From Lepidodermella squamata (Eukaryota > Animalia > Gastrotricha), in the NCBI GenBank assembly GCA_047495785.1, contig JBLDXI010000042.1:1364001-1428000 (forward strand): a stretch of 64,000 nucleotides of DNA, written 5' to 3'. Below, piece by piece: positions 1-64,000 of this stretch (positions within the stretch are counted from its first letter, which is position 1; each line of letters opens with the position of its first letter). The notes under the pieces are model-generated. The model worked only from the letters and a program-made list of their open reading frames with translations, was not told the origin of the DNA and did no database searches. A program made the position numbers and the translations under genes.

Positions 1-1536
1 CGAATTTTCTGAATTTATTCTAAATATCCCATAAGGCCTAATAACTGTTGACAGGAGGAGCGGCGATGGGTTCAGAAACAAAGCCGATCTGGCAGCGTTC
101 ACAGCATGATTGAAAAATTTAAGCGAAAATGCAGTGGAGGGTGGAGGCATATGCCCGGTTCCTGAAGATGAGGTGATTTAAGCTGGAAACCTGTTAATCG
201 ACGGCCATGAATGTTCATACAGTTCGTCGAATTTCAGCATTGAATTAGTTTTTTGCGATTTTTCTATACTTTTTGACTATTCTCAGCGATGCACCTCGAT
301 TATCAGTTTATGGCTTTCAGCATTTTTATTTCATCATGGTCGTTATAAAAATCTTAGAAAAATAATTCATCAAAATATGGAGTCAATGGTTAGGTAAATT
401 CAATTCAAGTTTTCGTCGATCGATCCTTGCCGTATTTTTCATGAATTTTTAAGATGCAGTTGGGCCGTAGTCCCTTCGGCGTTGTATCGTCCCAGCTATG
501 TCGGCGTAATGAAACCGGATTCTTATCACGTGAAATTTTACGGTAGAAATTTCAGGGACGCAGCAGGAGGTGATTAAATTGGCCGAAAATCTACGGCGGA
601 AAAACGTCACAGCGGAGATTAGCATGCAGAAAATAATCCAAACCGTTTTATTTTACTTTTACTTTAGTAAATAATTACTTTAAACTTACGTGAAACTTAC
701 GTAAAAAATGGAATGCATTTCTGTGTATTTTTCAAAATTGTAAAAATTATGCCATTTCGAGTAACCAGTAGCCTTTACGTTGCGAAATATTTTTTAGAAT
801 TATTTTTTACGTTGCGAATTTTATCATATTTTCCTAAATATACCGTATTATATTGTTAAATTTATTTTTACCACCTGGAGTTCCCTTGAGCCTTTACTAC
901 CTCGAAAATTTTATATGAAATAATGCCACCATTAGAAATTTGCAAGACTCGGCAACTTTATTATATGAATGGTTTTTTCGTTGAAAGAAAAGTTAGCATT
1001 TTTTTAGAACATTCTGCCTTAAGGTGAAATCAAGTAGATATTACATTCGAATACGCGAAAAATGTGCTATACATTTTGAGCGAGATGATAATTTAAAAGA
1101 TTTTTCGGCTTTTCGCCTAATCAACGGGCCAAGGCCATTCGCCACAAGATTAAATGTTTCAGGCATTCGTCGAATCTAGACATCTAAGTAAAAATGTAAA
1201 ATTCCCCATCATTCAAATTACTATTCTTCATGAAATTTCATAAGTTTCATGAAATTTGGCAAAAATCCGAGCGGACGCTGGCATTTTGATAGATTTAAAA
1301 TTTGGCGAATTTGCCTCGGTTGTTTATAGACCTGTGTTAGCTATTAGCTGAACTGGACCAGGTTTCAGGGATCATGAATCGCGATCGAAACGCTGGATTT
1401 TATATCAAGTTTCAATTTCAAAATTTGATCAACTTGATCAATTCCTATATTCTAGAAATTTTCAATAATACTTGGTTGTCTTTTTATGGCAATTGTCACT
1501 ATTTTCGAGCTGATCTTTCTTCTTGTTGCGGCGTGT

Positions 1537-3947
1537 ATGCTACCAACAGTCAAAGCTGATAAACGTCGAGGGCCTTATCTTGGCTGGACGTTGGGTGTCA
1601 CTAAAAAGGCGAAGACACCTCAAACTATAGAAAACATTAACCCAACCGTGGTAAATCCTTGAAGCTGGACGAAGAAGCTGTCGCTCTGGAACTATTTTCG
1701 ATGTCAGCTGGTCTGCCGAAAAATAAAAAAAGCGAGCTCTTAGCCTTGTGGAATAATTTCAAACCCGATTCAAATCTCCCAAGAGATATTCGAACATTTG
1801 AAAAGAAATTTGAATCCGACGTCGAAGTTGTTGAACATGAAGGTGGAAAATTTTTTACTCTCAGTATAGTCGATCAGCTACAGCGCATTCTCTCAAATCG
1901 AAAACTGGCTAAAATAGTGTCTATCAATCTTCAGCAGCGACAGAATGGAACACTTGCCGGTTTACAGGGTGATATTTATTCCGGCAAGAGGTATCAAGAA
2001 TTGGCCGAAAGCTTCGGGCTATCAGATAGCTTATCATTGTCGTTCAGCACTGATGGTGTCCCATTTTTCGAATCGTCCAATTTCTCTCTATGGCCTGTTT
2101 ATGCCTTATTAAACGAGTTGCCTTATATATTGCGCGCTTGTAATCCGATTTTTTGTGGAATTTGGGGCGGCCCTTCCAAGCCCAGGTCCATGAAAGAGTT
2201 TCTATTCCCTATCCTGAAAGAGATTGTACCATATGAGAATCATGGCGTACCGTGGACTGATCATGAAAATATCCAGTATTTTTCAAAACTTTTCTTATTT
2301 CCTATATGTGTCGATACGATCGCTCGTGCTCCTATTTTGGCCATGAAACAATTCAATGGCTTTAACGCTTGCCATAAATGCGATCAGAGCGGAGCTACGG
2401 TACTTGTCAATAAAAAGAAACATTTCGTTTATCGCTTCGAGGAAAGTATGACAGTCAGAGTTAGGGAAGATTTCATTCGATGCGCAAAGGATGCATTTGA
2501 GATGCAATGCGTTCAACAAGGAATTATCGGCGTTTGCGTGTTTCTTTGCCTTAGCTCCTTCAATCCTATATCGGATGTCCTCATTGATCGCATGCATTCT
2601 GCCGATCTCGGTGTAGTAAAACGCTACTTCACTACTATTATCTTCACGAAGACTCAAAAGCAGAGCCGCTTCAGCATTGTACCCAAAATTTCTCAAATCG
2701 ACTCATCTTTAAAGAAGGTTGTTTATCCGGCTGAAATTCGACGATTTCCGCGGAATCCTGACCAGCTGAGTTACTTCAAAGCTAATGACTTCCGCGCATG
2801 GCTGTATTACCTTCTTCCTCTTGTTTTATCGGCTTTTCTGAATTGGGAGAGCTTCTATCACATGATGAGCTTCCGAGAATGCATTATGCTTCTTTCGAGT
2901 AAAAATGCGGTACCTTTTATTGAAGATTGCCGCCGTAATTTGAGGCTTTTTGTTTCCGACTGGGAGAGACTTTACGGGATCCGTCACATGGTTTCTGTTG
3001 TTCATGGCATGCTTCATTTAGCTGACGATTGCGAAGCAGCTGGGCCTTTGTGGGCGACAGACCTCTATGCTTTCGAGCATTTGAATGGTGTCTTCAAGAA
3101 ATATGCTCACGGGTCACAAGTTTGTTAAATTTCGTATTCAAAAACTCATCTTTTTGATGATAACATGATACAGGCGATTTCAAAACAGATCGTCGATTCA
3201 TTCGGACGCATTCTAGCCGTGGGCAACATTCTACCTGAAGGGCTCAATGCATGTGTGCAGCTATCTGCTTCGTTGATCAAGAAGCTGAAAAGAAGAAAGC
3301 AACCAATTACTATTGATGGCTGGTTTTGCTCTCGCTGGGGCTCTCGAAATTCGTCTCTCGCAGTTAGGTTTGACACCTTCAATGCTATCCATATTATATT
3401 AGCCACTTCAAAATCGGATGTTACTAGGCCAAGTTGGATTAGAATCCATTTTATTGTATATGCTTATCGAATCATATAACCGGTCTAATTAAAGTCGATT
3501 TATTCATTTTCTTTTTCATTTTCTAATTGCAGAGAAGTAGAAGCTTTGGCCAAGATTGATGTCCTATCAAGCACTCAAAGCCAGGCTCAATTTTTCTTGT
3601 CTTGCGAAAAACATCACAAAAAGTTGACAATCGAAGCGCGGCAATCCATTCCATCTTCTCGAAGGTGTGACTATATTATCAAATTTTCAGACGATAGCCT
3701 GTTTTTCATCGAACGCATTTTCGAGTACGAATCAAGCTTATTTTTTGGCGGACGCACCTATGCTACTGATCGCCGATATTTTAACGTATATATACGCCAG
3801 CCACACCCGTCCGAATTCTTCGTCATCCGAGGATCAAATTTCCCCAACTTTAATAAAGGCGTAGCGCGTTGGAGTGCCGAGAAAAATGTCTCTCAATTGA
3901 CTTTTATTCCACTCAATTATGACAATAGTATTCAGTCGGTGTTTTAA
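1537..3947 (+). CDS. CACTA/EnSpm-type (Tnp2/Transposase_21-like) transposase, multi-exon
   Basis: Motifs STDGVPFFESSNFSLWP, CVDTIARA, FNGFNACHKC, DRMHSADLGV, HGMLHL, GPLW..YAFEH.NG. Introns about 3120-3173 and 3367-3532 join ORFs 1659, 3165 and 3546 in frame. The likely N-terminus (ATG 1537, KRRGPY) is out of frame with the 1659 ORF. Confidence 0.8.
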
Positions 3948-4312
3948 CTTTGTGAATTTCTTCGAAAAACTAGACTCCGAAAAATGAGTGAAATCAACTT
4001 TTTCGCGTAGTCTTGTGAACTTGTGACTTGTGAGTAACTTAATACTGTAAACTCGCAGTAATTTTCAAAACTGCGTGAATCGACTAAAAGCTCAATAAAA
4101 ACTGTCCAGTTACTTTCTATTTTATTTTCCACTGGCAAAAGTTGCAAAGTTTTTTGACACAGTCTAGTATTCCGTGATCCAAACCCAGTATTTTCTGCCA
4201 ATTCCAGTTAACGTGGCGCAAATGCATGCACTGGGCTGAACTTGCCAGTTTCTGGCAATTTTAACTGGAACTTCGCAGTATTTCGCAAAAAACGTGCACT
4301 TGCTGCTCAGGG
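1537..4312 (+). mobile_element. CACTA/EnSpm-superfamily DNA transposon (right part; left end not identified in window)
   Basis: Carries a Tnp2-like transposase gene. CCAGT/ACTGG-rich subterminal repeats lie at about 4100-4270. It ends ...CACTTGCTGCTCAGGG at 4312, exactly where host sequence homologous to the paralogous promoters (cagca-cataaatgatcaacc) resumes. Confidence 0.7.
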
Positions 4313-4642
4313 CAGCAACATAAATGATCAACCTAAAACTAAGAGGAAAAAAAATAAAGTTCATCGTCGTCCAGGGTTTCTCAGGGTTAATAAAGCGATT
4401 TTACCTATGATCCAAGAAAGAATTTATGAAATTCTGTTCAATTTCTGTCATTTTTGTTACCTTCTAATAACTTTTGAACATTCCTAATTCCCATGAATGC
4501 TCTAATAATTCCCTTCCGAAGAGCGGCTCGTAATCTGCAGCTGTGTTACACCACTTTATATGATAAATAAGTACATAACCTTTTATGTATTTCACCGTTT
4601 CAGTATCGAAGTCTAGTAATAACTCAAGCTCTTAAATTGAAA

Positions 4643-5609
4643 ATGGAGTATTTAGCTCTAGCGATTCTCATCGCCGCCTGTTCTGTTGTCACGGCCTGCC
4701 CAGCTACCACGACATCGACGCCCTGTCCGAATTCCGTAAGATCCGAAAGTTCATCTGGGACTTGTCCGAATGGCCAGAGCTGTCTAACCACGGCGAACCC
4801 GTGTCCAAGCGGTCAAAGTTGCCTCACCACAGCAACGACCTGCGCAACCGGCCAGAGCTGCCAGAGTACGTCAAATCCATGCCCAAGCGGCAAGAGCTGC
4901 CTCGCGCTAACGGTCTGCCCACCCATTGAGGCAGTAAGTCACTGCCTGCGACGCGAAACATGAATTATGAATCATCCCCTTATAGCCAACATTCAAGCTG
5001 TGCAAAATTCCCGAAACTTATGGGAGCGATGGCATAAAAAACACCGATGTTCAGTTCTGCACCTCGCTCGCAGCTGAATGCAACGCATACCTAACCGTCG
5101 GAGAATCCGTGAGCTTATTGCTCAGATAATGATTCATACGAGTTCCGAATGTTTGGCATTTCTTTAGGCTAGCGCGGCAACATACTCAACTTTCAAGGAG
5201 TGCTGCGCTGCTTTGACTCCTTCGACCAACATTAAGTATAACACCATTCCGGGTCAAGCAGATGGCCGGGCGGCAGTTTTGGCTTGCGTTGCAGCTGTGA
5301 CTTCAACTCCCTACGTCGTCTTCGGTACGAACATCGATGGTAGTGGCTTAGCCGCTTGCTTGAATTTCCCTCATACCTCGACCGATGATTCCCTTGTTCA
5401 AGTTACCCAAACATTGGTAAACTATTGCATTCTCAATTCCTTGAAGTTATTGTTTTGGCATTATCAAGGAACTCACCTCTGGCTCTACTTACGCAGCTGC
5501 AACACACGCGGGATGCTGCGCCCTCATCGCTAAAGTTCCCTTGACATATAAAACGGTGAGCAAAGCGATTTATGGCTCGAAGGATTTTGAGATATGCTAT
5601 AAGAGCTGA
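4643..5609 (+). CDS. Secreted Cys-rich protein with CxxGQSC repeats, copy 1 (4 exons, apparently intact)
   Basis: Signal peptide MEYLALAILIAACSVVTA and four CxxGQSC units. GT-AG introns give exons PTFKLCKIP..., ASAATYSTFKECC... and ELTSGSTY...EICYKS*, collinear with the paralogues. Confidence 0.85.
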
Positions 5610-5844
5610 TGAAAGGAAAAAGAAAATCACAATGATCAGTTATCAACCACCGGCGAACTTTAATCCCATAAATAAGGAAGACACAATTTCAACCACGACG
5701 CGAAACTTGTGTTTCACACATTAGCCGCCGATATTTTACTCAAGTGGAGTGCACAGATTTCATTAAGATGAAATAGCTACTTGTAAATTGAAATAAATAT
5801 AGAATTGTCGTCAAAAATATAGGTCGAGTCGCTATGACAATTCG

Positions 5845-7266
5845 ATATTTTACGGTATAACATTCGTAAAACGTTCATATCTGAACTCGCCGCACTCGAT
5901 TTACTCGTCGCAACTCGCCTCCGGCTCGTCACGACTCGTAAATCTCGGGCGGCTCCGTACAGATATAAACGTTTTACTCATGTCATACCATACAAATATA
6001 ACACTGTGTCTATATTTTTAACCTTGAAACACAAATCTATATTTTTTCATACTTCAAATATAGATTTGAATATGAACTATATTTCTGATCTATATCTGAA
6101 ATATAGATTCAGGTGTATCTATATTTTTGACCTGGAAAATCTATATTTTGAATATAGATGCCCATTTCCAAGCCCAATACTTCCGAGGTCTTGTAACAGC
6201 TAATTCTAACGGAAAAACACAGGGATATAGTTTTCGCAACGCAATTTATTATGAAAGAAAATGGAGAAATTCAATTTGAGAATAATTTAGACGGGGACAG
6301 CTTGGCTGCAAAAATTGGCCGTAGGAACCAGAATTTCTCAGAAAACTCCGGAAAATCGGGCAGCATTTCGTCCCCGCTGTGCATGAATTCGCAGCGATTC
6401 GTGGGTCGGATGGCGCAGAAGATCATCGAACAGGTACGGTCAGCAAGTCGTCTCCTTAGATCGATAGAACGCGCCGGGAACACTGAGCAGAAAATCCAGA
6501 AAATCGGACAGCATTTTGACCCCAATTCGCAGAAATCACCGCACCTTGAAACTTGGTTGAACTTGGAGTACTCTGCCAGCGACAGTTCCGATTCGATCAC
6601 GTTGAAAACATCGACGTACCAAACACCGTTGCGACGCGCTTATCCGAAACTGAGCCATTTTCAACAACCAGAGATGACATTCCGACGGACTGCTGTCGAC
6701 CTTCTTTCATCGCCACCAAACGTGGCAAATCGAACCAGTTTCTTCGGATTGTAAAGGCGCATGGTTTTCGCGAACGTTGATTTCGAAGGAACTAGGTTTC
6801 AGGGTTGATGGTTTATCGAACCATTCGGCTTCAATTGCGGCAGCTTTGCCAATCGGAGCAGAATTCTGGGAGCATTTGTTCGTGAAATTCGAGCAGAATT
6901 CCGGTCGGACAGAAAATCGACTTTCAAAACGAGAAGAAATTCGAACGAATGAGAAAAATGAGCGAGAATGAATAGAAAGCCATTTTTCGATGAAATTTTA
7001 AGTTGGATTTTTTATTATTTATTATTTTGCGTTGCGAAAAATATAGACACCGTGTAATATTTTACGATACAACATTCGCAGAAACCTATATTTTCGTGAA
7101 GCACTCGTATAGATCTCGTAAAACTCATTCACCTCGTGAAATCTCGTCTCCATTCGCCTGCCGGCTCGTTCCGCCTCGATTTCACTCGTTTCATTCGTTT
7201 TACTCGATCTATATTTCGTGCTTCACTCAAATATAGATTCCTACTCATGTTATATCATACAAATAT
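5845..7266. mobile_element. Non-coding element bounded by two long imperfect palindromes (candidate non-autonomous Crypton-like element)
   Basis: Hairpins at 5845-5999 and 7057-7266 have related termini (atattttacg...tacaaatat). The inner segment is flanked by the inverted repeat acactgtgtctatatttt / aaaatatagacaccgtgt. No credible protein is encoded. The class assignment is inference. Confidence 0.6.
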
Positions 7267-8780
7267 GAAATACTGTTATTGAGGATGCGGATTTTATTAA
7301 GCGTCTCTCAACCTACGAGTCAAGGGTTCAAACACAAAACATGATACCATGTTTTAAGATCTCAGTTATGATACAAAAGATGCATTGAAGATCTTTTATG
7401 ATGTTATGCCTGCTAGTCTCAACGTTAAGAGAGTACAACTAGTAGAGGTAAAAGAGAAATGGGGCTTCCAAAGATGGGCAGCTTCGACCATTTCAAGATT
7501 ATCAGTCTCAAAAGCTTGACTTAGGGCATTCTCCCCTATACTGGCGTTATATCTGAAAAAATGTTTACATTTTGATTCATTCATATTTCACCTTACGCAT
7601 ACCTATACATAATAAACGATGCAGTAGTCAGGCGTGATAAGTCTACTATTGAAAGCGATCTTCTGCCAACTTTGAATCAAGGCCTGCGTCGAAATTGCTT
7701 CCTGCGCTCTACAACACTTGTTAAACACTCACTTTTCGCCTGATAACAAAGGGCGAGAAGCGTGACTCTATCTCTCACTCGACTTGTGATTTCAACCTTC
7801 CAAAATGGCTTCAATACAAGAAGCCATAGAGTGATTCACAATGATTCAGAATGCAACTTATACACATTGCTATCTTAACTTTGGCAGAGGCAAGTTAGGA
7901 ATTGGTTTTACTCTTCAATATTGGCATATTCAAACGTTTTTGTCATCTCATTGGGATCCTAGTTTTTGTTAAGGTGAGACGGAAGGATTTTAAGATGGAA
8001 CGAGTTTGAATTGCATTACAACCCACACAGATAGTAGTAAAAGTAAAATCAGTGTAAATAACGTAAATTACGACGCCAAGGTTATGCGCAACACGTATGC
8101 AGTTTCTCTCCACACGACTGAAAACCCATACGTGGCAGCATTCTGCCACTCCTGTGTAGTGATATGATTATGAATGAACCATGAATGAAATTACGTTCAG
8201 CTGAACTTGTTTCGCATCAGCTTTCATTATTTAAGCTTATAAAGATCGAAAATAAAGTGAGCAATCGAATGGACGAAACTGAAGAAACGATAGTGGTCGG
8301 TGGTCCGGTAACGGCACTTTACCACTCCTCGCTCAGGCCGTATGCGATGTTACTGGAAATTCAACGAATTTCCATAATTCGTACAGTCGTACATTGCGCA
8401 TGTTTATTCGTTAACAAATTCGAATCGATTGACAGATGATTTCTTAGGTCTGGAGCAATATTCCTAGGAAAATATATTACTGTAGCTGAAAAAACAAAAG
8501 ATCTGTCATTATTTCTTTTCCTTCGAATTGACATCAGCGCTTGTAACATCAGAAATTCAGGTGATACAAGAGGAGACCGGGCGGAATGAAGCTCAACCGC
8601 GCTAGACACGTTCAACTCAATTAACCGCCGCATCACATGGCAGACTTTTTGCAGGCTGTAGAAAAGCACGATTGGCAGTGGCTGAAACACCCCAATTGCT
8701 CAGTTTTTTCATGAAAAAATGAGGCTGACAGTTGGTGCACAAGCTTAATTAACAAACTTGAGCTGAAGTTGATGTGAATT

Positions 8781-8811
8781 TAATGCCTGGACGAGGGCGT
8801 ATCTTGCGCAT
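8781..8811 (+). promoter_or_regulatory. Invariant 31-bp upstream block of the Cys-rich gene family (copy 2)
   Basis: taatgcctggacgagggcgtatcttgcgcat is identical at 8781, 21147 and 36567 while its flanks diverge. Confidence 0.55.
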
Positions 8812-9841
8812 TAGCAGCATAAATGATCAACCCACAGCCGAGAAGAAAGAAATTATCTTAATTAAAGTTTATCCTTAACCGGCGCTCGTGTATGCTCGGA
8901 GGGTACATAAGGCGAATTTACCAGTGATCAAATCATCAACTTAATTGTTGCTTCTTTTGATACTCTTCCATTTCTGTTCTTGATTCTGCTCAGCATTCTC
9001 TGACAGTACGATAGACTCTTGTTCGAAATGAATTCGATCTTGAGTCTATCCCTTTTATCCCCGTCTTTTCTCTCATGCCCAACAATAAAAGTATTTCACC
9101 ATTACAAAACCTAGGAAGAATTTCTGCCCAGTCAAAGCTATTTAATTCATAATGGAGTATTTAGCTCTAGCGATTCTCGTCTCTGTATGTGCCGTTGTCA
9201 CAGCTTGTCCAGCTCCGACGACTTTGACGCCATCGACGCCCTGCCCAACGAATTCCGTAAGATCCGAAAGCTTATCTGTGACTTGTCCTAATGGCCAGAG
9301 CTGTCTAACCACGGCGAACCCGTGTCCAAGCGGTCAAAGTTGCCTCACCACAGCAGCGACTTGCGCAACCGGCCAGAGCTGCCAGAGTACGTCCAATCCA
9401 TGCCCAAGTGGTCAGAGCTGCCTCGCACCCACGGTCTGCCCAGCCGCAGTAAGTCTTGGCTATAAGCAGGAAACACGAACATTTATTACTTGCCTATATA
9501 GCCAGCATTCAAGCTATGCAAAGTACCAGAAACTACAGGCGGCCCTACTGTTAAGAAGACTAATATTCAGTTCTGCACCTCGCTCGCAGTAGAATGCAAC
9601 ACATACGTGAACACTGGCGTGGCTGTAAGTCTTTTGCTATGATTGCAAGTCATATCATTTTGAATTTTGAGTGTTGAAACTTCTTCAGGCTAGCGCGACA
9701 ACATATCCAACTTTCAAGGAATGCTGCGCTGCTTTGACACCTTCGACCAACATCCAGTACAACACCATTTCGGGTCAACCAAGTGGCCGGGCGACAGTTT
9801 TGGCATGTGTTGCAGCTTTAACTTCAACTCCGTACGTCATA

Positions 9842-12800
9842 TCGTTCGTGTTGCGACGTAAGAGACCTCGCTAGGCAGTACTTTCATGCTGTTTGCAATA
9901 AAATACTTGGTACTGGTATAAGCTACTTTTTATTCGTCGGTAATAGCATCATTATTGCGGCGCATCCGATGCCGAGCGGTTACAACGCCTACCAGAATGC
10001 GTACTATGCACAAACGCTTCAGACAATTTCTCCGTTATCATGGCTAAATTCTAAATATCAACCAAGTTTATCCTCTTCTTCCTTATTTCATGTTCGTTCC
10101 TTCATTCTCAAGTTCATTCTCAAGTGATACTTTTCTGTCTCTCTGTATAGTCTTGTTGAACCATGAGAGCATCTCACCACTTGTTGAAACATGACAGAGT
10201 TTGCGTTCGAAAGGGCACACTTTTTTATTGATTTTTCATTATTCCCGGAGCAACGTTTCATGCAACCCATGCAGTAATCATCACGAAAAATGCATATTAT
10301 GGAATTATGAATAGACGAGCCAATTTTTCTACTATTCAGCATTCAGCCTCTAAATCCTGAAAATGCCAAGAAAGCACTTATTACGCTATTATTTATAATC
10401 TATCTTGTGGTTTCCTTCTCCATATCCTTCTCGCAGATATCCTTCGATGTCCTTCTTAAGTTTTATAACACGACAAGCGATCACATATATTTATCACATA
10501 TTTCTCTGTTTCGATCATAGAATCAATCGCCTTCAATGTTTTATCAACTCTTTATGAGCCGTTGCGCTGTTGCACCAAACTGAACTAAAAACTTGCGCCA
10601 AGCTCGCGAAATCGCTTGAAGTAGAAAGTAGATTCGCAGCCGCATGAGGTCAATAGTAGAATCGCACAAAATTTACGAAGTTGCTTGCATTCGAGAATTG
10701 CTAGGAACGAAACTCTTTTTTGTTGTCCTTATTCGGCATGTTCAGTTCGTAAATTTAAAATAAAAGCAAGACCAACAGAAAAATGCATGACAGACAAGGC
10801 GCCGGAACAACGGGGACACGCGCTTGTCTTAGACAGTGCACGGTCTTAGATGACTTGCATCCCTGCATCCTAAGAAAGATAGCGGGTGGTCTTGGTATAA
10901 TGTCATCTGGTTAGCGATTTAGCGATCGAGTTGATTAGCAATAAACAACGATTCCGCCGTATTCGAGTAATGCTTGACATGCAACTCGATTGGCTTGATT
11001 CGTAAAAGACAAAACATGACCCACCATTCAAGTTTGGGTTTCACGAGTTTTGCGCGGACTTCTTAATGAAATGCTACGTCAAGAGCAAAATGCCACGGAC
11101 TAATATTTATCAATGAAAACAATCAAGCGCAGAAGTATAATTTACAAAGCGCATTCACTCGGTCATTTGACTGGAATCCTATCTATAAATTAGGCTATCA
11201 GGTATTCTTACGGCACTTCAAACGGATCTATTGGCGAGAATGTGCTGATTGATTGAAAGTCTAATGTGCTCTAGGGTAAAGTCGCTCAATGTGGGGACAA
11301 GTTAAGGTTTATTTATATTCGTATCATTTCTGTGAATCGCATTTAGATGAGGATGGTGTCAATAGCATCAGCATGTGGCGGCGCGCTCGCTCCTTTTGTG
11401 TGGGCTTCCGGCTCGACATTTGGGACAGCGTGCAGTTCATGATCACTGTGTCCGTTTTCGATGCAGTTTTTGCAGAAATAAATAATTTTTGCGGTCTATT
11501 AATTCATCTTTTTAACCACGTCAAATTTATGGAGCGCGCTATTCTTTCTGAAACAGAGTATTAAGCACGCAAATGTGGGGATTTTGTAGCTGGCCGCGCA
11601 CCATGCGACGCGCGTTGACCGGCTATGAACAGCAGTCAACATCCACAAGTTGTGCTTGTGCGCTGCAAATTTTAAATGAGGTATTCTGAAAGAGCATATT
11701 CGAAAGTGTTTGCTGCCAAAATTTCAAATTATTATCGATTAAAATGAGCATTATCGATCACTGCTCCGTAGTCGTTAGCGTCGTTGAATAACTCGGATTC
11801 GGGCTTGTTCGCGTCAGTTACTGACAGTTGACGGGCGATGACAAGTTTGCTTCCCCTCTTCACTCACATAAAAACTCTCCTTTTGCCTTCTTTTCTCACT
11901 ATTCATCTTTTAACTGACGTAAATAAGCCCAAATCTGAGTTATTCAACGACGCTAACGCTCCCATTTCTGTGGCTTGTTATGTTAGTTATCGTTAGTTAG
12001 TTAGCTATAGATACCCAATGGAGTATCGCCGTCATCTATTCTTGAAAATTGTTACTTCATTTCAGTTTTAAGTAATACATTTTCAGAAAACTTAAAATAC
12101 CGCTTGTTTCCTAATTGCGACACTTTAAAAACTATTCGCTAACTTCCAGAGTTTGGAGATTCTATAATTTTTCCTAGAACTTTTCTTTTCTAAAATAGTC
12201 AGTAATGATTCATTAAATTCTGAATGCGATATCTCTCGAAGCTATTAAATTATAGTAATAGTGCATCCTATTAGCTGCTGTATTAAATTTCAAATTCTGC
12301 ATTGTTGATAGGATTATTTTACTTCAAAATTTACTCGAAGTCACCTCTTTAGTAATAACTGTTTGGACATCGGATACTGATTGGGAATCGGAAATGTTAA
12401 ATTGGCGAAATTCCGGCAATAGGTCGCTACTATACTATTTGCTGAGTGCTGGCTATTTCGATATATTCAACCTGTTATCGCCATTTTTTTTGAAACAAAA
12501 TGTGATGAATTATTCTCTTGGTTTTACTTCCTTTGTTCATTTTCGATTATTTCGGTGCGTTGAAAATAAAGATGCACGGCAACGGGTCACGGCAGCTCGT
12601 TTTTGCTACCTGTGAAATCTTCAATCGAAGAATTACACAAAAGCGCGAGAGAACTTATTAAAATTCGCGAGAAAGAATTATAGAAAGGATATGCGAAGAA
12701 GCTGAATTCCTCTTTTCTCTTCAAGAGTCCAAGAACGCAAGATAGCAATCGCAGCTAATGGCAATTTTATAGCCCTTGAACCGAAGATAGTAATTTTGGA

Positions 12801-12905
12801 TGCAACCGCTCCGCAATTGTAAACACCGCAATATAGCGGTATAATGTAATGATATATAGAAATATGCGCTAGCACTGGCGGTCCCTTACGTCGCAACACG
12901 AACGA
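9842..12905. mobile_element. Non-autonomous TIR DNA transposon
   Basis: 26-bp TIR tcgttcgtgttgcgacgtaag(a/g)gacc with one mismatch. The target duplication reads as TA (or ATAT). Removing the element restores the exon frame. No long ORF inside. Confidence 0.9.
11773..11958. mobile_element. MITE-like element nested in the TIR transposon
   Basis: About 48-bp imperfect inverted repeats cgttagcgtcgttgaataactc...cgtcagtta / taactgacg...gagttattcaacgacgctaacg. Confidence 0.65.
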
Positions 12906-12919
12906 TATATGGAGGGAAC

Positions 12920-14190
12920 AGCGATGGTGACTACCCAGGCTGCATCAATTTTCCTCATTCGGCGGACGACAATACGGGTGTTCAAGTCACCCAAACATTG
13001 GTAAAATAATACGTCAAACATTTAGAAATTATTGAACCTCTTGCCATTATCAAGGTACTCACATCCGGCACGACTTACGCAGCTGCAACATTTGCGGAAT
13101 GCTGCGCTCTTCTTGCCAACGGTCGTATGGCATTCGGTATTGTGGGTAGGGGTTTTGATATATGTTACCGCATCTAATGAAGGAAGCATCGATAATCAAT
13201 TATCAACAACCGGCGACTGAAATAATATTTGATATTACATGGACTATGAGCTATCTATCATTCTGGTAGGTAACTGTTGTTCGCTTCATTAAAACTAATG
13301 GCTCATTTGCTATTAACTAACAAATCTTAGGCCTGATGTGTAATAATGTGATTTTTTAGCGGAATTTGTTTAGTAAAAAGCATTACTTAGAGTGCTGCAA
13401 GTGCTGCTCAGTATGATCGTCTATATCTTGAATGTTTTTTTTATAAATAATCTGAAAATGGAAATCTTTCAAGACTAAGCATCCACGAGGGCATTTTGAT
13501 GAGTAATTACGATCAAGATCAACCTTAACGGATTCTATGAACGCAGAATGAAACAATTGCAGTCACCGATCTGAGGGAAAGCTCTTAGGCTGTTACACAT
13601 GTCAGTCTCAACGTGAGAAGCGCCAGAGGATCCCGACTACGGCGACCGAGTACCTCAACGACGTTAAGCAACGCCGTGGTATTGCCACGCGGTCTGCTCT
13701 CTGTTGTAGATAAATAGGTTGTCAACAAGTGGTTCAGAACTCGGGGTCGGGTGTTTCGTAGGCCATGCATCGAACCTGGCCTTATTTCTTTCGACTTTCA
13801 ACCTTCCAAAAATGCTTCAAAACTAGAAAGCGTGGAATTCGGAAAATCTGGAAAATCGGAAAGGTTGACGGAAATTGGGGCAATAACTTTTGAAGGGAGT
13901 AGTAATTTCGGCTAATTTGCTTGTATTTTTCAACATTGTCGTAGTTAATTAGGATCAAGGATCACATCTTCAGTTGAAATGCGACATGAGACGAAGTGAT
14001 TTAAGCAATGACAAGTTTTCGCTTTCAACCGCAACCAAAGCGACCAAGCAACCAAAGAAGCTTTGATAGTAGCAGTAAAATCAGCATAAAAAGCATAACA
14101 TACAACTTCATGCCTATTCGCAACACGTAAGCCGTTTCATACAACTCAATGAACACTCGACCATTCGCCCATACGTGGCATCAGTCTGCC
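12920..14190 (+). repeat. Segmental duplicate of about 22140-23350 (3' end and downstream flank of Cys-rich copies 2 and 3)
   Basis: Long near-identical stretches, e.g. 13585-13770 versus 22800-22985. Confidence 0.85.
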
Positions 14191-15124
14191 CTTCATGAGT
14201 CGAGTTAAGGTGAGACAGAACGATTTAACGATGGAATACAGGGTGCGATCTTGGATTCTGTAGCTGACAGGGATGGAAAAAAATTGCTGTTTTTGCGGAA
14301 ATGACTAGTCATATCGACTAAAAAGTGAGCGGAGCGAGACAATTTTGAAGATTTTCCTTTAAAACACGCCCCAGAACCTCTCAAAATTAACGAAACAGTG
14401 GGATAAATTCTCATTTTGTTGTCTGGCCCGGCCGATCTGGGGAGGAATTGCGCGTGTTTCTCCGTTAACCAATGGATTTTGGGAATCGATGGACTGAAGC
14501 TTCGCATCGGATTGTAAGATCATTATGCCAGATCGTCCGCTACAAGATGTAATGTATTATGGAAAAAATATCAAAATCAGCTAAATTGCGGCAACATTGT
14601 TCACATAAAGTCAGATAATGTTTCGAAGAATCAGCTGCTGTGAGGAGGAGGGATAAATACTTTCTGGAGCAATATTCCTGAGCAGATGCAAATAGATTTC
14701 TATAGCTTGAAATACGAAGAAAGCAGTCATTATTTCTATTCCTTAGAATTGACACCAGCGTTTTTAACATCAGAAATTCAGTTGACACAAGAAGAGCACG
14801 AGCAGAATGAGCCTACCTGCCCGACAAAAGTTCAACTTGTAATTAATCGCCGCATCACATGACGGAATTTTTTGCAGGCCGTAAAAAACACACATAAAAT
14901 AATTTCTGAAGACGATTATTTAGTTTTTGGGAAAATCTGCTGTGAGAAAGAGCAATGGCCGACTGCGATATCGACCATTATTCCTGGGAAAATATATCGC
15001 TGTAGCTGGATGAACAGAATATCTGCCACCTGCCATTATTTCTTTCCTCTCTAATTGACGTCAGCTTTTGTAACACCATAAATCCAGGTGATACAAGAGG
15101 AGACCGGGCGGAATGAAGCTAAAA

Positions 15125-16145
15125 ATGGAGCTAAATACTCCATTTTGAATCAAAGAGCTTGAGTTATTCCTTGACTTCTTAAACGGTGAAATACATAAAC
15201 GGTGTAAATGTCCTCATTCATCATAAAAAGCGATATAACACAGCTGCAGATTACGACCCGTTCTTCGGAAGGGAACTAAGAGCATTCATAGAGCATTCAT
15301 GGAGAATGTTCAACAGTTTTTAACAGTGTACAGAAATGACAGAAGGTAAAGAAAATATCATAAATGAATATATTTTATTGTTATAAACAACAAAAGCCCG
15401 CTGTTATTTATAAATAACAGTTGCCATAACGACACTGGAGTAACGAGAATTGCCTTTGGATATGTGTTTTAAGGTTTAGGATTATTTTCATTTAACAGGT
15501 TCCTAGAGGAAAGAATTAAGCATCTTGCTGCTGCGATAGGCTATTTCCGAAAGGATTCGATGGAAGCCCCTTTTCTCTTTTACCTCTACTAGTAGTACTC
15601 TCTTAACGTTGAGACTATCAGGCATAACATCATAAAAGATCTCGAATCCTTCGAGATCTTTCATATTTATTTCAAGTTTCAAGCGGCTTCATCATGATGA
15701 AATCTGAGGAACCAACATTTTGAATTCTCCTCCATCTGTTCATACGTTCTCTATCTGGATAAAAGCCGACTATTGCTGATCTTAGAACAATGGCAGGGGA
15801 AGCCAATGTCAGTAAAATACCAAAGAAACATGGAACCGTAAGTTTCGCGTAAGTGTTATTAACTTACTGGAATTGTCTTCATTATTTAAGTTCGCCGGTG
15901 GTTGATAATTGGTCGTTGTGGTTTTCTTTTTCCTTTCATCAGCTCTTCAAGCATATCTCAAGATCGTTCGAGCCATAAATCGCTTTGCTCACCGTTTTAT
16001 ATGTCAAGGGAACTGTTTGGGTGACTTGAACAAGGGAATCGTCGGTAGAGGTATGAGGGAAATTCAAGCAAGCGGCTAAGCCACCACCATCGATGTTCGA
16101 ACCGAACACGACGTAGGGAGTTGAAGTCACAGCTGCAACACAGGC
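15125..16145 (-). pseudogene. Inverted, deleted fragments of a copy-1-like Cys-rich gene
   Basis: 15125-15365 is the reverse complement of the copy-1 5' flank and start (caaaatggagtatttagctc). 15939-16140 encodes TSTPYVVFG...QVTQT fused directly to VPLTYK...EICLKS*. Confidence 0.8.
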
Positions 16146-16952
16146 TGGTTCCTCAGATTTTTCATCAAGATGAAACCGCTCGAAACTTGAAATTAATAAT
16201 GGGCGGCTTCGACCATTTCAAGATTATCAGTTCTTGATTCAGGGCATCCTATCTTAATTTTAGCAAAGCTGAGTTTGGAATTGGTTTTACTCTCCAATAT
16301 TTGCTTATTTTAACATTTTCGTCATGTTATTAGTATCTTAGTTCGATTCACGATGAGAAGGAAGGATTCGGCGATGTAATTAGTTTGATTCTAATGGCAT
16401 TACAACCCACACAGCTTTGATAGTAGAAAAATCAGCGTAATAAACGTAAATTACGCCGTCAAATATATGCGCAACACGTATGCAAGTTCTCATCACACGA
16501 CGCTGCATTATGCCATTCCTGTGTAGTGATATGATTAGAGCATGAATGAAGCATGAATGATACGTTAAGCTCAATTTGTTTGGCATCATCTTTCATTATC
16601 ATTTCATAGCTTGGAGATCGAATATTAACAATTACGCGAGCAAACAAATAGATAAAATGCTACGATAGTGAGATGTCGCGTACCAACAGGTGAAAATATT
16701 GAATGTAATTGTTGGGGCCCAGACACGTAAGGAATCGGGGCTCGAGTATCGGCATTTTACAAGTCTGCGCTCGGGCCGTATGTGATGTTACTGGAAATCC
16801 TACGATTACCCTTTTTTAATTGCGCATTATTCTTGGCTAACCGATTCGCATGGAATTGTAGGATCCATGATCGATTAATATGCCGGATTAATATGCCGGA
16901 AAATATATCATTGTAGCTGAATAAACAGAGGGTCAGCCATTATTTCTGTTAT

Positions 16953-19900
16953 GGACCGATCCACGTCGCTGTCACACTTTTTGTTGAAAGTAAAATTTTG
17001 GCTAGGCTACTAAAATTATATATTTTCTTGATGCTGAGGACTTCGGCTACAATAAAATGAAAGAAAATATTCATATATCATTCGTTTGACACTGATTACG
17101 TAACTTGGAAATGAAGGTGTCAAATTAACATGATTTTCTACCTTTTTAGGCTATTTTGTAAACAGATTATCTACAAAACCATGCAACATGTGCTATTACA
17201 GTAATGTTTATGTTAATCTACAGTGTCAGAGGTGTCATCTGTCAAATTTTCACGATGTTATGATTATTTGACAAACGTCAATGCCCTGTCAAAAATTCAC
17301 TGTCAAAATTTCTCTGTCGGTGACAAAATCACCTTTCGTTCTTCCCCAAATGCTCATTTTGTGAGCTATTGAGCCAAAACATGTTTTCCAAATCCCTGAA
17401 TGAACATACTAGTGGTAGAAAATAAAATTTCAGCTGTGAAGCTTATGGAAAGAGCTGTAGACCCGTCACCGACAGAGAATCTTTACACGATGTCACGCGT
17501 TTTTAGAAATTTTTTTACTTGAAAACAATTGTAACATGTCAGCTAAAAGAACGAGGAAATGGCGCGAGAAGTTGAAGCAGGATCCAGCTAGATATGCGCA
17601 GACTCTCGCTAACGATCGTGCCTATCGTAATGAGAAAAGGAAGGAAGAGAAAGTCTCTGAAAAACGCGAGCGGCAGAAAAAGGACCGTGAACAACACCAG
17701 GCAAGCTACAACGCCAAAAAGGTAAGAGTTGAAAACTTGAATGGCCCTCTGTATAATCTAAAATATCTTTAGTTGATAAAGGAGAAAGAAGCTCAAGAAG
17801 AAGCTGAACGCCTCAAGGTAGAAGCGCAAGCGTCGGCTGTTAATGATTCTGCGTACTCATGTCGACAGCGATTCGGTCGCGACATTGCCAAGGTTATCCG
17901 CGCACTACCTGCGGATGCTCTGAAGCAACGTGCTGTTGTGAAAAAACTCGCTACGGACCAAGGGTTTTACGTCCCGCCTAAGAAATTCTACAAAGGCCGC
18001 CAGGTTTCGGATCAAGAGAAAGTCACTGTGCGGGAAATCTTTGAAGAATTCTCCAAAAATTCACCGAATCAGCGTGACATTGGAAAAGATGGAATCTTGA
18101 AGAAATTCATGGATATTACTGTGAAGGAACTGTACGGAATCTATGTTCGGCGACATGGATACCGAATGGGAAAATCTAAATTTCACAAGTTGAAACCCGA
18201 TCACATTTTGCTGAACGATCGCATCCCAAGGAATGTCTGTGTATGCGTCATCCACGAAAACATTCGTCTTCTCTGCTTGCAGCTGAACAAAATTGATAAA
18301 AAATTCCCTGTTTCCACACATGAGATGGTTGATATGGTAAGAAAATATTTAATATTTAATATGTAAATATTCTATTTATTACTTGATATTTGTGTAAGGT
18401 CACCTGCGGATCCGAGCTCAGTGAAGTGTGTGCACGCGGATTCTGTGAGAATTGCGGGATGGGCAAACTCTTGGACTTAGAAAATCGATGTTTCCCTGAA
18501 GGCGATGCTCGTTTCGACACACCGATCACTTACGAACAGTGGCAACCAACCAAAGAAAGATACATTTCGAAAAAAACAGGTTCGGCTTTCAACCCTTTTA
18601 ATCCTTTTGTTAACTGTTCAATTAAACTTATAATATTGTTTTTATTTTCAGGGGAGGAAAAAGAATGTTCGAAAATCAAGATAGTACTAATAGCAGTTTT
18701 TCTTCATCAAGCAATCGAGGACCTGAATGGAAGATTCTTGGAATTCCTCACTCACACATTCGTTAAGCGAAAACAAGCAGCTACGTTTCACCAACAGATT
18801 ACCAGTTTGCTCGAAGTGATCAAAAAGTTGTTGGGCAAGAAGCCGAACATTCGCCATATTGAAGGTTGGTCAGATGGAGCCGCGAGTCAGTTCAAGCAGC
18901 GCTTCTTTCTAGCTGCTCTAACCCTGCTATCACATGAGCTGGGCATAACCTTATCATGGAATTTCTTTGCGTCCTACCACGGCAAAGGTGCCGTGGATGG
19001 CGTTGGCGGTTTAGTCAAGTCGCGGGTTCGATCGAGGGTCAATAGCCGAATCGACGTTGTTAATGACGCGCAAAAGTTCGCATTGGTCGCCGACGAAGCC
19101 GTTCCAAAAATCGATTGTTTTTACGTTAGCCGAGATCTCATCGACCGATGCGAACCTGATGTTGGTGAAGTTAAGGGAATACCAGGGACTCAAAAACATT
19201 TCAAGTATCAGGTGATTGATCCCTATGTGTTAAGTTATTCGGCCATTTCGGAATCGAATGAATCTACTGTGCACGAGTTTCTCAGCGAAGACGCCTCACA
19301 GCGGATGCGATATCGCTCTGGAACAGCTAGCGAGGAACCAGATTCTGAGATAACATTTAACGACGTGTTGTCCAGCACCATGGTTGAACGTCCGAAATCT
19401 GCAATCGATCGTCCTAAGTCAGCGTTCAAACGCCCCGCCCCGATTCAACCACGCCCCGTCAGCTCTGCGAAGAGGCCTCAAACGGCCGTGGATTTTGATG
19501 TATCCAGTACTGATTCGGACTCGAGTGACGATATGCCACTTGGCACGAAGCGTGAATGTGCCTTATGTGAGGTCATGTGGCTTGACTGGCTCGCCAGAAA
19601 GCCACGTGGAGGCAAGAAAGCATGGCTTCAATGCCCAAGATGCCATCTCTGGTTTTGTTATGACTGCCATGGCAAGAAAAACTCGAAAAAGTTCATTTGC
19701 ACTGAGTGTAAGGAATGATTTATTTCCCTTACTAATTTCTCTGTCGGTGACAAAATTGGCTCTCTGTCGGTGACACCCTTTTTCAAGGGTCATCTCTTTG
19801 CTATGACCATTCACCCATTAAACACATGTTTTTCAATTTCTGTAAAGCATTAGCTATCTTCTGATATATAATTTTTGCTATAAACTATGATATCTGATTA

Positions 19901-20153
19901 AGGAAATTTGCTGAAATTTTTTGTTAAAAACACGTTGGACAACGATTCTCTGTCGGTGACACCCCCTTTTAGTCCACCCTGTTCGAAAATAACGATTAAT
20001 TCTTGCTTAAAATAAATTTTAAAATAAAGTATTGACCGTGACTGAATAAAAAAATGTACATTTATTAGAGTGGGTCATCTTACAGAGAAAATGGAGCGCT
20101 TCAAAGACAAAACTATTTTTACGAATCTCTGTCGGTGACGCGTGGATCGGCCC
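16953..20153 (+). mobile_element. Sola2-type DNA transposon, internally deleted
   Basis: 13-bp TIR gg(a/g)ccgatccacg and a 4-bp TTAT target duplication (16949-16952, 20154-20157). Six copies of the subterminal motif ctctgtcggtgac (about 17312, 17465 reverse, 19739, 19762, 19948, 20127). Confidence 0.85.
17536..19718 (+). pseudogene. Sola2-type DDD transposase with C-terminal PHD-like finger (4 exons), missing the first catalytic block
   Basis: Motifs CVCVIHEN, SDGAASQFKQ and WNFFASYHGKGAVDGVGG, with a C-terminal CALC..WLQCPRCHLWFCYDC..FICTEC. Introns about 17722-17772, 18337-18398 and 18580-18651. The expected DFxENY segment is absent. Confidence 0.75.
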
Positions 20154-20309
20154 TTATTTCTAATTGACCAAAGCCTTTGTAACACTAGAAATCCTTGTGG
20201 AAAAAAAGAGGAGACCGGGCGGAATGAAGCTCAACCACGCAGCACGAGTTTCAATAATTATTCGCCTTTTCATGGTTGGTACTAACTGCTGGATTATTTT
20301 GCGATGCTG

Positions 20310-20466
20310 ACAGGGTGCGAAGTACAGGGGTCGCGACACCCCAGCTCCGAGACTACAACCAGAGAAAGGGTGAAAAACGACAGGGGGGCCCTTTGGTTTC
20401 TTCGGCTGGGTCCTAAAAACAAGTAGAAAACACCTCAGCTCGCGGATCCTACTTAGCACACTGCTC
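20310..20466 (+). repeat. Dispersed ~160-bp repeat, second copy at about 35696-35870
   Basis: Both copies share aagtacagggg..tcgcgacac..cagctc..ccctttggtttcttcggct..tagaaaacacctcagctc.cggatcctac. Confidence 0.7.
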
Positions 20467-21453
20467 AAGACTCGGGTAGCAATTTCGATTGCTTTGCACT
20501 TCTGACAAAATGCTTCGGCATGAGGTTTGAGGCTGCAGTAGTTGATAAGGCACCAATGTAGAGGCCATGCACTTCAACGAAGTATGAAGTTTTAGACTTC
20601 GTAAATTCACTAGCTGAATGGCTCGTGAATTGTGCGTGTTTCTCCGTTGAGCAATGACCAATGAAAATCGATAGGCTGAAGGTTCGCATCGGATTGTGAG
20701 ATTGATCACAATGCCGGATTGTATGATTTTCCGCTGCAAGATGTAATTTATGCGACCTTGTTCCCAGATAATTTCTGGAAGAATCAACTGCTATGAGAAA
20801 AAGCGATGACCGCCTGACTGATTTACCTGAATGCAAACAGATTACTGTTGCTGAAATACAGAAAACCAGCCTTTATTTCTCAATTCTTTGTAACGTTTGT
20901 AACATCAAAAATCCAGGTGATACAACAGGAGCACGAGTAGAATTAGCTTACCTGCACAACAAAAGTTCAACTTAATTAATCGCCGCATCACATGGCGGAA
21001 TTTTTTGCAGTCCGTAGAAGCACACATGAAATAATTTTCAAAGACGATTGACAGTGACTGAAACAGCCCCATTGCGCAGTTTTTTCATGAAAAAATGTAG
21101 CTGGCTGTTGCTGCATAAGCTTGATTAACTGAAGTTGATGAGAAATTAATGCCTGGACGAGGGCGTATCTTGCGCATCAGCAGCATAAATGATCAACCCA
21201 AAACCGAGAAGAATTTTTTTCCTTAATTAAAGTTTATTCTTAACCGGCGCACGTGTATGTTCTGAGGGTACATGAAGCGAAGCTACCAGTGATCATAGCA
21301 TTATTTTGATTTTCGCGTCTTCGAATTCTCTTCATTTTCCCCTGATGAGACCAACCACAGTTCTGTTTGAACCTTTACCGATCCCTAATATCGAGCTGAT
21401 CCTATCTCATATTTCTAGGAAAGTTCTTACGGACTCAAGCTTCTCAGTTCAAA

Positions 21454-22395
21454 ATGAAATACTTGGCTCTAGCGATTCTCTTCACCGCCTGTGGCGTAGT
21501 CACAGCTTGCCCAGCTTCGACAACTACAACGCCCTGTCCGAATTCCGTAAGATCCGATAGTTCAACTGTGACTTGTCCTAATGGCCAGAGCTGTCTCACC
21601 ACGACGAACCCGTGTCCCAGCGGGCAAAGTTGCCTCGCAGCAGCAGCGGCTTGTGCAACGGGCCAGAGCTGTCAAAGCACGTCCAATCCATGCCCGAGCG
21701 GCCAGAGCTGCCTCGCGCCCACGGTCTGCCCAGGCGCAGTAAGTCCTTACTATAAGCAAGAAAAGCGAACGTTCAAATCATCTGTATAGCCAGCATTCAA
21801 GCTTTGCAAAATACCAGAAACTTCAGGCGGCCCTACTATCAAGAAGACTGATGTTCAGTTCTGCACTTCGCTCGCAGTAGATTGCAACACATACTTTTCT
21901 ACTGGCGTGGCTGTGAGTTTATTGCTTTATTGCAATACATATCATTTTGAGTGTTGACATTTTTTCAGGTTAGTGCGGCAACGTATGCAACTTTCAAGGA
22001 TTGCTGCGCTGCTCTGACACCTTCGACCAACATCAAGTACAATGCCATTTCGGGTCAAAAATCTGGCCTGGAGCCAGTTTTGGTATGCGTTGCAGCTTTA
22101 ACTTCAACTCCCTACGTCATATCCGATGATACGAACATCAATGGTGACTACGCAACCTGCTACAATTTCCCTCATTCAGGGGGCAAAACGAGTTTTCAAG
22201 TCACCCAAACATTGGTAAAATAATACGTCGAACATTTTCAAGTTATAGGTAAACTATTTTGCCATTATCTAGGTACTCACGTCCGGCACCACTTACGCAG
22301 CTGCAACATTTGCGGAATGTTGCGCCCTTATTGCCAAAAGTCCTATTTCATTCGATACTTTGGCTAACGGTTTTGATATATGTTACCGCACATAA
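21454..22395 (+). CDS. Secreted Cys-rich CxxGQSC-repeat protein, copy 3 (4 exons, apparently intact)
   Basis: Same exon structure as copy 1; ends ...ECCALIAKSPISFDTLANGFDICYRT*. Confidence 0.85.
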
Positions 22396-23737
22396 TGAAG
22401 GAAGCATCGATAATCAATCATCAACAACCGGCGACTGGAATAATATTTGATATAACATGAACTACGAGCTATCTATCGTTTTGGTAGGTAACTGTTGTTC
22501 GCTTCATTAAAACTAATGGCTCATTTGCTATTAACTAACAAATCTTAGGCCTGATGTGTAATACTGTGATTTTTTAGCGGAATTTCTTTAGTAAAAAGCG
22601 TTACTTTGAGTGCTGCAAGTTAGCCTCAGTATGATCGTCCATAGCTTGAATGTTTTTTATAAATAATCTGAAAATGGAAATCTTTCAAGACTAAGATCCA
22701 CGAGGGCATTACGATACATAATTACGATCAAGATCAACCTTAACGGATTCTATGAATGCAGAGTGAAACAATTCCAGTCACCGATCTGAGGAAAAGCTCT
22801 TAGGCTGTTACACATGTCAGTCTCAACGTGAGAAGCGCCAGAGGATCCCGACTACGGCGACCGAGTACCTCAACGACGTTAAGCAACGCCGTGGTATTGC
22901 CACGCGGTCTGCTCTCTGTTGTAGATAAATAGGTTGTCAACAAGTGGTTCAGAACTCGGGGTCGCGTATTTCGTAGGCCATGCACTGAACCTGGCCCTAT
23001 TTCTTGTGATTTCAATCTTCCAACATGGCTTCAAAACTAGAAGGCGTTAAGTGATTCAAAAAATCTTTGACGGAAATCGCTGCCTGTTTCAATGAATTTT
23101 GAAGGGAGCTGCAATTTTAAAGCTGATTTTTTGTATTTTCCAACATTGTCGCAGTTCTTTATGATCAAGGATCATATCTTCAGTCGGGATGAGACGAAAT
23201 TATTTAAGCAGTGAAAATGTTTCGCTTCCCACCGCGTTAAGACCAAAGAAGCTTTGGTAGTAGTAAAACATGCTTATTTGAAACACTTATGCCGTTACTA
23301 CTCAATGAACACAGGAACATTCGCCCATACGTGGCAACAGTCTGCCATTCATTTTTCAGTGATACGAAAGCCTGCTCAAAACTACGCTCATATCAGCTTG
23401 TACTGCTTCAATTTATGCCTGCATTGGCTAACAATCAGCCATCAGCTGGTTTGCGCATAATTCTTGTCGGAAGTCGGAATTGAGATGTCAAACGTTTCGT
23501 CGTAATAAATTTATTCAAAATGTGATTCAAACTAAAATGTGATGTGAAATAAAATGAAATTATAATAACGTGCCTATTTGTTAATAGTTATGTAGCAATT
23601 TTTACATATTTTTTTGAAGTAAACTTTTTCGCAACTTTTTTAGGTTTTTCCAGGTTGGGATTATGGTTAGAGTTAGGATTATTTTTGAAAAAACTTTTTT
23701 ACCGAAAAGTAAGGTTGATTTGACGAGCCGACAGTTC

Positions 23738-24414
23738 GGTCTGCCCAGGCGCAGTCCTTACTATAAGCAAGAAACACGCACACTTCTCGTTCTGTAGCCA
23801 GCATTCAAGCTGTGCAAAATTCCGGAGACTTTGGGCGGCCCTAGTATAAAGAAAACTGATGTTCAGTTCTGCTCGCACTGAACGCTCGCAGTCGACTGTG
23901 ACACATACATTGATAGGGGCGTGGTTGTGAGCTTATTGCTGTTATTACTATGATATCATTTTGAGTGTTGATATTTCTTCAGGCTAGCCCGGCAACATAT
24001 CCAACTTTTAAAGAATGTTGCGCTGCTTTGAATCCCTCAACCAATATCAAGTATCAAGCCATTCCGCAGCAATTAGGAGGCCGGGCTGCAGTTTTGGCCT
24101 GTGTTGCAGCTGCAACTTCAAAGCCTTGCATCATCTTTGGTACGAATATCAATGATTCCGACGCACGCTGCGTCAATTTTCCTCATACAGGAGACGACTT
24201 TAGCACTCAAGTTACCCAAACCTTGGTAGAACTATCTTTGGAACATTCTGAAATTACTTCTGAAACGTATTGGTTTTTACAGGCACTCACTTCCGGCTCC
24301 ACTTACGCAGCTGAAACGTATGCGGAATGCTGCGCCCTTCTTGCGAAAGTTCCAGTAACATTCGATAAGGGTTCGTTTTATGCCGTGTCGGATGTTGAGT
24401 ACTGTTACATCTGA
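23738..24414 (+). pseudogene. Cys-rich protein copy 4, 5'-truncated
   Basis: Starts at the end of exon 1. The intron-1 donor is shortened (gcagtcc versus gcagtaagtcc) and exon 2 has an in-frame TGA (tgc tcg cac tga). Exons 3-4 remain recognisable. Confidence 0.8.
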
Positions 24415-24480
24415 TGCAATGAACCTCGATAATTAATTATCAACAACCTAATTCCCCGAAATATCATAGTTATAACTCAC

Positions 24481-25641
24481 TTAACACTTACATATACCCC
24501 TAGGCCAAGTATATGTTAGAGCTATATGTAATTATATGTTTACATAATTTTACATAATGGACAGTTGATTTTCACATATTGGACACTTGATTTTTTAAGG
24601 AGGAGCACATATTGGACAGTTGTCTATTGTTCAGACCCATGAAACTCAAGAAACCCAAGAAACCCGTGGAAACCAAAATAGCTTTATTATTCAAAATAAA
24701 TTGAGCCCTTCACAAAGTTGTCGCAGCCCGAAAACCGAGCAACATTCAGTCCAAATGTTGACAAATCGAGCAGCAATCGGCCCCAATGTCGTGAATACCA
24801 AACAGCATTCAGCCCCAATTTCAACAAAATCGAGCAGCATTCCGTCCAATTTTCGACAAAATCGAGCAGCATTCCGTCCAATTTTCGACAAAATCGAGCA
24901 GCAATCGCCAACATTTCGTGAGAATTGAGCAGCACTCAGCGGCAATCTTCCAGCACCCAGAACTCCACCGGGACAATCGAGACATCCAAGCAGCAGTCGT
25001 CATCAATGTTGAGAAAATCGCGCAGCATTCCTCCTCGAAATTGCCAAAACAGCGCCGTATTCGTCTTGTTTTTCGTGCCATTTCATCAGCCTTTGTTCCC
25101 GGCTCCAACTGGTTCAACGGCACTCTTTCTCGAACGGGATCGATACCATGATTGAGCTTGAGATCGACAATGACCAGATCGGCGACTAGTTGCCATGAGT
25201 CGAATTCACTCGCCAGGTTGATTTGATGAGCCGACAGTTCAAATAGCTCGAGCCATTGTGCGATTCTTCATCGTAGCAGCGTGCCAGTTTGACGCGAAGA
25301 TCCGGCGGCAAAAAAGCGAGTGAAAATCAAAACGAGAATCGACCGAATGAGCGTTTGATTTAAAAATGGCGAAAAGCTCAGTTTTTGATGAAAAATTAAG
25401 TTGGATGTTTTATTTTCCCATTTTCCATGATTTTTTAACCTTCGCAACGTGGGGGTAGGTATTTCAATGGAGCCCTGGCAATCGGTAGATGCTACTATGC
25501 CTCGGGGTATATGCAAATATTGGACTTAGAGTCGTAAATATGTTGAAAAACCTCACAAATATACAGCCTGCGGCTCGGCCATTATATGTTCGGTTTTTCA
25601 ACATATTTCCTCCTCCATGTCCAATATATACACATATTTAA
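24481..25641. mobile_element. Second non-coding hairpin-ended element related in design to 5845-7266
   Basis: Inner inverted repeat catatacccctaggc / gcctcggggtatatg, a terminal hairpin at about 25508-25637, TTAA at both ends, and internal aaatcgagcagca repeats. Confidence 0.55.
24720..24910 (+). repeat. ~32-bp tandem repeat
   Basis: aaaatcgagcagcattccgtccaattttcgac occurs as two exact copies plus degenerate neighbours. Confidence 0.8.
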
Positions 25642-26107
25642 GGCGCCTTACTTTTGCGCTTTGATGATATCATTTGGCCATGGCACGGTGCATTTCAGAA
25701 AAGCTTGGTATTTTTTGGACTTTATTTTGCGACTTTTTCAATCTGATAGGATTTGAGAAATGTGTCTTATTTTCAGGGTAACAAGAAACCTTGAATCTCA
25801 TAATAAAAGCTCACTCTCAAACAAAAAAGTGAAACATTGAAATTTTTCGTTGTTCACTGTTCACCTTTCAAGTCAAATTTGAACACTCACGTAAGCATTA
25901 AAAATTCGAATTGTCCTAACTTTCTGGAAGCGATAATCCAATAGGAGGGCCATCGCAAACCATACTTTCGGTATTTGCGAAATATACTACTGCGACATAT
26001 TGCTCGGCGAGGCCTGCAAAACTTCACTCGAACGAATGCGTATCGATATATCTGCGTATCGATTTTCGAATTCTAAGATTTGTTAAACATATTATTGAAC
26101 CGAACAA

Positions 26108-26794
26108 ATGGCGAGCACGACTCTGCAAGCTAAACTGCTTAAAATGGCTGAAGACGAGGCAATTTGTGACTTGGTTAAGAAACTCGGATTTTCAGTGGCT
26201 TCGATGCTGAGTGACCTGATCTCCATCGAATCTGAAAGGAAAGACGAGATAATCACGGTAACCAAACAATATCAACAATTTGTTGACGAAGTCAAAGAAG
26301 ATACTGCTTATGCGGCTGATAACGTGATCGACTCTGTCAAACAAGCGTCCTATGAGATCAGGAATGGCGGATGCCTGATCACCGCCGTCCACGAGGCCCT
26401 TTCCCAACGGGACAGGGCGAACAACATCATTATCTCCGGACTGGAAGCGCCAGACGGTAATACCGTCATAGCCTTATCTGACCTGGTTGCAAATCTCGGC
26501 ATCCTGAACTTCGACGTCAAAGAACGCATAATACGAACGAACCTGATCACGAGGGAAAACCAAGATCCTAAAATTATTGTGCAGCTGAAATATGCCTCCG
26601 ACAAACGTCTGTTTCTGGAAAAAGCCCCCCAACTTCGCAAAAAAGCTGGGTGGGAGTCTGTGTTCATTAGCAAGGACCTGACCCCTGCTCAAGCTAAGAT
26701 CGAGTTTGAAAAACGGGAGCACAACAGACGCCAACGATCGACTGGTGCGCCGGTAAAGAAAAACCTGGTACCTCCTCAACCGACATCACCTTAG
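26108..26794 (+). CDS. LINE ORF1 (coiled coil plus RRM-like region)
   Basis: RANNIIISGL, PKIIVQL and VFISKDLTP motifs typical of CR1/L2 ORF1. Confidence 0.85.
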   Translation: MASTTLQAKLLKMAEDEAICDLVKKLGFSVASMLSDLISIESERKDEIITVTKQYQQFVDEVKEDTAYAADNVIDSVKQASYEIRNGGCLITAVHEALSQRDRANNIIISGLEAPDGNTVIALSDLVANLGILNFDVKERIIRTNLITRENQDPKIIVQLKYASDKRLFLEKAPQLRKKAGWESVFISKDLTPAQAKIEFEKREHNRRQRSTGAPVKKNLVPPQPTSP

Positions 26795-29641
26795 GAACCT
26801 GGCGCCCTGTCCGTTGCTGACAAGAAAAACAGTAATGAAACTATTAACTTCCCATGCTACTTAATCAACACTAGACAGCTAACAAATCCGTATAAAGTTT
26901 CTCTGTTATTACTCAATCTCCTAACTACAAATGTAATCTTTGCCTTTATAACTGAAACGTGGTACAATGATGATTTCAATTCTTCCTTCTTCGAAAATAA
27001 TGGATATAAGGTTCATAGAGCTGACAGAACAGACCGCGAACGTGGTGGATCCATGCTACTCATTCACAAATCTTACGAATCCACCCTTGTAGCACAAACC
27101 TCGATTAAAGGATACTGTGAGATTGTTATATGCGACGTCCTCATTAATGATATAAAGTTACGTCTGTGTTGCACTTATAAATCTCCTAGCGCCGATAGCA
27201 CTGTTACGGAAGAAATGTGTAGCTTTATTGAAGAGCATCTAACCGATACTTTGTTTGTACTAGCCGGTGACTTCAACTTTCCGGACATCAAGTGGAATAA
27301 CCTCACTCACTGTGGCGGAGGGAAAGAACAAATGTTTATCAATCTTGTTAATGATATTAATTCCAGTCAACTTGCCACGGAACCAAACGGACCTGAACAT
27401 AAAAACATTCTTAATCTTATCATTACAAATAACCCTATGTCAATCAACAATATTGTTACTGACAAATCATTCGAGCCTACTGATCATTGTACAGTTAAAT
27501 TTTCTATTAATCTCAGCGGTGTTACATCTCTTAATAATGATGACAATAGATACATCGATGACTATCTCAACGCTGACTATGACAAAATATCGAAATTACT
27601 TCTGAGTTATGATTGGGACGATCTACTATCAACGTGCAATGATGTGAATGAACAATATGCGCTTTTCTTATCAATATATACAGATATTTGTGATAAATGC
27701 ATTGTAAAAAAACTTGTCAAAAGCAAATACCGTTTACCATGGTGCAATCGCGAGCTACATAGATTAGTTAGACGGAGAGACCGAGCCTGGTCGAAGTATA
27801 CTCGTTGCGGCAAGAAAAATGACGATCTAAATAAATATTGCAAAATCTCTCGTAAGACTATAGCTTTAAATAACTCTCTAAGAGAGTCATATGAAACACA
27901 ACTAGCTAACACTAATAATATGAAAAAACTGTGTAAATATGTGAATAACCATATGAAATTTAAATCTAGAATACCTTCAATACTTGTTGACGGCGAGACT
28001 ATCTGTGATCCCTTGAAAAAAGCTGAATTATTTGCGAAATTCTTCAAATCTCACTTTACTCTTGACGATGGCTGTAAATTAAATGTACAAAACAAACCAT
28101 GCGTTGTAAATGACTTATATTTCTCAGAACCCTCAATTATTGAAGCTCTTAAGAAAATAAAAATAAACTCTCCAGCTGGCCCTGATCTTATAAATCCATA
28201 CTTTGTTAGCAAAACTGTAAATGCTCTAGCTAAACCTTTATCTATAATCTTTAACTCTAGCTATTCTTCTGGTTCTGTTCCATTCTTCTGGAAATTAGCC
28301 AATGTAACGCCTGTATTTAAAAAAGGCTCACCTAATCTTGTTGACAATTATAGACCAATTAGCATTACCTCTCTACCTTGCCGTATCATGGAATCAATTA
28401 TAAGAAAACAATGGATAAGAGTATTACTTTATGAAAAAATAATATCCTACGAGCAGTTTGGTTTTATATCTGAAAAATCGTGTGAAACGCAACTATTAGA
28501 CTGTTTAAATAAATGGTGCGATCTTGTAGACAGAGGAATGACACTACACTGTATATACTTCGATCTTTCTAAAGCCTTCGATACGGTCCCACACGCTAAA
28601 CTTCTCGATGTCTTAAAATCTTTCAATATTAATGAATGTTTATATAATTGGATATCATCTTTTCTAACAGGACGTAAATTTCGCGTAAAAATACATAATT
28701 GCTTCTCTGAATTGTACGATGTGACCAGCGGTGTCCCACAAGGGAGTGTCTTGGGCCCCTTGCTATTTTTATTGTATATAAATGACTTACCAAAATATAT
28801 CAAATTCAGCATCATTCGTCTATTCGCCGATGATATTAAACTATTTCCTCATACCTCCTTAACTCCTATTGATCAAAGCACCAAACGTTTTAGCTATGAA
28901 TATATCCAAAGAGACGTTGATAATATTGTAAACTATCTCAAAGAACGCCAGCTTATTTTGAACCCGGACAAATGTGTTGTTTTGAAAATTAATACTACTG
29001 AATGTGTAAATATTGTAATCGGACAAAAATATCTAGAATGTGTGGATGAAATTAAAGATCTGGGTGTTATTGTTGACAGCCGTCTGACTTTCTCCAGCCA
29101 ATGTGCCAAAACTGTTGCTAAAGCCAGAAAAATATGCGGTATGATTTTACGCTCGTTCCAAACGAAGAAAACAGAAATACTAATGAAAGCCTTTGACATT
29201 TATGTGCTACCCATCTTACTTTATTGTAGTACTGTTTGGTCTCCAAGACTAATTGGCGACCAAAAGTTATTGGAAGGTGTGCAAAAAACGTTTACCTGGC
29301 GCGTGATGAAAACGCATGACTACGAAAAAAGACTTCTAAAACTTAGCCGCTTAACTATTATTCAGCGTCACTTGGTTAGAGATATATGTGTAACTAATGA
29401 TATATTGAAAGACAATGTTAATCTAGATACGAAATGTTTTTTCGATGTTAAAAAATCAAACTATGATACACGTAGCCATAAATATTTTCTCCTGATGCGT
29501 AAATCTCATCTTGATGTGCTATTTCATTTCTTTAGCTTTAGAGTTATAAATAATTGGAACAAATTGCCAGCCTTTATTATAGATATTAATGATCGACTAA
29601 TCTTTAAAAACCATATAAAAAATATTATTACAAAAATATAA
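26795..29641 (+). CDS. LINE ORF2: AP endonuclease plus reverse transcriptase
   Basis: The frame is open from directly after the ORF1 TAG. Motifs LINTR, ITETW, GDFNFP, TDH, NYRPIS, DLSKAFD, GVPQGSVLGP, LFADD, KDLGV. Confidence 0.95.
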   Translation, partial: EPGALSVADKKNSNETINFPCYLINTRQLTNPYKVSLLLLNLLTTNVIFAFITETWYNDDFNSSFFENNGYKVHRADRTDRERGGSMLLIHKSYESTLVAQTSIKGYCEIVICDVLINDIKLRLCCTYKSPSADSTVTEEMCSFIEEHLTDTLFVLAGDFNFPDIKWNNLTHCGGGKEQMFINLVNDINSSQLATEPNGPEHKNILNLIITNNPMSINNIVTDKSFEPTDHCTVKFSINLSGVTSLNNDDNRYIDDYLNADYDKISKLLLSYDWDDLLSTCNDVNEQYALFLSIYTDICDKCIVKKLVKSKYRLPWCNRELHRLVRRRDRAWSKYTRCGKKNDDLNKYCKISRKTIALNNSLRESYETQLANTNNMKKLCKYVNNHMKFKSRIPSILVDGETICDPLKKAELFAKFFKSHFTLDDGCKLNVQNKPCVVNDLYFSEPSIIEALKKIKINSPAGPDLINPYFVSKTVNALAKPLSIIFNSSYSSGSVPFFWKLANVTPVFKKGSPNLVDNYRPISITSLPCRIMESIIRKQWIRVLLYEKIISYEQFGFISEKSCETQLLDCLNKWCDLVDRGMTLHCIYFDLSKAFDTVPHAKLLDVLKSFNINECLYNWISSFLTGRKFRVKIHNCFSELYDVTSGVPQGSVLGPLLFLLYINDLPKYIKFSIIRLFADDIKLFPHTSLTPIDQSTKRFSYEYIQRDVDNIVNYLKERQLILNPDKCVVLKINTTECVNIVIGQKYLECVDEIKDLGVIVDSRLTFSSQCAKTVAKARKICGMILRSFQTKKTEILMKAFDIYVLPILLYCSTVWSPRLIGDQKLLEGVQKTFTWRVMKTHDYEKRLLKLSRLTIIQRHLVRDICVTNDILKDNVNLDTKCFFDVKKSNYDTRSHKYFLLMRKSHLDVLFHFFSFRVINNWNKLPAFIIDINDRLIFKNHIKNIITKI

Positions 29642-29789
29642 TGTGAGTGGACAGGGCGCATATGTGTCCCTGGCTCCTGATCGACTAATATATAATTTGT
29701 TATATATAATTAACTAGTATCTATGTGATAGATACATACATATATTCATCATGTTTACGGAGCAAAATAAAACTAAACTAAACTAAACT

Positions 29790-30413
29790 AAATGCAGAAG
29801 CTACAAGACCGAGCTGTCAGAATCATCATGAATGCGTCCATCGACGCTCCCGCGGCGCCATTACGCAAAGAGCTCGGATGGTTGGACTTGGACGGCAAAC
29901 GCGACGTACACCTGGCAACTTTAATGTTCAGGAGCATAATAGGTGAAGCCCCGGATGCTATCTGCAACTTGTTTACCAGGAAACAACCCGCTCGACAACT
30001 GCGCAACGCTCGCCTCACCTTCGAGCTTCCTAAAGCTGGAATCGACTACGGCAAAGCTCGTCTCAGCTACCGAGGACCGGCTTTGTTCAACTCTCTGCCC
30101 ATCTCTCTGCACACAGCACAAACCTATTGGCATTCTCGAATACGGCGGCACTTTGCCTGATTGTAAATGCGGCATGAAAGCCTGCTCAACCGCCAACGAT
30201 TGCCGTCAACTTGTATATAAACATCTTTTAAATTGTTGATTATTTTGTCTATTTGTTGATTTAATGTCCTATTTTGTTTTGACTGATGACCTGGCCTGAA
30301 CTGACTTCGATTCTCTGCACGAAACATTTTAGAAATGCACCTTTTCCACGTCGAGCTCTCAACTATGGGATTATGCTCAATAAATAAATAAATTAATAAA
30401 TTAATAAATAAAT
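29790..30413 (+). mobile_element. 5'-truncated LINE (CR1/L2 group) 3' end
   Basis: RT C-terminal peptide QKLQDRAVRII..LGWL..LSYRGPALFNSLP followed by a 3' UTR and an (AATA)n tail. Confidence 0.8.
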
Positions 30414-32036
30414 GGATCGCACGATCAACTAGCAAAGCGGAGTAATGGATACGAGCCAACTGACCAATCAGCGTGCGGATTTTTTTCAACTTACAACCTC
30501 AAACGCCATGTCAGGCCTGCATGAGCCTTCTGAGTAGATTTCACCGCAATGGCCCGAAATTGATCGATCGGGCTTGATTGCTTCCGTCTAGGCTTGATTC
30601 ATGCGGTCTTTGTTAAATGTTTTTTTGTATTCCATTAAGATGGAGGATCCTAGCTCGAGTTATGAGGAGACGGAATGCGTTGAGCAATGAACATTTTCGA
30701 TTCCAATCGCGTTAAAACCCAACATGCTTTGATAGTAGTAAAATCAGCGTAGAAACGTCAAATACAATTCCAAGCTTTTTCTTAACACGCATACATAATA
30801 CATATTCCACTACTACTCTGTAACCACACGACTAATCGCCTATACGTGGCAGCAACCTGCCATTCAAGAGTGGTGATACGATGGATATGTGCTTAGAGAG
30901 TATGAGAAATTACGCACATGTCAACTTGTATTGCATCAAATTCAACTTTGAGCTGACTTTCGCATATTTCGCCCGGGAGATCGGTTTGTGATTTGTGATA
31001 CTTTTTAAAAGTTACGTGAGCGAAAGTTTCGAAAATCCACGCAATTCCTGAGCTATTTCAGAAACCTCCATAATACCTCCATAAAACCTCCATAAAACAT
31101 CATCGTTGGCGGTTGGCGATAAAATAATGGCCAGAAAACCCGTAAAAATGATGCGAACCCAAAAAAACTCGTAAGCAGTGTGCACTTTTTTGTTAGGGCA
31201 GTCTAAAGAAATCAGCATTTTGCCTGTAGCGAGATCAAGCCTAATATGCGCACGTTATTAGTGTTCGCCGCGAGTTCTTTGTTGCATAACGCAGTGTCGA
31301 GTCCATACGTTTTAGTCTCAAGGACGGCGGCGATTATGGGCGCGCACAACCGAACCAATGAGCGCGCGCGGCCAGTTTCGGCGCGCAAAAGCGCACTAAT
31401 CAGCGCACGCGGCCCGCTTAGGTACGGATTTTGGCTATCCGTACCTCGGATACCCAAGCCGGTCATCCTGGTTCAGATGGCTCCGCTGCATGGTATGGAT
31501 GATCCGAATCCATCCATACCCTACTTTCTACACTGTTTAGACCCAAGAATACGCTTTGATTGTAGTAAAATCCGCATAGTAAACGTAAACTTCTACTTCA
31601 AGTTTATTCGCAACACGTATTCATACGTATGCCTTTACTACTGTGTATGTAACCGCACGACGACTCGCCTATACGTGGCAGCAATCTGCCATTCATGTGA
31701 TATAGAGCCTGAGTAGTTTAAGAATTTACGCTCATCTCAACTTGTATGGCATCAGCTTCCGTTAGAGCTAACGATGAGCTATATAATAATACATAAATAC
31801 TAGAAGCGGACCTCAATCTATTGATACCAGGTACACTCTGTGGTCCCTTTTGCGGATAACTTTCTAAAATTCGCCAAAAAGTGCTACATTTTGTGTTTTT
31901 GGGCAAAATTGCCACTCTTCTGCCACGGTTGGCTCTTTCGGTAATTGTTTCGAAATTTGAAAAATTATTTTATCACGTTGAGAAATTCCTCTATCCGACG
32001 GTATAAAACTTTTTTTTATGAACTTTTTTTATGAAT

Positions 32037-32286
32037 CCCGTTTTATGCACGTTGAGAAATTCCGACGACGATATAAAGCTTGTAGGGTAAATAATTTATT
32101 TCGATTTCCCGATTTTTTCCTAGCTCGAAAAGTTATTCTTCACCAGAATATTCCTGAACAAATTAGCGCTGTCGGTGAGTTCAAAGTCTAATATGCACAG
32201 CCGGAAAAAATCGGGAAATCGAAATAAATTATTTACCCTACAAGCTTTATATCGTCGTCGGAATTTCTCAACGTGCATAAAACGGG
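32037..32286. repeat. Perfect 84-bp inverted repeat with an 82-bp spacer
   Basis: 32037-32120 is the exact reverse complement of 32203-32286 as read by eye. Confidence 0.85.
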
Positions 32287-32727
32287 GTGTTCATAAAAAT
32301 ACCGACATCCCTGTCCTGTAGGCTTCATAATCGCCCTACCGATGTCGCGCTGTAGTGGAAGATGAGTGGCCATGGCTTTGAAACAACTTCGATTCACGCC
32401 AAACAAAAGCCCTTTACCCGCTTATTTACCCATGCCAATTTCTGAAGGATGCTATGCTTCTGATTCAACTAAGAGGGAAGAGGGAGGCGGATTTTGCAGT
32501 TCGCGATATCCACCGATGCAAATCCGGTGCGGAAATCAATGCTGAATTTCTTTACTTCCAGCCCACTCTCGTTTTTGATCGCTTGACAAAAGTGAACGAA
32601 GTGATATCATAGTTAATGGAAGGTCTTGTGGGAAATTCGAAACTCACCTGACATTCCGGCTTTTAAGAAAACTTTCGGACGTGGTCGCAAATTAAAGCCA
32701 TTCCAGCACTATTATTCAACTGCAGCA

Positions 32728-35365
32728 ATGCATTTTTTGCCAATGATTGGCCTGCTCATAGGGTCTATACCGCCAACTGGTGCTCAGAAAACCTACAACT
32801 TATCACTGCTGGCGCTTATGGGTTTCACCGGCAATCCACCAGCAACAGGCGTGGCCTGTAAAATTGCCTGCGATATAGCTGTTAACGCCGTGAACAACCA
32901 ATCGGGGATTCTACCCGACTACCGCATCGTAATGCAATACGAGGATGAAGCTGCTGGAATACTTGCAGCCAGGGTCGGAGTGAGCTACAGCCGTAGTTAC
33001 GAAAATCAACAGAAACCGAACGCATTTCAGTCACCCGTCATTGCAGGTCCGAACTTTTCGAATGGCTGCAAGATTCTCGGCCCGGCTTTGCACGAAATCA
33101 ACTCCGTCGGCGTCACTAGATCGTGCTCGGCTTCTTTTCTCACCGATAGAAATATCTATCGCAATTTGTACCTTATGCGATCAACAGCTGGATTTGTCAC
33201 GTTCGCTCAAATGCGTTTCATTAAAGATGTTGGGAAGTGGCAGCGCATTGGAATCATAACGAATGTTGGAAGTTTTTCGGATTACACTTCCGCCGCGATT
33301 CTACAACGTCTTTCCCTCGATCAGGGAAATGTCTCGGTGCCGTATTTCGACATAGTAGCTGAAATGGATGACGAGTACTTTGTGGCGATGAAGAAGAGTG
33401 ATGTCAGGGTTTTTGTAGTCACTACAGCAACTGGCCGGCTTGTATGGAGGTTTTTCTGTCAAGCTTACAAATTCGGTATCACTGGGCCGCGGTACGCTTT
33501 CATTCTTTTGGGGATAGTTTTCAGTGACCCTACAACTCTGCCGGACCCGGTGGTGCCTCAATGTCGTCGAGCTGTGGTAACTGAGCAAATGAAAGTAAGT
33601 TGACCTGCTAGCTTCTGAATACCCTCTAGATCTATTCTAGCTGAAACCCCTGAAAGTCGCACACTCTGTCGATTGTAGACTTTACCTAAGGAAAAAATGT
33701 CGGGTGTCTCAGGTGTGGAAAATAATTGAGCATTGTGCTTCGGAAACCCGACCTGATAGACGCGCCTTTAATTGCAGCTTTTAGTTTAAAACGCATGAAA
33801 ACACGGCTTACTCACCCCCACTGTTTCCGCCCTAGGTTGATTGCTTTCTATTTGCAATTTTTTCACAGCACGCGTTTTGGACTGCTCCGATCTTATCAAC
33901 GATGGATCCAACGACGAAAATTGTATTAGGATACAATCTGTTGGAATTCGACGCCTTGTTCGATCGATTCGCGAATAACACGAGACCTGTTGACTATGAA
34001 CAACGCGTTACCTGTCATGACAACATTCTTCAGGCTGTCCTGACACTTCACGAGTCAGAGGAAGCTCTGAAAATACAGAATCTATCACTGCGTAATATGA
34101 GAGATCAACCTGAACGCGTTATGCAAATCGTTAACAAAACGGCGCTCTCCGTCGATTATTTAGGGTTGAGGATAGGCAGGCTCAAGTATAATGATAGAGG
34201 AGAGGTCGATGGGGACGTATTGATGGTCAGCCAGTGGACACCAACCTCGGGTTACCAGATTTTGTATACAGTCCATCAATATCCTAACACTTCAGCGTAT
34301 TCTCTTTCGAGTTATTGGATGAAGAAATATCGCGATCCTTCTTGGCAAGCACAGAATGGCGAGCCACCCAAAGATGGAGCTAATTTGAAACTGGAAGTCG
34401 ACGAGATACCAAAAGAGATAATTTACATCACTGGACCTATGACTGCTTTAGTTAGCCTTGTGCAGATTGCGGGAATATCCAAAATTATCCGGATGGAAAA
34501 GTCGAATGTTCAAGGATTTTATAAACTGAAGCTCATTGGAATGATAGGTGCTCTGGTCATGAATGCTGCATCGATTGTTTTCTCTCTGCAAACATCGATA
34601 TCGCCTCTAATGCTTTGGAAGCTTAGACTTGTCCTATTAGTCCTGAGTTTCGGACTAGTGAATGGAACCCTGAACCTCCGTCCGTTCTTCATAGCGCAAA
34701 AAACTAGGAAGAAAGGAACTTCTTCGAAGGTAACTTCTGCAGAATATAGTCAGATTTCAGTTCCACACGGTAGTCCTGTTTCAACACGGGGGACAGCACT
34801 ACGGCTGATGAACTTCAAGGCTAATTGCGATGAGCATGGAAGATTCCGCCCCGGGTCTAACATGGCATTTGCACATGTGAAACAAATGGATTTGAAAGGA
34901 AAGGATGACTTGAGCTTTGCCTGGGTGCTAATTTTCACGTTGGTTAACGCTGCTCTCGTTGGATTCTGGTTACTTGGTGATCCTCTGAGGTGTGTCTTCG
35001 CGACCGAAGCTCCGGAATATATCGGTGAAGATGATCTGGTGGTTGAAACTTCCCACTGGGTATGCGAATCAGGGGGAAATCACTCGAAATGGCTTGCATC
35101 TATTCTAGCTCTCAATGCTGCTCTTCTGTTGGGTGGATGCATCTTCACTTTGAGATTGAAATTCAATAGACGGGTGATTGTTCCTGAGATGAAACAAATA
35201 TCTCTTGGCTTGGCTAATTTTGCTTTGATTCTCGTCGGTAGCATTCTGATTGTTGCTGCTGTAGACGGCATCGTTGCGCAGGAGATCACCATAGCTTTTG
35301 CTCTCATCTTTATTTCGGCTACAACGTCTGCATTTTGGGTCTACCCTCTTTATGCTGAAATTTGA
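32728..35365 (+). CDS. Divergent GABA-B-like class C GPCR (2 exons)
   Basis: Signal peptide and a Venus flytrap/ANF-receptor domain (VNNQSGILPDY, GPNFS, KWQRIGII, FCQAYKFGITGPRY). Intron 33595-33868 is in frame. Seven hydrophobic segments, with WxxGDPL at TM4. Confidence 0.85.
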
Positions 35366-36825
35366 GTGGATTTCAACCTCATAGTGTCTCAAGTGATGGC
35401 AAAATGAATTGTCTGATGGTGTATTGTAACGTATAAGTATTGATAGAAAAGATGTTGTATCTATCCAGTATCCAGAAAGACTCGGAATTCGGCATTTATC
35501 CTAATTACGGACTAATATCAGCCAACGTCTAAAAGAAAACCATGGCTAGGCCTAGTGAAAATTATTGTTGTTAGATTGCAAGAAATTACTTGGCTATTTC
35601 ATCAGTGTCTCCTTATTTGACTTAACGTTAACGGTTTATATTCGTCAATGTGAAAGGTCTTGATCACCCCGGGTCCCTTGCGCAACAGATTCGCCCAGGT
35701 TGCAAAGTACAGGGGTGCTGGGGTGTCGCGACACACCAGCTCAGGGACTCGAAACATAGGAAGGCTGAAAAAACCACAGGGGGGACCCTTTGGTTTCTTC
35801 GGCTTTCCGCTGGGTGCTACAACCTTGCTAGAAAACACCTCAGCTCCCGGATCCTACATCGCACAGTGCTTTCTTCTGTTGACCGTCTGACTGCTTCAAG
35901 TCTGGGACATTCCTGAGCGGGCGCTCAGATTCCATGAGCAAATCCAAGACTGAAAACTGAAAAGAGCATGTGTCTCTTCCTTTTCTCTCGGGTTCGGCAA
36001 AAATTACAAGCCATAGAAACACGACAAATCCAAGTGACAGAAGGACAGCACGTACAGATTTACCTTGCCGCAAGTCAGTTTCAACTCTCATCTACACACA
36101 GGCTTCTCATGCCCGAACTTTTCCGGCTGTAAAAAAAAATAAAAAAATTGGCCTTCCCTTTACAAAGCTCCATGAAAAAATGCAGTGGTTGCGTGTAGAA
36201 ATTTAAACTTAATTACCAACGTGTAAGTTTTATTCAAGCTTGAGCTGAAGTTGATTACAGAAGCTGAAGCTGAAGTTGCGTAAAAGCAACTTTAATGATC
36301 AACCCACAGCCGAGAAAAAAATGTTCAAGCCTAATTTCAACCTTCAACCGGCTTTTCTAAAACCTGCACAACACAGGTTCAACTTAATTAATCGCCGCAT
36401 CACATGACGGACTTTTTGCAGGCTGGAAAAACGCATAATATAAAGACAATTGACAGTGACTGAAGCAGCCTAAATTGCTTCGTGTAGCGCAGGTTTTAGC
36501 TGGCTGTTTCTGTATAAGCTTAATCAACTAACTTGATTCAAACTTGGGCAGAAGTTGATGAGAATATAATGCCTGGACGAGGGCGTATCTTGCGCATCAG
36601 CACCTTTAATGATCAACCTACAGCCGAAGAATTTTTTTGGTTAATTGAAGTTCATCCTTAACCGGCGCACGTGTTTTGTTGGAGGGTTTATAAAGCGAAG
36701 CTACCAGTGATCAAAGCATTATTTCAATTTTCACTTCTTTGAATTCTCCTCGATCCCTAATATCGAGCTGATCTTTTCTCATATTTCTAAAAAAATTCTT
36801 ACCTACTCAAGCTTCTTAGTTCAAA

Positions 36826-37924
36826 ATGGAATACTTGGCTCTAGCGATTCTCTTCACCGCCAGTGGCGTAGTTACAGCTTGCCCAGCTTCGACGACTACA
36901 ACGCCCTGCCCAACGATTTCTGTAAGATCCGAAAGTACGTCTGTAACTTGTCCTAATGGCCAGAGCTGTCTCACCACGACAAACCCGTGCCCAAGTGGCC
37001 AAAGTTGCCTCGCCACAGCTGCGACTTGCGCAACCGGTCTGAGCTGCCTGAGTACGTCTAATCCTTGCCCAAGTGGTCAGAGCTGCCTAGCCACGTCCAA
37101 TCCATGCCAAAGTGGCCAGAGCTGTCTCACCACGGCGAACCCTTGTCCAAGCGGTCAAAGTTGTCTCGCAGCAGCCGCAGCGACATGCGCAAGCGGTCAG
37201 AGTTGCCAAAGCACTTCCAACCCATGCCCAAGCGGCCAGAGTTGCCTTGCGCCCACGGTCTGCCCAACCTCAGTGAGTCATGCTTATTCAGAGAAACATT
37301 AGAGCATATCCTTTCTCTACAGCCAACATTCAAGCTGTGCAAAATACCGACCACCTTGGGCGGCCCTACTATTAGAAAGACTGACGTTCAGTTCTGCGTT
37401 TCGTCCCCAGTTGAATGCAGCGTGTATATCGGCAGTGGAGTATCTGTGAGAATAGTTCAATGAGTTTTTTGCAATTCTCTGAATTTCACAAATCCTTCAG
37501 GCCAGCCCGGCAACGTATACAACTTTCGCTGATTGCTGCGCAGCTCTCACACCTTCGAACAATATCAAGTACGAAACCATCCAGTATGGTGCAACGCCCG
37601 CTCTCGCTTGCGTTGCAGCCCTCTCCCCAACGCCTTACCCTATATATGGGTTCACTGAGGAAGGAAAGCCCGCCTACTGTGCTCGGTTTCCTCATTCCTC
37701 AACTTTTGATTCAACTGTCATGGTCACCAAAACTGTGGTAAGACACTTAATTCTTGCAATCCATCATACCTATTATTGCTTTCATTAAGCCACTGCAATC
37801 TGGTTCCTCCTATGAGGCTTCGTCATTCACCGATTGCTGCCAGCTCCTCAGTGCAAGTCCCGTCAAATATACCACTATATCTATGTATGACCGCTTTTTC
37901 GAGGGATGCTACGTCAGTTCATGA
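36826..37924 (+). CDS. Secreted Cys-rich CxxGQSC-repeat protein, copy 5 (8 repeat units; apparently intact)
   Basis: Same four exons with an expanded repeat exon; ends ...FFEGCYVSS*. Confidence 0.85.
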
Positions 37925-38252
37925 ACGAAACAGCCATCACCAAACATCTGGCAACTGGAATCATAGTTTGATTGTGACACCAAACATTAAACATTTACAA
38001 TATCTGCTGATTCTTCACTAATTTCATGTTTTAATCAGCGTTGCGCATTCGTTTAAAGTTAGGAGTAACATCAATTAGTGGCAGCTGCGTTGTTCGGCTT
38101 CGCAATTCTTAGGAATTAACAAAACATGGTATTCTCTCTCAATTTCAGACATAGCATAAGATAATTGTCTAAAATATGTGTTTGTTAAGAAAATAAAATT
38201 TATATCATCTCAGATTCCTTTATTTACGGAAAAAACTGAAAAATATACATCT

Positions 38253-39725
38253 TTAGGATACATCATTTAATTCAGTCGCTCTACAAACTGTTTCTAAAAT
38301 GTTGACAAAGCAATCAGCCGCCTCAACCATATCTTTTTCATCAACAGTTGCAGAGCAAAAATTCACAGCCATCTCGCCCTTGTAAGTAACAATCGCAGCA
38401 TACAGCGCTCGTACAATGTTATTCGTAGATATTCGCACGGTCTCCAAGCTACAATCACGACTTGCCAACTCATCCGACCGCCCTAAATTGCCGATGGTGA
38501 ACGGCGGGAAAGGTTTCGAGAACATGTCATTAACCATCGAAAGAACGAAACGCATCGGGAGTTGTTCGAGAAGCCAGCTGAAATAGTTGAAGGCGTTCGT
38601 TTTCAGTGCATCGTGAACCTCTTGAGTTGATTTCGCCGCCAAGGCCCAAAATTCATCGATCGAAATATCTTCAGCATTAGCCAAGTCTATAGAGGGCGAA
38701 GTCATCACTGCTATGCCGTAGTTAGCTATTAAATGAGATGGAAGTGGCGATTCAGCATGCCTTCGAATATCAATTGTAGTCGATACGGGGATTGCAATTT
38801 TCCCAGCTTGAACCTTCATCGATTTTCTAACCTCAGGGCTGAGTTTGTTAAGGTAGATACGATGGCTCAGAACTAGCGCTGCCATTAGGGCGCCGTGAAG
38901 GGTTGTTTTACGTCGTTTCGCCTCTTGCATTAAAGGACTCAGCTTGGCTGAAGGGAGGTCTCTTCGAACTATTCGACATTTGTAGCTAGTTTCCTGTTTT
39001 GAATCAGCTTTCCATTGGACCCCAGCGTTGAGCTTTGAAAGGGCCTGCGCTTGCCTCAGAGCCTTTTTCCCACCTTTGAACATAAAATTCTTCCAGCCTT
39101 TTTGATTGTCCGGAATGAGGTCAACTATTGTTGGCGGAATAGAGCGAAACAATTCATCGGAGCAAGCTGGAAGACCTTCTAGGCCCAAAGCATTGGATTC
39201 AATAGACGAAACAACACCGAGAGAAAACGAAATTTCCTTCAATAGCTGCGTTACACCTTGAAGATCAACCAGCAAATGCGATGAGCCAACAAATAATTGA
39301 TAATCCCTATGAGATTGAGACGCTGACTCAGGCAGTTCTATCAATGATAGAATGACTAGGGTTTTTTGAATATTTGACTTGAAGCTGAAATGGAGAAGTC
39401 GATCTTCAGTTTCGTTGACAACATTTTCAACTTCCTCTTGATTGATTATCGTTCGAAGTTCGACCAGTTGCGGTGTTACAGTAGAATCGTATTGAAAACG
39501 AGGCGGTTTTTGCGTTGTATCAACCCAAGCGGTTAGTCTTAAATGCCGTTTTTGGACACATTTGAAGGCCTCATTTAGAATTTCCTCATTCAAGGGCTTG
39601 CACTTTCCGAGATCGCATCTCACCAAGCCATTTGCTACGACGTTAAAAGCACCAGGCTGAGGGAAATGCAAGTATATTTGATCGGCTTGAGGGATAAGCT
39701 GTACAGAGCCATTTTCGGAAGTCAT
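38253..39725 (-). CDS. CoA-dependent acyltransferase / condensation-domain-like protein (PapA5/alcohol acetyltransferase type), single exon
   Basis: 490-aa ORF with RHLRL, the HxxxD motif SHLLVDLQG, AKRRKTTLHGALMAA, TIDIRR and IGNLG. Confidence 0.75.
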   Translation of the reverse strand: MTSENGSVQLIPQADQIYLHFPQPGAFNVVANGLVRCDLGKCKPLNEEILNEAFKCVQKRHLRLTAWVDTTQKPPRFQYDSTVTPQLVELRTIINQEEVENVVNETEDRLLHFSFKSNIQKTLVILSLIELPESASQSHRDYQLFVGSSHLLVDLQGVTQLLKEISFSLGVVSSIESNALGLEGLPACSDELFRSIPPTIVDLIPDNQKGWKNFMFKGGKKALRQAQALSKLNAGVQWKADSKQETSYKCRIVRRDLPSAKLSPLMQEAKRRKTTLHGALMAALVLSHRIYLNKLSPEVRKSMKVQAGKIAIPVSTTIDIRRHAESPLPSHLIANYGIAVMTSPSIDLANAEDISIDEFWALAAKSTQEVHDALKTNAFNYFSWLLEQLPMRFVLSMVNDMFSKPFPPFTIGNLGRSDELASRDCSLETVRISTNNIVRALYAAIVTYKGEMAVNFCSATVDEKDMVEAADCFVNILETVCRATELNDVS

Positions 39726-41067
39726 TGCTTAAATCTAGGCCAAAGTTCCTTAAAAATGTCTAGAAAAGAGAAAAGGAAGCCGCCTATTACAGACAAGTTT
39801 CAGCCAACAGGAAACATACGAAAACAAAGCAAACTGTGAGGAATTAGGGATATATAGGAAAAAGAGGGGAAAAAAGGAAAAAAACGTCCATTTTGAACTG
39901 GAAGTTTTAGGAATTTTGAATATTGATTCGCAGATTTTTTTCCAGCTCATGTTTTCGCTATAGATTTAACCTGGGAAATGCAAATGCATAGCTCAGCAAA
40001 CAAATCAGCTTTAAAAAACTTTGAGAGCAAAATTGTCTCGGCTTAAATTATAATAAATTTCGATGATGACCATCGTACAAAAATAAAATGGCCGAAACCG
40101 GCACTGACATGCGATCAATAAATAATACGCGATCGATTTTACTAGTAAAGCCCTGTCTATGTCGTGTATATGGAGATTATCGCTTTTACATTACACATAT
40201 ATGCAGTAAGTACTTGGGCATATAGCGCGTGTATATTTTGCTATATATTGTATATTACACACGTTGTTGTAGTAGTAAGTATTCGTAATGGCTACGCAGC
40301 AATGATGATGAATTGAATCTGCTTCTGATGCTGCCCGCTTATATTATCGACAGTTATTGCGGCTTATCAGTGATAATTTAAACTGCGAAACATTTTGCGA
40401 TTCTTGTATATATACCTCGTAATCTTACATCTGCTGAGAGAAAAGGCACATTTTTTAATAAAACGCGTACGAATATGAAAATAATAGAAGAAAAAGAAAT
40501 TTCCGAGACACCAATAACAAAGCTGTCTCAACGTTATTATTATCTAATTTAATTTGTATCAAATTTTGTACATTTCGGGAGAACAATGTTGCTTTGATCC
40601 ACGGCGCAATTGTTTTTTTTTCCAATTTTGGAAAGCTATGAGACACAACGAGTTTTTATAATGTCCCTGGGCAGAAAGTTAATTTTTTTTCTGCGGCGAA
40701 ATTGTACTATACGCACTTGTGGCAATCGATTAATGTTGACTATTGCCATCATCCTTGAATTTGCATTTTTCATTGACTCTCCCAGTAATACAGGAGTGGT
40801 TCTCGTGCATCCTCCGAGGTGTACTCGGTTGCATAGGCTGGACTGAATGCTGAATGCTGAATGCATGGGAAGGTCAAACATGAATCTAAACATGAATCTA
40901 TAATATGAGTTGACTCTGTTCTCGAAAATTCTTGGACAATAATAATGGAGATAGGAATCTTTGTGGCAAATTAACTCTACTTGAGCACCTGCTTTTTCGA
41001 GTAAGTTCTCTACAACAAAAGATGCTCTCATGCTTGAGCCTTAAGACGCATTTGCAATAATAAAAAC

Positions 41068-42473
41068 ATGCGGTATAATGCATCATCACTGCTTTTAGTA
41101 ATAGTATTAACCTTCATTGCTCAACAATCTTTAAGTGCGGAACCAAAATTCAATGTAAACGATATCACAAAATTCTACAACCAAGCTGTGGAAAACTTGC
41201 AAATGGGTCAATTAGAGCAGTGCTACACAAACGCTAAGCAAGCATGGCGGTTGTACAACATATCATTGGAGCTGGGCAATAAAACTCGAGTTACTTTGTT
41301 TGACATTGTCGAAACAATGTCGATTTGCACGAAACAGACTGGTAGATACATTGAAACTTTGGAACTGATAAACATACTACTGACAGAGCCGAAGCGGGGC
41401 GAAAAACGGAGGCAGGAATTATTGGCGATTGCCGACCAAATGAGAACTTTGATGAAGGTTAAACCCGATCCTTTCATTATCGGATTTCTAAGGGTAAGCT
41501 GATTTTCATTTGTCAAAATTTCCTTGGCTTAGCCTAAAAATGTAGGAAAATCGGACTATATTTGATAGAGCTAGCGAGCTACAACAAATGGAGATTGCTC
41601 GAGAGCTGGAAAGGACCTCTCGGTACGCAATGTGTCCTGATGATGAGGAAAATCTCGCCCTACTAAAAAGGACATATGAAAATCCGAAACTCTACTGCCG
41701 TTACGATGATCGGAACAAACACCCGCTATTGACCTATGGGCCTGTTAAGGAGGAGCTGTTGAGCCATAATCCTTTCATAGTTTTGGTGCATGATTTGATG
41801 AGGGATGGCGATGTTAGCAAGATCATAACCGCGGCTCAGCAGAATTTACCTCCTGTGAATACGCCGTATGATTTCAAGATCGCTCGCAACACTTGGGTAT
41901 TCGCGGAGGGAATGGACCTTATGCTTAGACGGATCGAGGCAGTCTTCGGCTTAGACAGTGGCGATCACATTGGCAGCGAACCTTATAACGTAAGTTTCGA
42001 ATTTCATTGATTCTTTGAGTTGACAAAGAAATGCATTCCAGGTGAATATGTATGGAACTGGAGGCCATTACTCGGAGCATGCCGACTACCTCAACAACCA
42101 GCCTCATTTTCTCGGTGAAAGACTGTCCACCCTACTCATTTACCTCAACGGCGTTGAATCTGGCGGTGCTACCGTTTTCACTCGCCTTGGCATCAAAGTG
42201 AAACCGGATAAGGGCGCCGGCCTGTTCTGGTACAACACCCTTCGCAACGAAACCATCGACCCGAGAACAGTCCATAAAGCCTGCCCGTTACTATCCGGCA
42301 AAAAATGGGTGGCTAACAGGTGGTTTCACATCAAAAACCAGTACCATCACAGGCCGTGTGTCGATGGTAACCCATTATGGACGCTAAATGACTTCATTTT
42401 ACCAGACTGGTTACGCGCGAAAAGGTCCGGGTTTTATTACCCGGGTCAGATGCCGCCTGATTTCCGTGTTTAA
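41068..42473 (+). CDS. Prolyl 4-hydroxylase alpha-like paralogue 1 (3 exons)
   Basis: Signal peptide, LYCRY, PVKEE, YGTGGHYSEHAD, GGATVF, HKACP, KWVAN. Introns 41494-41545 and 41989-42041. Confidence 0.9.
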
Positions 42474-42621
42474 TTATTGTTATTATATACCTACCTGTTT
42501 TACGGCGTCTAATGCACATGTAAAGTGCGCTCTTTATTATTTTGTTTATTACCCGTTTCTTGGTAATAAAGTGCGTGGTCGGCTCATCTCAATGAAAGAA
42601 ACGCGGGTATTATTAAGCCTG

Positions 42622-43889
42622 ATGCACACTATCATTAAAAGCGCTTTTGTGCTGCTTAGTTTCTTAAGCGTAGGCACCTCGACGGAAAGTGAGGACTTGG
42701 TTGCTTATGAAGAGGCCCTGAAATATCTGGACAAATCGGCGAATTTCGAGGCTGGTTACGCAGCTGCGAAACGGGCGTTGGAGCTGCATGAACTCGCAAA
42801 ACAGCCTTCAATCGATTATTACTGGATTATTGAGACGCTTTCGATTTTTTGCTCGAGAACTGCTCGATACTCCGAGGCTTTAGACCTCATCGACATTCTA
42901 CTTGGAGAGCCAGGATTGGATGAAGCGCGAAAAGCTGATTTGGTCAAGATTAGGAAGGATACTTTAGTTCGGAGTGATTTAACAGAAAAACCTGAAAATC
43001 TTGCGAAGGCTTCTGAAAATTACCTATTGGAACACGCGGAAGTTCTGCTCGAGCATCACTACTACAACATTTGCCGCGATTCTCTGCCGAGGCTGTTTGA
43101 GAGCCCTCGATTTTTCTGCCGTTATGATGACAGGGGACGTCATCCTTTGTTAATATTTTCTCCGGTTAAGGAGGAAGTTTTGAATTTCGATCCGATTATT
43201 GTTCTAGTTCACGATTTGATTCGACCACGCGGGATTGAATCACTCATTCGAGCTGCAGAGCCTGAGCTTGCCGATGCGAAGATCTACCAGAGTAAGGCGA
43301 AGAGTTATCAGGTCAAGTATGATAAGCGGCGGTCGAAAACAGCCTGGTTGCCTAGTGATGAATTTCCGTTGCTAAGGAGACGCATTGAGGCCACATTCGG
43401 AATGGACGCGAGTGATGGCAGTGGTGCAGAGGAATTCCAGGTTGAATTTTCCTTCGATTTCTTTAACATATATTATCATGTTTTCTTTTCTAGGTAAATA
43501 AGTATGGAATTGGAGGACATTACGTTCCTCACATGGATTACATAGCAAACGTAGACGATCAAACAAGAGAACTGGGCGATCGAATATCGACACTGCTACT
43601 CTATTTCAGCGACGTCGATGCCGGCGGAGATACAGCCTTCACTAAGCTTAAGATTCGAGTTACGCCTGAGAAAGGCGCCGGTCTCTTCTGGTACAACATT
43701 CATCGCAACGAAACGGCTGATCAGCGGACGCAGCATACAGCTTGCCCGGTGTTGAAGGGAGAAAAATGGGTAGCGAATAAATGGTTCAGAAGTCGAGGGC
43801 AACTACATCACAAACCTTGTGGAGAGACTGTTACAAGTCGATTCAAACTTCGCGATCTTGAACTACCAAATTGGCTAAAATTTATATGA
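42622..43889 (+). CDS. Prolyl 4-hydroxylase alpha-like paralogue 2 (2 exons; start may be 42592)
   Basis: FFCRY, YGIGGHYVPHMD, HTACP, KWVANKW. One intron at about 43441-43493. Confidence 0.9.
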
Positions 43890-44165
43890 ATTATTTTGTA
43901 CATTGAATTTTATAAATAATAAAATCGAATTTAGAGATTTTTTGAACTTGTCCTCATATAGGTCTCAAAAAGTTGCCGGAACCTGTTGTGAAACCAGGCA
44001 GGCAGTTGGGGTATGTTTTCGAAAACATGCTCTTTCCCCACTCGACTAACGTGCGTCATAATGTTTTTAACGACTCTATTAGGCTTTAAGTGCCATAACA
44101 TACACTCCAAACATAAGCGGCGGTACTTCTCTCATGTAAACTATCATTTGTGATGCCTCGTTATT

Positions 44166-45775
44166 ATGAGAAGTTTACTAACAATTTTACTCCTAGCCTA
44201 TCTAGCTGTTGTAGCAACAGCCAGAGAAGAAAATGAGCAGCAACTTCTGGCTAGGGCTAAAATCTTGATTCGGGAAGGAGTGTTTCAGGAAAGCTACAAC
44301 ATAGCTAAACAAGCCTTTCACCAACATCAGGAAACTGTGAAGAATGGCCAGAGTCCTAGGATCAATTCCCTCGAACTTCTCAATACGATAACACAACTGG
44401 CTGGAGTCTTACAACAGCACGAGGAGTCAATTCAGTTCATCGACGAAATGCTGAAAGAGCAAAGCTTATCGGCTGGCGATCGGGATAATTTACTAAGTCG
44501 AAGGGACTTCCATGCTAGGCAAGTTGCAGTGGATATATTCAGGGTAAGGTTCAAATCTGAAGTACAAAATCTGAATTCGACTCTCGATTTCACAGACGCC
44601 AGCTGAGACTCTTGAGGTGCTGCCAGAGGACGAGAGAACAAGGCTGGCTGATAAAATTCTGCAAATCCCGGAATACAAATTGTGCCGGAAGGATGCGAAG
44701 CTGCAAAAGCTTTTCGAAGATCCAAAGTTTTTCTGTCGGTTCACCGATAGGAACCGGCACCCTCTTCTTATCTACTCACCAGCCCGCGAGGAGGTTATCA
44801 GTTACGATCCACTTATTGTAGTAATCCACGACTTGGTAAGGCAGAAGGCTATAGATCGGTTCATGGAACTGGCAAAGCCGGGCCTCAAACTGGCAGGGTT
44901 CAATTTGCTGAAAAACGGGAAGAATCACTACACTGCAGATGCATCTGTTCGTTTGAGTCGATACTCTCAGTTCGAAACTGATCTGATGCCAGATGTGACT
45001 AGGAGGGTCGGAGCGGTTTTCGGTATGGATTCCGTTACTGGAACCGAAAAGTACCAGGTACATTGAATAAACTCAGAAATATTCTGATTTTTTCAATACT
45101 TCGATGAATCTAAAAAATATCAGTGAAGTCGTTAAATTTAAATTTTTTAATTAGTATAATATTTCTCATTTTTTTAAATTAAATCAAATTAAATTAAAAT
45201 AAAAAATAATTAAAAATTTAATTTAAAAACAAAGTTAATTTCATTTAATTTTAATTTTTGAAATGTAATATAATTTTTCCAATTTTCTTGAATTTTATCA
45301 GGTGAACACGTATGAGGCGCTCGGTCACTTTTTGCCCCACTACGACAAAGTGCAGCCAAGTGTGGACGAGGAACACGGCGATCGACTCGCTACGCTACTT
45401 ATCAACTTCAAAGATGTCGAACAGGGCGGGCAAACTTTCTTCTATTTCTTGAATCTCACCTTGGAGGCTGAGAAAGGCGCCGGTATTTTCTGGTACAACA
45501 TGCAGCGAAACGAAATTATGCACGAGAAAACAAGCCACGGGGGTTGTCCGATCATTCGCGGCCATAAGGCGATAGCTAGGATGATATTTCGATTCAGAGC
45601 TCAATTTCACTATCGGAAATGCTTGCAAAATCAAACGAAACTGTTTTTCCTCGAAGAATTCGATCAGCCAGATTGGGCGAGGATGAGACCCATTGATCAC
45701 AAATACCCTGGCCAGCTTCCTTATGTTGCGCCCATCTGGCCGAGAATTGGTGGCACGACTAAGGAATACAAGTGA
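44166..45775 (+). CDS. Prolyl 4-hydroxylase alpha-like paralogue 3 (3 exons)
   Basis: Signal peptide, GHFLPHYD, HGGCP, HKAIA. Introns 44543-44595 and 45058-45301. Confidence 0.88.
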
Positions 45776-46366
45776 TTGAAGATTGAAGATTGAAGATTGA
45801 AGCCACAACTCTTTATTGGAATCCTTTCATTTCATATATACTCAGTGATATTGTTAATAAATTCCAAGAGAGACCTGTTCAAAATTCATCAATAATCACA
45901 TTTCTTCAATTCAGCCTAGTCGTCACAGATCAATTTTTTCAAGCTCTCTTTAGATTTCGTGCTATCAGAAACTTCGAGCAGAATTTTTTTGGAGGTTTTC
46001 AGACAAATGAGATTTTTCTAGTCTGCATCTCGATCCCCATTCTCGCCTGTACACTGGGTGTGTGGGAAACGTTCACACATTTTTTTCTTTGTTGAATCGA
46101 ATAATTTTTTGCGCCACAAAAAGCAACGCCAGGGCAACGGTGTTAATTACAACTTTTGGATAAAAAATTCATCAGCTATGATTGCAGGATTTCAATTTTT
46201 AAACAAAAGCTAACAATAGAAAGCCGTGAAAAACTTCATTGTGCCGTGAATGCAGCGCTGGATTCTAGGCATTAGCAAGGTGTTTGTGATCACACCTTTT
46301 ATCGGCATTCCCAAGTCTGCCTATTTAAGCAATGGCTTTAACCTGAAACTTCACTGCCCAACAATC

Positions 46367-48859
46367 ATGTTTTGTTCCATTTTAGCAGTTACAGCTCTAC
46401 TGAGCCTTGTTTCAGCTAAGCCGATTGATCCATCAGTTGGCGTTGGATCTTGCACAACTGCTGGCTGTGTCAAGGCAGCGGATTTTATCCTGAAAAATCT
46501 GGACCTAACCGCCGACCCATGCGACGATTTCTACCAGTTCGCCTGTGGTGGATTCTCGGAGAATACGGTTCTGAAGGAGGGTGTTATTTATAATGCTCCC
46601 ATGTCGGACATATTCGAAGATATGAAGCAGCGGGCACTTCAGGACTTTTCGAAAACCAACATCACAAGCTTCTCGAAAGCCGAACTAAAGTTCTTACAGC
46701 TCTTGCATTCTTGCACTAACGGTGACGACCGCTTCGATGACGTAGAATCCTCAATCGCCTTTCTTCGAGATGTCGTGCGCGATACCGGCGGGCTTTTCAT
46801 CAGCCACGAAGAGGTCAAGATGCCGTTGGAATACGTTCTACTATCAACCCTGATCAATGGGCAAACTGCCTTCTTCTCAGTCAGCGTCGATGTAAACCCG
46901 TCGAATGGTTCTGAATACCAGATCTATGTTGGCCCGAGGGAGACGCCCTTCTTCGGCTACACTGAAATTGTTCAAAATTTGATCGGAGACGACGAAGACA
47001 ATGCAACGCTGAACGATGCCAAGGAATTGTACGTCACTGAGATTACCAAGCTGTTCAAGATGATCATCCCAAGAAAGGACCGTTTCTCAGTTTCGGACAC
47101 CTATTTGAAGGATCTGGCCGAGTTTGAGGTCGAGCTCGCTCTGGTAAGCCTATTTGGCCTATTTGGAAACTTTTATATCATTGTTTTTATCACAGATTTC
47201 ACCTTTCAACCACGTCGATAATGGCGATAAGAAGAATGACGATGTTGAGAAGGATAACTTCGTAGAAAACACCGAGGACAAGTTCAATGAACGCTTAGAG
47301 GAACTGGAGAAAATAAATCCGAATATCAAATGGCGCAGTTTCTTCCAAGCGCTTGGCGGCATCGCCGGTGTTGATTCGCTGAATTCCCCGGACCTTCGAA
47401 TCTCGTTCCGCAGCAAGACCTACTTTGAGCAGCTTTCCCACCTAATGGAAAACACTCGCGAGAAGCTTGGCGTCGACCGAAGCAAACGCGTTTTCCAGAA
47501 TTATGCGGTTCTTACTATGATTGACGCCTACTCCTATGATATTGCTTGCGAAATAACCCAACCTTTGTACCAGCTACGCGCCGTTGCCCGGGCTGACAGA
47601 GAGCAAGACCCATTGGACGCTGAGGCGTATTGCGAGGAAACGAAATCGAGCGCACCGACATGTGACCAAGTTCTGGAGGAGCAATTTGGCGATCTGCTAA
47701 TCGCTCGTCGCTTCGTGAAGCGGTACTTCACAAAGGAAAACGTGGACTACCTCACAAATATGACTAATCTAGTGCTGGCTGAAATTCGCGATGCTCTCGA
47801 TAAGGTGACGTGGTTGGACGAGAAATCGAAAGCGGCCGTCAAGCTGAAGGCTGAGAAGATACAATTTTCAACGGGCTTCCCGTCAGACCTCTTGACCGAC
47901 GCTTTTGATAAGAAGTACGATGACTTGAGCATCCCGGGCCCTGACTTTCTGCACAACAAAAAAGCTCTCGATCAATACAACAATTTGAGAGCGTTGAGAT
48001 TGCTCAATGGTCCCGTTAACCGTCTCGAGGCTATGTACGTTTCTCTAGATGGTTTTAAGAGGACTGATGACTTTTATTCGAATTAATTTCAGCTGGCAAG
48101 GAAATAAAGTTATCGATCAAAATTCATACTACCAGCCAACACTTAATACGTTCGCGTTACAAGCTGGCTACTACGTCGCTCCCGCTTTCAACTTCGATCT
48201 TCCCAGCGCTTGGAATTGGGGATATCCCAGCGAAACTATAGGACACGGTTGGATTTATTTCTTCTTACATGCTGTTTTTATACAAAATCGTTTAACAGAG
48301 ATCATGCACGGATTCGACAGCAGTGGAGTGAACTTCAATGCTTACGGGGAGGCAAAACCGATTCTGGAAGGCGCCACTCTTGCTAAATTCAAGGAGCAGC
48401 TCAAGTGCCTGATCGACCAGTTCCAAGCTTTGCGTCCGGATTCAATTGGCTACGGCGAAGCTGTCCTTGCTGAAAACGCGGCTGACAACGCTGGGCACAA
48501 GTTCGCTTATGGAGCTTTTAAGAAAGCTTTCGGCGACGAGAGCCTCAAGAGGTACGAGGTCCCGGGCGTGCCTCTCAACAACAACCAGATCTACTTCGTG
48601 AGCGCCGCGCAATCTTTCTGCCAGGCGGTCACAGAGGAAGCGAAAGCCCAGTTGCTAGCAGATGAGCATGCTTACTCTCCTTGGAGGTAGGCGCAGATTT
48701 ACAAGGGAACCTTTTCGATTGTTTTATCGCTATTTTTTCCGCAGAGTGAACGAGGGATTGAAGAACTTTGAACCATTCGCTGAGGCTTTCAGCTGCCCAG
48801 TAGGTTCGAAGATGAATCCAGCCGGATGGAAACGCTGCGAGGTCTGGCCAATCCAATGA
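46367..48859 (+). CDS. Secreted M13 (neprilysin/ECE-like) zinc metallopeptidase, 5 exons
   Basis: DPCDDFYQFACG; GHEIMHGFD reconstituted across the intron at about 48248-48298; ENAAD; FAEAFSCPVGSKMNP..CEVW. The N-terminus looks like a cleavable signal peptide. Confidence 0.92.
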
Positions 48860-49232
48860 AGTGATTCATCAATATGACAATACATGAACGTTTTTTCTTC
48901 AGAATTCTGAAGCAACTAAGCATTTTGAAGATTTCTACAAATACAAACTGAATGACTAAGAATTAGGTATATGGAAGATAAATAAAATAGTTGTTCTTTG
49001 AGTGGCTGGAACCATTATCTTAACCTTTGGCTCTTCGATAACTGGAATAAACGTGTTGGTTCCAACCAATTTTTCTAGCTGCCACGATTTGTATCCTGAA
49101 AATTCGACGACCCACCTTAATGATGAAAAAGGCACGTAAAATATCATCTGATTTTTACTCATCTTTGACATATCCAATCTCTCTCCTTTTCTACTTTTCT
49201 CTAACCTCGGAATTTACCATGCTGTCTTGGAA

Positions 49233-49952
49233 TTAACCGCCAAAAGGCATGCCTGTGTACTTAGCCTGGTAAGCAACATAGTTTGATAGCTGATCCGGAC
49301 GAAACGGTACAGCTTGCTTGCAGTTCTCGTAAAACGAGCACACCGCTGTGCTTAAGGTTCGCACGAAATAGTGGCATCGTGTTGTAAGACTCAAGCACTG
49401 GGAAGCGCATTGCGCATCGTCTGTTACGCCGCTGATCGTTCGCACCATGGGATCAGCGCAGTAGCTTTTGGCCTGCTGGAAATAGCTCATCGGATTCCCA
49501 TCTTGAAACAAAACAACAATTATTGTGAATTTAAGGCTAATTATTGACACTAACTGTACTGATCAGCGGTACCGGTTTGCTGCCCGTTCAAAGGATGAGT
49601 TTTGTAGTTCGCCTTGTAGCCACTGAGTAAGGGTGTAGCCGCTGTTATAGGACCCTGCTGGTAACATTCGGGGAACAACTGGCACATCTGTGATTTTGAG
49701 TCGTAGTTGAAGAAGTAGCAAGTGTTCCTACCCAGACACTGCTTTGCGCAAGACTCGGCTGTTGGCTGGCTGTTTAACGCGGGAAGCGCAGTTCCTAAGC
49801 AGCGATAGCTCACTTTGCTGTACGAGCTGAGTGAGCTTGCTACAGAAGAATTTTGCATTTAAATTTGAGTTTTATAATAGCCAAGTCGACTTACTCTGCG
49901 CATTGCATAAGGATGCAAGGCCTAAAGCGACAATAACTAGCCTGAAAGCCAT
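49233..49952 (-). CDS. Secreted protein with two PAN/apple domains (3' end uncertain, may extend to about 48956)
   Basis: Signal exon MAFRLVIVALGLASLCNAQ, then two exons with the C..CAxxC..CxFF..CxLFxxC pattern. Confidence 0.75.
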
Positions 49953-50989
49953 ATCAAAAAATACCGAATTCAAATGTTGATAGTCGTTAAAATGCGATGG
50001 AATAGTGAGAGTTTTCCTTATGCCCGAATATAAGGCATGAGCTATGCTTGAACACCTGGCTGCTACGCATTTACCGGCGTGAATTTGTCTTCTTTCTTAG
50101 ATGAAACTACATGCTTACTTATGAGCTTTGACAGCTGAAAGCTAAATTCTTGCCATCAACTTAAATTATGAACCCATACGGAATACCTGCTAATATTTAG
50201 CAAGTGTTCTTTTGGTAGAGATAGAGAAGCGAGCAAAAGCGAACAGCAGGTGAAAAATGCACTGAAGTTTAGAACTGCAATAATGCGTCGTATCTGCTAA
50301 ACCTTCGATGATCGTCTTGGATACATGCACGCAATGAAATACCATTGTCAGCACTAAATCTGCTCTAAATTTTATCAGACAATAATCATCCTTGGGATAC
50401 CTATCAGGTTCAGAGCAGTGTGTTTCGTAAATTTTCCGGCAACAATTGCGGATGGCTTGGGAACTTTCGCTCGAACCCATGTTTGCGAGCTAAGTAGCAC
50501 GATTTTTGATAAAAAGAAATGAAAATTGCGAATTTTTAACGCAAAAAATGCATCAAACTGGCCGACGGCAACGGTTGTATAATGGTTGTATAATGGAATG
50601 TTATGGTCTGCCACTGAGCGTGGTCCAGTGGGCAAAAATCGGAAGCCTTAGCTCATTTTCATTTCATTCAGGTTCATTGTGGTTTAAGGAATTTTGACCA
50701 AAGCAGGACAATTCTAGATGTACAGATGTAAAATAAATTCAGAAATTCAGTTTTTATAAACTTGAACCAGTTGAGTTACAATTAAGCTAGCTTTTATATT
50801 TTATACAATTTCGACTAATATAGATAAATAGAGGCCTCGTGTTGAATGGAAGAGTTGTCATCATTATTCACATTATACCTACATTGTTCACGCGCTTTTC
50901 AAATTGCATATAAGTCTAAACCAACGTAAAATCTCACAACAGTAGTTACATGACAAAGCACTTACTGATAAGTCAGGAAGCAGCAACAA

Positions 50990-52854
50990 ATGGCTAACCT
51001 TTTCGCAAAGTTTTTAGCCATTGTTGTTATGAGCTACACAGCCTATCGATACACAACTTATGGCAGATTTTGTGGGAAATACATTCTAACCCATCTTCAT
51101 AGACTCCCTCAACTTACGCCGCTGTTAATTGCGACAAAATTGTATGGATTGACTCGAGATCCCCACTTTGAACCTGGCGATGAGGGTATACTATTCTACA
51201 GTGGTTTGGATCAGCTATCGAATGGGCTTTATACCGAATCATCCGAAACTCTGACCAAAGCCTGGAAGGTTTACAATTTAACGAGGGAGGCGAATTTCCC
51301 GCATACAACGTCCCTTCTACTGATTCTCGACTATCTGCAATACAGCGCGTTTCAGGCACAAAGAATTGCTGAGGCGACCAGAATTTGCTATTCAGCCCTT
51401 GAAGACCCAGAGTTTACGCAAGACCGCAACTTTCGCAAGTTTTTCATCGAACGAATCCTAAACTACGAACTTATCATGTCGGATAAAAGCCCGACCGGTT
51501 CAGTAGATTTGACATCGAAAGGCATTGCCCAGGTTTTTCGACATGGGGATGAAGCCATGGCACTGGATTTATCAACTCAATTTTCAGTTCGAGCGATTTA
51601 TGCCCGGGAACTGGTTAAAACAGCCTGGCGATTGTTCAACGCGACAAAAGCTGCTGGGAGGACCCCGGAATTGAAGGAGGCTGAGATAATGGAGAAATAC
51701 ATCTATATGACGTTGTTAGCTGGAGAAGCTGATGAGGGCATGTTTTGGGTTGGGGAATATTTGAAAATCGCCGAGCTGGATGAGGATAAGAGGCTGAACT
51801 TCTTGGAAACTGTTGAAAAGTACAAAAACAACGGCATCTACACTTACTTAGAAGTAAGTCTTGTTTCATCCTATGCTCGGTTTCATTCGAGTTGAGGATT
51901 TTGAAGCCTTCATTTTGACGTCTCAAGACCTACTCAACTATTTGATCATTTTTCTAGCACCAAGGCACTAAACTCGACTCGGCGCCAATCGATGAACAGA
52001 TAGCCAGAGCGAAGCAACTCGAAAACACTGAGGCCTACGAAATGTGCCGGCCTGATGCTGAATACCGCGGTAAAGTAAAGCGCCTCTCCGAAAACCCGAA
52101 ACTCTACTGCCGTTACACAAATCGAGGCCGCCATCCTTTCCTAATCTACTCTCCAGCTAAGGAGGAAATTCTAAGCTTCGATCCTATTGCTATCATAATC
52201 CACGACCTGATAAGGCCGACGTTGGTTGAGAGATTCATTGAAGTGTCAAAACCTGGTTTGGTCAAAGCTGGAACTTTGAATCACGAAAGCGGCGCGCCGA
52301 CTGTTCACTACCAGCAAAGAAGGTCCAACCACACGTGGCTGCCTTCAGTCCACTTCCCGAACATAACTCGTCAAATCGAGGCAATTTTCGCCCTAGATCC
52401 GACTGATCACTACTCTTGCGAAGAGTATCAAGTCAATAGGTACGGAATTGGGGGCCACTACGGGGTTCATCGGGACTACATGCACCCGTCGGTGGATCAG
52501 AGACTTGGCGATCGAATCGCGACTCTTCTGATCTATTTCAATGACGTTGAAGAGGGTGGAGCGACTATTTTCAATCTGCTAGGGCTTCGCGTGGCTCCCG
52601 AGGCTGGGTCTGGCCTGTTTTGGTACAGTCTACACCGGAATGAGACATTGGATGCCAGGACAGCGCATTCGGCTTGCCCTGTTTTAAAGGGCGAGAAATG
52701 GGTGGCGAATAAATGGTTCCGGTTTCGGGGTCAACTTCATCTTAAACCGTGTGGGAAAACTTCGGGAGAGCCATTCACCTTAAAAGACTTTATCGCACCT
52801 GAATGGATCAAATATAAACCGTTAACATATCGATATCCCGGCTTTACAGGCTAA
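50990..52854 (+). CDS. Prolyl 4-hydroxylase alpha-like paralogue 4 with duplicated N-terminal helical module (2 exons)
   Basis: Intron 51854-51957 is in frame. Motifs YGIGGHYGVHRD, HSACP, KWVANKW. Two AW(K/R)xxN helical repeats precede the catalytic domain. Confidence 0.88.
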
Positions 52855-53035
52855 AGATAGGAAATAATTGATTGATATGAGCCTTGTCTTGTTTTCTCGT
52901 CGAAAACAGCCTCAGGCCTCAGGCACCAGGGTTCAAGGTTTCCTACTCCATCGGCATGCTTTATTCTTCTTCTCAGATATAAGTTTCTCTCCCACGCTAT
53001 TTCTCAATCACTCTTCTCTTCATTGCTCATCACTC

Positions 53036-54709
53036 TCAACCTTGCTTTGGATGCAGTATGTAAGTTGCTTTGTAGGCACTGAACGTCGCAGAGGCTGGCG
53101 CAGGTTCTTGATCTAAATCGCACCTAGGATACAACGCGCAGCCTCCATTTGTTGTGTCGTGGGTGAAGAAGAAGCAACCAATGGTGAACAGGCACTGCCC
53201 GGCACAATCTTCAGCGGTTGTAACGCCACGGAGAAATTGAATCACAGTCGTGCGGCAGCCAGCGTTAACCTTGGTGTAAGATTTCAGATTGTTCACTGGC
53301 AGAAAAACATAAATGCAAATAGGTATATTATAGGATATAGAAAATGATAACAGGGCACCCAAAAGTGCGCGTAGTAGGATCCTCGAAGTAAGGGTACTTT
53401 CGGTCAAATTTTATGACCTATCGGTTCCCCTTTAGTTATGTGCGGGTTTTCCACCTCAACATTGCGAACTAAATTTTGATAAAAAATTCGAGAATCTCCA
53501 AAAATAATTAAAATAATTAATTAAATAATTTCAATGAAAAATCAAGTTCACGAGTAAAATAGGTGTCTAGTTGCCGCTATTCAGTGCTACTGTGTTATAC
53601 CCGGGTGATTGAGTATTTAAGTTTTAGGAATTTTCTTACCTGGAGCTGCAACGACCCGACTCGGATGCACCGTGTAAGTTGCTTTGTAGCCGCTGAACGT
53701 TGCCGAGGCTGGAATAGATTCCAGATCTAAATCGCATCTCGGATACAAAGCGCAGTCTCTAGTTTTCGTGTCGTGGCTAAAGAAGAAGCATCCATTGACG
53801 AAAAGGCATTGTCCAGCACAATCTTCGACGGCTGTAACGCCACGAAGAACTTGAATCACGGTTGTACGGCAGCGAGCGTTAACCTTGGTGTAAGATTTCA
53901 GATTGTTTGCTGCTTTTGAAAAAATCACAGAATCAGAAAATAAGTTTCTTCAGTGAAGAAATTCCTTGCCAATCAATGTTGAACATTATGAAATTGAAAA
54001 GCTTCTCTGCCAAAAAATGTCTCACAATTGTGCTTTTGCTTGAGGTTTTTGAGAACGCCAATGCGCTAAGAGGAAATGTTCAGATTCCCAACCCTAACCC
54101 AAGCTTTATCTCCTTTATAGGTTAGGTGCCCCCAGTTCTGTAGACCCAGTTACGCCACTGAGTTAGGGTTATGGTCCAACTTCCAACTTCGGGTTAGGGT
54201 TAGGTTAGGGTAACCCAAGCATTATCCCCCATAATTTATACGCCGTAGGAGTTAGAAAATTATTCAATTGTATACCAAGATCGGAAAAATTCCCTGGTAA
54301 TTTTTACCTGGCTGGGTTGCAACCACACGACGTGGATGTACCGTGTAAGTGGCTCTGTAGCCGCTCCACGTTGTAGAGGCTGGGAAAGGTTCTTCATAGG
54401 GGTCGCATCTCGGAAAGATACCACAGCCTTTAGATTTCGTGTCGTAGGCGAAGAAGAAGCACCCATCTGTGTAGAGGCATAGTCCAGCACATTCTTCCGC
54501 AGTTGAGAAGCCACCCAAGAACTGAATCGGAGACACAGGGCAGCGAGTGTTAACCTTGTTAAAGGAAGCCAAAGGGTTAGCTGTGAAGTGTTTCAATCAG
54601 CGTTAAATGCGGTAGAATATCGCTGGAAGTTGGACAAACTTTGTGCCTGCGTCGAAACCGAGAGAGCTACGACATACAAAGCAAAACAATGCAAGAAATT
54701 GAATAGCAT
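53036..54709 (-). CDS. Secreted protein with three PAN/apple domains (one per exon)
   Basis: Signal exon MLFNFLHCFALYVVALSVSTQAQ, then three similar exons (CAGxCL..GCFFF.HD..C.LYPRCD) at about 54308-54580, 53639-53891 and 53036-53297. Confidence 0.8.
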
Positions 54710-55119
54710 TTTGCCGACAGAGGCTTAAAAATTAAACAGCTATGTAGGTAAGAACGCGTCAAATGAATTCGAAAAATTGCTCTAACGAAAACAAGCACTA
54801 GTGTTTGAACATCTGTAGCATTACGAATTCTTACGACACCATCACTTATTTTTTGTCGGCGCGCGAAAATTTTCAGAATTTAAGCGATGCGTCAACGGCG
54901 GAAGCAGCTGAAAGTCAAATGAATACGTTTTTTCTTCTGTTAAATATTTCTACAATCTACAATGCTCCAGCTAAAGACAATGCTCAATGCTCATCCTTCG
55001 TCCTAACAGTATAATGAAGAAAAAAGACAATAGTGTCTCTCGATCAAGGTTAAAACTGAATTTATTACTCAAACTTAACGCGAAACAGTGGATTTGATCT
55101 TGGAAATAAATATCTGATT

Positions 55120-56154
55120 TTATCTCGATTTTTCATCGTCATGAATCGCAGTTTCATTCGCTTCTAAACCCGATGGCTTTTTGCCCCAAATTTTCGGAAC
55201 GTCCTCCTTTGAGGCCGCGAATGTCCCGAGCCAGTAGTCGAACGGCATTGTTATCGCGCCGTAGTTACAGTCGAAATGACTGTGGTGAAGGGAGTGGTAG
55301 TAGTTCCCTGAACCAAACGGCCAAACATAGCCATCATGGCCAACCCAGGCAGCGATTGCACAATCTACAAAAACCGCCACTGCTACAACCGGATGAACAC
55401 CGAATGGTAAGACGCAAAACGCTGACATGTAATAAATCGTCGATTCAACAGGATGCATACTAGTCCCCGAAAATGCCGTGATATTGTAGGATTTATGATG
55501 TAAGGAATGGACCCAGCGATATAGGATTTTCCCGAAATCGGGTACGTAGTCCAATCGCCAGGGATGCATGACCCTATGCATAAGGTAAAAGTGGCCGTTT
55601 CGCCAATAAGGCATTCCTAATACCAGTAATAGGTGTAAAACTGGTTTGTCCCAAAAAGATCGAGCCATAGGGATTAAACCCGTTGCCCAACAATGGCATA
55701 AGGCGATTTCAAGAATGCCAGCGATTATTGATGCTAGAAATGTATAGTAACAATCGTGTTTCATTTGCGCCCAGGACGGGTATTTTGGGACAATTTTGAA
55801 TTTGTACATCTTTTCCTTGTAAGGTCCGAAATACAGCCACCAGTCCCAGAATCCGCATATCAAAAATGTGCCTATGATGTTTCGCAGCAATATCGGCCAC
55901 ATCCATTCGAGGGATAGCCCTGAGGCTCGGCCATAAGCTGGGTAGGCATCACCATGTAACCAGAAAACAATGAACCAGGCAACGTAGAAATGCCGAAGAG
56001 CTGCTCCATATGCTGTCAAGTGATGCGTGAATGTCGCGTAAGGTACAGCCTTGAACTCAGGCTCTAATTCTGGCCCCTTGAATCGAATTGTTGTCAATAT
56101 TTGAGGAAGAGGCCATAGTAATGGTGTAAAAAAGGCTGAGATATATTCGAACAT
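55120..56154 (-). CDS. Sterol desaturase / fatty acid hydroxylase family membrane di-iron enzyme, single exon
   Basis: His boxes HRVMH, HSLHH and YHSLHH, plus SMHPVE and CNYG, with hydrophobic segments. Confidence 0.88.
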   Translation of the reverse strand: MFEYISAFFTPLLWPLPQILTTIRFKGPELEPEFKAVPYATFTHHLTAYGAALRHFYVAWFIVFWLHGDAYPAYGRASGLSLEWMWPILLRNIIGTFLICGFWDWWLYFGPYKEKMYKFKIVPKYPSWAQMKHDCYYTFLASIIAGILEIALCHCWATGLIPMARSFWDKPVLHLLLVLGMPYWRNGHFYLMHRVMHPWRLDYVPDFGKILYRWVHSLHHKSYNITAFSGTSMHPVESTIYYMSAFCVLPFGVHPVVAVAVFVDCAIAAWVGHDGYVWPFGSGNYYHSLHHSHFDCNYGAITMPFDYWLGTFAASKEDVPKIWGKKPSGLEANETAIHDDEKSR

Positions 56155-56300
56155 CTTTCTGAGGGTAGAAAAGATAGCGAGTCCTTTAGCATCAGAACTT
56201 CATAGTCTTATCGTTGGTTGATAAGAATTGCCCACACCCTCTCTTATCTCATGAGTTTCATGGCTCAAAAAATGTGACAAAATGGCAAAAAGCTGGAAAA

Positions 56301-56745
56301 ATGTTGATGCATAGCTCTATTTTCCTGCTGGCAATCGTTGCCTCTTCTTGCTTTGCGGGTCCATGCGAGATTTCGCAGTATGGTTGTCGTGGCATGGGGG
56401 ATTCTTGCATTCCAAGTCAACCCAAGTGCTGCAGGAATTTGTATAGGATTATCACATTAATGTTCTCTAAAACCTTTCCTAACTGCAAATTTTCAGGATT
56501 TGTGTGAAAAATTCTGGTAACGGCGAAGATTCAGGCCGATGTCTGGTTAAGTTGTTCAATGTACAACCATCAGACTGTCTACCAAAATGGTCCTATTGCG
56601 ACCCTCATGATGACAAATGCTGCCCCGGGAAGTAAGCTACCCTAGATTTCGTTTAAAATTACCGTTTTATTTCTTGAAATCTAATAGCATGTGCAGCATG
56701 CCTCTAGGTCAAAACTGCGGCAGCTGCACTCCTTCAAACCAGTAA
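56301..56745 (+). CDS. Secreted double inhibitor-cystine-knot (knottin)-like peptide, 110 aa, 3 exons
   Basis: Exons 56301-56440, 56497-56631 and 56688-56745 splice in frame to a signal peptide plus two C-C-CC-C-C modules. Confidence 0.8.
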
Positions 56746-57547
56746 ACGTTGACGCTTGCAAGAACTAACTCAGAAAAATGTGTTGTTTTATTATGAAATG
56801 CTGTTAACACTTAGGAATGCAAACAGGGCTTGAACCAGAGTTTTTCTTGCCGCAGTAACTGTAAAATATTAAAATGAAATAAAGACATTGAAAACATAGA
56901 GACTGAACCATGCCGGGCAGCATTTATCAGCCAATAGATCGCAGGGACTTCCATCCGGCAAGCATTTCGCCCCAGCTTGAGATTTAACCGTACAAACACC
57001 ATAAGATCCCATATCCTTACAAAACCTGGCTTCAGAAATAATGATGCAATTGATCCAAGCGTAAAATCACTCACAATCCATCACAGCAGTGATGCAGCTC
57101 GAAGCCGTTTGGATCGCACTGCATGCCTTCGGTTTTGCAATGCCCAGCTCTTGGGATCGATTTCGAGCTCACAAACAATGAGGTTAAAACTAAGAGCGCT
57201 AAGCAACAATTCATCATAAATGATTAATCAGGCTGTACTGTATTGTTATAAGTCGAAAAGCAATTTTATCATGAGATGAATATGTGTTTGCTGTTTGAAA
57301 ATCTGGTGTAAGTAACACAAGATGATCTTTCATGATCTATGGTCGCCATGTGTTGCATTGAGCACGATGATGTTACGAAAGTTATATGCTCGCCATGCTT
57401 CTGGGTTGTTTTCTTTACAAAAATTAAACTATTGACGATAGTTCGTGCTACATACTCATGACAAGATTTCAATAGGAGATTAAAGAAGCGTTTCGAAATA
57501 AAGAATGGTGAAGATTGTTTGTTTTCAAGGCACATGACTGCAGACTG

Positions 57548-59748
57548 CTAACATCCACCATTCTGGCAAGAACCTGCTGTAGAAAAATAGGCGTAAGTAC
57601 GTAATCTCAATGTTGATCGCGCCACATACCTGAAACCCCTGTTAAAAGAATGAGATTTTGAAAATAATACCTATTATGTCAGTTGAAAACTAACTTGTAA
57701 AGCAGTCGGGGCCAGTCCATCCAGCGTAGCATTTACAGTTGTTAGGACTCAAGCATTCACCTCGCCGGTAACAACCCTTACGGCAAACCGCTTTAAATCA
57801 AAAGAAAACAAAATATCCTATTTAAAGAGAGAAACGTCACAATCAGATCACAAACTAACGCTGTGAACAATCTGGGGCTATCCAGTCAGCAGTGCATGCA
57901 CATCGATTTGGCCTGATGCAAGTTCCACCGTTCGGACACCCTTGTGCGCATGATGCTATAAAGAATAAATGTTACCAGTTCGGATCTCAAAGCTTCAAAC
58001 TTGTTTGTTTCGACTTCAAATCACGACTGACGCGAAACAGCAAAAGCGACAAAACTGGCTTCAAAGTTTACGGGTGAAAATCGCTACTTTCGAAAAAGCG
58101 CGCTACAGTTCAGATTTTTTTGGATAATCTGAGGTGAGGAATCTTGCCCGATATTCAACAATTTGGATGGAATCAAGCTAGTGCTTCCACGTCAACCTGA
58201 ATCGACCTTGTCAATCCTTTTCGGTGACACCTTGGCGTTTCCCGTCCTTTGAGGTTGATGGGAGTCTCATAGAGATCTGAATTCTGAAAATTCATAATCC
58301 TAAAGAAAAACCGAGTACGAACATCGTGGAATCCAAGAATCGTCCCCCTTCAAGTCAAAACGCTTTTGAAATCTCGCGAACCCCCACTTTTCACTTGTTA
58401 ACAGTCATACTATTTCTAAAGTGGTTACCGAGACATGAAATTTTGATATGAAATAATTCATAGATTTCACTGTAATGGATGTCTTTCGCTTCCTTACGTG
58501 TGTCGCATAAAATGCCAGACCAGCCGGAAGCGCACGTGCAAGTGTTCCGTGCAGTGCATCGTCCTCCGAGGCCACATCCTGGGTTGCATGTTGCTTGATG
58601 CATAAATATAATTGATTTTTTGTAGATTTATGAAGGTCTCAACTCACGGACGCTGCAATCCCAGCCTGTCCAGCCGTCTATGCACGTGCATCGATAGCCG
58701 CCCAAGCTATTGAGGTCTCCAACACAGCTGTCGGGCGTGCAATTCGCGGGGCAAGATATCTCTACGGATAAAATTAGAATCCAGATTTTCAAAATAACGA
58801 AAAAAATAATTTATAATTCTTCAAGGTTCAATTTATGGCTTCACCGAGGCAAAATTTCGGAATTTCATCTGGTCATGGGAGTATTTAGAAAGGGTATTTA
58901 GAAAGGCACTCAAAGCGTTCTAACGATTTATTAGCTGGCATTGATTTCGGACAGTTGAGATTTGCGAAGCCGTCAGTTCTGCTTTGTAAAACGAAAGGCA
59001 CGCGTATTTGTTGTTGAACGAACCCGGGGCAACCGCGCCAATAATAATGCTGGGGTTTCTGTGTAGAAAACAGCTGAATAAAACCAGACACATTTTATTC
59101 AATTATCAACCTGTAACCGAAAGTGAGGATTTGCGACGTTTGTGGAGTTGATAATATCGAGGCCGGATTGCTGGCTGAAGTGTTGCAGTACACGTATTGC
59201 CGCAGGTCAGTTGCATTCGTTGCATTGTAAACATAAGCGACAAACTGCCAATCGGAAAAGTTACAAGTAAAACTACCGTAAGCTCCGGCGCCATTGTCAT
59301 ATCCCATGTCCCAAAATAGCGCATTAGGCTGCAAGTTTGACAGGTCACCAGACTTCAACCTCCACAGATGCATTAAATTACTGGCGCCTGAGTAGTATTC
59401 AAAAATAGCGGCTCGCTTTGGCGCATAGACAAAACCGGCGAATGTGAACGAAGACGCTCCCATGCTGACAGCAGAGTTATTGACAACCAGCCAACTCGTG
59501 TTGTCTAGCTTGTTAGTTTCGTAAGCCGTGTTCGGAAAGCCATCGGGACCTTGGGTTAGTACCCCACTTGTCGACGAAAACGTAGCATGGGCATTACTGC
59601 CGGAAATATCACGCAGGCCAAACAATGCATTCAACGGCCAGTAAGCTACTGGGTTGGGCAAGTTAGCTTGGTTGTTCAGAAATCTTGCCACATGTTCCTG
59701 GGATAAGACAGATCGCGAAATGCTGAAGATGCATATTATCAGCTTCAT
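57548..59748 (-). CDS. Secreted LamG/concanavalin-A-like domain protein with C-terminal EGF repeats (about 7 exons; 3' end uncertain)
   Basis: [21 protein letters not shown] and [13 protein letters not shown], followed by small EGF exons at about 58650-58760, 58500-58590, 57860-57955 and 57695-57790. Confidence 0.75.
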
Positions 59749-60166
59749 TTTGCAATCGAACATCATTTTTAATTGAATCTGCGAATATTTAATAAGTTTA
59801 AATGTTAGTTATCCTCCGTGAATCTTTGGTGCTGCCCCCAGCAACATTAATTATTCAGAAAGATGCGAGCACACAAATCCTAATGTTTCTTAATTCTTAA
59901 TATTTTCACGAATTATCATTAAATTTTTACAAATAAATGATGGTCGCCTGGTGATTGCCGCAACGTGCCCGATGGCTCCGTGCCCCGCGAGATTTAGCAT
60001 TTTGAGCGACGTGTTGCCAATAATTAACAACGATTTTAGCTCTCATACTACTTTTCTCGTTGCAAATAGAACTGCTGAAAGAAGTTCAACCTCAAAAAAC
60101 TGGCATAACTTCAAAATCAGAGGACTCATGTTCGGGGATTTTATTCGAGAATTTTCACAGCAAAAT

Positions 60167-62563
60167 TTAGCCGGCAAGCATTGACGGCCATCTACCACTC
60201 CAAACTGGAAAATATATGATAGTAAAAGCCGCAAAAGAATAGATGATTTCACAAGCCTGTAGTGCGACCAACTGGATATTCCAATTTGACATCATAGCAA
60301 TGATTATAAAACCCGCGAAAAATATGGTCACGCATAGTATTGAAGAAATTCTAAAAACCGCAATATCAAGTTTGTACTCGACCGATATCGGCAGTGCTTT
60401 GACCTGGTACGCATAGAATGTGCTTAGAATCAAGAAAACTGCATTGAGCCCAGCAAAAGAAGCGGAAAAAGCTGGCAAAATCGACGAAAAACAACGATTT
60501 GAAACTGTGACGTAGTACTCATCCAGATCGACATCGAACATTACAACGCTTCTCTCAGTTATCAGCCGAACTCGCTCGTAAAAATGAAGAAAAATCAAAA
60601 TAGCAACGCAGATAAGAAAAGTAGCTAAATCCATGAATATCGCGAAATATTTATATGAAAACGATTTCGCAGGCGTTCCATTTGTTGGCGGCATTGCAAC
60701 CCCAAATTGCCTCGCCCAGGTTCCAGAATACGCGGGAACTGTCACGCTGCTTCGAAATGACGATTTCACGACTCGAGTTTCCTTTTTACCTGTTGGAGCT
60801 GCTGTAGTAGTAGCCAGACCATGATTTACATGCCCAGTTAGGGTGACGGACCTAGCGAATATCGTTGAGTTGATGATAGAGAACCCTAGAATTGGCATAA
60901 TGGCAATCCAAGGACAAATTCCGTCGTAATCTGCGAAAACTTGGAGTAAAACGCTTGAATCTAAAAACAGAACGCCGATAGCGATGAGCCCTGATCCAAT
61001 CAAGTCGAAGTGAGGATTCGGCCCGATTTTGAATGATATTCGGCAGTAACCGACCCTTGCGAGGCAAATCATTTTCCCGAGCATTAGAAACAATGTTATA
61101 GCCGAAATTACTGATTTATGGCTAATGGGCAAATCGCCGCTTAGAACCGCAATGTTGGACAGATCTCTAGGCGGTTGGCCGGATTTTGTAAAGAAAACAG
61201 GTTGCTTTGGGTCTTTTTTGTACGGATGAATTTCGTACTGTTCCATCTTGAGCTCTGCCGTCGTAGCATTCGGTTTGTAAATCGTGTAAATGTGCTGAAA
61301 ATCGCCGTTTAAAAACTGGGAAATGGACTGATTCTCGGAATCGACCTCAAAGCGTTGCGATAAATACAAACGGCCTGATCGTATGCTGATGAAATCCAAC
61401 TCAGAAGCCGCTCTGTACAACATCGGCTGAGATTCCGAACTATATTCCTTCAACGAAATGTTGAAGTATTGTTTCAGGTATCTATCAGTTTTGTTGAGGG
61501 TGTATATGGCTGCTGTAATGAGGTCCAGGCAACCTGTTCGGCCGAAATAACCGCCCATAGCAAAAGCTCGAGGTCCGAGCTTTTCGACCAGCTTCCTATC
61601 AAGATCTTGAGCTGAATAGCCCAAACTACCAGGCCCATCGTAGTCGCCGAACAGTCGGGTTACCCCGACCCAAAATGTGATCTTCATTTGTTCGAAAACG
61701 ACCTCGGGCTTTGAACATTCGCGGGGAAATGGGACAATCTTAGGGTCAAGAAGCGTGTAGCAGCTTACGCTGATTACGAACATGTAACTCGGCGCTGTAA
61801 TCCCGGCTTGATAGGCCTGGCAGAGGATTCGAAGGCAAATTCCAGCAGCATTCGACGCGATGGCTATGACGAAAACCCTAGCGTTACTGTTTTTCATTTC
61901 GTAAGCGAAATCAGGCTTTGTAAAATCTTCATCAGTTATCAAAGCTGTTACTGTAATTCCGTTGCTTGAAAAAATCGATGTGACCTGTTTAGCTAGGGCG
62001 TAGTCGACGGCAGCTGCTGAGGTGATAACTCCAACCTGTTTCCATTTTCCAATGCTTTTGATGACGCGAAGGTACGCGAATATCGTGTTTTCAACCGGCA
62101 ATTGAGGCCGTTGTAGTGCGATGTGCCTCTCTCGAGGTACAGTTAGAGTTATTGCTGAACAGCCCCCGGTGTAAGCAATGGAGTTGTAGGCTCTAACTAT
62201 TGGCGCGTAAAATTGGCAATTCGTCGACGAGCCGAGGATAACCGGCGATAGAAAAGCATTTTCTTGTGGCTTTGATCGAAAGTTTTCAACGAAATTGACG
62301 TAATTCGTTGGGATGATTTCGCTTCGAGAGCCCTCGTCGATTTCGGCGATATCGATTTCGTAATCAGGCAGCAGGTCGCTGCGTTTGTTGACCTCCTCGG
62401 CAATGAGGTTGTACACGGCCGAGCATACAGGATTTTGATATATCGGCACGCTTTTACCGAGAAAAGCGATGAGTATCAGTTTGGTCTTCGAAGCATCCGT
62501 CGAGTTATCTGCTAAGCCCAAGATAGGACTGCAAGATATAGCTAAAAGTATTCCAAGGAACAT
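60167..62563 (-). CDS. Divergent GABA-B-like class C GPCR (single exon, 798 aa)
   Basis: Signal peptide, VNKRSDLLPDY, KWKQVGVI, LCQAYQAGITAPSY, seven hydrophobic segments ending YFP; clear paralogue of 32728-35365. Confidence 0.85.
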   Translation of the reverse strand: MFLGILLAISCSPILGLADNSTDASKTKLILIAFLGKSVPIYQNPVCSAVYNLIAEEVNKRSDLLPDYEIDIAEIDEGSRSEIIPTNYVNFVENFRSKPQENAFLSPVILGSSTNCQFYAPIVRAYNSIAYTGGCSAITLTVPRERHIALQRPQLPVENTIFAYLRVIKSIGKWKQVGVITSAAAVDYALAKQVTSIFSSNGITVTALITDEDFTKPDFAYEMKNSNARVFVIAIASNAAGICLRILCQAYQAGITAPSYMFVISVSCYTLLDPKIVPFPRECSKPEVVFEQMKITFWVGVTRLFGDYDGPGSLGYSAQDLDRKLVEKLGPRAFAMGGYFGRTGCLDLITAAIYTLNKTDRYLKQYFNISLKEYSSESQPMLYRAASELDFISIRSGRLYLSQRFEVDSENQSISQFLNGDFQHIYTIYKPNATTAELKMEQYEIHPYKKDPKQPVFFTKSGQPPRDLSNIAVLSGDLPISHKSVISAITLFLMLGKMICLARVGYCRISFKIGPNPHFDLIGSGLIAIGVLFLDSSVLLQVFADYDGICPWIAIMPILGFSIINSTIFARSVTLTGHVNHGLATTTAAPTGKKETRVVKSSFRSSVTVPAYSGTWARQFGVAMPPTNGTPAKSFSYKYFAIFMDLATFLICVAILIFLHFYERVRLITERSVVMFDVDLDEYYVTVSNRCFSSILPAFSASFAGLNAVFLILSTFYAYQVKALPISVEYKLDIAVFRISSILCVTIFFAGFIIIAMMSNWNIQLVALQACEIIYSFAAFTIIYFPVWSGRWPSMLAG

Positions 62564-63279
62564 TGGCTATGCTATAAATTGAACCTAGATAATAGATAAG
62601 TCAGGCAATTTTGAGAGGCCAATCAAGGAGTTTAAGGATTGTATACCGAGAGGGCATGGTGTGCGATCTTGGATCCTGGAGCTGGCCAGTGATGGATATT
62701 TGTTTGCTGTTTTTGCCAAAAATACTAGGAATTTCAACCAAAGAACGAGCGAAGCGAGGAAATTTAGAAGATTATCCACCAAATTACGCTCGAAAACCTC
62801 TAAACATTTCGGGATCGGAAAGGGGGGTGGGATGACTTCAGTTTTTTTTATTTCGTAGCCTCCCTATTGCGTCGCATGATAATGTCACAAGAGCTGAATT
62901 TTCCTAATTTTTTGTGTTCTATCCGGAAATTATTACGTTTGGCGGTAATGAAAACATAAGCTTGGTCTTCGGTCGAACTGAAATTGCATTACCCTGGAAA
63001 AAGTGACAAATACTTTGAACCTACTTTTTGATTAGTGAATGATAGCATCTAGTCTGCATATACTCTACAAGGAATTGATTTAAAAAGCGATCCTGAGACT
63101 TGTTTCAAAGGAATCATTAGCATAATTGAAGGAGTAAATTATCGATAATTGCCGCCGCATCCGAAAGTTGATCTTTTAATTATCGAAGTCACACTTAAAA
63201 AACGCGATCTTTCATTAACGGACAAATCAGGAAAAAGCTGACTGTAAAAGCTGCAGCAACCAGGGTTACTAACTAGGAG

Positions 63280-63440
63280 CAACTAGGGTCCTGAGTCTGT
63301 GTATGGCTTTTTTTGGTTCAGTCTTCACCGAAATGACTTTGGAAGCTTGGAGCTAGGACTGCTCACTCAGCCTGCTCTGTTTTGCGGAGAGAGAAATGGT
63401 TCCGAGTTTCGAGGTAAGCTTTATCTTAAACCGTCTGAAC
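63280..63440 (+). pseudogene. Decayed prolyl 4-hydroxylase C-terminal fragment
   Basis: Matches about 52590-52755 (FWxSLHRN, RTAHSAC, EKW, FRG.L.LKP) with frameshifts. Confidence 0.7.
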
Positions 63441-63669
63441 TTAGAAATTCGGCAGAACTTGTTTTTCTGATTGGAAATTTTTTAGTTTGAACTCATGAAA
63501 CAATGCAGCGCTCTAGTAAATCAATGCCATGAACAACAGGATCTGATCACGATTTTATTTCCCCCAAGGTATCCTATCCTATCCTTCACTTGACTTATCA
63601 ATGATACTCATCTCTTTCTCTCCTAGACGCTTTATCGGATCTCATCTCAGCAATTCACGGCTCGTCATC

Positions 63670-63930
63670 TTCATCCCTGCATGGGGTGTAGTGTTTACGT
63701 GGCTTTGTAGCTGCTGAACGTTGAGGAGGCTGGCATGGGCTTCATGAAAGGACACAATCTCGGATACAAAATGCAGTTCCGACCATTCGTGTCGTGTAAG
63801 AAGTGATAGCAACCAGCGGTGCCCAGGCACATTCCAGCACACGCTTCGGCGGTTGGAAGGTTACCGAAAATCCGAATAACAGATCCATCGCACTGAGTGC
63901 TAATTTTGGTAAAGGATTTCAAATAGTTGG
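63670..63930 (-). pseudogene. PAN/apple-domain terminal exon, probably with a premature stop; gene continues beyond the window
   Basis: Paralogue of the 53036 exon. YKAT is followed by TAA then TLHP, where paralogues read YKATY(T/I)xHP. Confidence 0.6.
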
Positions 63931-64000
63931 CTATGAGAAAAGAGGCAACAGGAAAATTAGACAAAAGAAAAGAAGACTTATTGAATTTTTACTTGGTTGG

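Follow-up and report, generated by a model that had tools for sequence, protein, structure and literature searches.

Hairpin-ended tandem units in the gastrotrich Lepidodermella squamata: possible Crypton-like elements with a strand-specific terminal fold

Introduction

What kind of mobile element ends in a long hairpin that folds well on only one of the two DNA strands? This question is raised by a locus in the genome of the gastrotrich Lepidodermella squamata (GenBank assembly GCA_047495785.1, contig JBLDXI010000042.1, positions 1,364,001 to 1,428,000). The stretch of 64,000 nucleotides that was analyzed is called the window here, and all positions refer to it. A sequence-only reading of positions 5845 to 7266 had described two interrupted palindromes as the two ends of one element and had suggested that they are folded recognition sites for a recombinase or replication protein, perhaps of a Crypton-like element. 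To our knowledge, recombination of a folded single strand by tyrosine recombinases has been shown only for bacteria, in integrons and the cholera phage.

Cryptons carry a short direct repeat at both ends that is alike in all copies and of which one copy comes from the target (PMC8969392; PMC3212892). Their standing model is excision followed by re-insertion, but the only active Cryptons observed gain copies, and the excision model does not explain this gain (PMC9977147). Terminal repeats are said to be lacking in the animal Cryptons described so far, and a hairpin is not mentioned in the 2026 CryptonA paper. In bacteria, the strand of attC sites that is recombined is favored by G-T pairs and purines (PMC5027507), and in CTXphi a single strand is folded such that it serves as a duplex site.

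Results

Genomic setting. The window contains genes for class C GPCRs, M13 peptidases, and 2OG-Fe(II) oxygenases, as well as a LINE and DNA transposons. The prolyl-4-hydroxylase-like 2OG-Fe(II) oxygenase genes form a tandem cluster (41068-46095 and 50990-52854), and a single-ORF fatty-acid/sterol hydroxylase (55120-56154) has homologues that are mostly unnamed metagenome and protist sequences, the best at 68%. A Transposase_21 (CACTA-type) ORF lies at 1659-3128, and transposase-like ORFs with a PHD-like cysteine cluster at the end and no Pfam match lie at 17773-19718. Secreted proteins with 13-residue cysteine-rich repeats are encoded by duplicated genes at 4637-4963, 9152-9592, 21454-21789, and 36826-37302, with an inverted partial copy at about 15.1-16.1 kb. 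The insertion studied here is situated just downstream of one member of this family.

Two units of one design. The region consists of two units, A and B, and each hairpin is the right end of its own unit (Table 1), so the earlier view of two hairpins as the two ends of one element had to be given up. The left boundary had been placed at 5845 and is in fact at 5795, 50 bp outside. No TSD had been visible; a conserved 6-bp direct repeat, AAATAT, is present at all three junctions. In each unit, a short arm comes after the core and recurs in inverted orientation just before the hairpin. The six bases that close this subterminal repeat also form the foot of the hairpin, and the core stands at the end of the hairpin's opposite arm. 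As a result, the internal block and the joined ends of the same element are complementary to each other; the two match at 37/52 positions in A, 41/52 in B, and 37/54 in a third unit, C. One-strand circles of A, B, and C all fold into rods in which the core is the central duplex, and the minus strand folds better. In every unit the core has a bulge next to it, on the side of the hairpin (1 nt in H1 and H2, 2 nt in the hairpin of C, H3). The left arm of A has no match to the internal block of B beyond the core. The nonamer AAATATAGA has 10 matches in the window, where 1.07 are expected, and all are within 5795-7237. An inner inverted repeat of B (6226-6261 / 7010-7045, 78%) flanks a GC-richer interior and overlaps the subterminal repeat.

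Table 1. Positions of the units and their parts in the window
Feature	Position	Strand	Basis
Unit A, about 205 bp: left inverted repeat, 44-bp leader, H1	5795..5999	-	loose contig ends; depth; found alone in many copies
Unit B, 1.27 kb, non-coding interior, H2 at end	5994..7266	-	interior depth about 1,400-5,000; ORF searches
Hairpin H1	5845..5999	-	registers and DNA folding
Hairpin H2	7057..7266	-	registers and DNA folding
Core hexamer AAATAT, left junction	5795..5800	+	single copy in empty paralog
Core hexamer AAATAT, one copy common to right end of A and left end of B	5994..5999	+	junction reading
Core hexamer AAATAT, right junction	7261..7266	+	depth drops to flank level in bin 7264-7327
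Left terminal inverted repeat of A, 14/15 complementary to 5836-5850	5795..5809	+	
Subterminal inverted repeat of A, its final 6 nt forming the base of H1	5836..5850	+	
Left terminal inverted repeat of B, 24/26 complementary to 7037-7062; self-palindromic	5994..6019	+	
Subterminal inverted repeat of B, its final 6 nt forming the base of H2	7037..7062	+	
Cluster of AAATATAGA motifs in both orientations, extending the core; candidate protein-binding array	6009..6148	.	
Promoter-like block common to B and C, directed away from the hairpin; putative promoter	6930..7016	-	
Unit C, more diverged, same design, core ACATAT	24490..25637	-	layout, apex motif, shared block
Hairpin H3 of unit C	25509..25637	-	2 tandem GA/GA, GCA triloop
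Empty site	15659..15706	-	sequence match to insertion flanks

The hairpins fold better on the minus strand. On this strand, H1, with its register read base by base, has 57 Watson-Crick pairs, 5 G-T pairs, 10 G-A pairs that form 5 tandem GA/GA steps, and 3 other mismatches. Its loop is a GGA triloop (5920-5922), and a bulged G at 5993 adjoins the core. H2, read in the same way, has 72 Watson-Crick pairs, 5 G-T pairs, 22 G-A pairs including 9 tandem GA/GA steps, and a single A-C mismatch, together with one GGA/GGA 3x3 loop, an apical GGCA loop (7159-7162), and a bulged G at 7260. The sequence-only reading had noticed TC facing TC about 5 and 9 times, as well as minus-strand G-T wobbles, GNA/GNNA loops, and a CGAG-type context of the G-A pairs, and these observations were all confirmed; the context is YGAR in 27 of the 28 GA steps of H1 and H2 (p about 1e-7 at 50:50). 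Tandem sheared G-A pairs in this context are a stable DNA motif established by NMR (PMC10085684), as are GNA loops closed by a sheared pair, which are known from Streptomyces telomere overhangs (PMC5449611). The spacing of the GA/GA steps is only partly phased, as 8 of the 12 intervals are in the proposed range of 9-11 bp and the remaining ones are outside it. The stems had been said to differ in sequence while keeping the same code; this is true for the inner stems alone, the outer ~25 bp being homologous direct repeats.

The mismatches are strongly biased. Across H1, H2, and H3, 49 favor the minus strand and 2 the plus strand, and when each tandem is counted once the ratio is 33:2 (p 2e-8). 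G-T exceeds A-C by 12:1, and the three hairpins have 16 TC/TC steps. Three other inverted repeats in the window, examined as controls, show mixed mismatch types. Two ordinary MITE-like inverted repeats that served as controls (11773-11958 and 32024-32299) have strand-symmetric mismatches. In a strand-aware hairpin scan of the window, only the matches at 5920, 7160, and 25570 clearly exceed the shuffled maximum (50-58) with a strand bias. A match at 61640 is borderline and falls within a GPCR ORF, and at an apex-like match at 11404 there is no hairpin.

Folding with DNA parameters gave minus/plus energies of -41.1/-33.9 kcal/mol for H1 and -41.2/-29.9 kcal/mol for H2, which makes the minus strand more stable by 7 and 11 kcal/mol, respectively. 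Both palindromes are far beyond chance (z about -6 to -9), with minus-strand z values of -9.5 for H1 and -8.9 for H2. With RNA parameters, which also favor the minus strand, the values were -85/-58 and -92/-57. Because DNA folding parameters give no credit to sheared pairs, the energy gap between the strands is understated.

A third unit. Unit C has the apex motif of A and B and shares the promoter-like block with B. Its core differs from that of A and B, so that the core varies by family (AAATAT or ACATAT) yet is always identical at both ends of a unit. C has TT flanks on both sides, a self-palindromic left end, and internal 32-bp tandem repeats, and its place of insertion is similar, downstream of a different gene from the cysteine-rich family. 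It is a partial independent check only, because it was found after the design had been derived from A and B. A LINE with an open ORF1 and an endonuclease/RT ORF2 (26099-29641) is located just downstream of C.

An empty site and other copies. An inverted duplicate of the host locus provides a paralogous empty site, which has one AAATAT and 17 identical bases across the junction (42/51, E 5e-8), where the filled site has AAATAT at 5795, 5994, and 7261. This evidence comes from one paralog, which diverges again just right of the junction. The empty target site is held in a 39-bp inverted repeat (15664-15702 / 16160-16198). Paralogs at 13 and 22 kb were rejected as empty sites, their junctions being too diverged.

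The copy survey used contigs only, those of four runs (X1 to X4), placed on 5600-7500. Contig depth climbs at 5795 and drops at about 7266, and over unit A it is 10,000-60,000, compared to 46 in the single-copy flank. Point depth divided by 46 gives rough copy numbers of 200-1,300 for the H1 region, 30-40 for the interior, and 50-300 for H2, which are orders of magnitude because summed contig depth overcounts. Loose ends before 5795 occur in X1 (nine contigs with unrelated flanks), X3, and X4, and loose ends behind 6000 occur in X1 (six contigs) and X4. Since nine X1 contigs begin at 5795 and six end at 6000, the stretch 5795-5999 exists alone, and because the flanks of these copies are unrelated while their limits (5795 and about 6000) agree, the hexamer is present at both ends genome-wide. 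Contigs of X3 and X4 run across the junction between A and B, which may also move as one unit. Hybrid hairpins are formed where H1 is joined to H2 (5897 to 7099; 5905, 5917, and 5929 to 7242), and loose ends in X2 and X3 reveal yet another family of hairpins, in which the ATATTT base and the first TC are retained. X2, in which the element is also present, is possibly an RNA run. No circle junction or single-stranded form was seen in the contigs of the four runs.

Variation among the copies can be read against the fold. At 7153, T>C (13,684 of 13,718 depth) turns the sole A-C of H2 into a Watson-Crick pair, so the A-C is private to the present copy. Among the changes listed, C>T at 5876 and at 5930 replaces G-T by A-T pairs, and 5959 A>T repairs a T-T. 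Two contig reads have a sixth TC/TC in H1, at 5871/5971. Changes at 5893, 5910, and 5931, also among those listed, would break pairs unless their partners changed too. These single-site changes, listed without a covariation analysis, lean towards a conserved fold. Selection on structure, as the sequence-only reading had proposed, is well supported: the mismatch bias, the YGAR context, the GNA loop, and the variants in other copies that restore or add pairs all point to selection for a fold on one strand.

Searches for an enzyme or relatives. A search of the window ORFs for recombinase motifs and Pfam domains turned up neither a recombinase nor an HUH gene, within the element or elsewhere in the window, and no integrase is present in the window. 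A, B, and C have no coding remnant. The interior frames of B and C had no Pfam, Atlas, or representative match, the single match being a tandem-repeat ORF, and indels run through the 167-aa ORF of B in other copies. No copies of the element were found in JGI metagenomes or IMG/VR, and seven GTDB matches were chance 18-20-mers. The contig with the best homologue (68% identical) of a window gene has no such hairpin. Rfam gave no match at the gathering score (best E 0.65), and a sigma-70 promoter scan was at chance level. Hairpin ends of the parvovirus or telomere type were discarded as candidates, as both hairpins are on the same strand and there is no viral ORF. We found no published description of such ends; this search covered the literature only, so a Repbase or Dfam consensus may exist.

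Discussion

The hairpin-ended units are real and strongly non-random. Each has a 6-bp core at both junctions, one copy of which is that of the target. In each, the joined ends are complementary to an internal block, and the hairpin at the terminus is stable on one strand only. We consider it somewhat more probable than the alternatives taken together (about 0.55) that A, B, and C are non-autonomous relatives of Crypton-like tyrosine-recombinase elements that move through a folded single strand, like attC or CTXphi. A Crypton-like element is the best fit because the 6-bp direct repeat is shared with the empty site. This repeat is short and alike across copies (AAATAT, or ACATAT in C), and a single core is found in one independent empty site and at the A|B junction. 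Tyrosine recombinases need homology in an overlap of 6 to 8 bp, which the short shared core fits. The idea of folded recombinase sites of a Crypton-like element, first put forward for this locus from the sequence alone, survives as the best fit, although the element and the window hold no recombinase or HUH gene. The assignment to Cryptons is made from the end structure; while that structure is seen directly, the recombinase, the circle of single-stranded DNA, and the exchange of one strand are inferred.

The units share with Cryptons (CryptonF/S ends; CryptonF-1_cRei) a terminal direct repeat of 5-6 bp, the lack of a true TSD, many non-autonomous derivatives, and a rising copy number. Published Cryptons are without inverted repeats or hairpins, whereas here an asymmetric inverted repeat (15-26 bp) and a one-strand hairpin of 130-210 nt are present and there is no recombinase ORF. 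Because of these inverted repeats of 15-26 bp, we file the units as Crypton-like and not as a described Crypton family. As in integron attC sites and CTXphi, a hairpin ends each tandem unit, the core at its base is common to the neighbor, a bulged base lies by the core, and G-T pairs and purines are biased to one strand. In contrast to these bacterial systems, the host is an animal genome, the core is ATATTT/AAATAT, there is no GTTRRRY/RYYYAAC core, L or R box, attI, or dif, and the stems are 2-3 times longer and made of repeated sheared GA/GA blocks.

If the units do move as a folded single strand, the following course can be proposed. The minus strand, which would be the putative sense, non-template strand, may be exposed at a replication fork or during transcription. 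The hairpin would nucleate at the GNA loop and zip through the GA/GA blocks to the core, while the left end would pair with the subterminal repeat. A recombinase acting in trans would then exchange the minus strand between the two cores and release a single-stranded circle, and the donor element would survive on the other strand after replication. The released circle would fold into a rod, with the core duplex between the hairpin stem and the inverted-repeat stem, and a single strand exchange would recombine this rod with a copy of the core in the chromosome, to be resolved by replication. The GA/GA and G-T pairs may both choose the strand and stop the double-stranded element from being a perfect palindrome. 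The broader proposal is that there is a eukaryotic lineage of tyrosine-recombinase transposons that recombine a folded single strand and are copied out and pasted in replicatively, that the sheared GA/GA stems are a strand-selection code, and that the ICR-like block links Crypton to DIRS ends. To this we give a chance of a little less than even.

The main rival is that the units are non-autonomous rolling-circle elements of the Helitron2/Helentron kind, in which the HUH protein RepHel nicks one end and peels off a strand, and the asymmetric inverted repeats and the hairpin mark the stop. We regard this as unlikely, but it accounts for several features. Helitron2 ends are laid out in the same way, with a terminal repeat and a subterminal one immediately before a 3' hairpin, B and C resemble Helitron2 5' hairpins and mite subTIRs in their self-palindromic left ends, and unit C has its TT flanks. 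High copy number, tandem units, and single-strand folding are also compatible with it, and HINE and DINE-1 elements share the layout, the palindromic left end, the lack of a TSD, and the tandem units. A 5' hairpin using the terminal repeat is found in B and C and is absent from A. Helitron2 and Helentron elements have repeats of 8-15 bp, a palindrome of 5-10 bp, and a 3' repeat 20-60 bp from the end, whereas the repeats here are 15-26 bp long, the 3' repeat is 130-210 nt from the end, and the hairpin is far longer. Moreover, they target TT or T-rich sites, whereas TT does not flank A or B and the target has a family-specific 6-bp match to the element junction.

Less probable again is a tyrosine-recombinase element that recombines as double-stranded DNA, the hairpin serving for cruciform extrusion, as an RNA structure, or as a replication or primase signal, or the phased CTCG being an array for protein binding on the duplex. 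Recombination of the duplex is expected to leave an identical end signature, CTCG does recur every 9-11 bp, RNA parameters also favor the minus strand, and the possibly-RNA run X2 holds the element. A duplex array needs neither complementary spacers nor the excess of G-T over A-C. As for RNA structure, GNA triloops and GGA/GGA loops are DNA motifs, and Rfam offers no match. The promoter-like block is downstream of the hairpin, and therefore its transcript would not contain the hairpin.

It is improbable that the units are non-autonomous DIRS-like retroelements, in which the internal block would act as an ICR, holding the two ends of a single-stranded cDNA together as a circle for integration by the DIRS recombinase. 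An internal block complementary to both joined termini is the definition of a DIRS ICR, as seen in DIRS-1, and DIRS elements use single-stranded cDNA and short target homology. However, the units have no long inverted terminal repeats, no RT remnant, and no RT, RH, or YR ORFs, and DIRS cores are trinucleotides, whereas the core here has 6 bp. In addition, the putative promoter would miss the hairpin end, and the resulting cDNA would be the poorly folding strand. Finally, palindromic MITEs are common and the two in the window fold well on both strands, but that the hairpins are a decayed perfect palindrome of such a MITE with no selected structure is highly improbable, since decay is strand-symmetric, as the control repeats show, each TC/TC takes two transversions, and the 49:2 bias refutes it unless a strand-specific mutation makes tandem GA/GA.

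Some further systems resemble the units in part. Streptomyces telomere overhangs and hairpins of CGAG blocks share the GNA loops closed by sheared G-A pairs and the tandem sheared pairs in YGAR, but they occur at chromosome ends, where Tap/Tpg bind, or as a promoter repeat, and not at the ends of mobile elements. Replitrons also have 6-bp terminal direct repeats, copy-and-paste movement, and a hairpin near one end; unlike here, both repeats belong to the element, the target is RG, the hairpin is only short, and the hosts are plants, algae, and protists. The vertebrate Eulor5/6 repeats are classed as Crypton-derived and are probably self-complementary.

The units indicate that repeated sheared G-A pairs, known for the most part from NMR models and the telomeres of bacteria, are under natural selection in animal chromosomal DNA. 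Should the units turn out to be Helitron2-like, they would still show an undescribed end structure for rolling-circle elements. The ends allow a cheap and concrete test, as the 205-nt unit can be made as an oligonucleotide for which the strand, core, and fold are predicted, and they are of specialist interest because they make the Crypton mechanism testable. If the Crypton-like reading is true, replicative copy-out and paste-in through the folded minus strand would account for the copy gain of active Cryptons.
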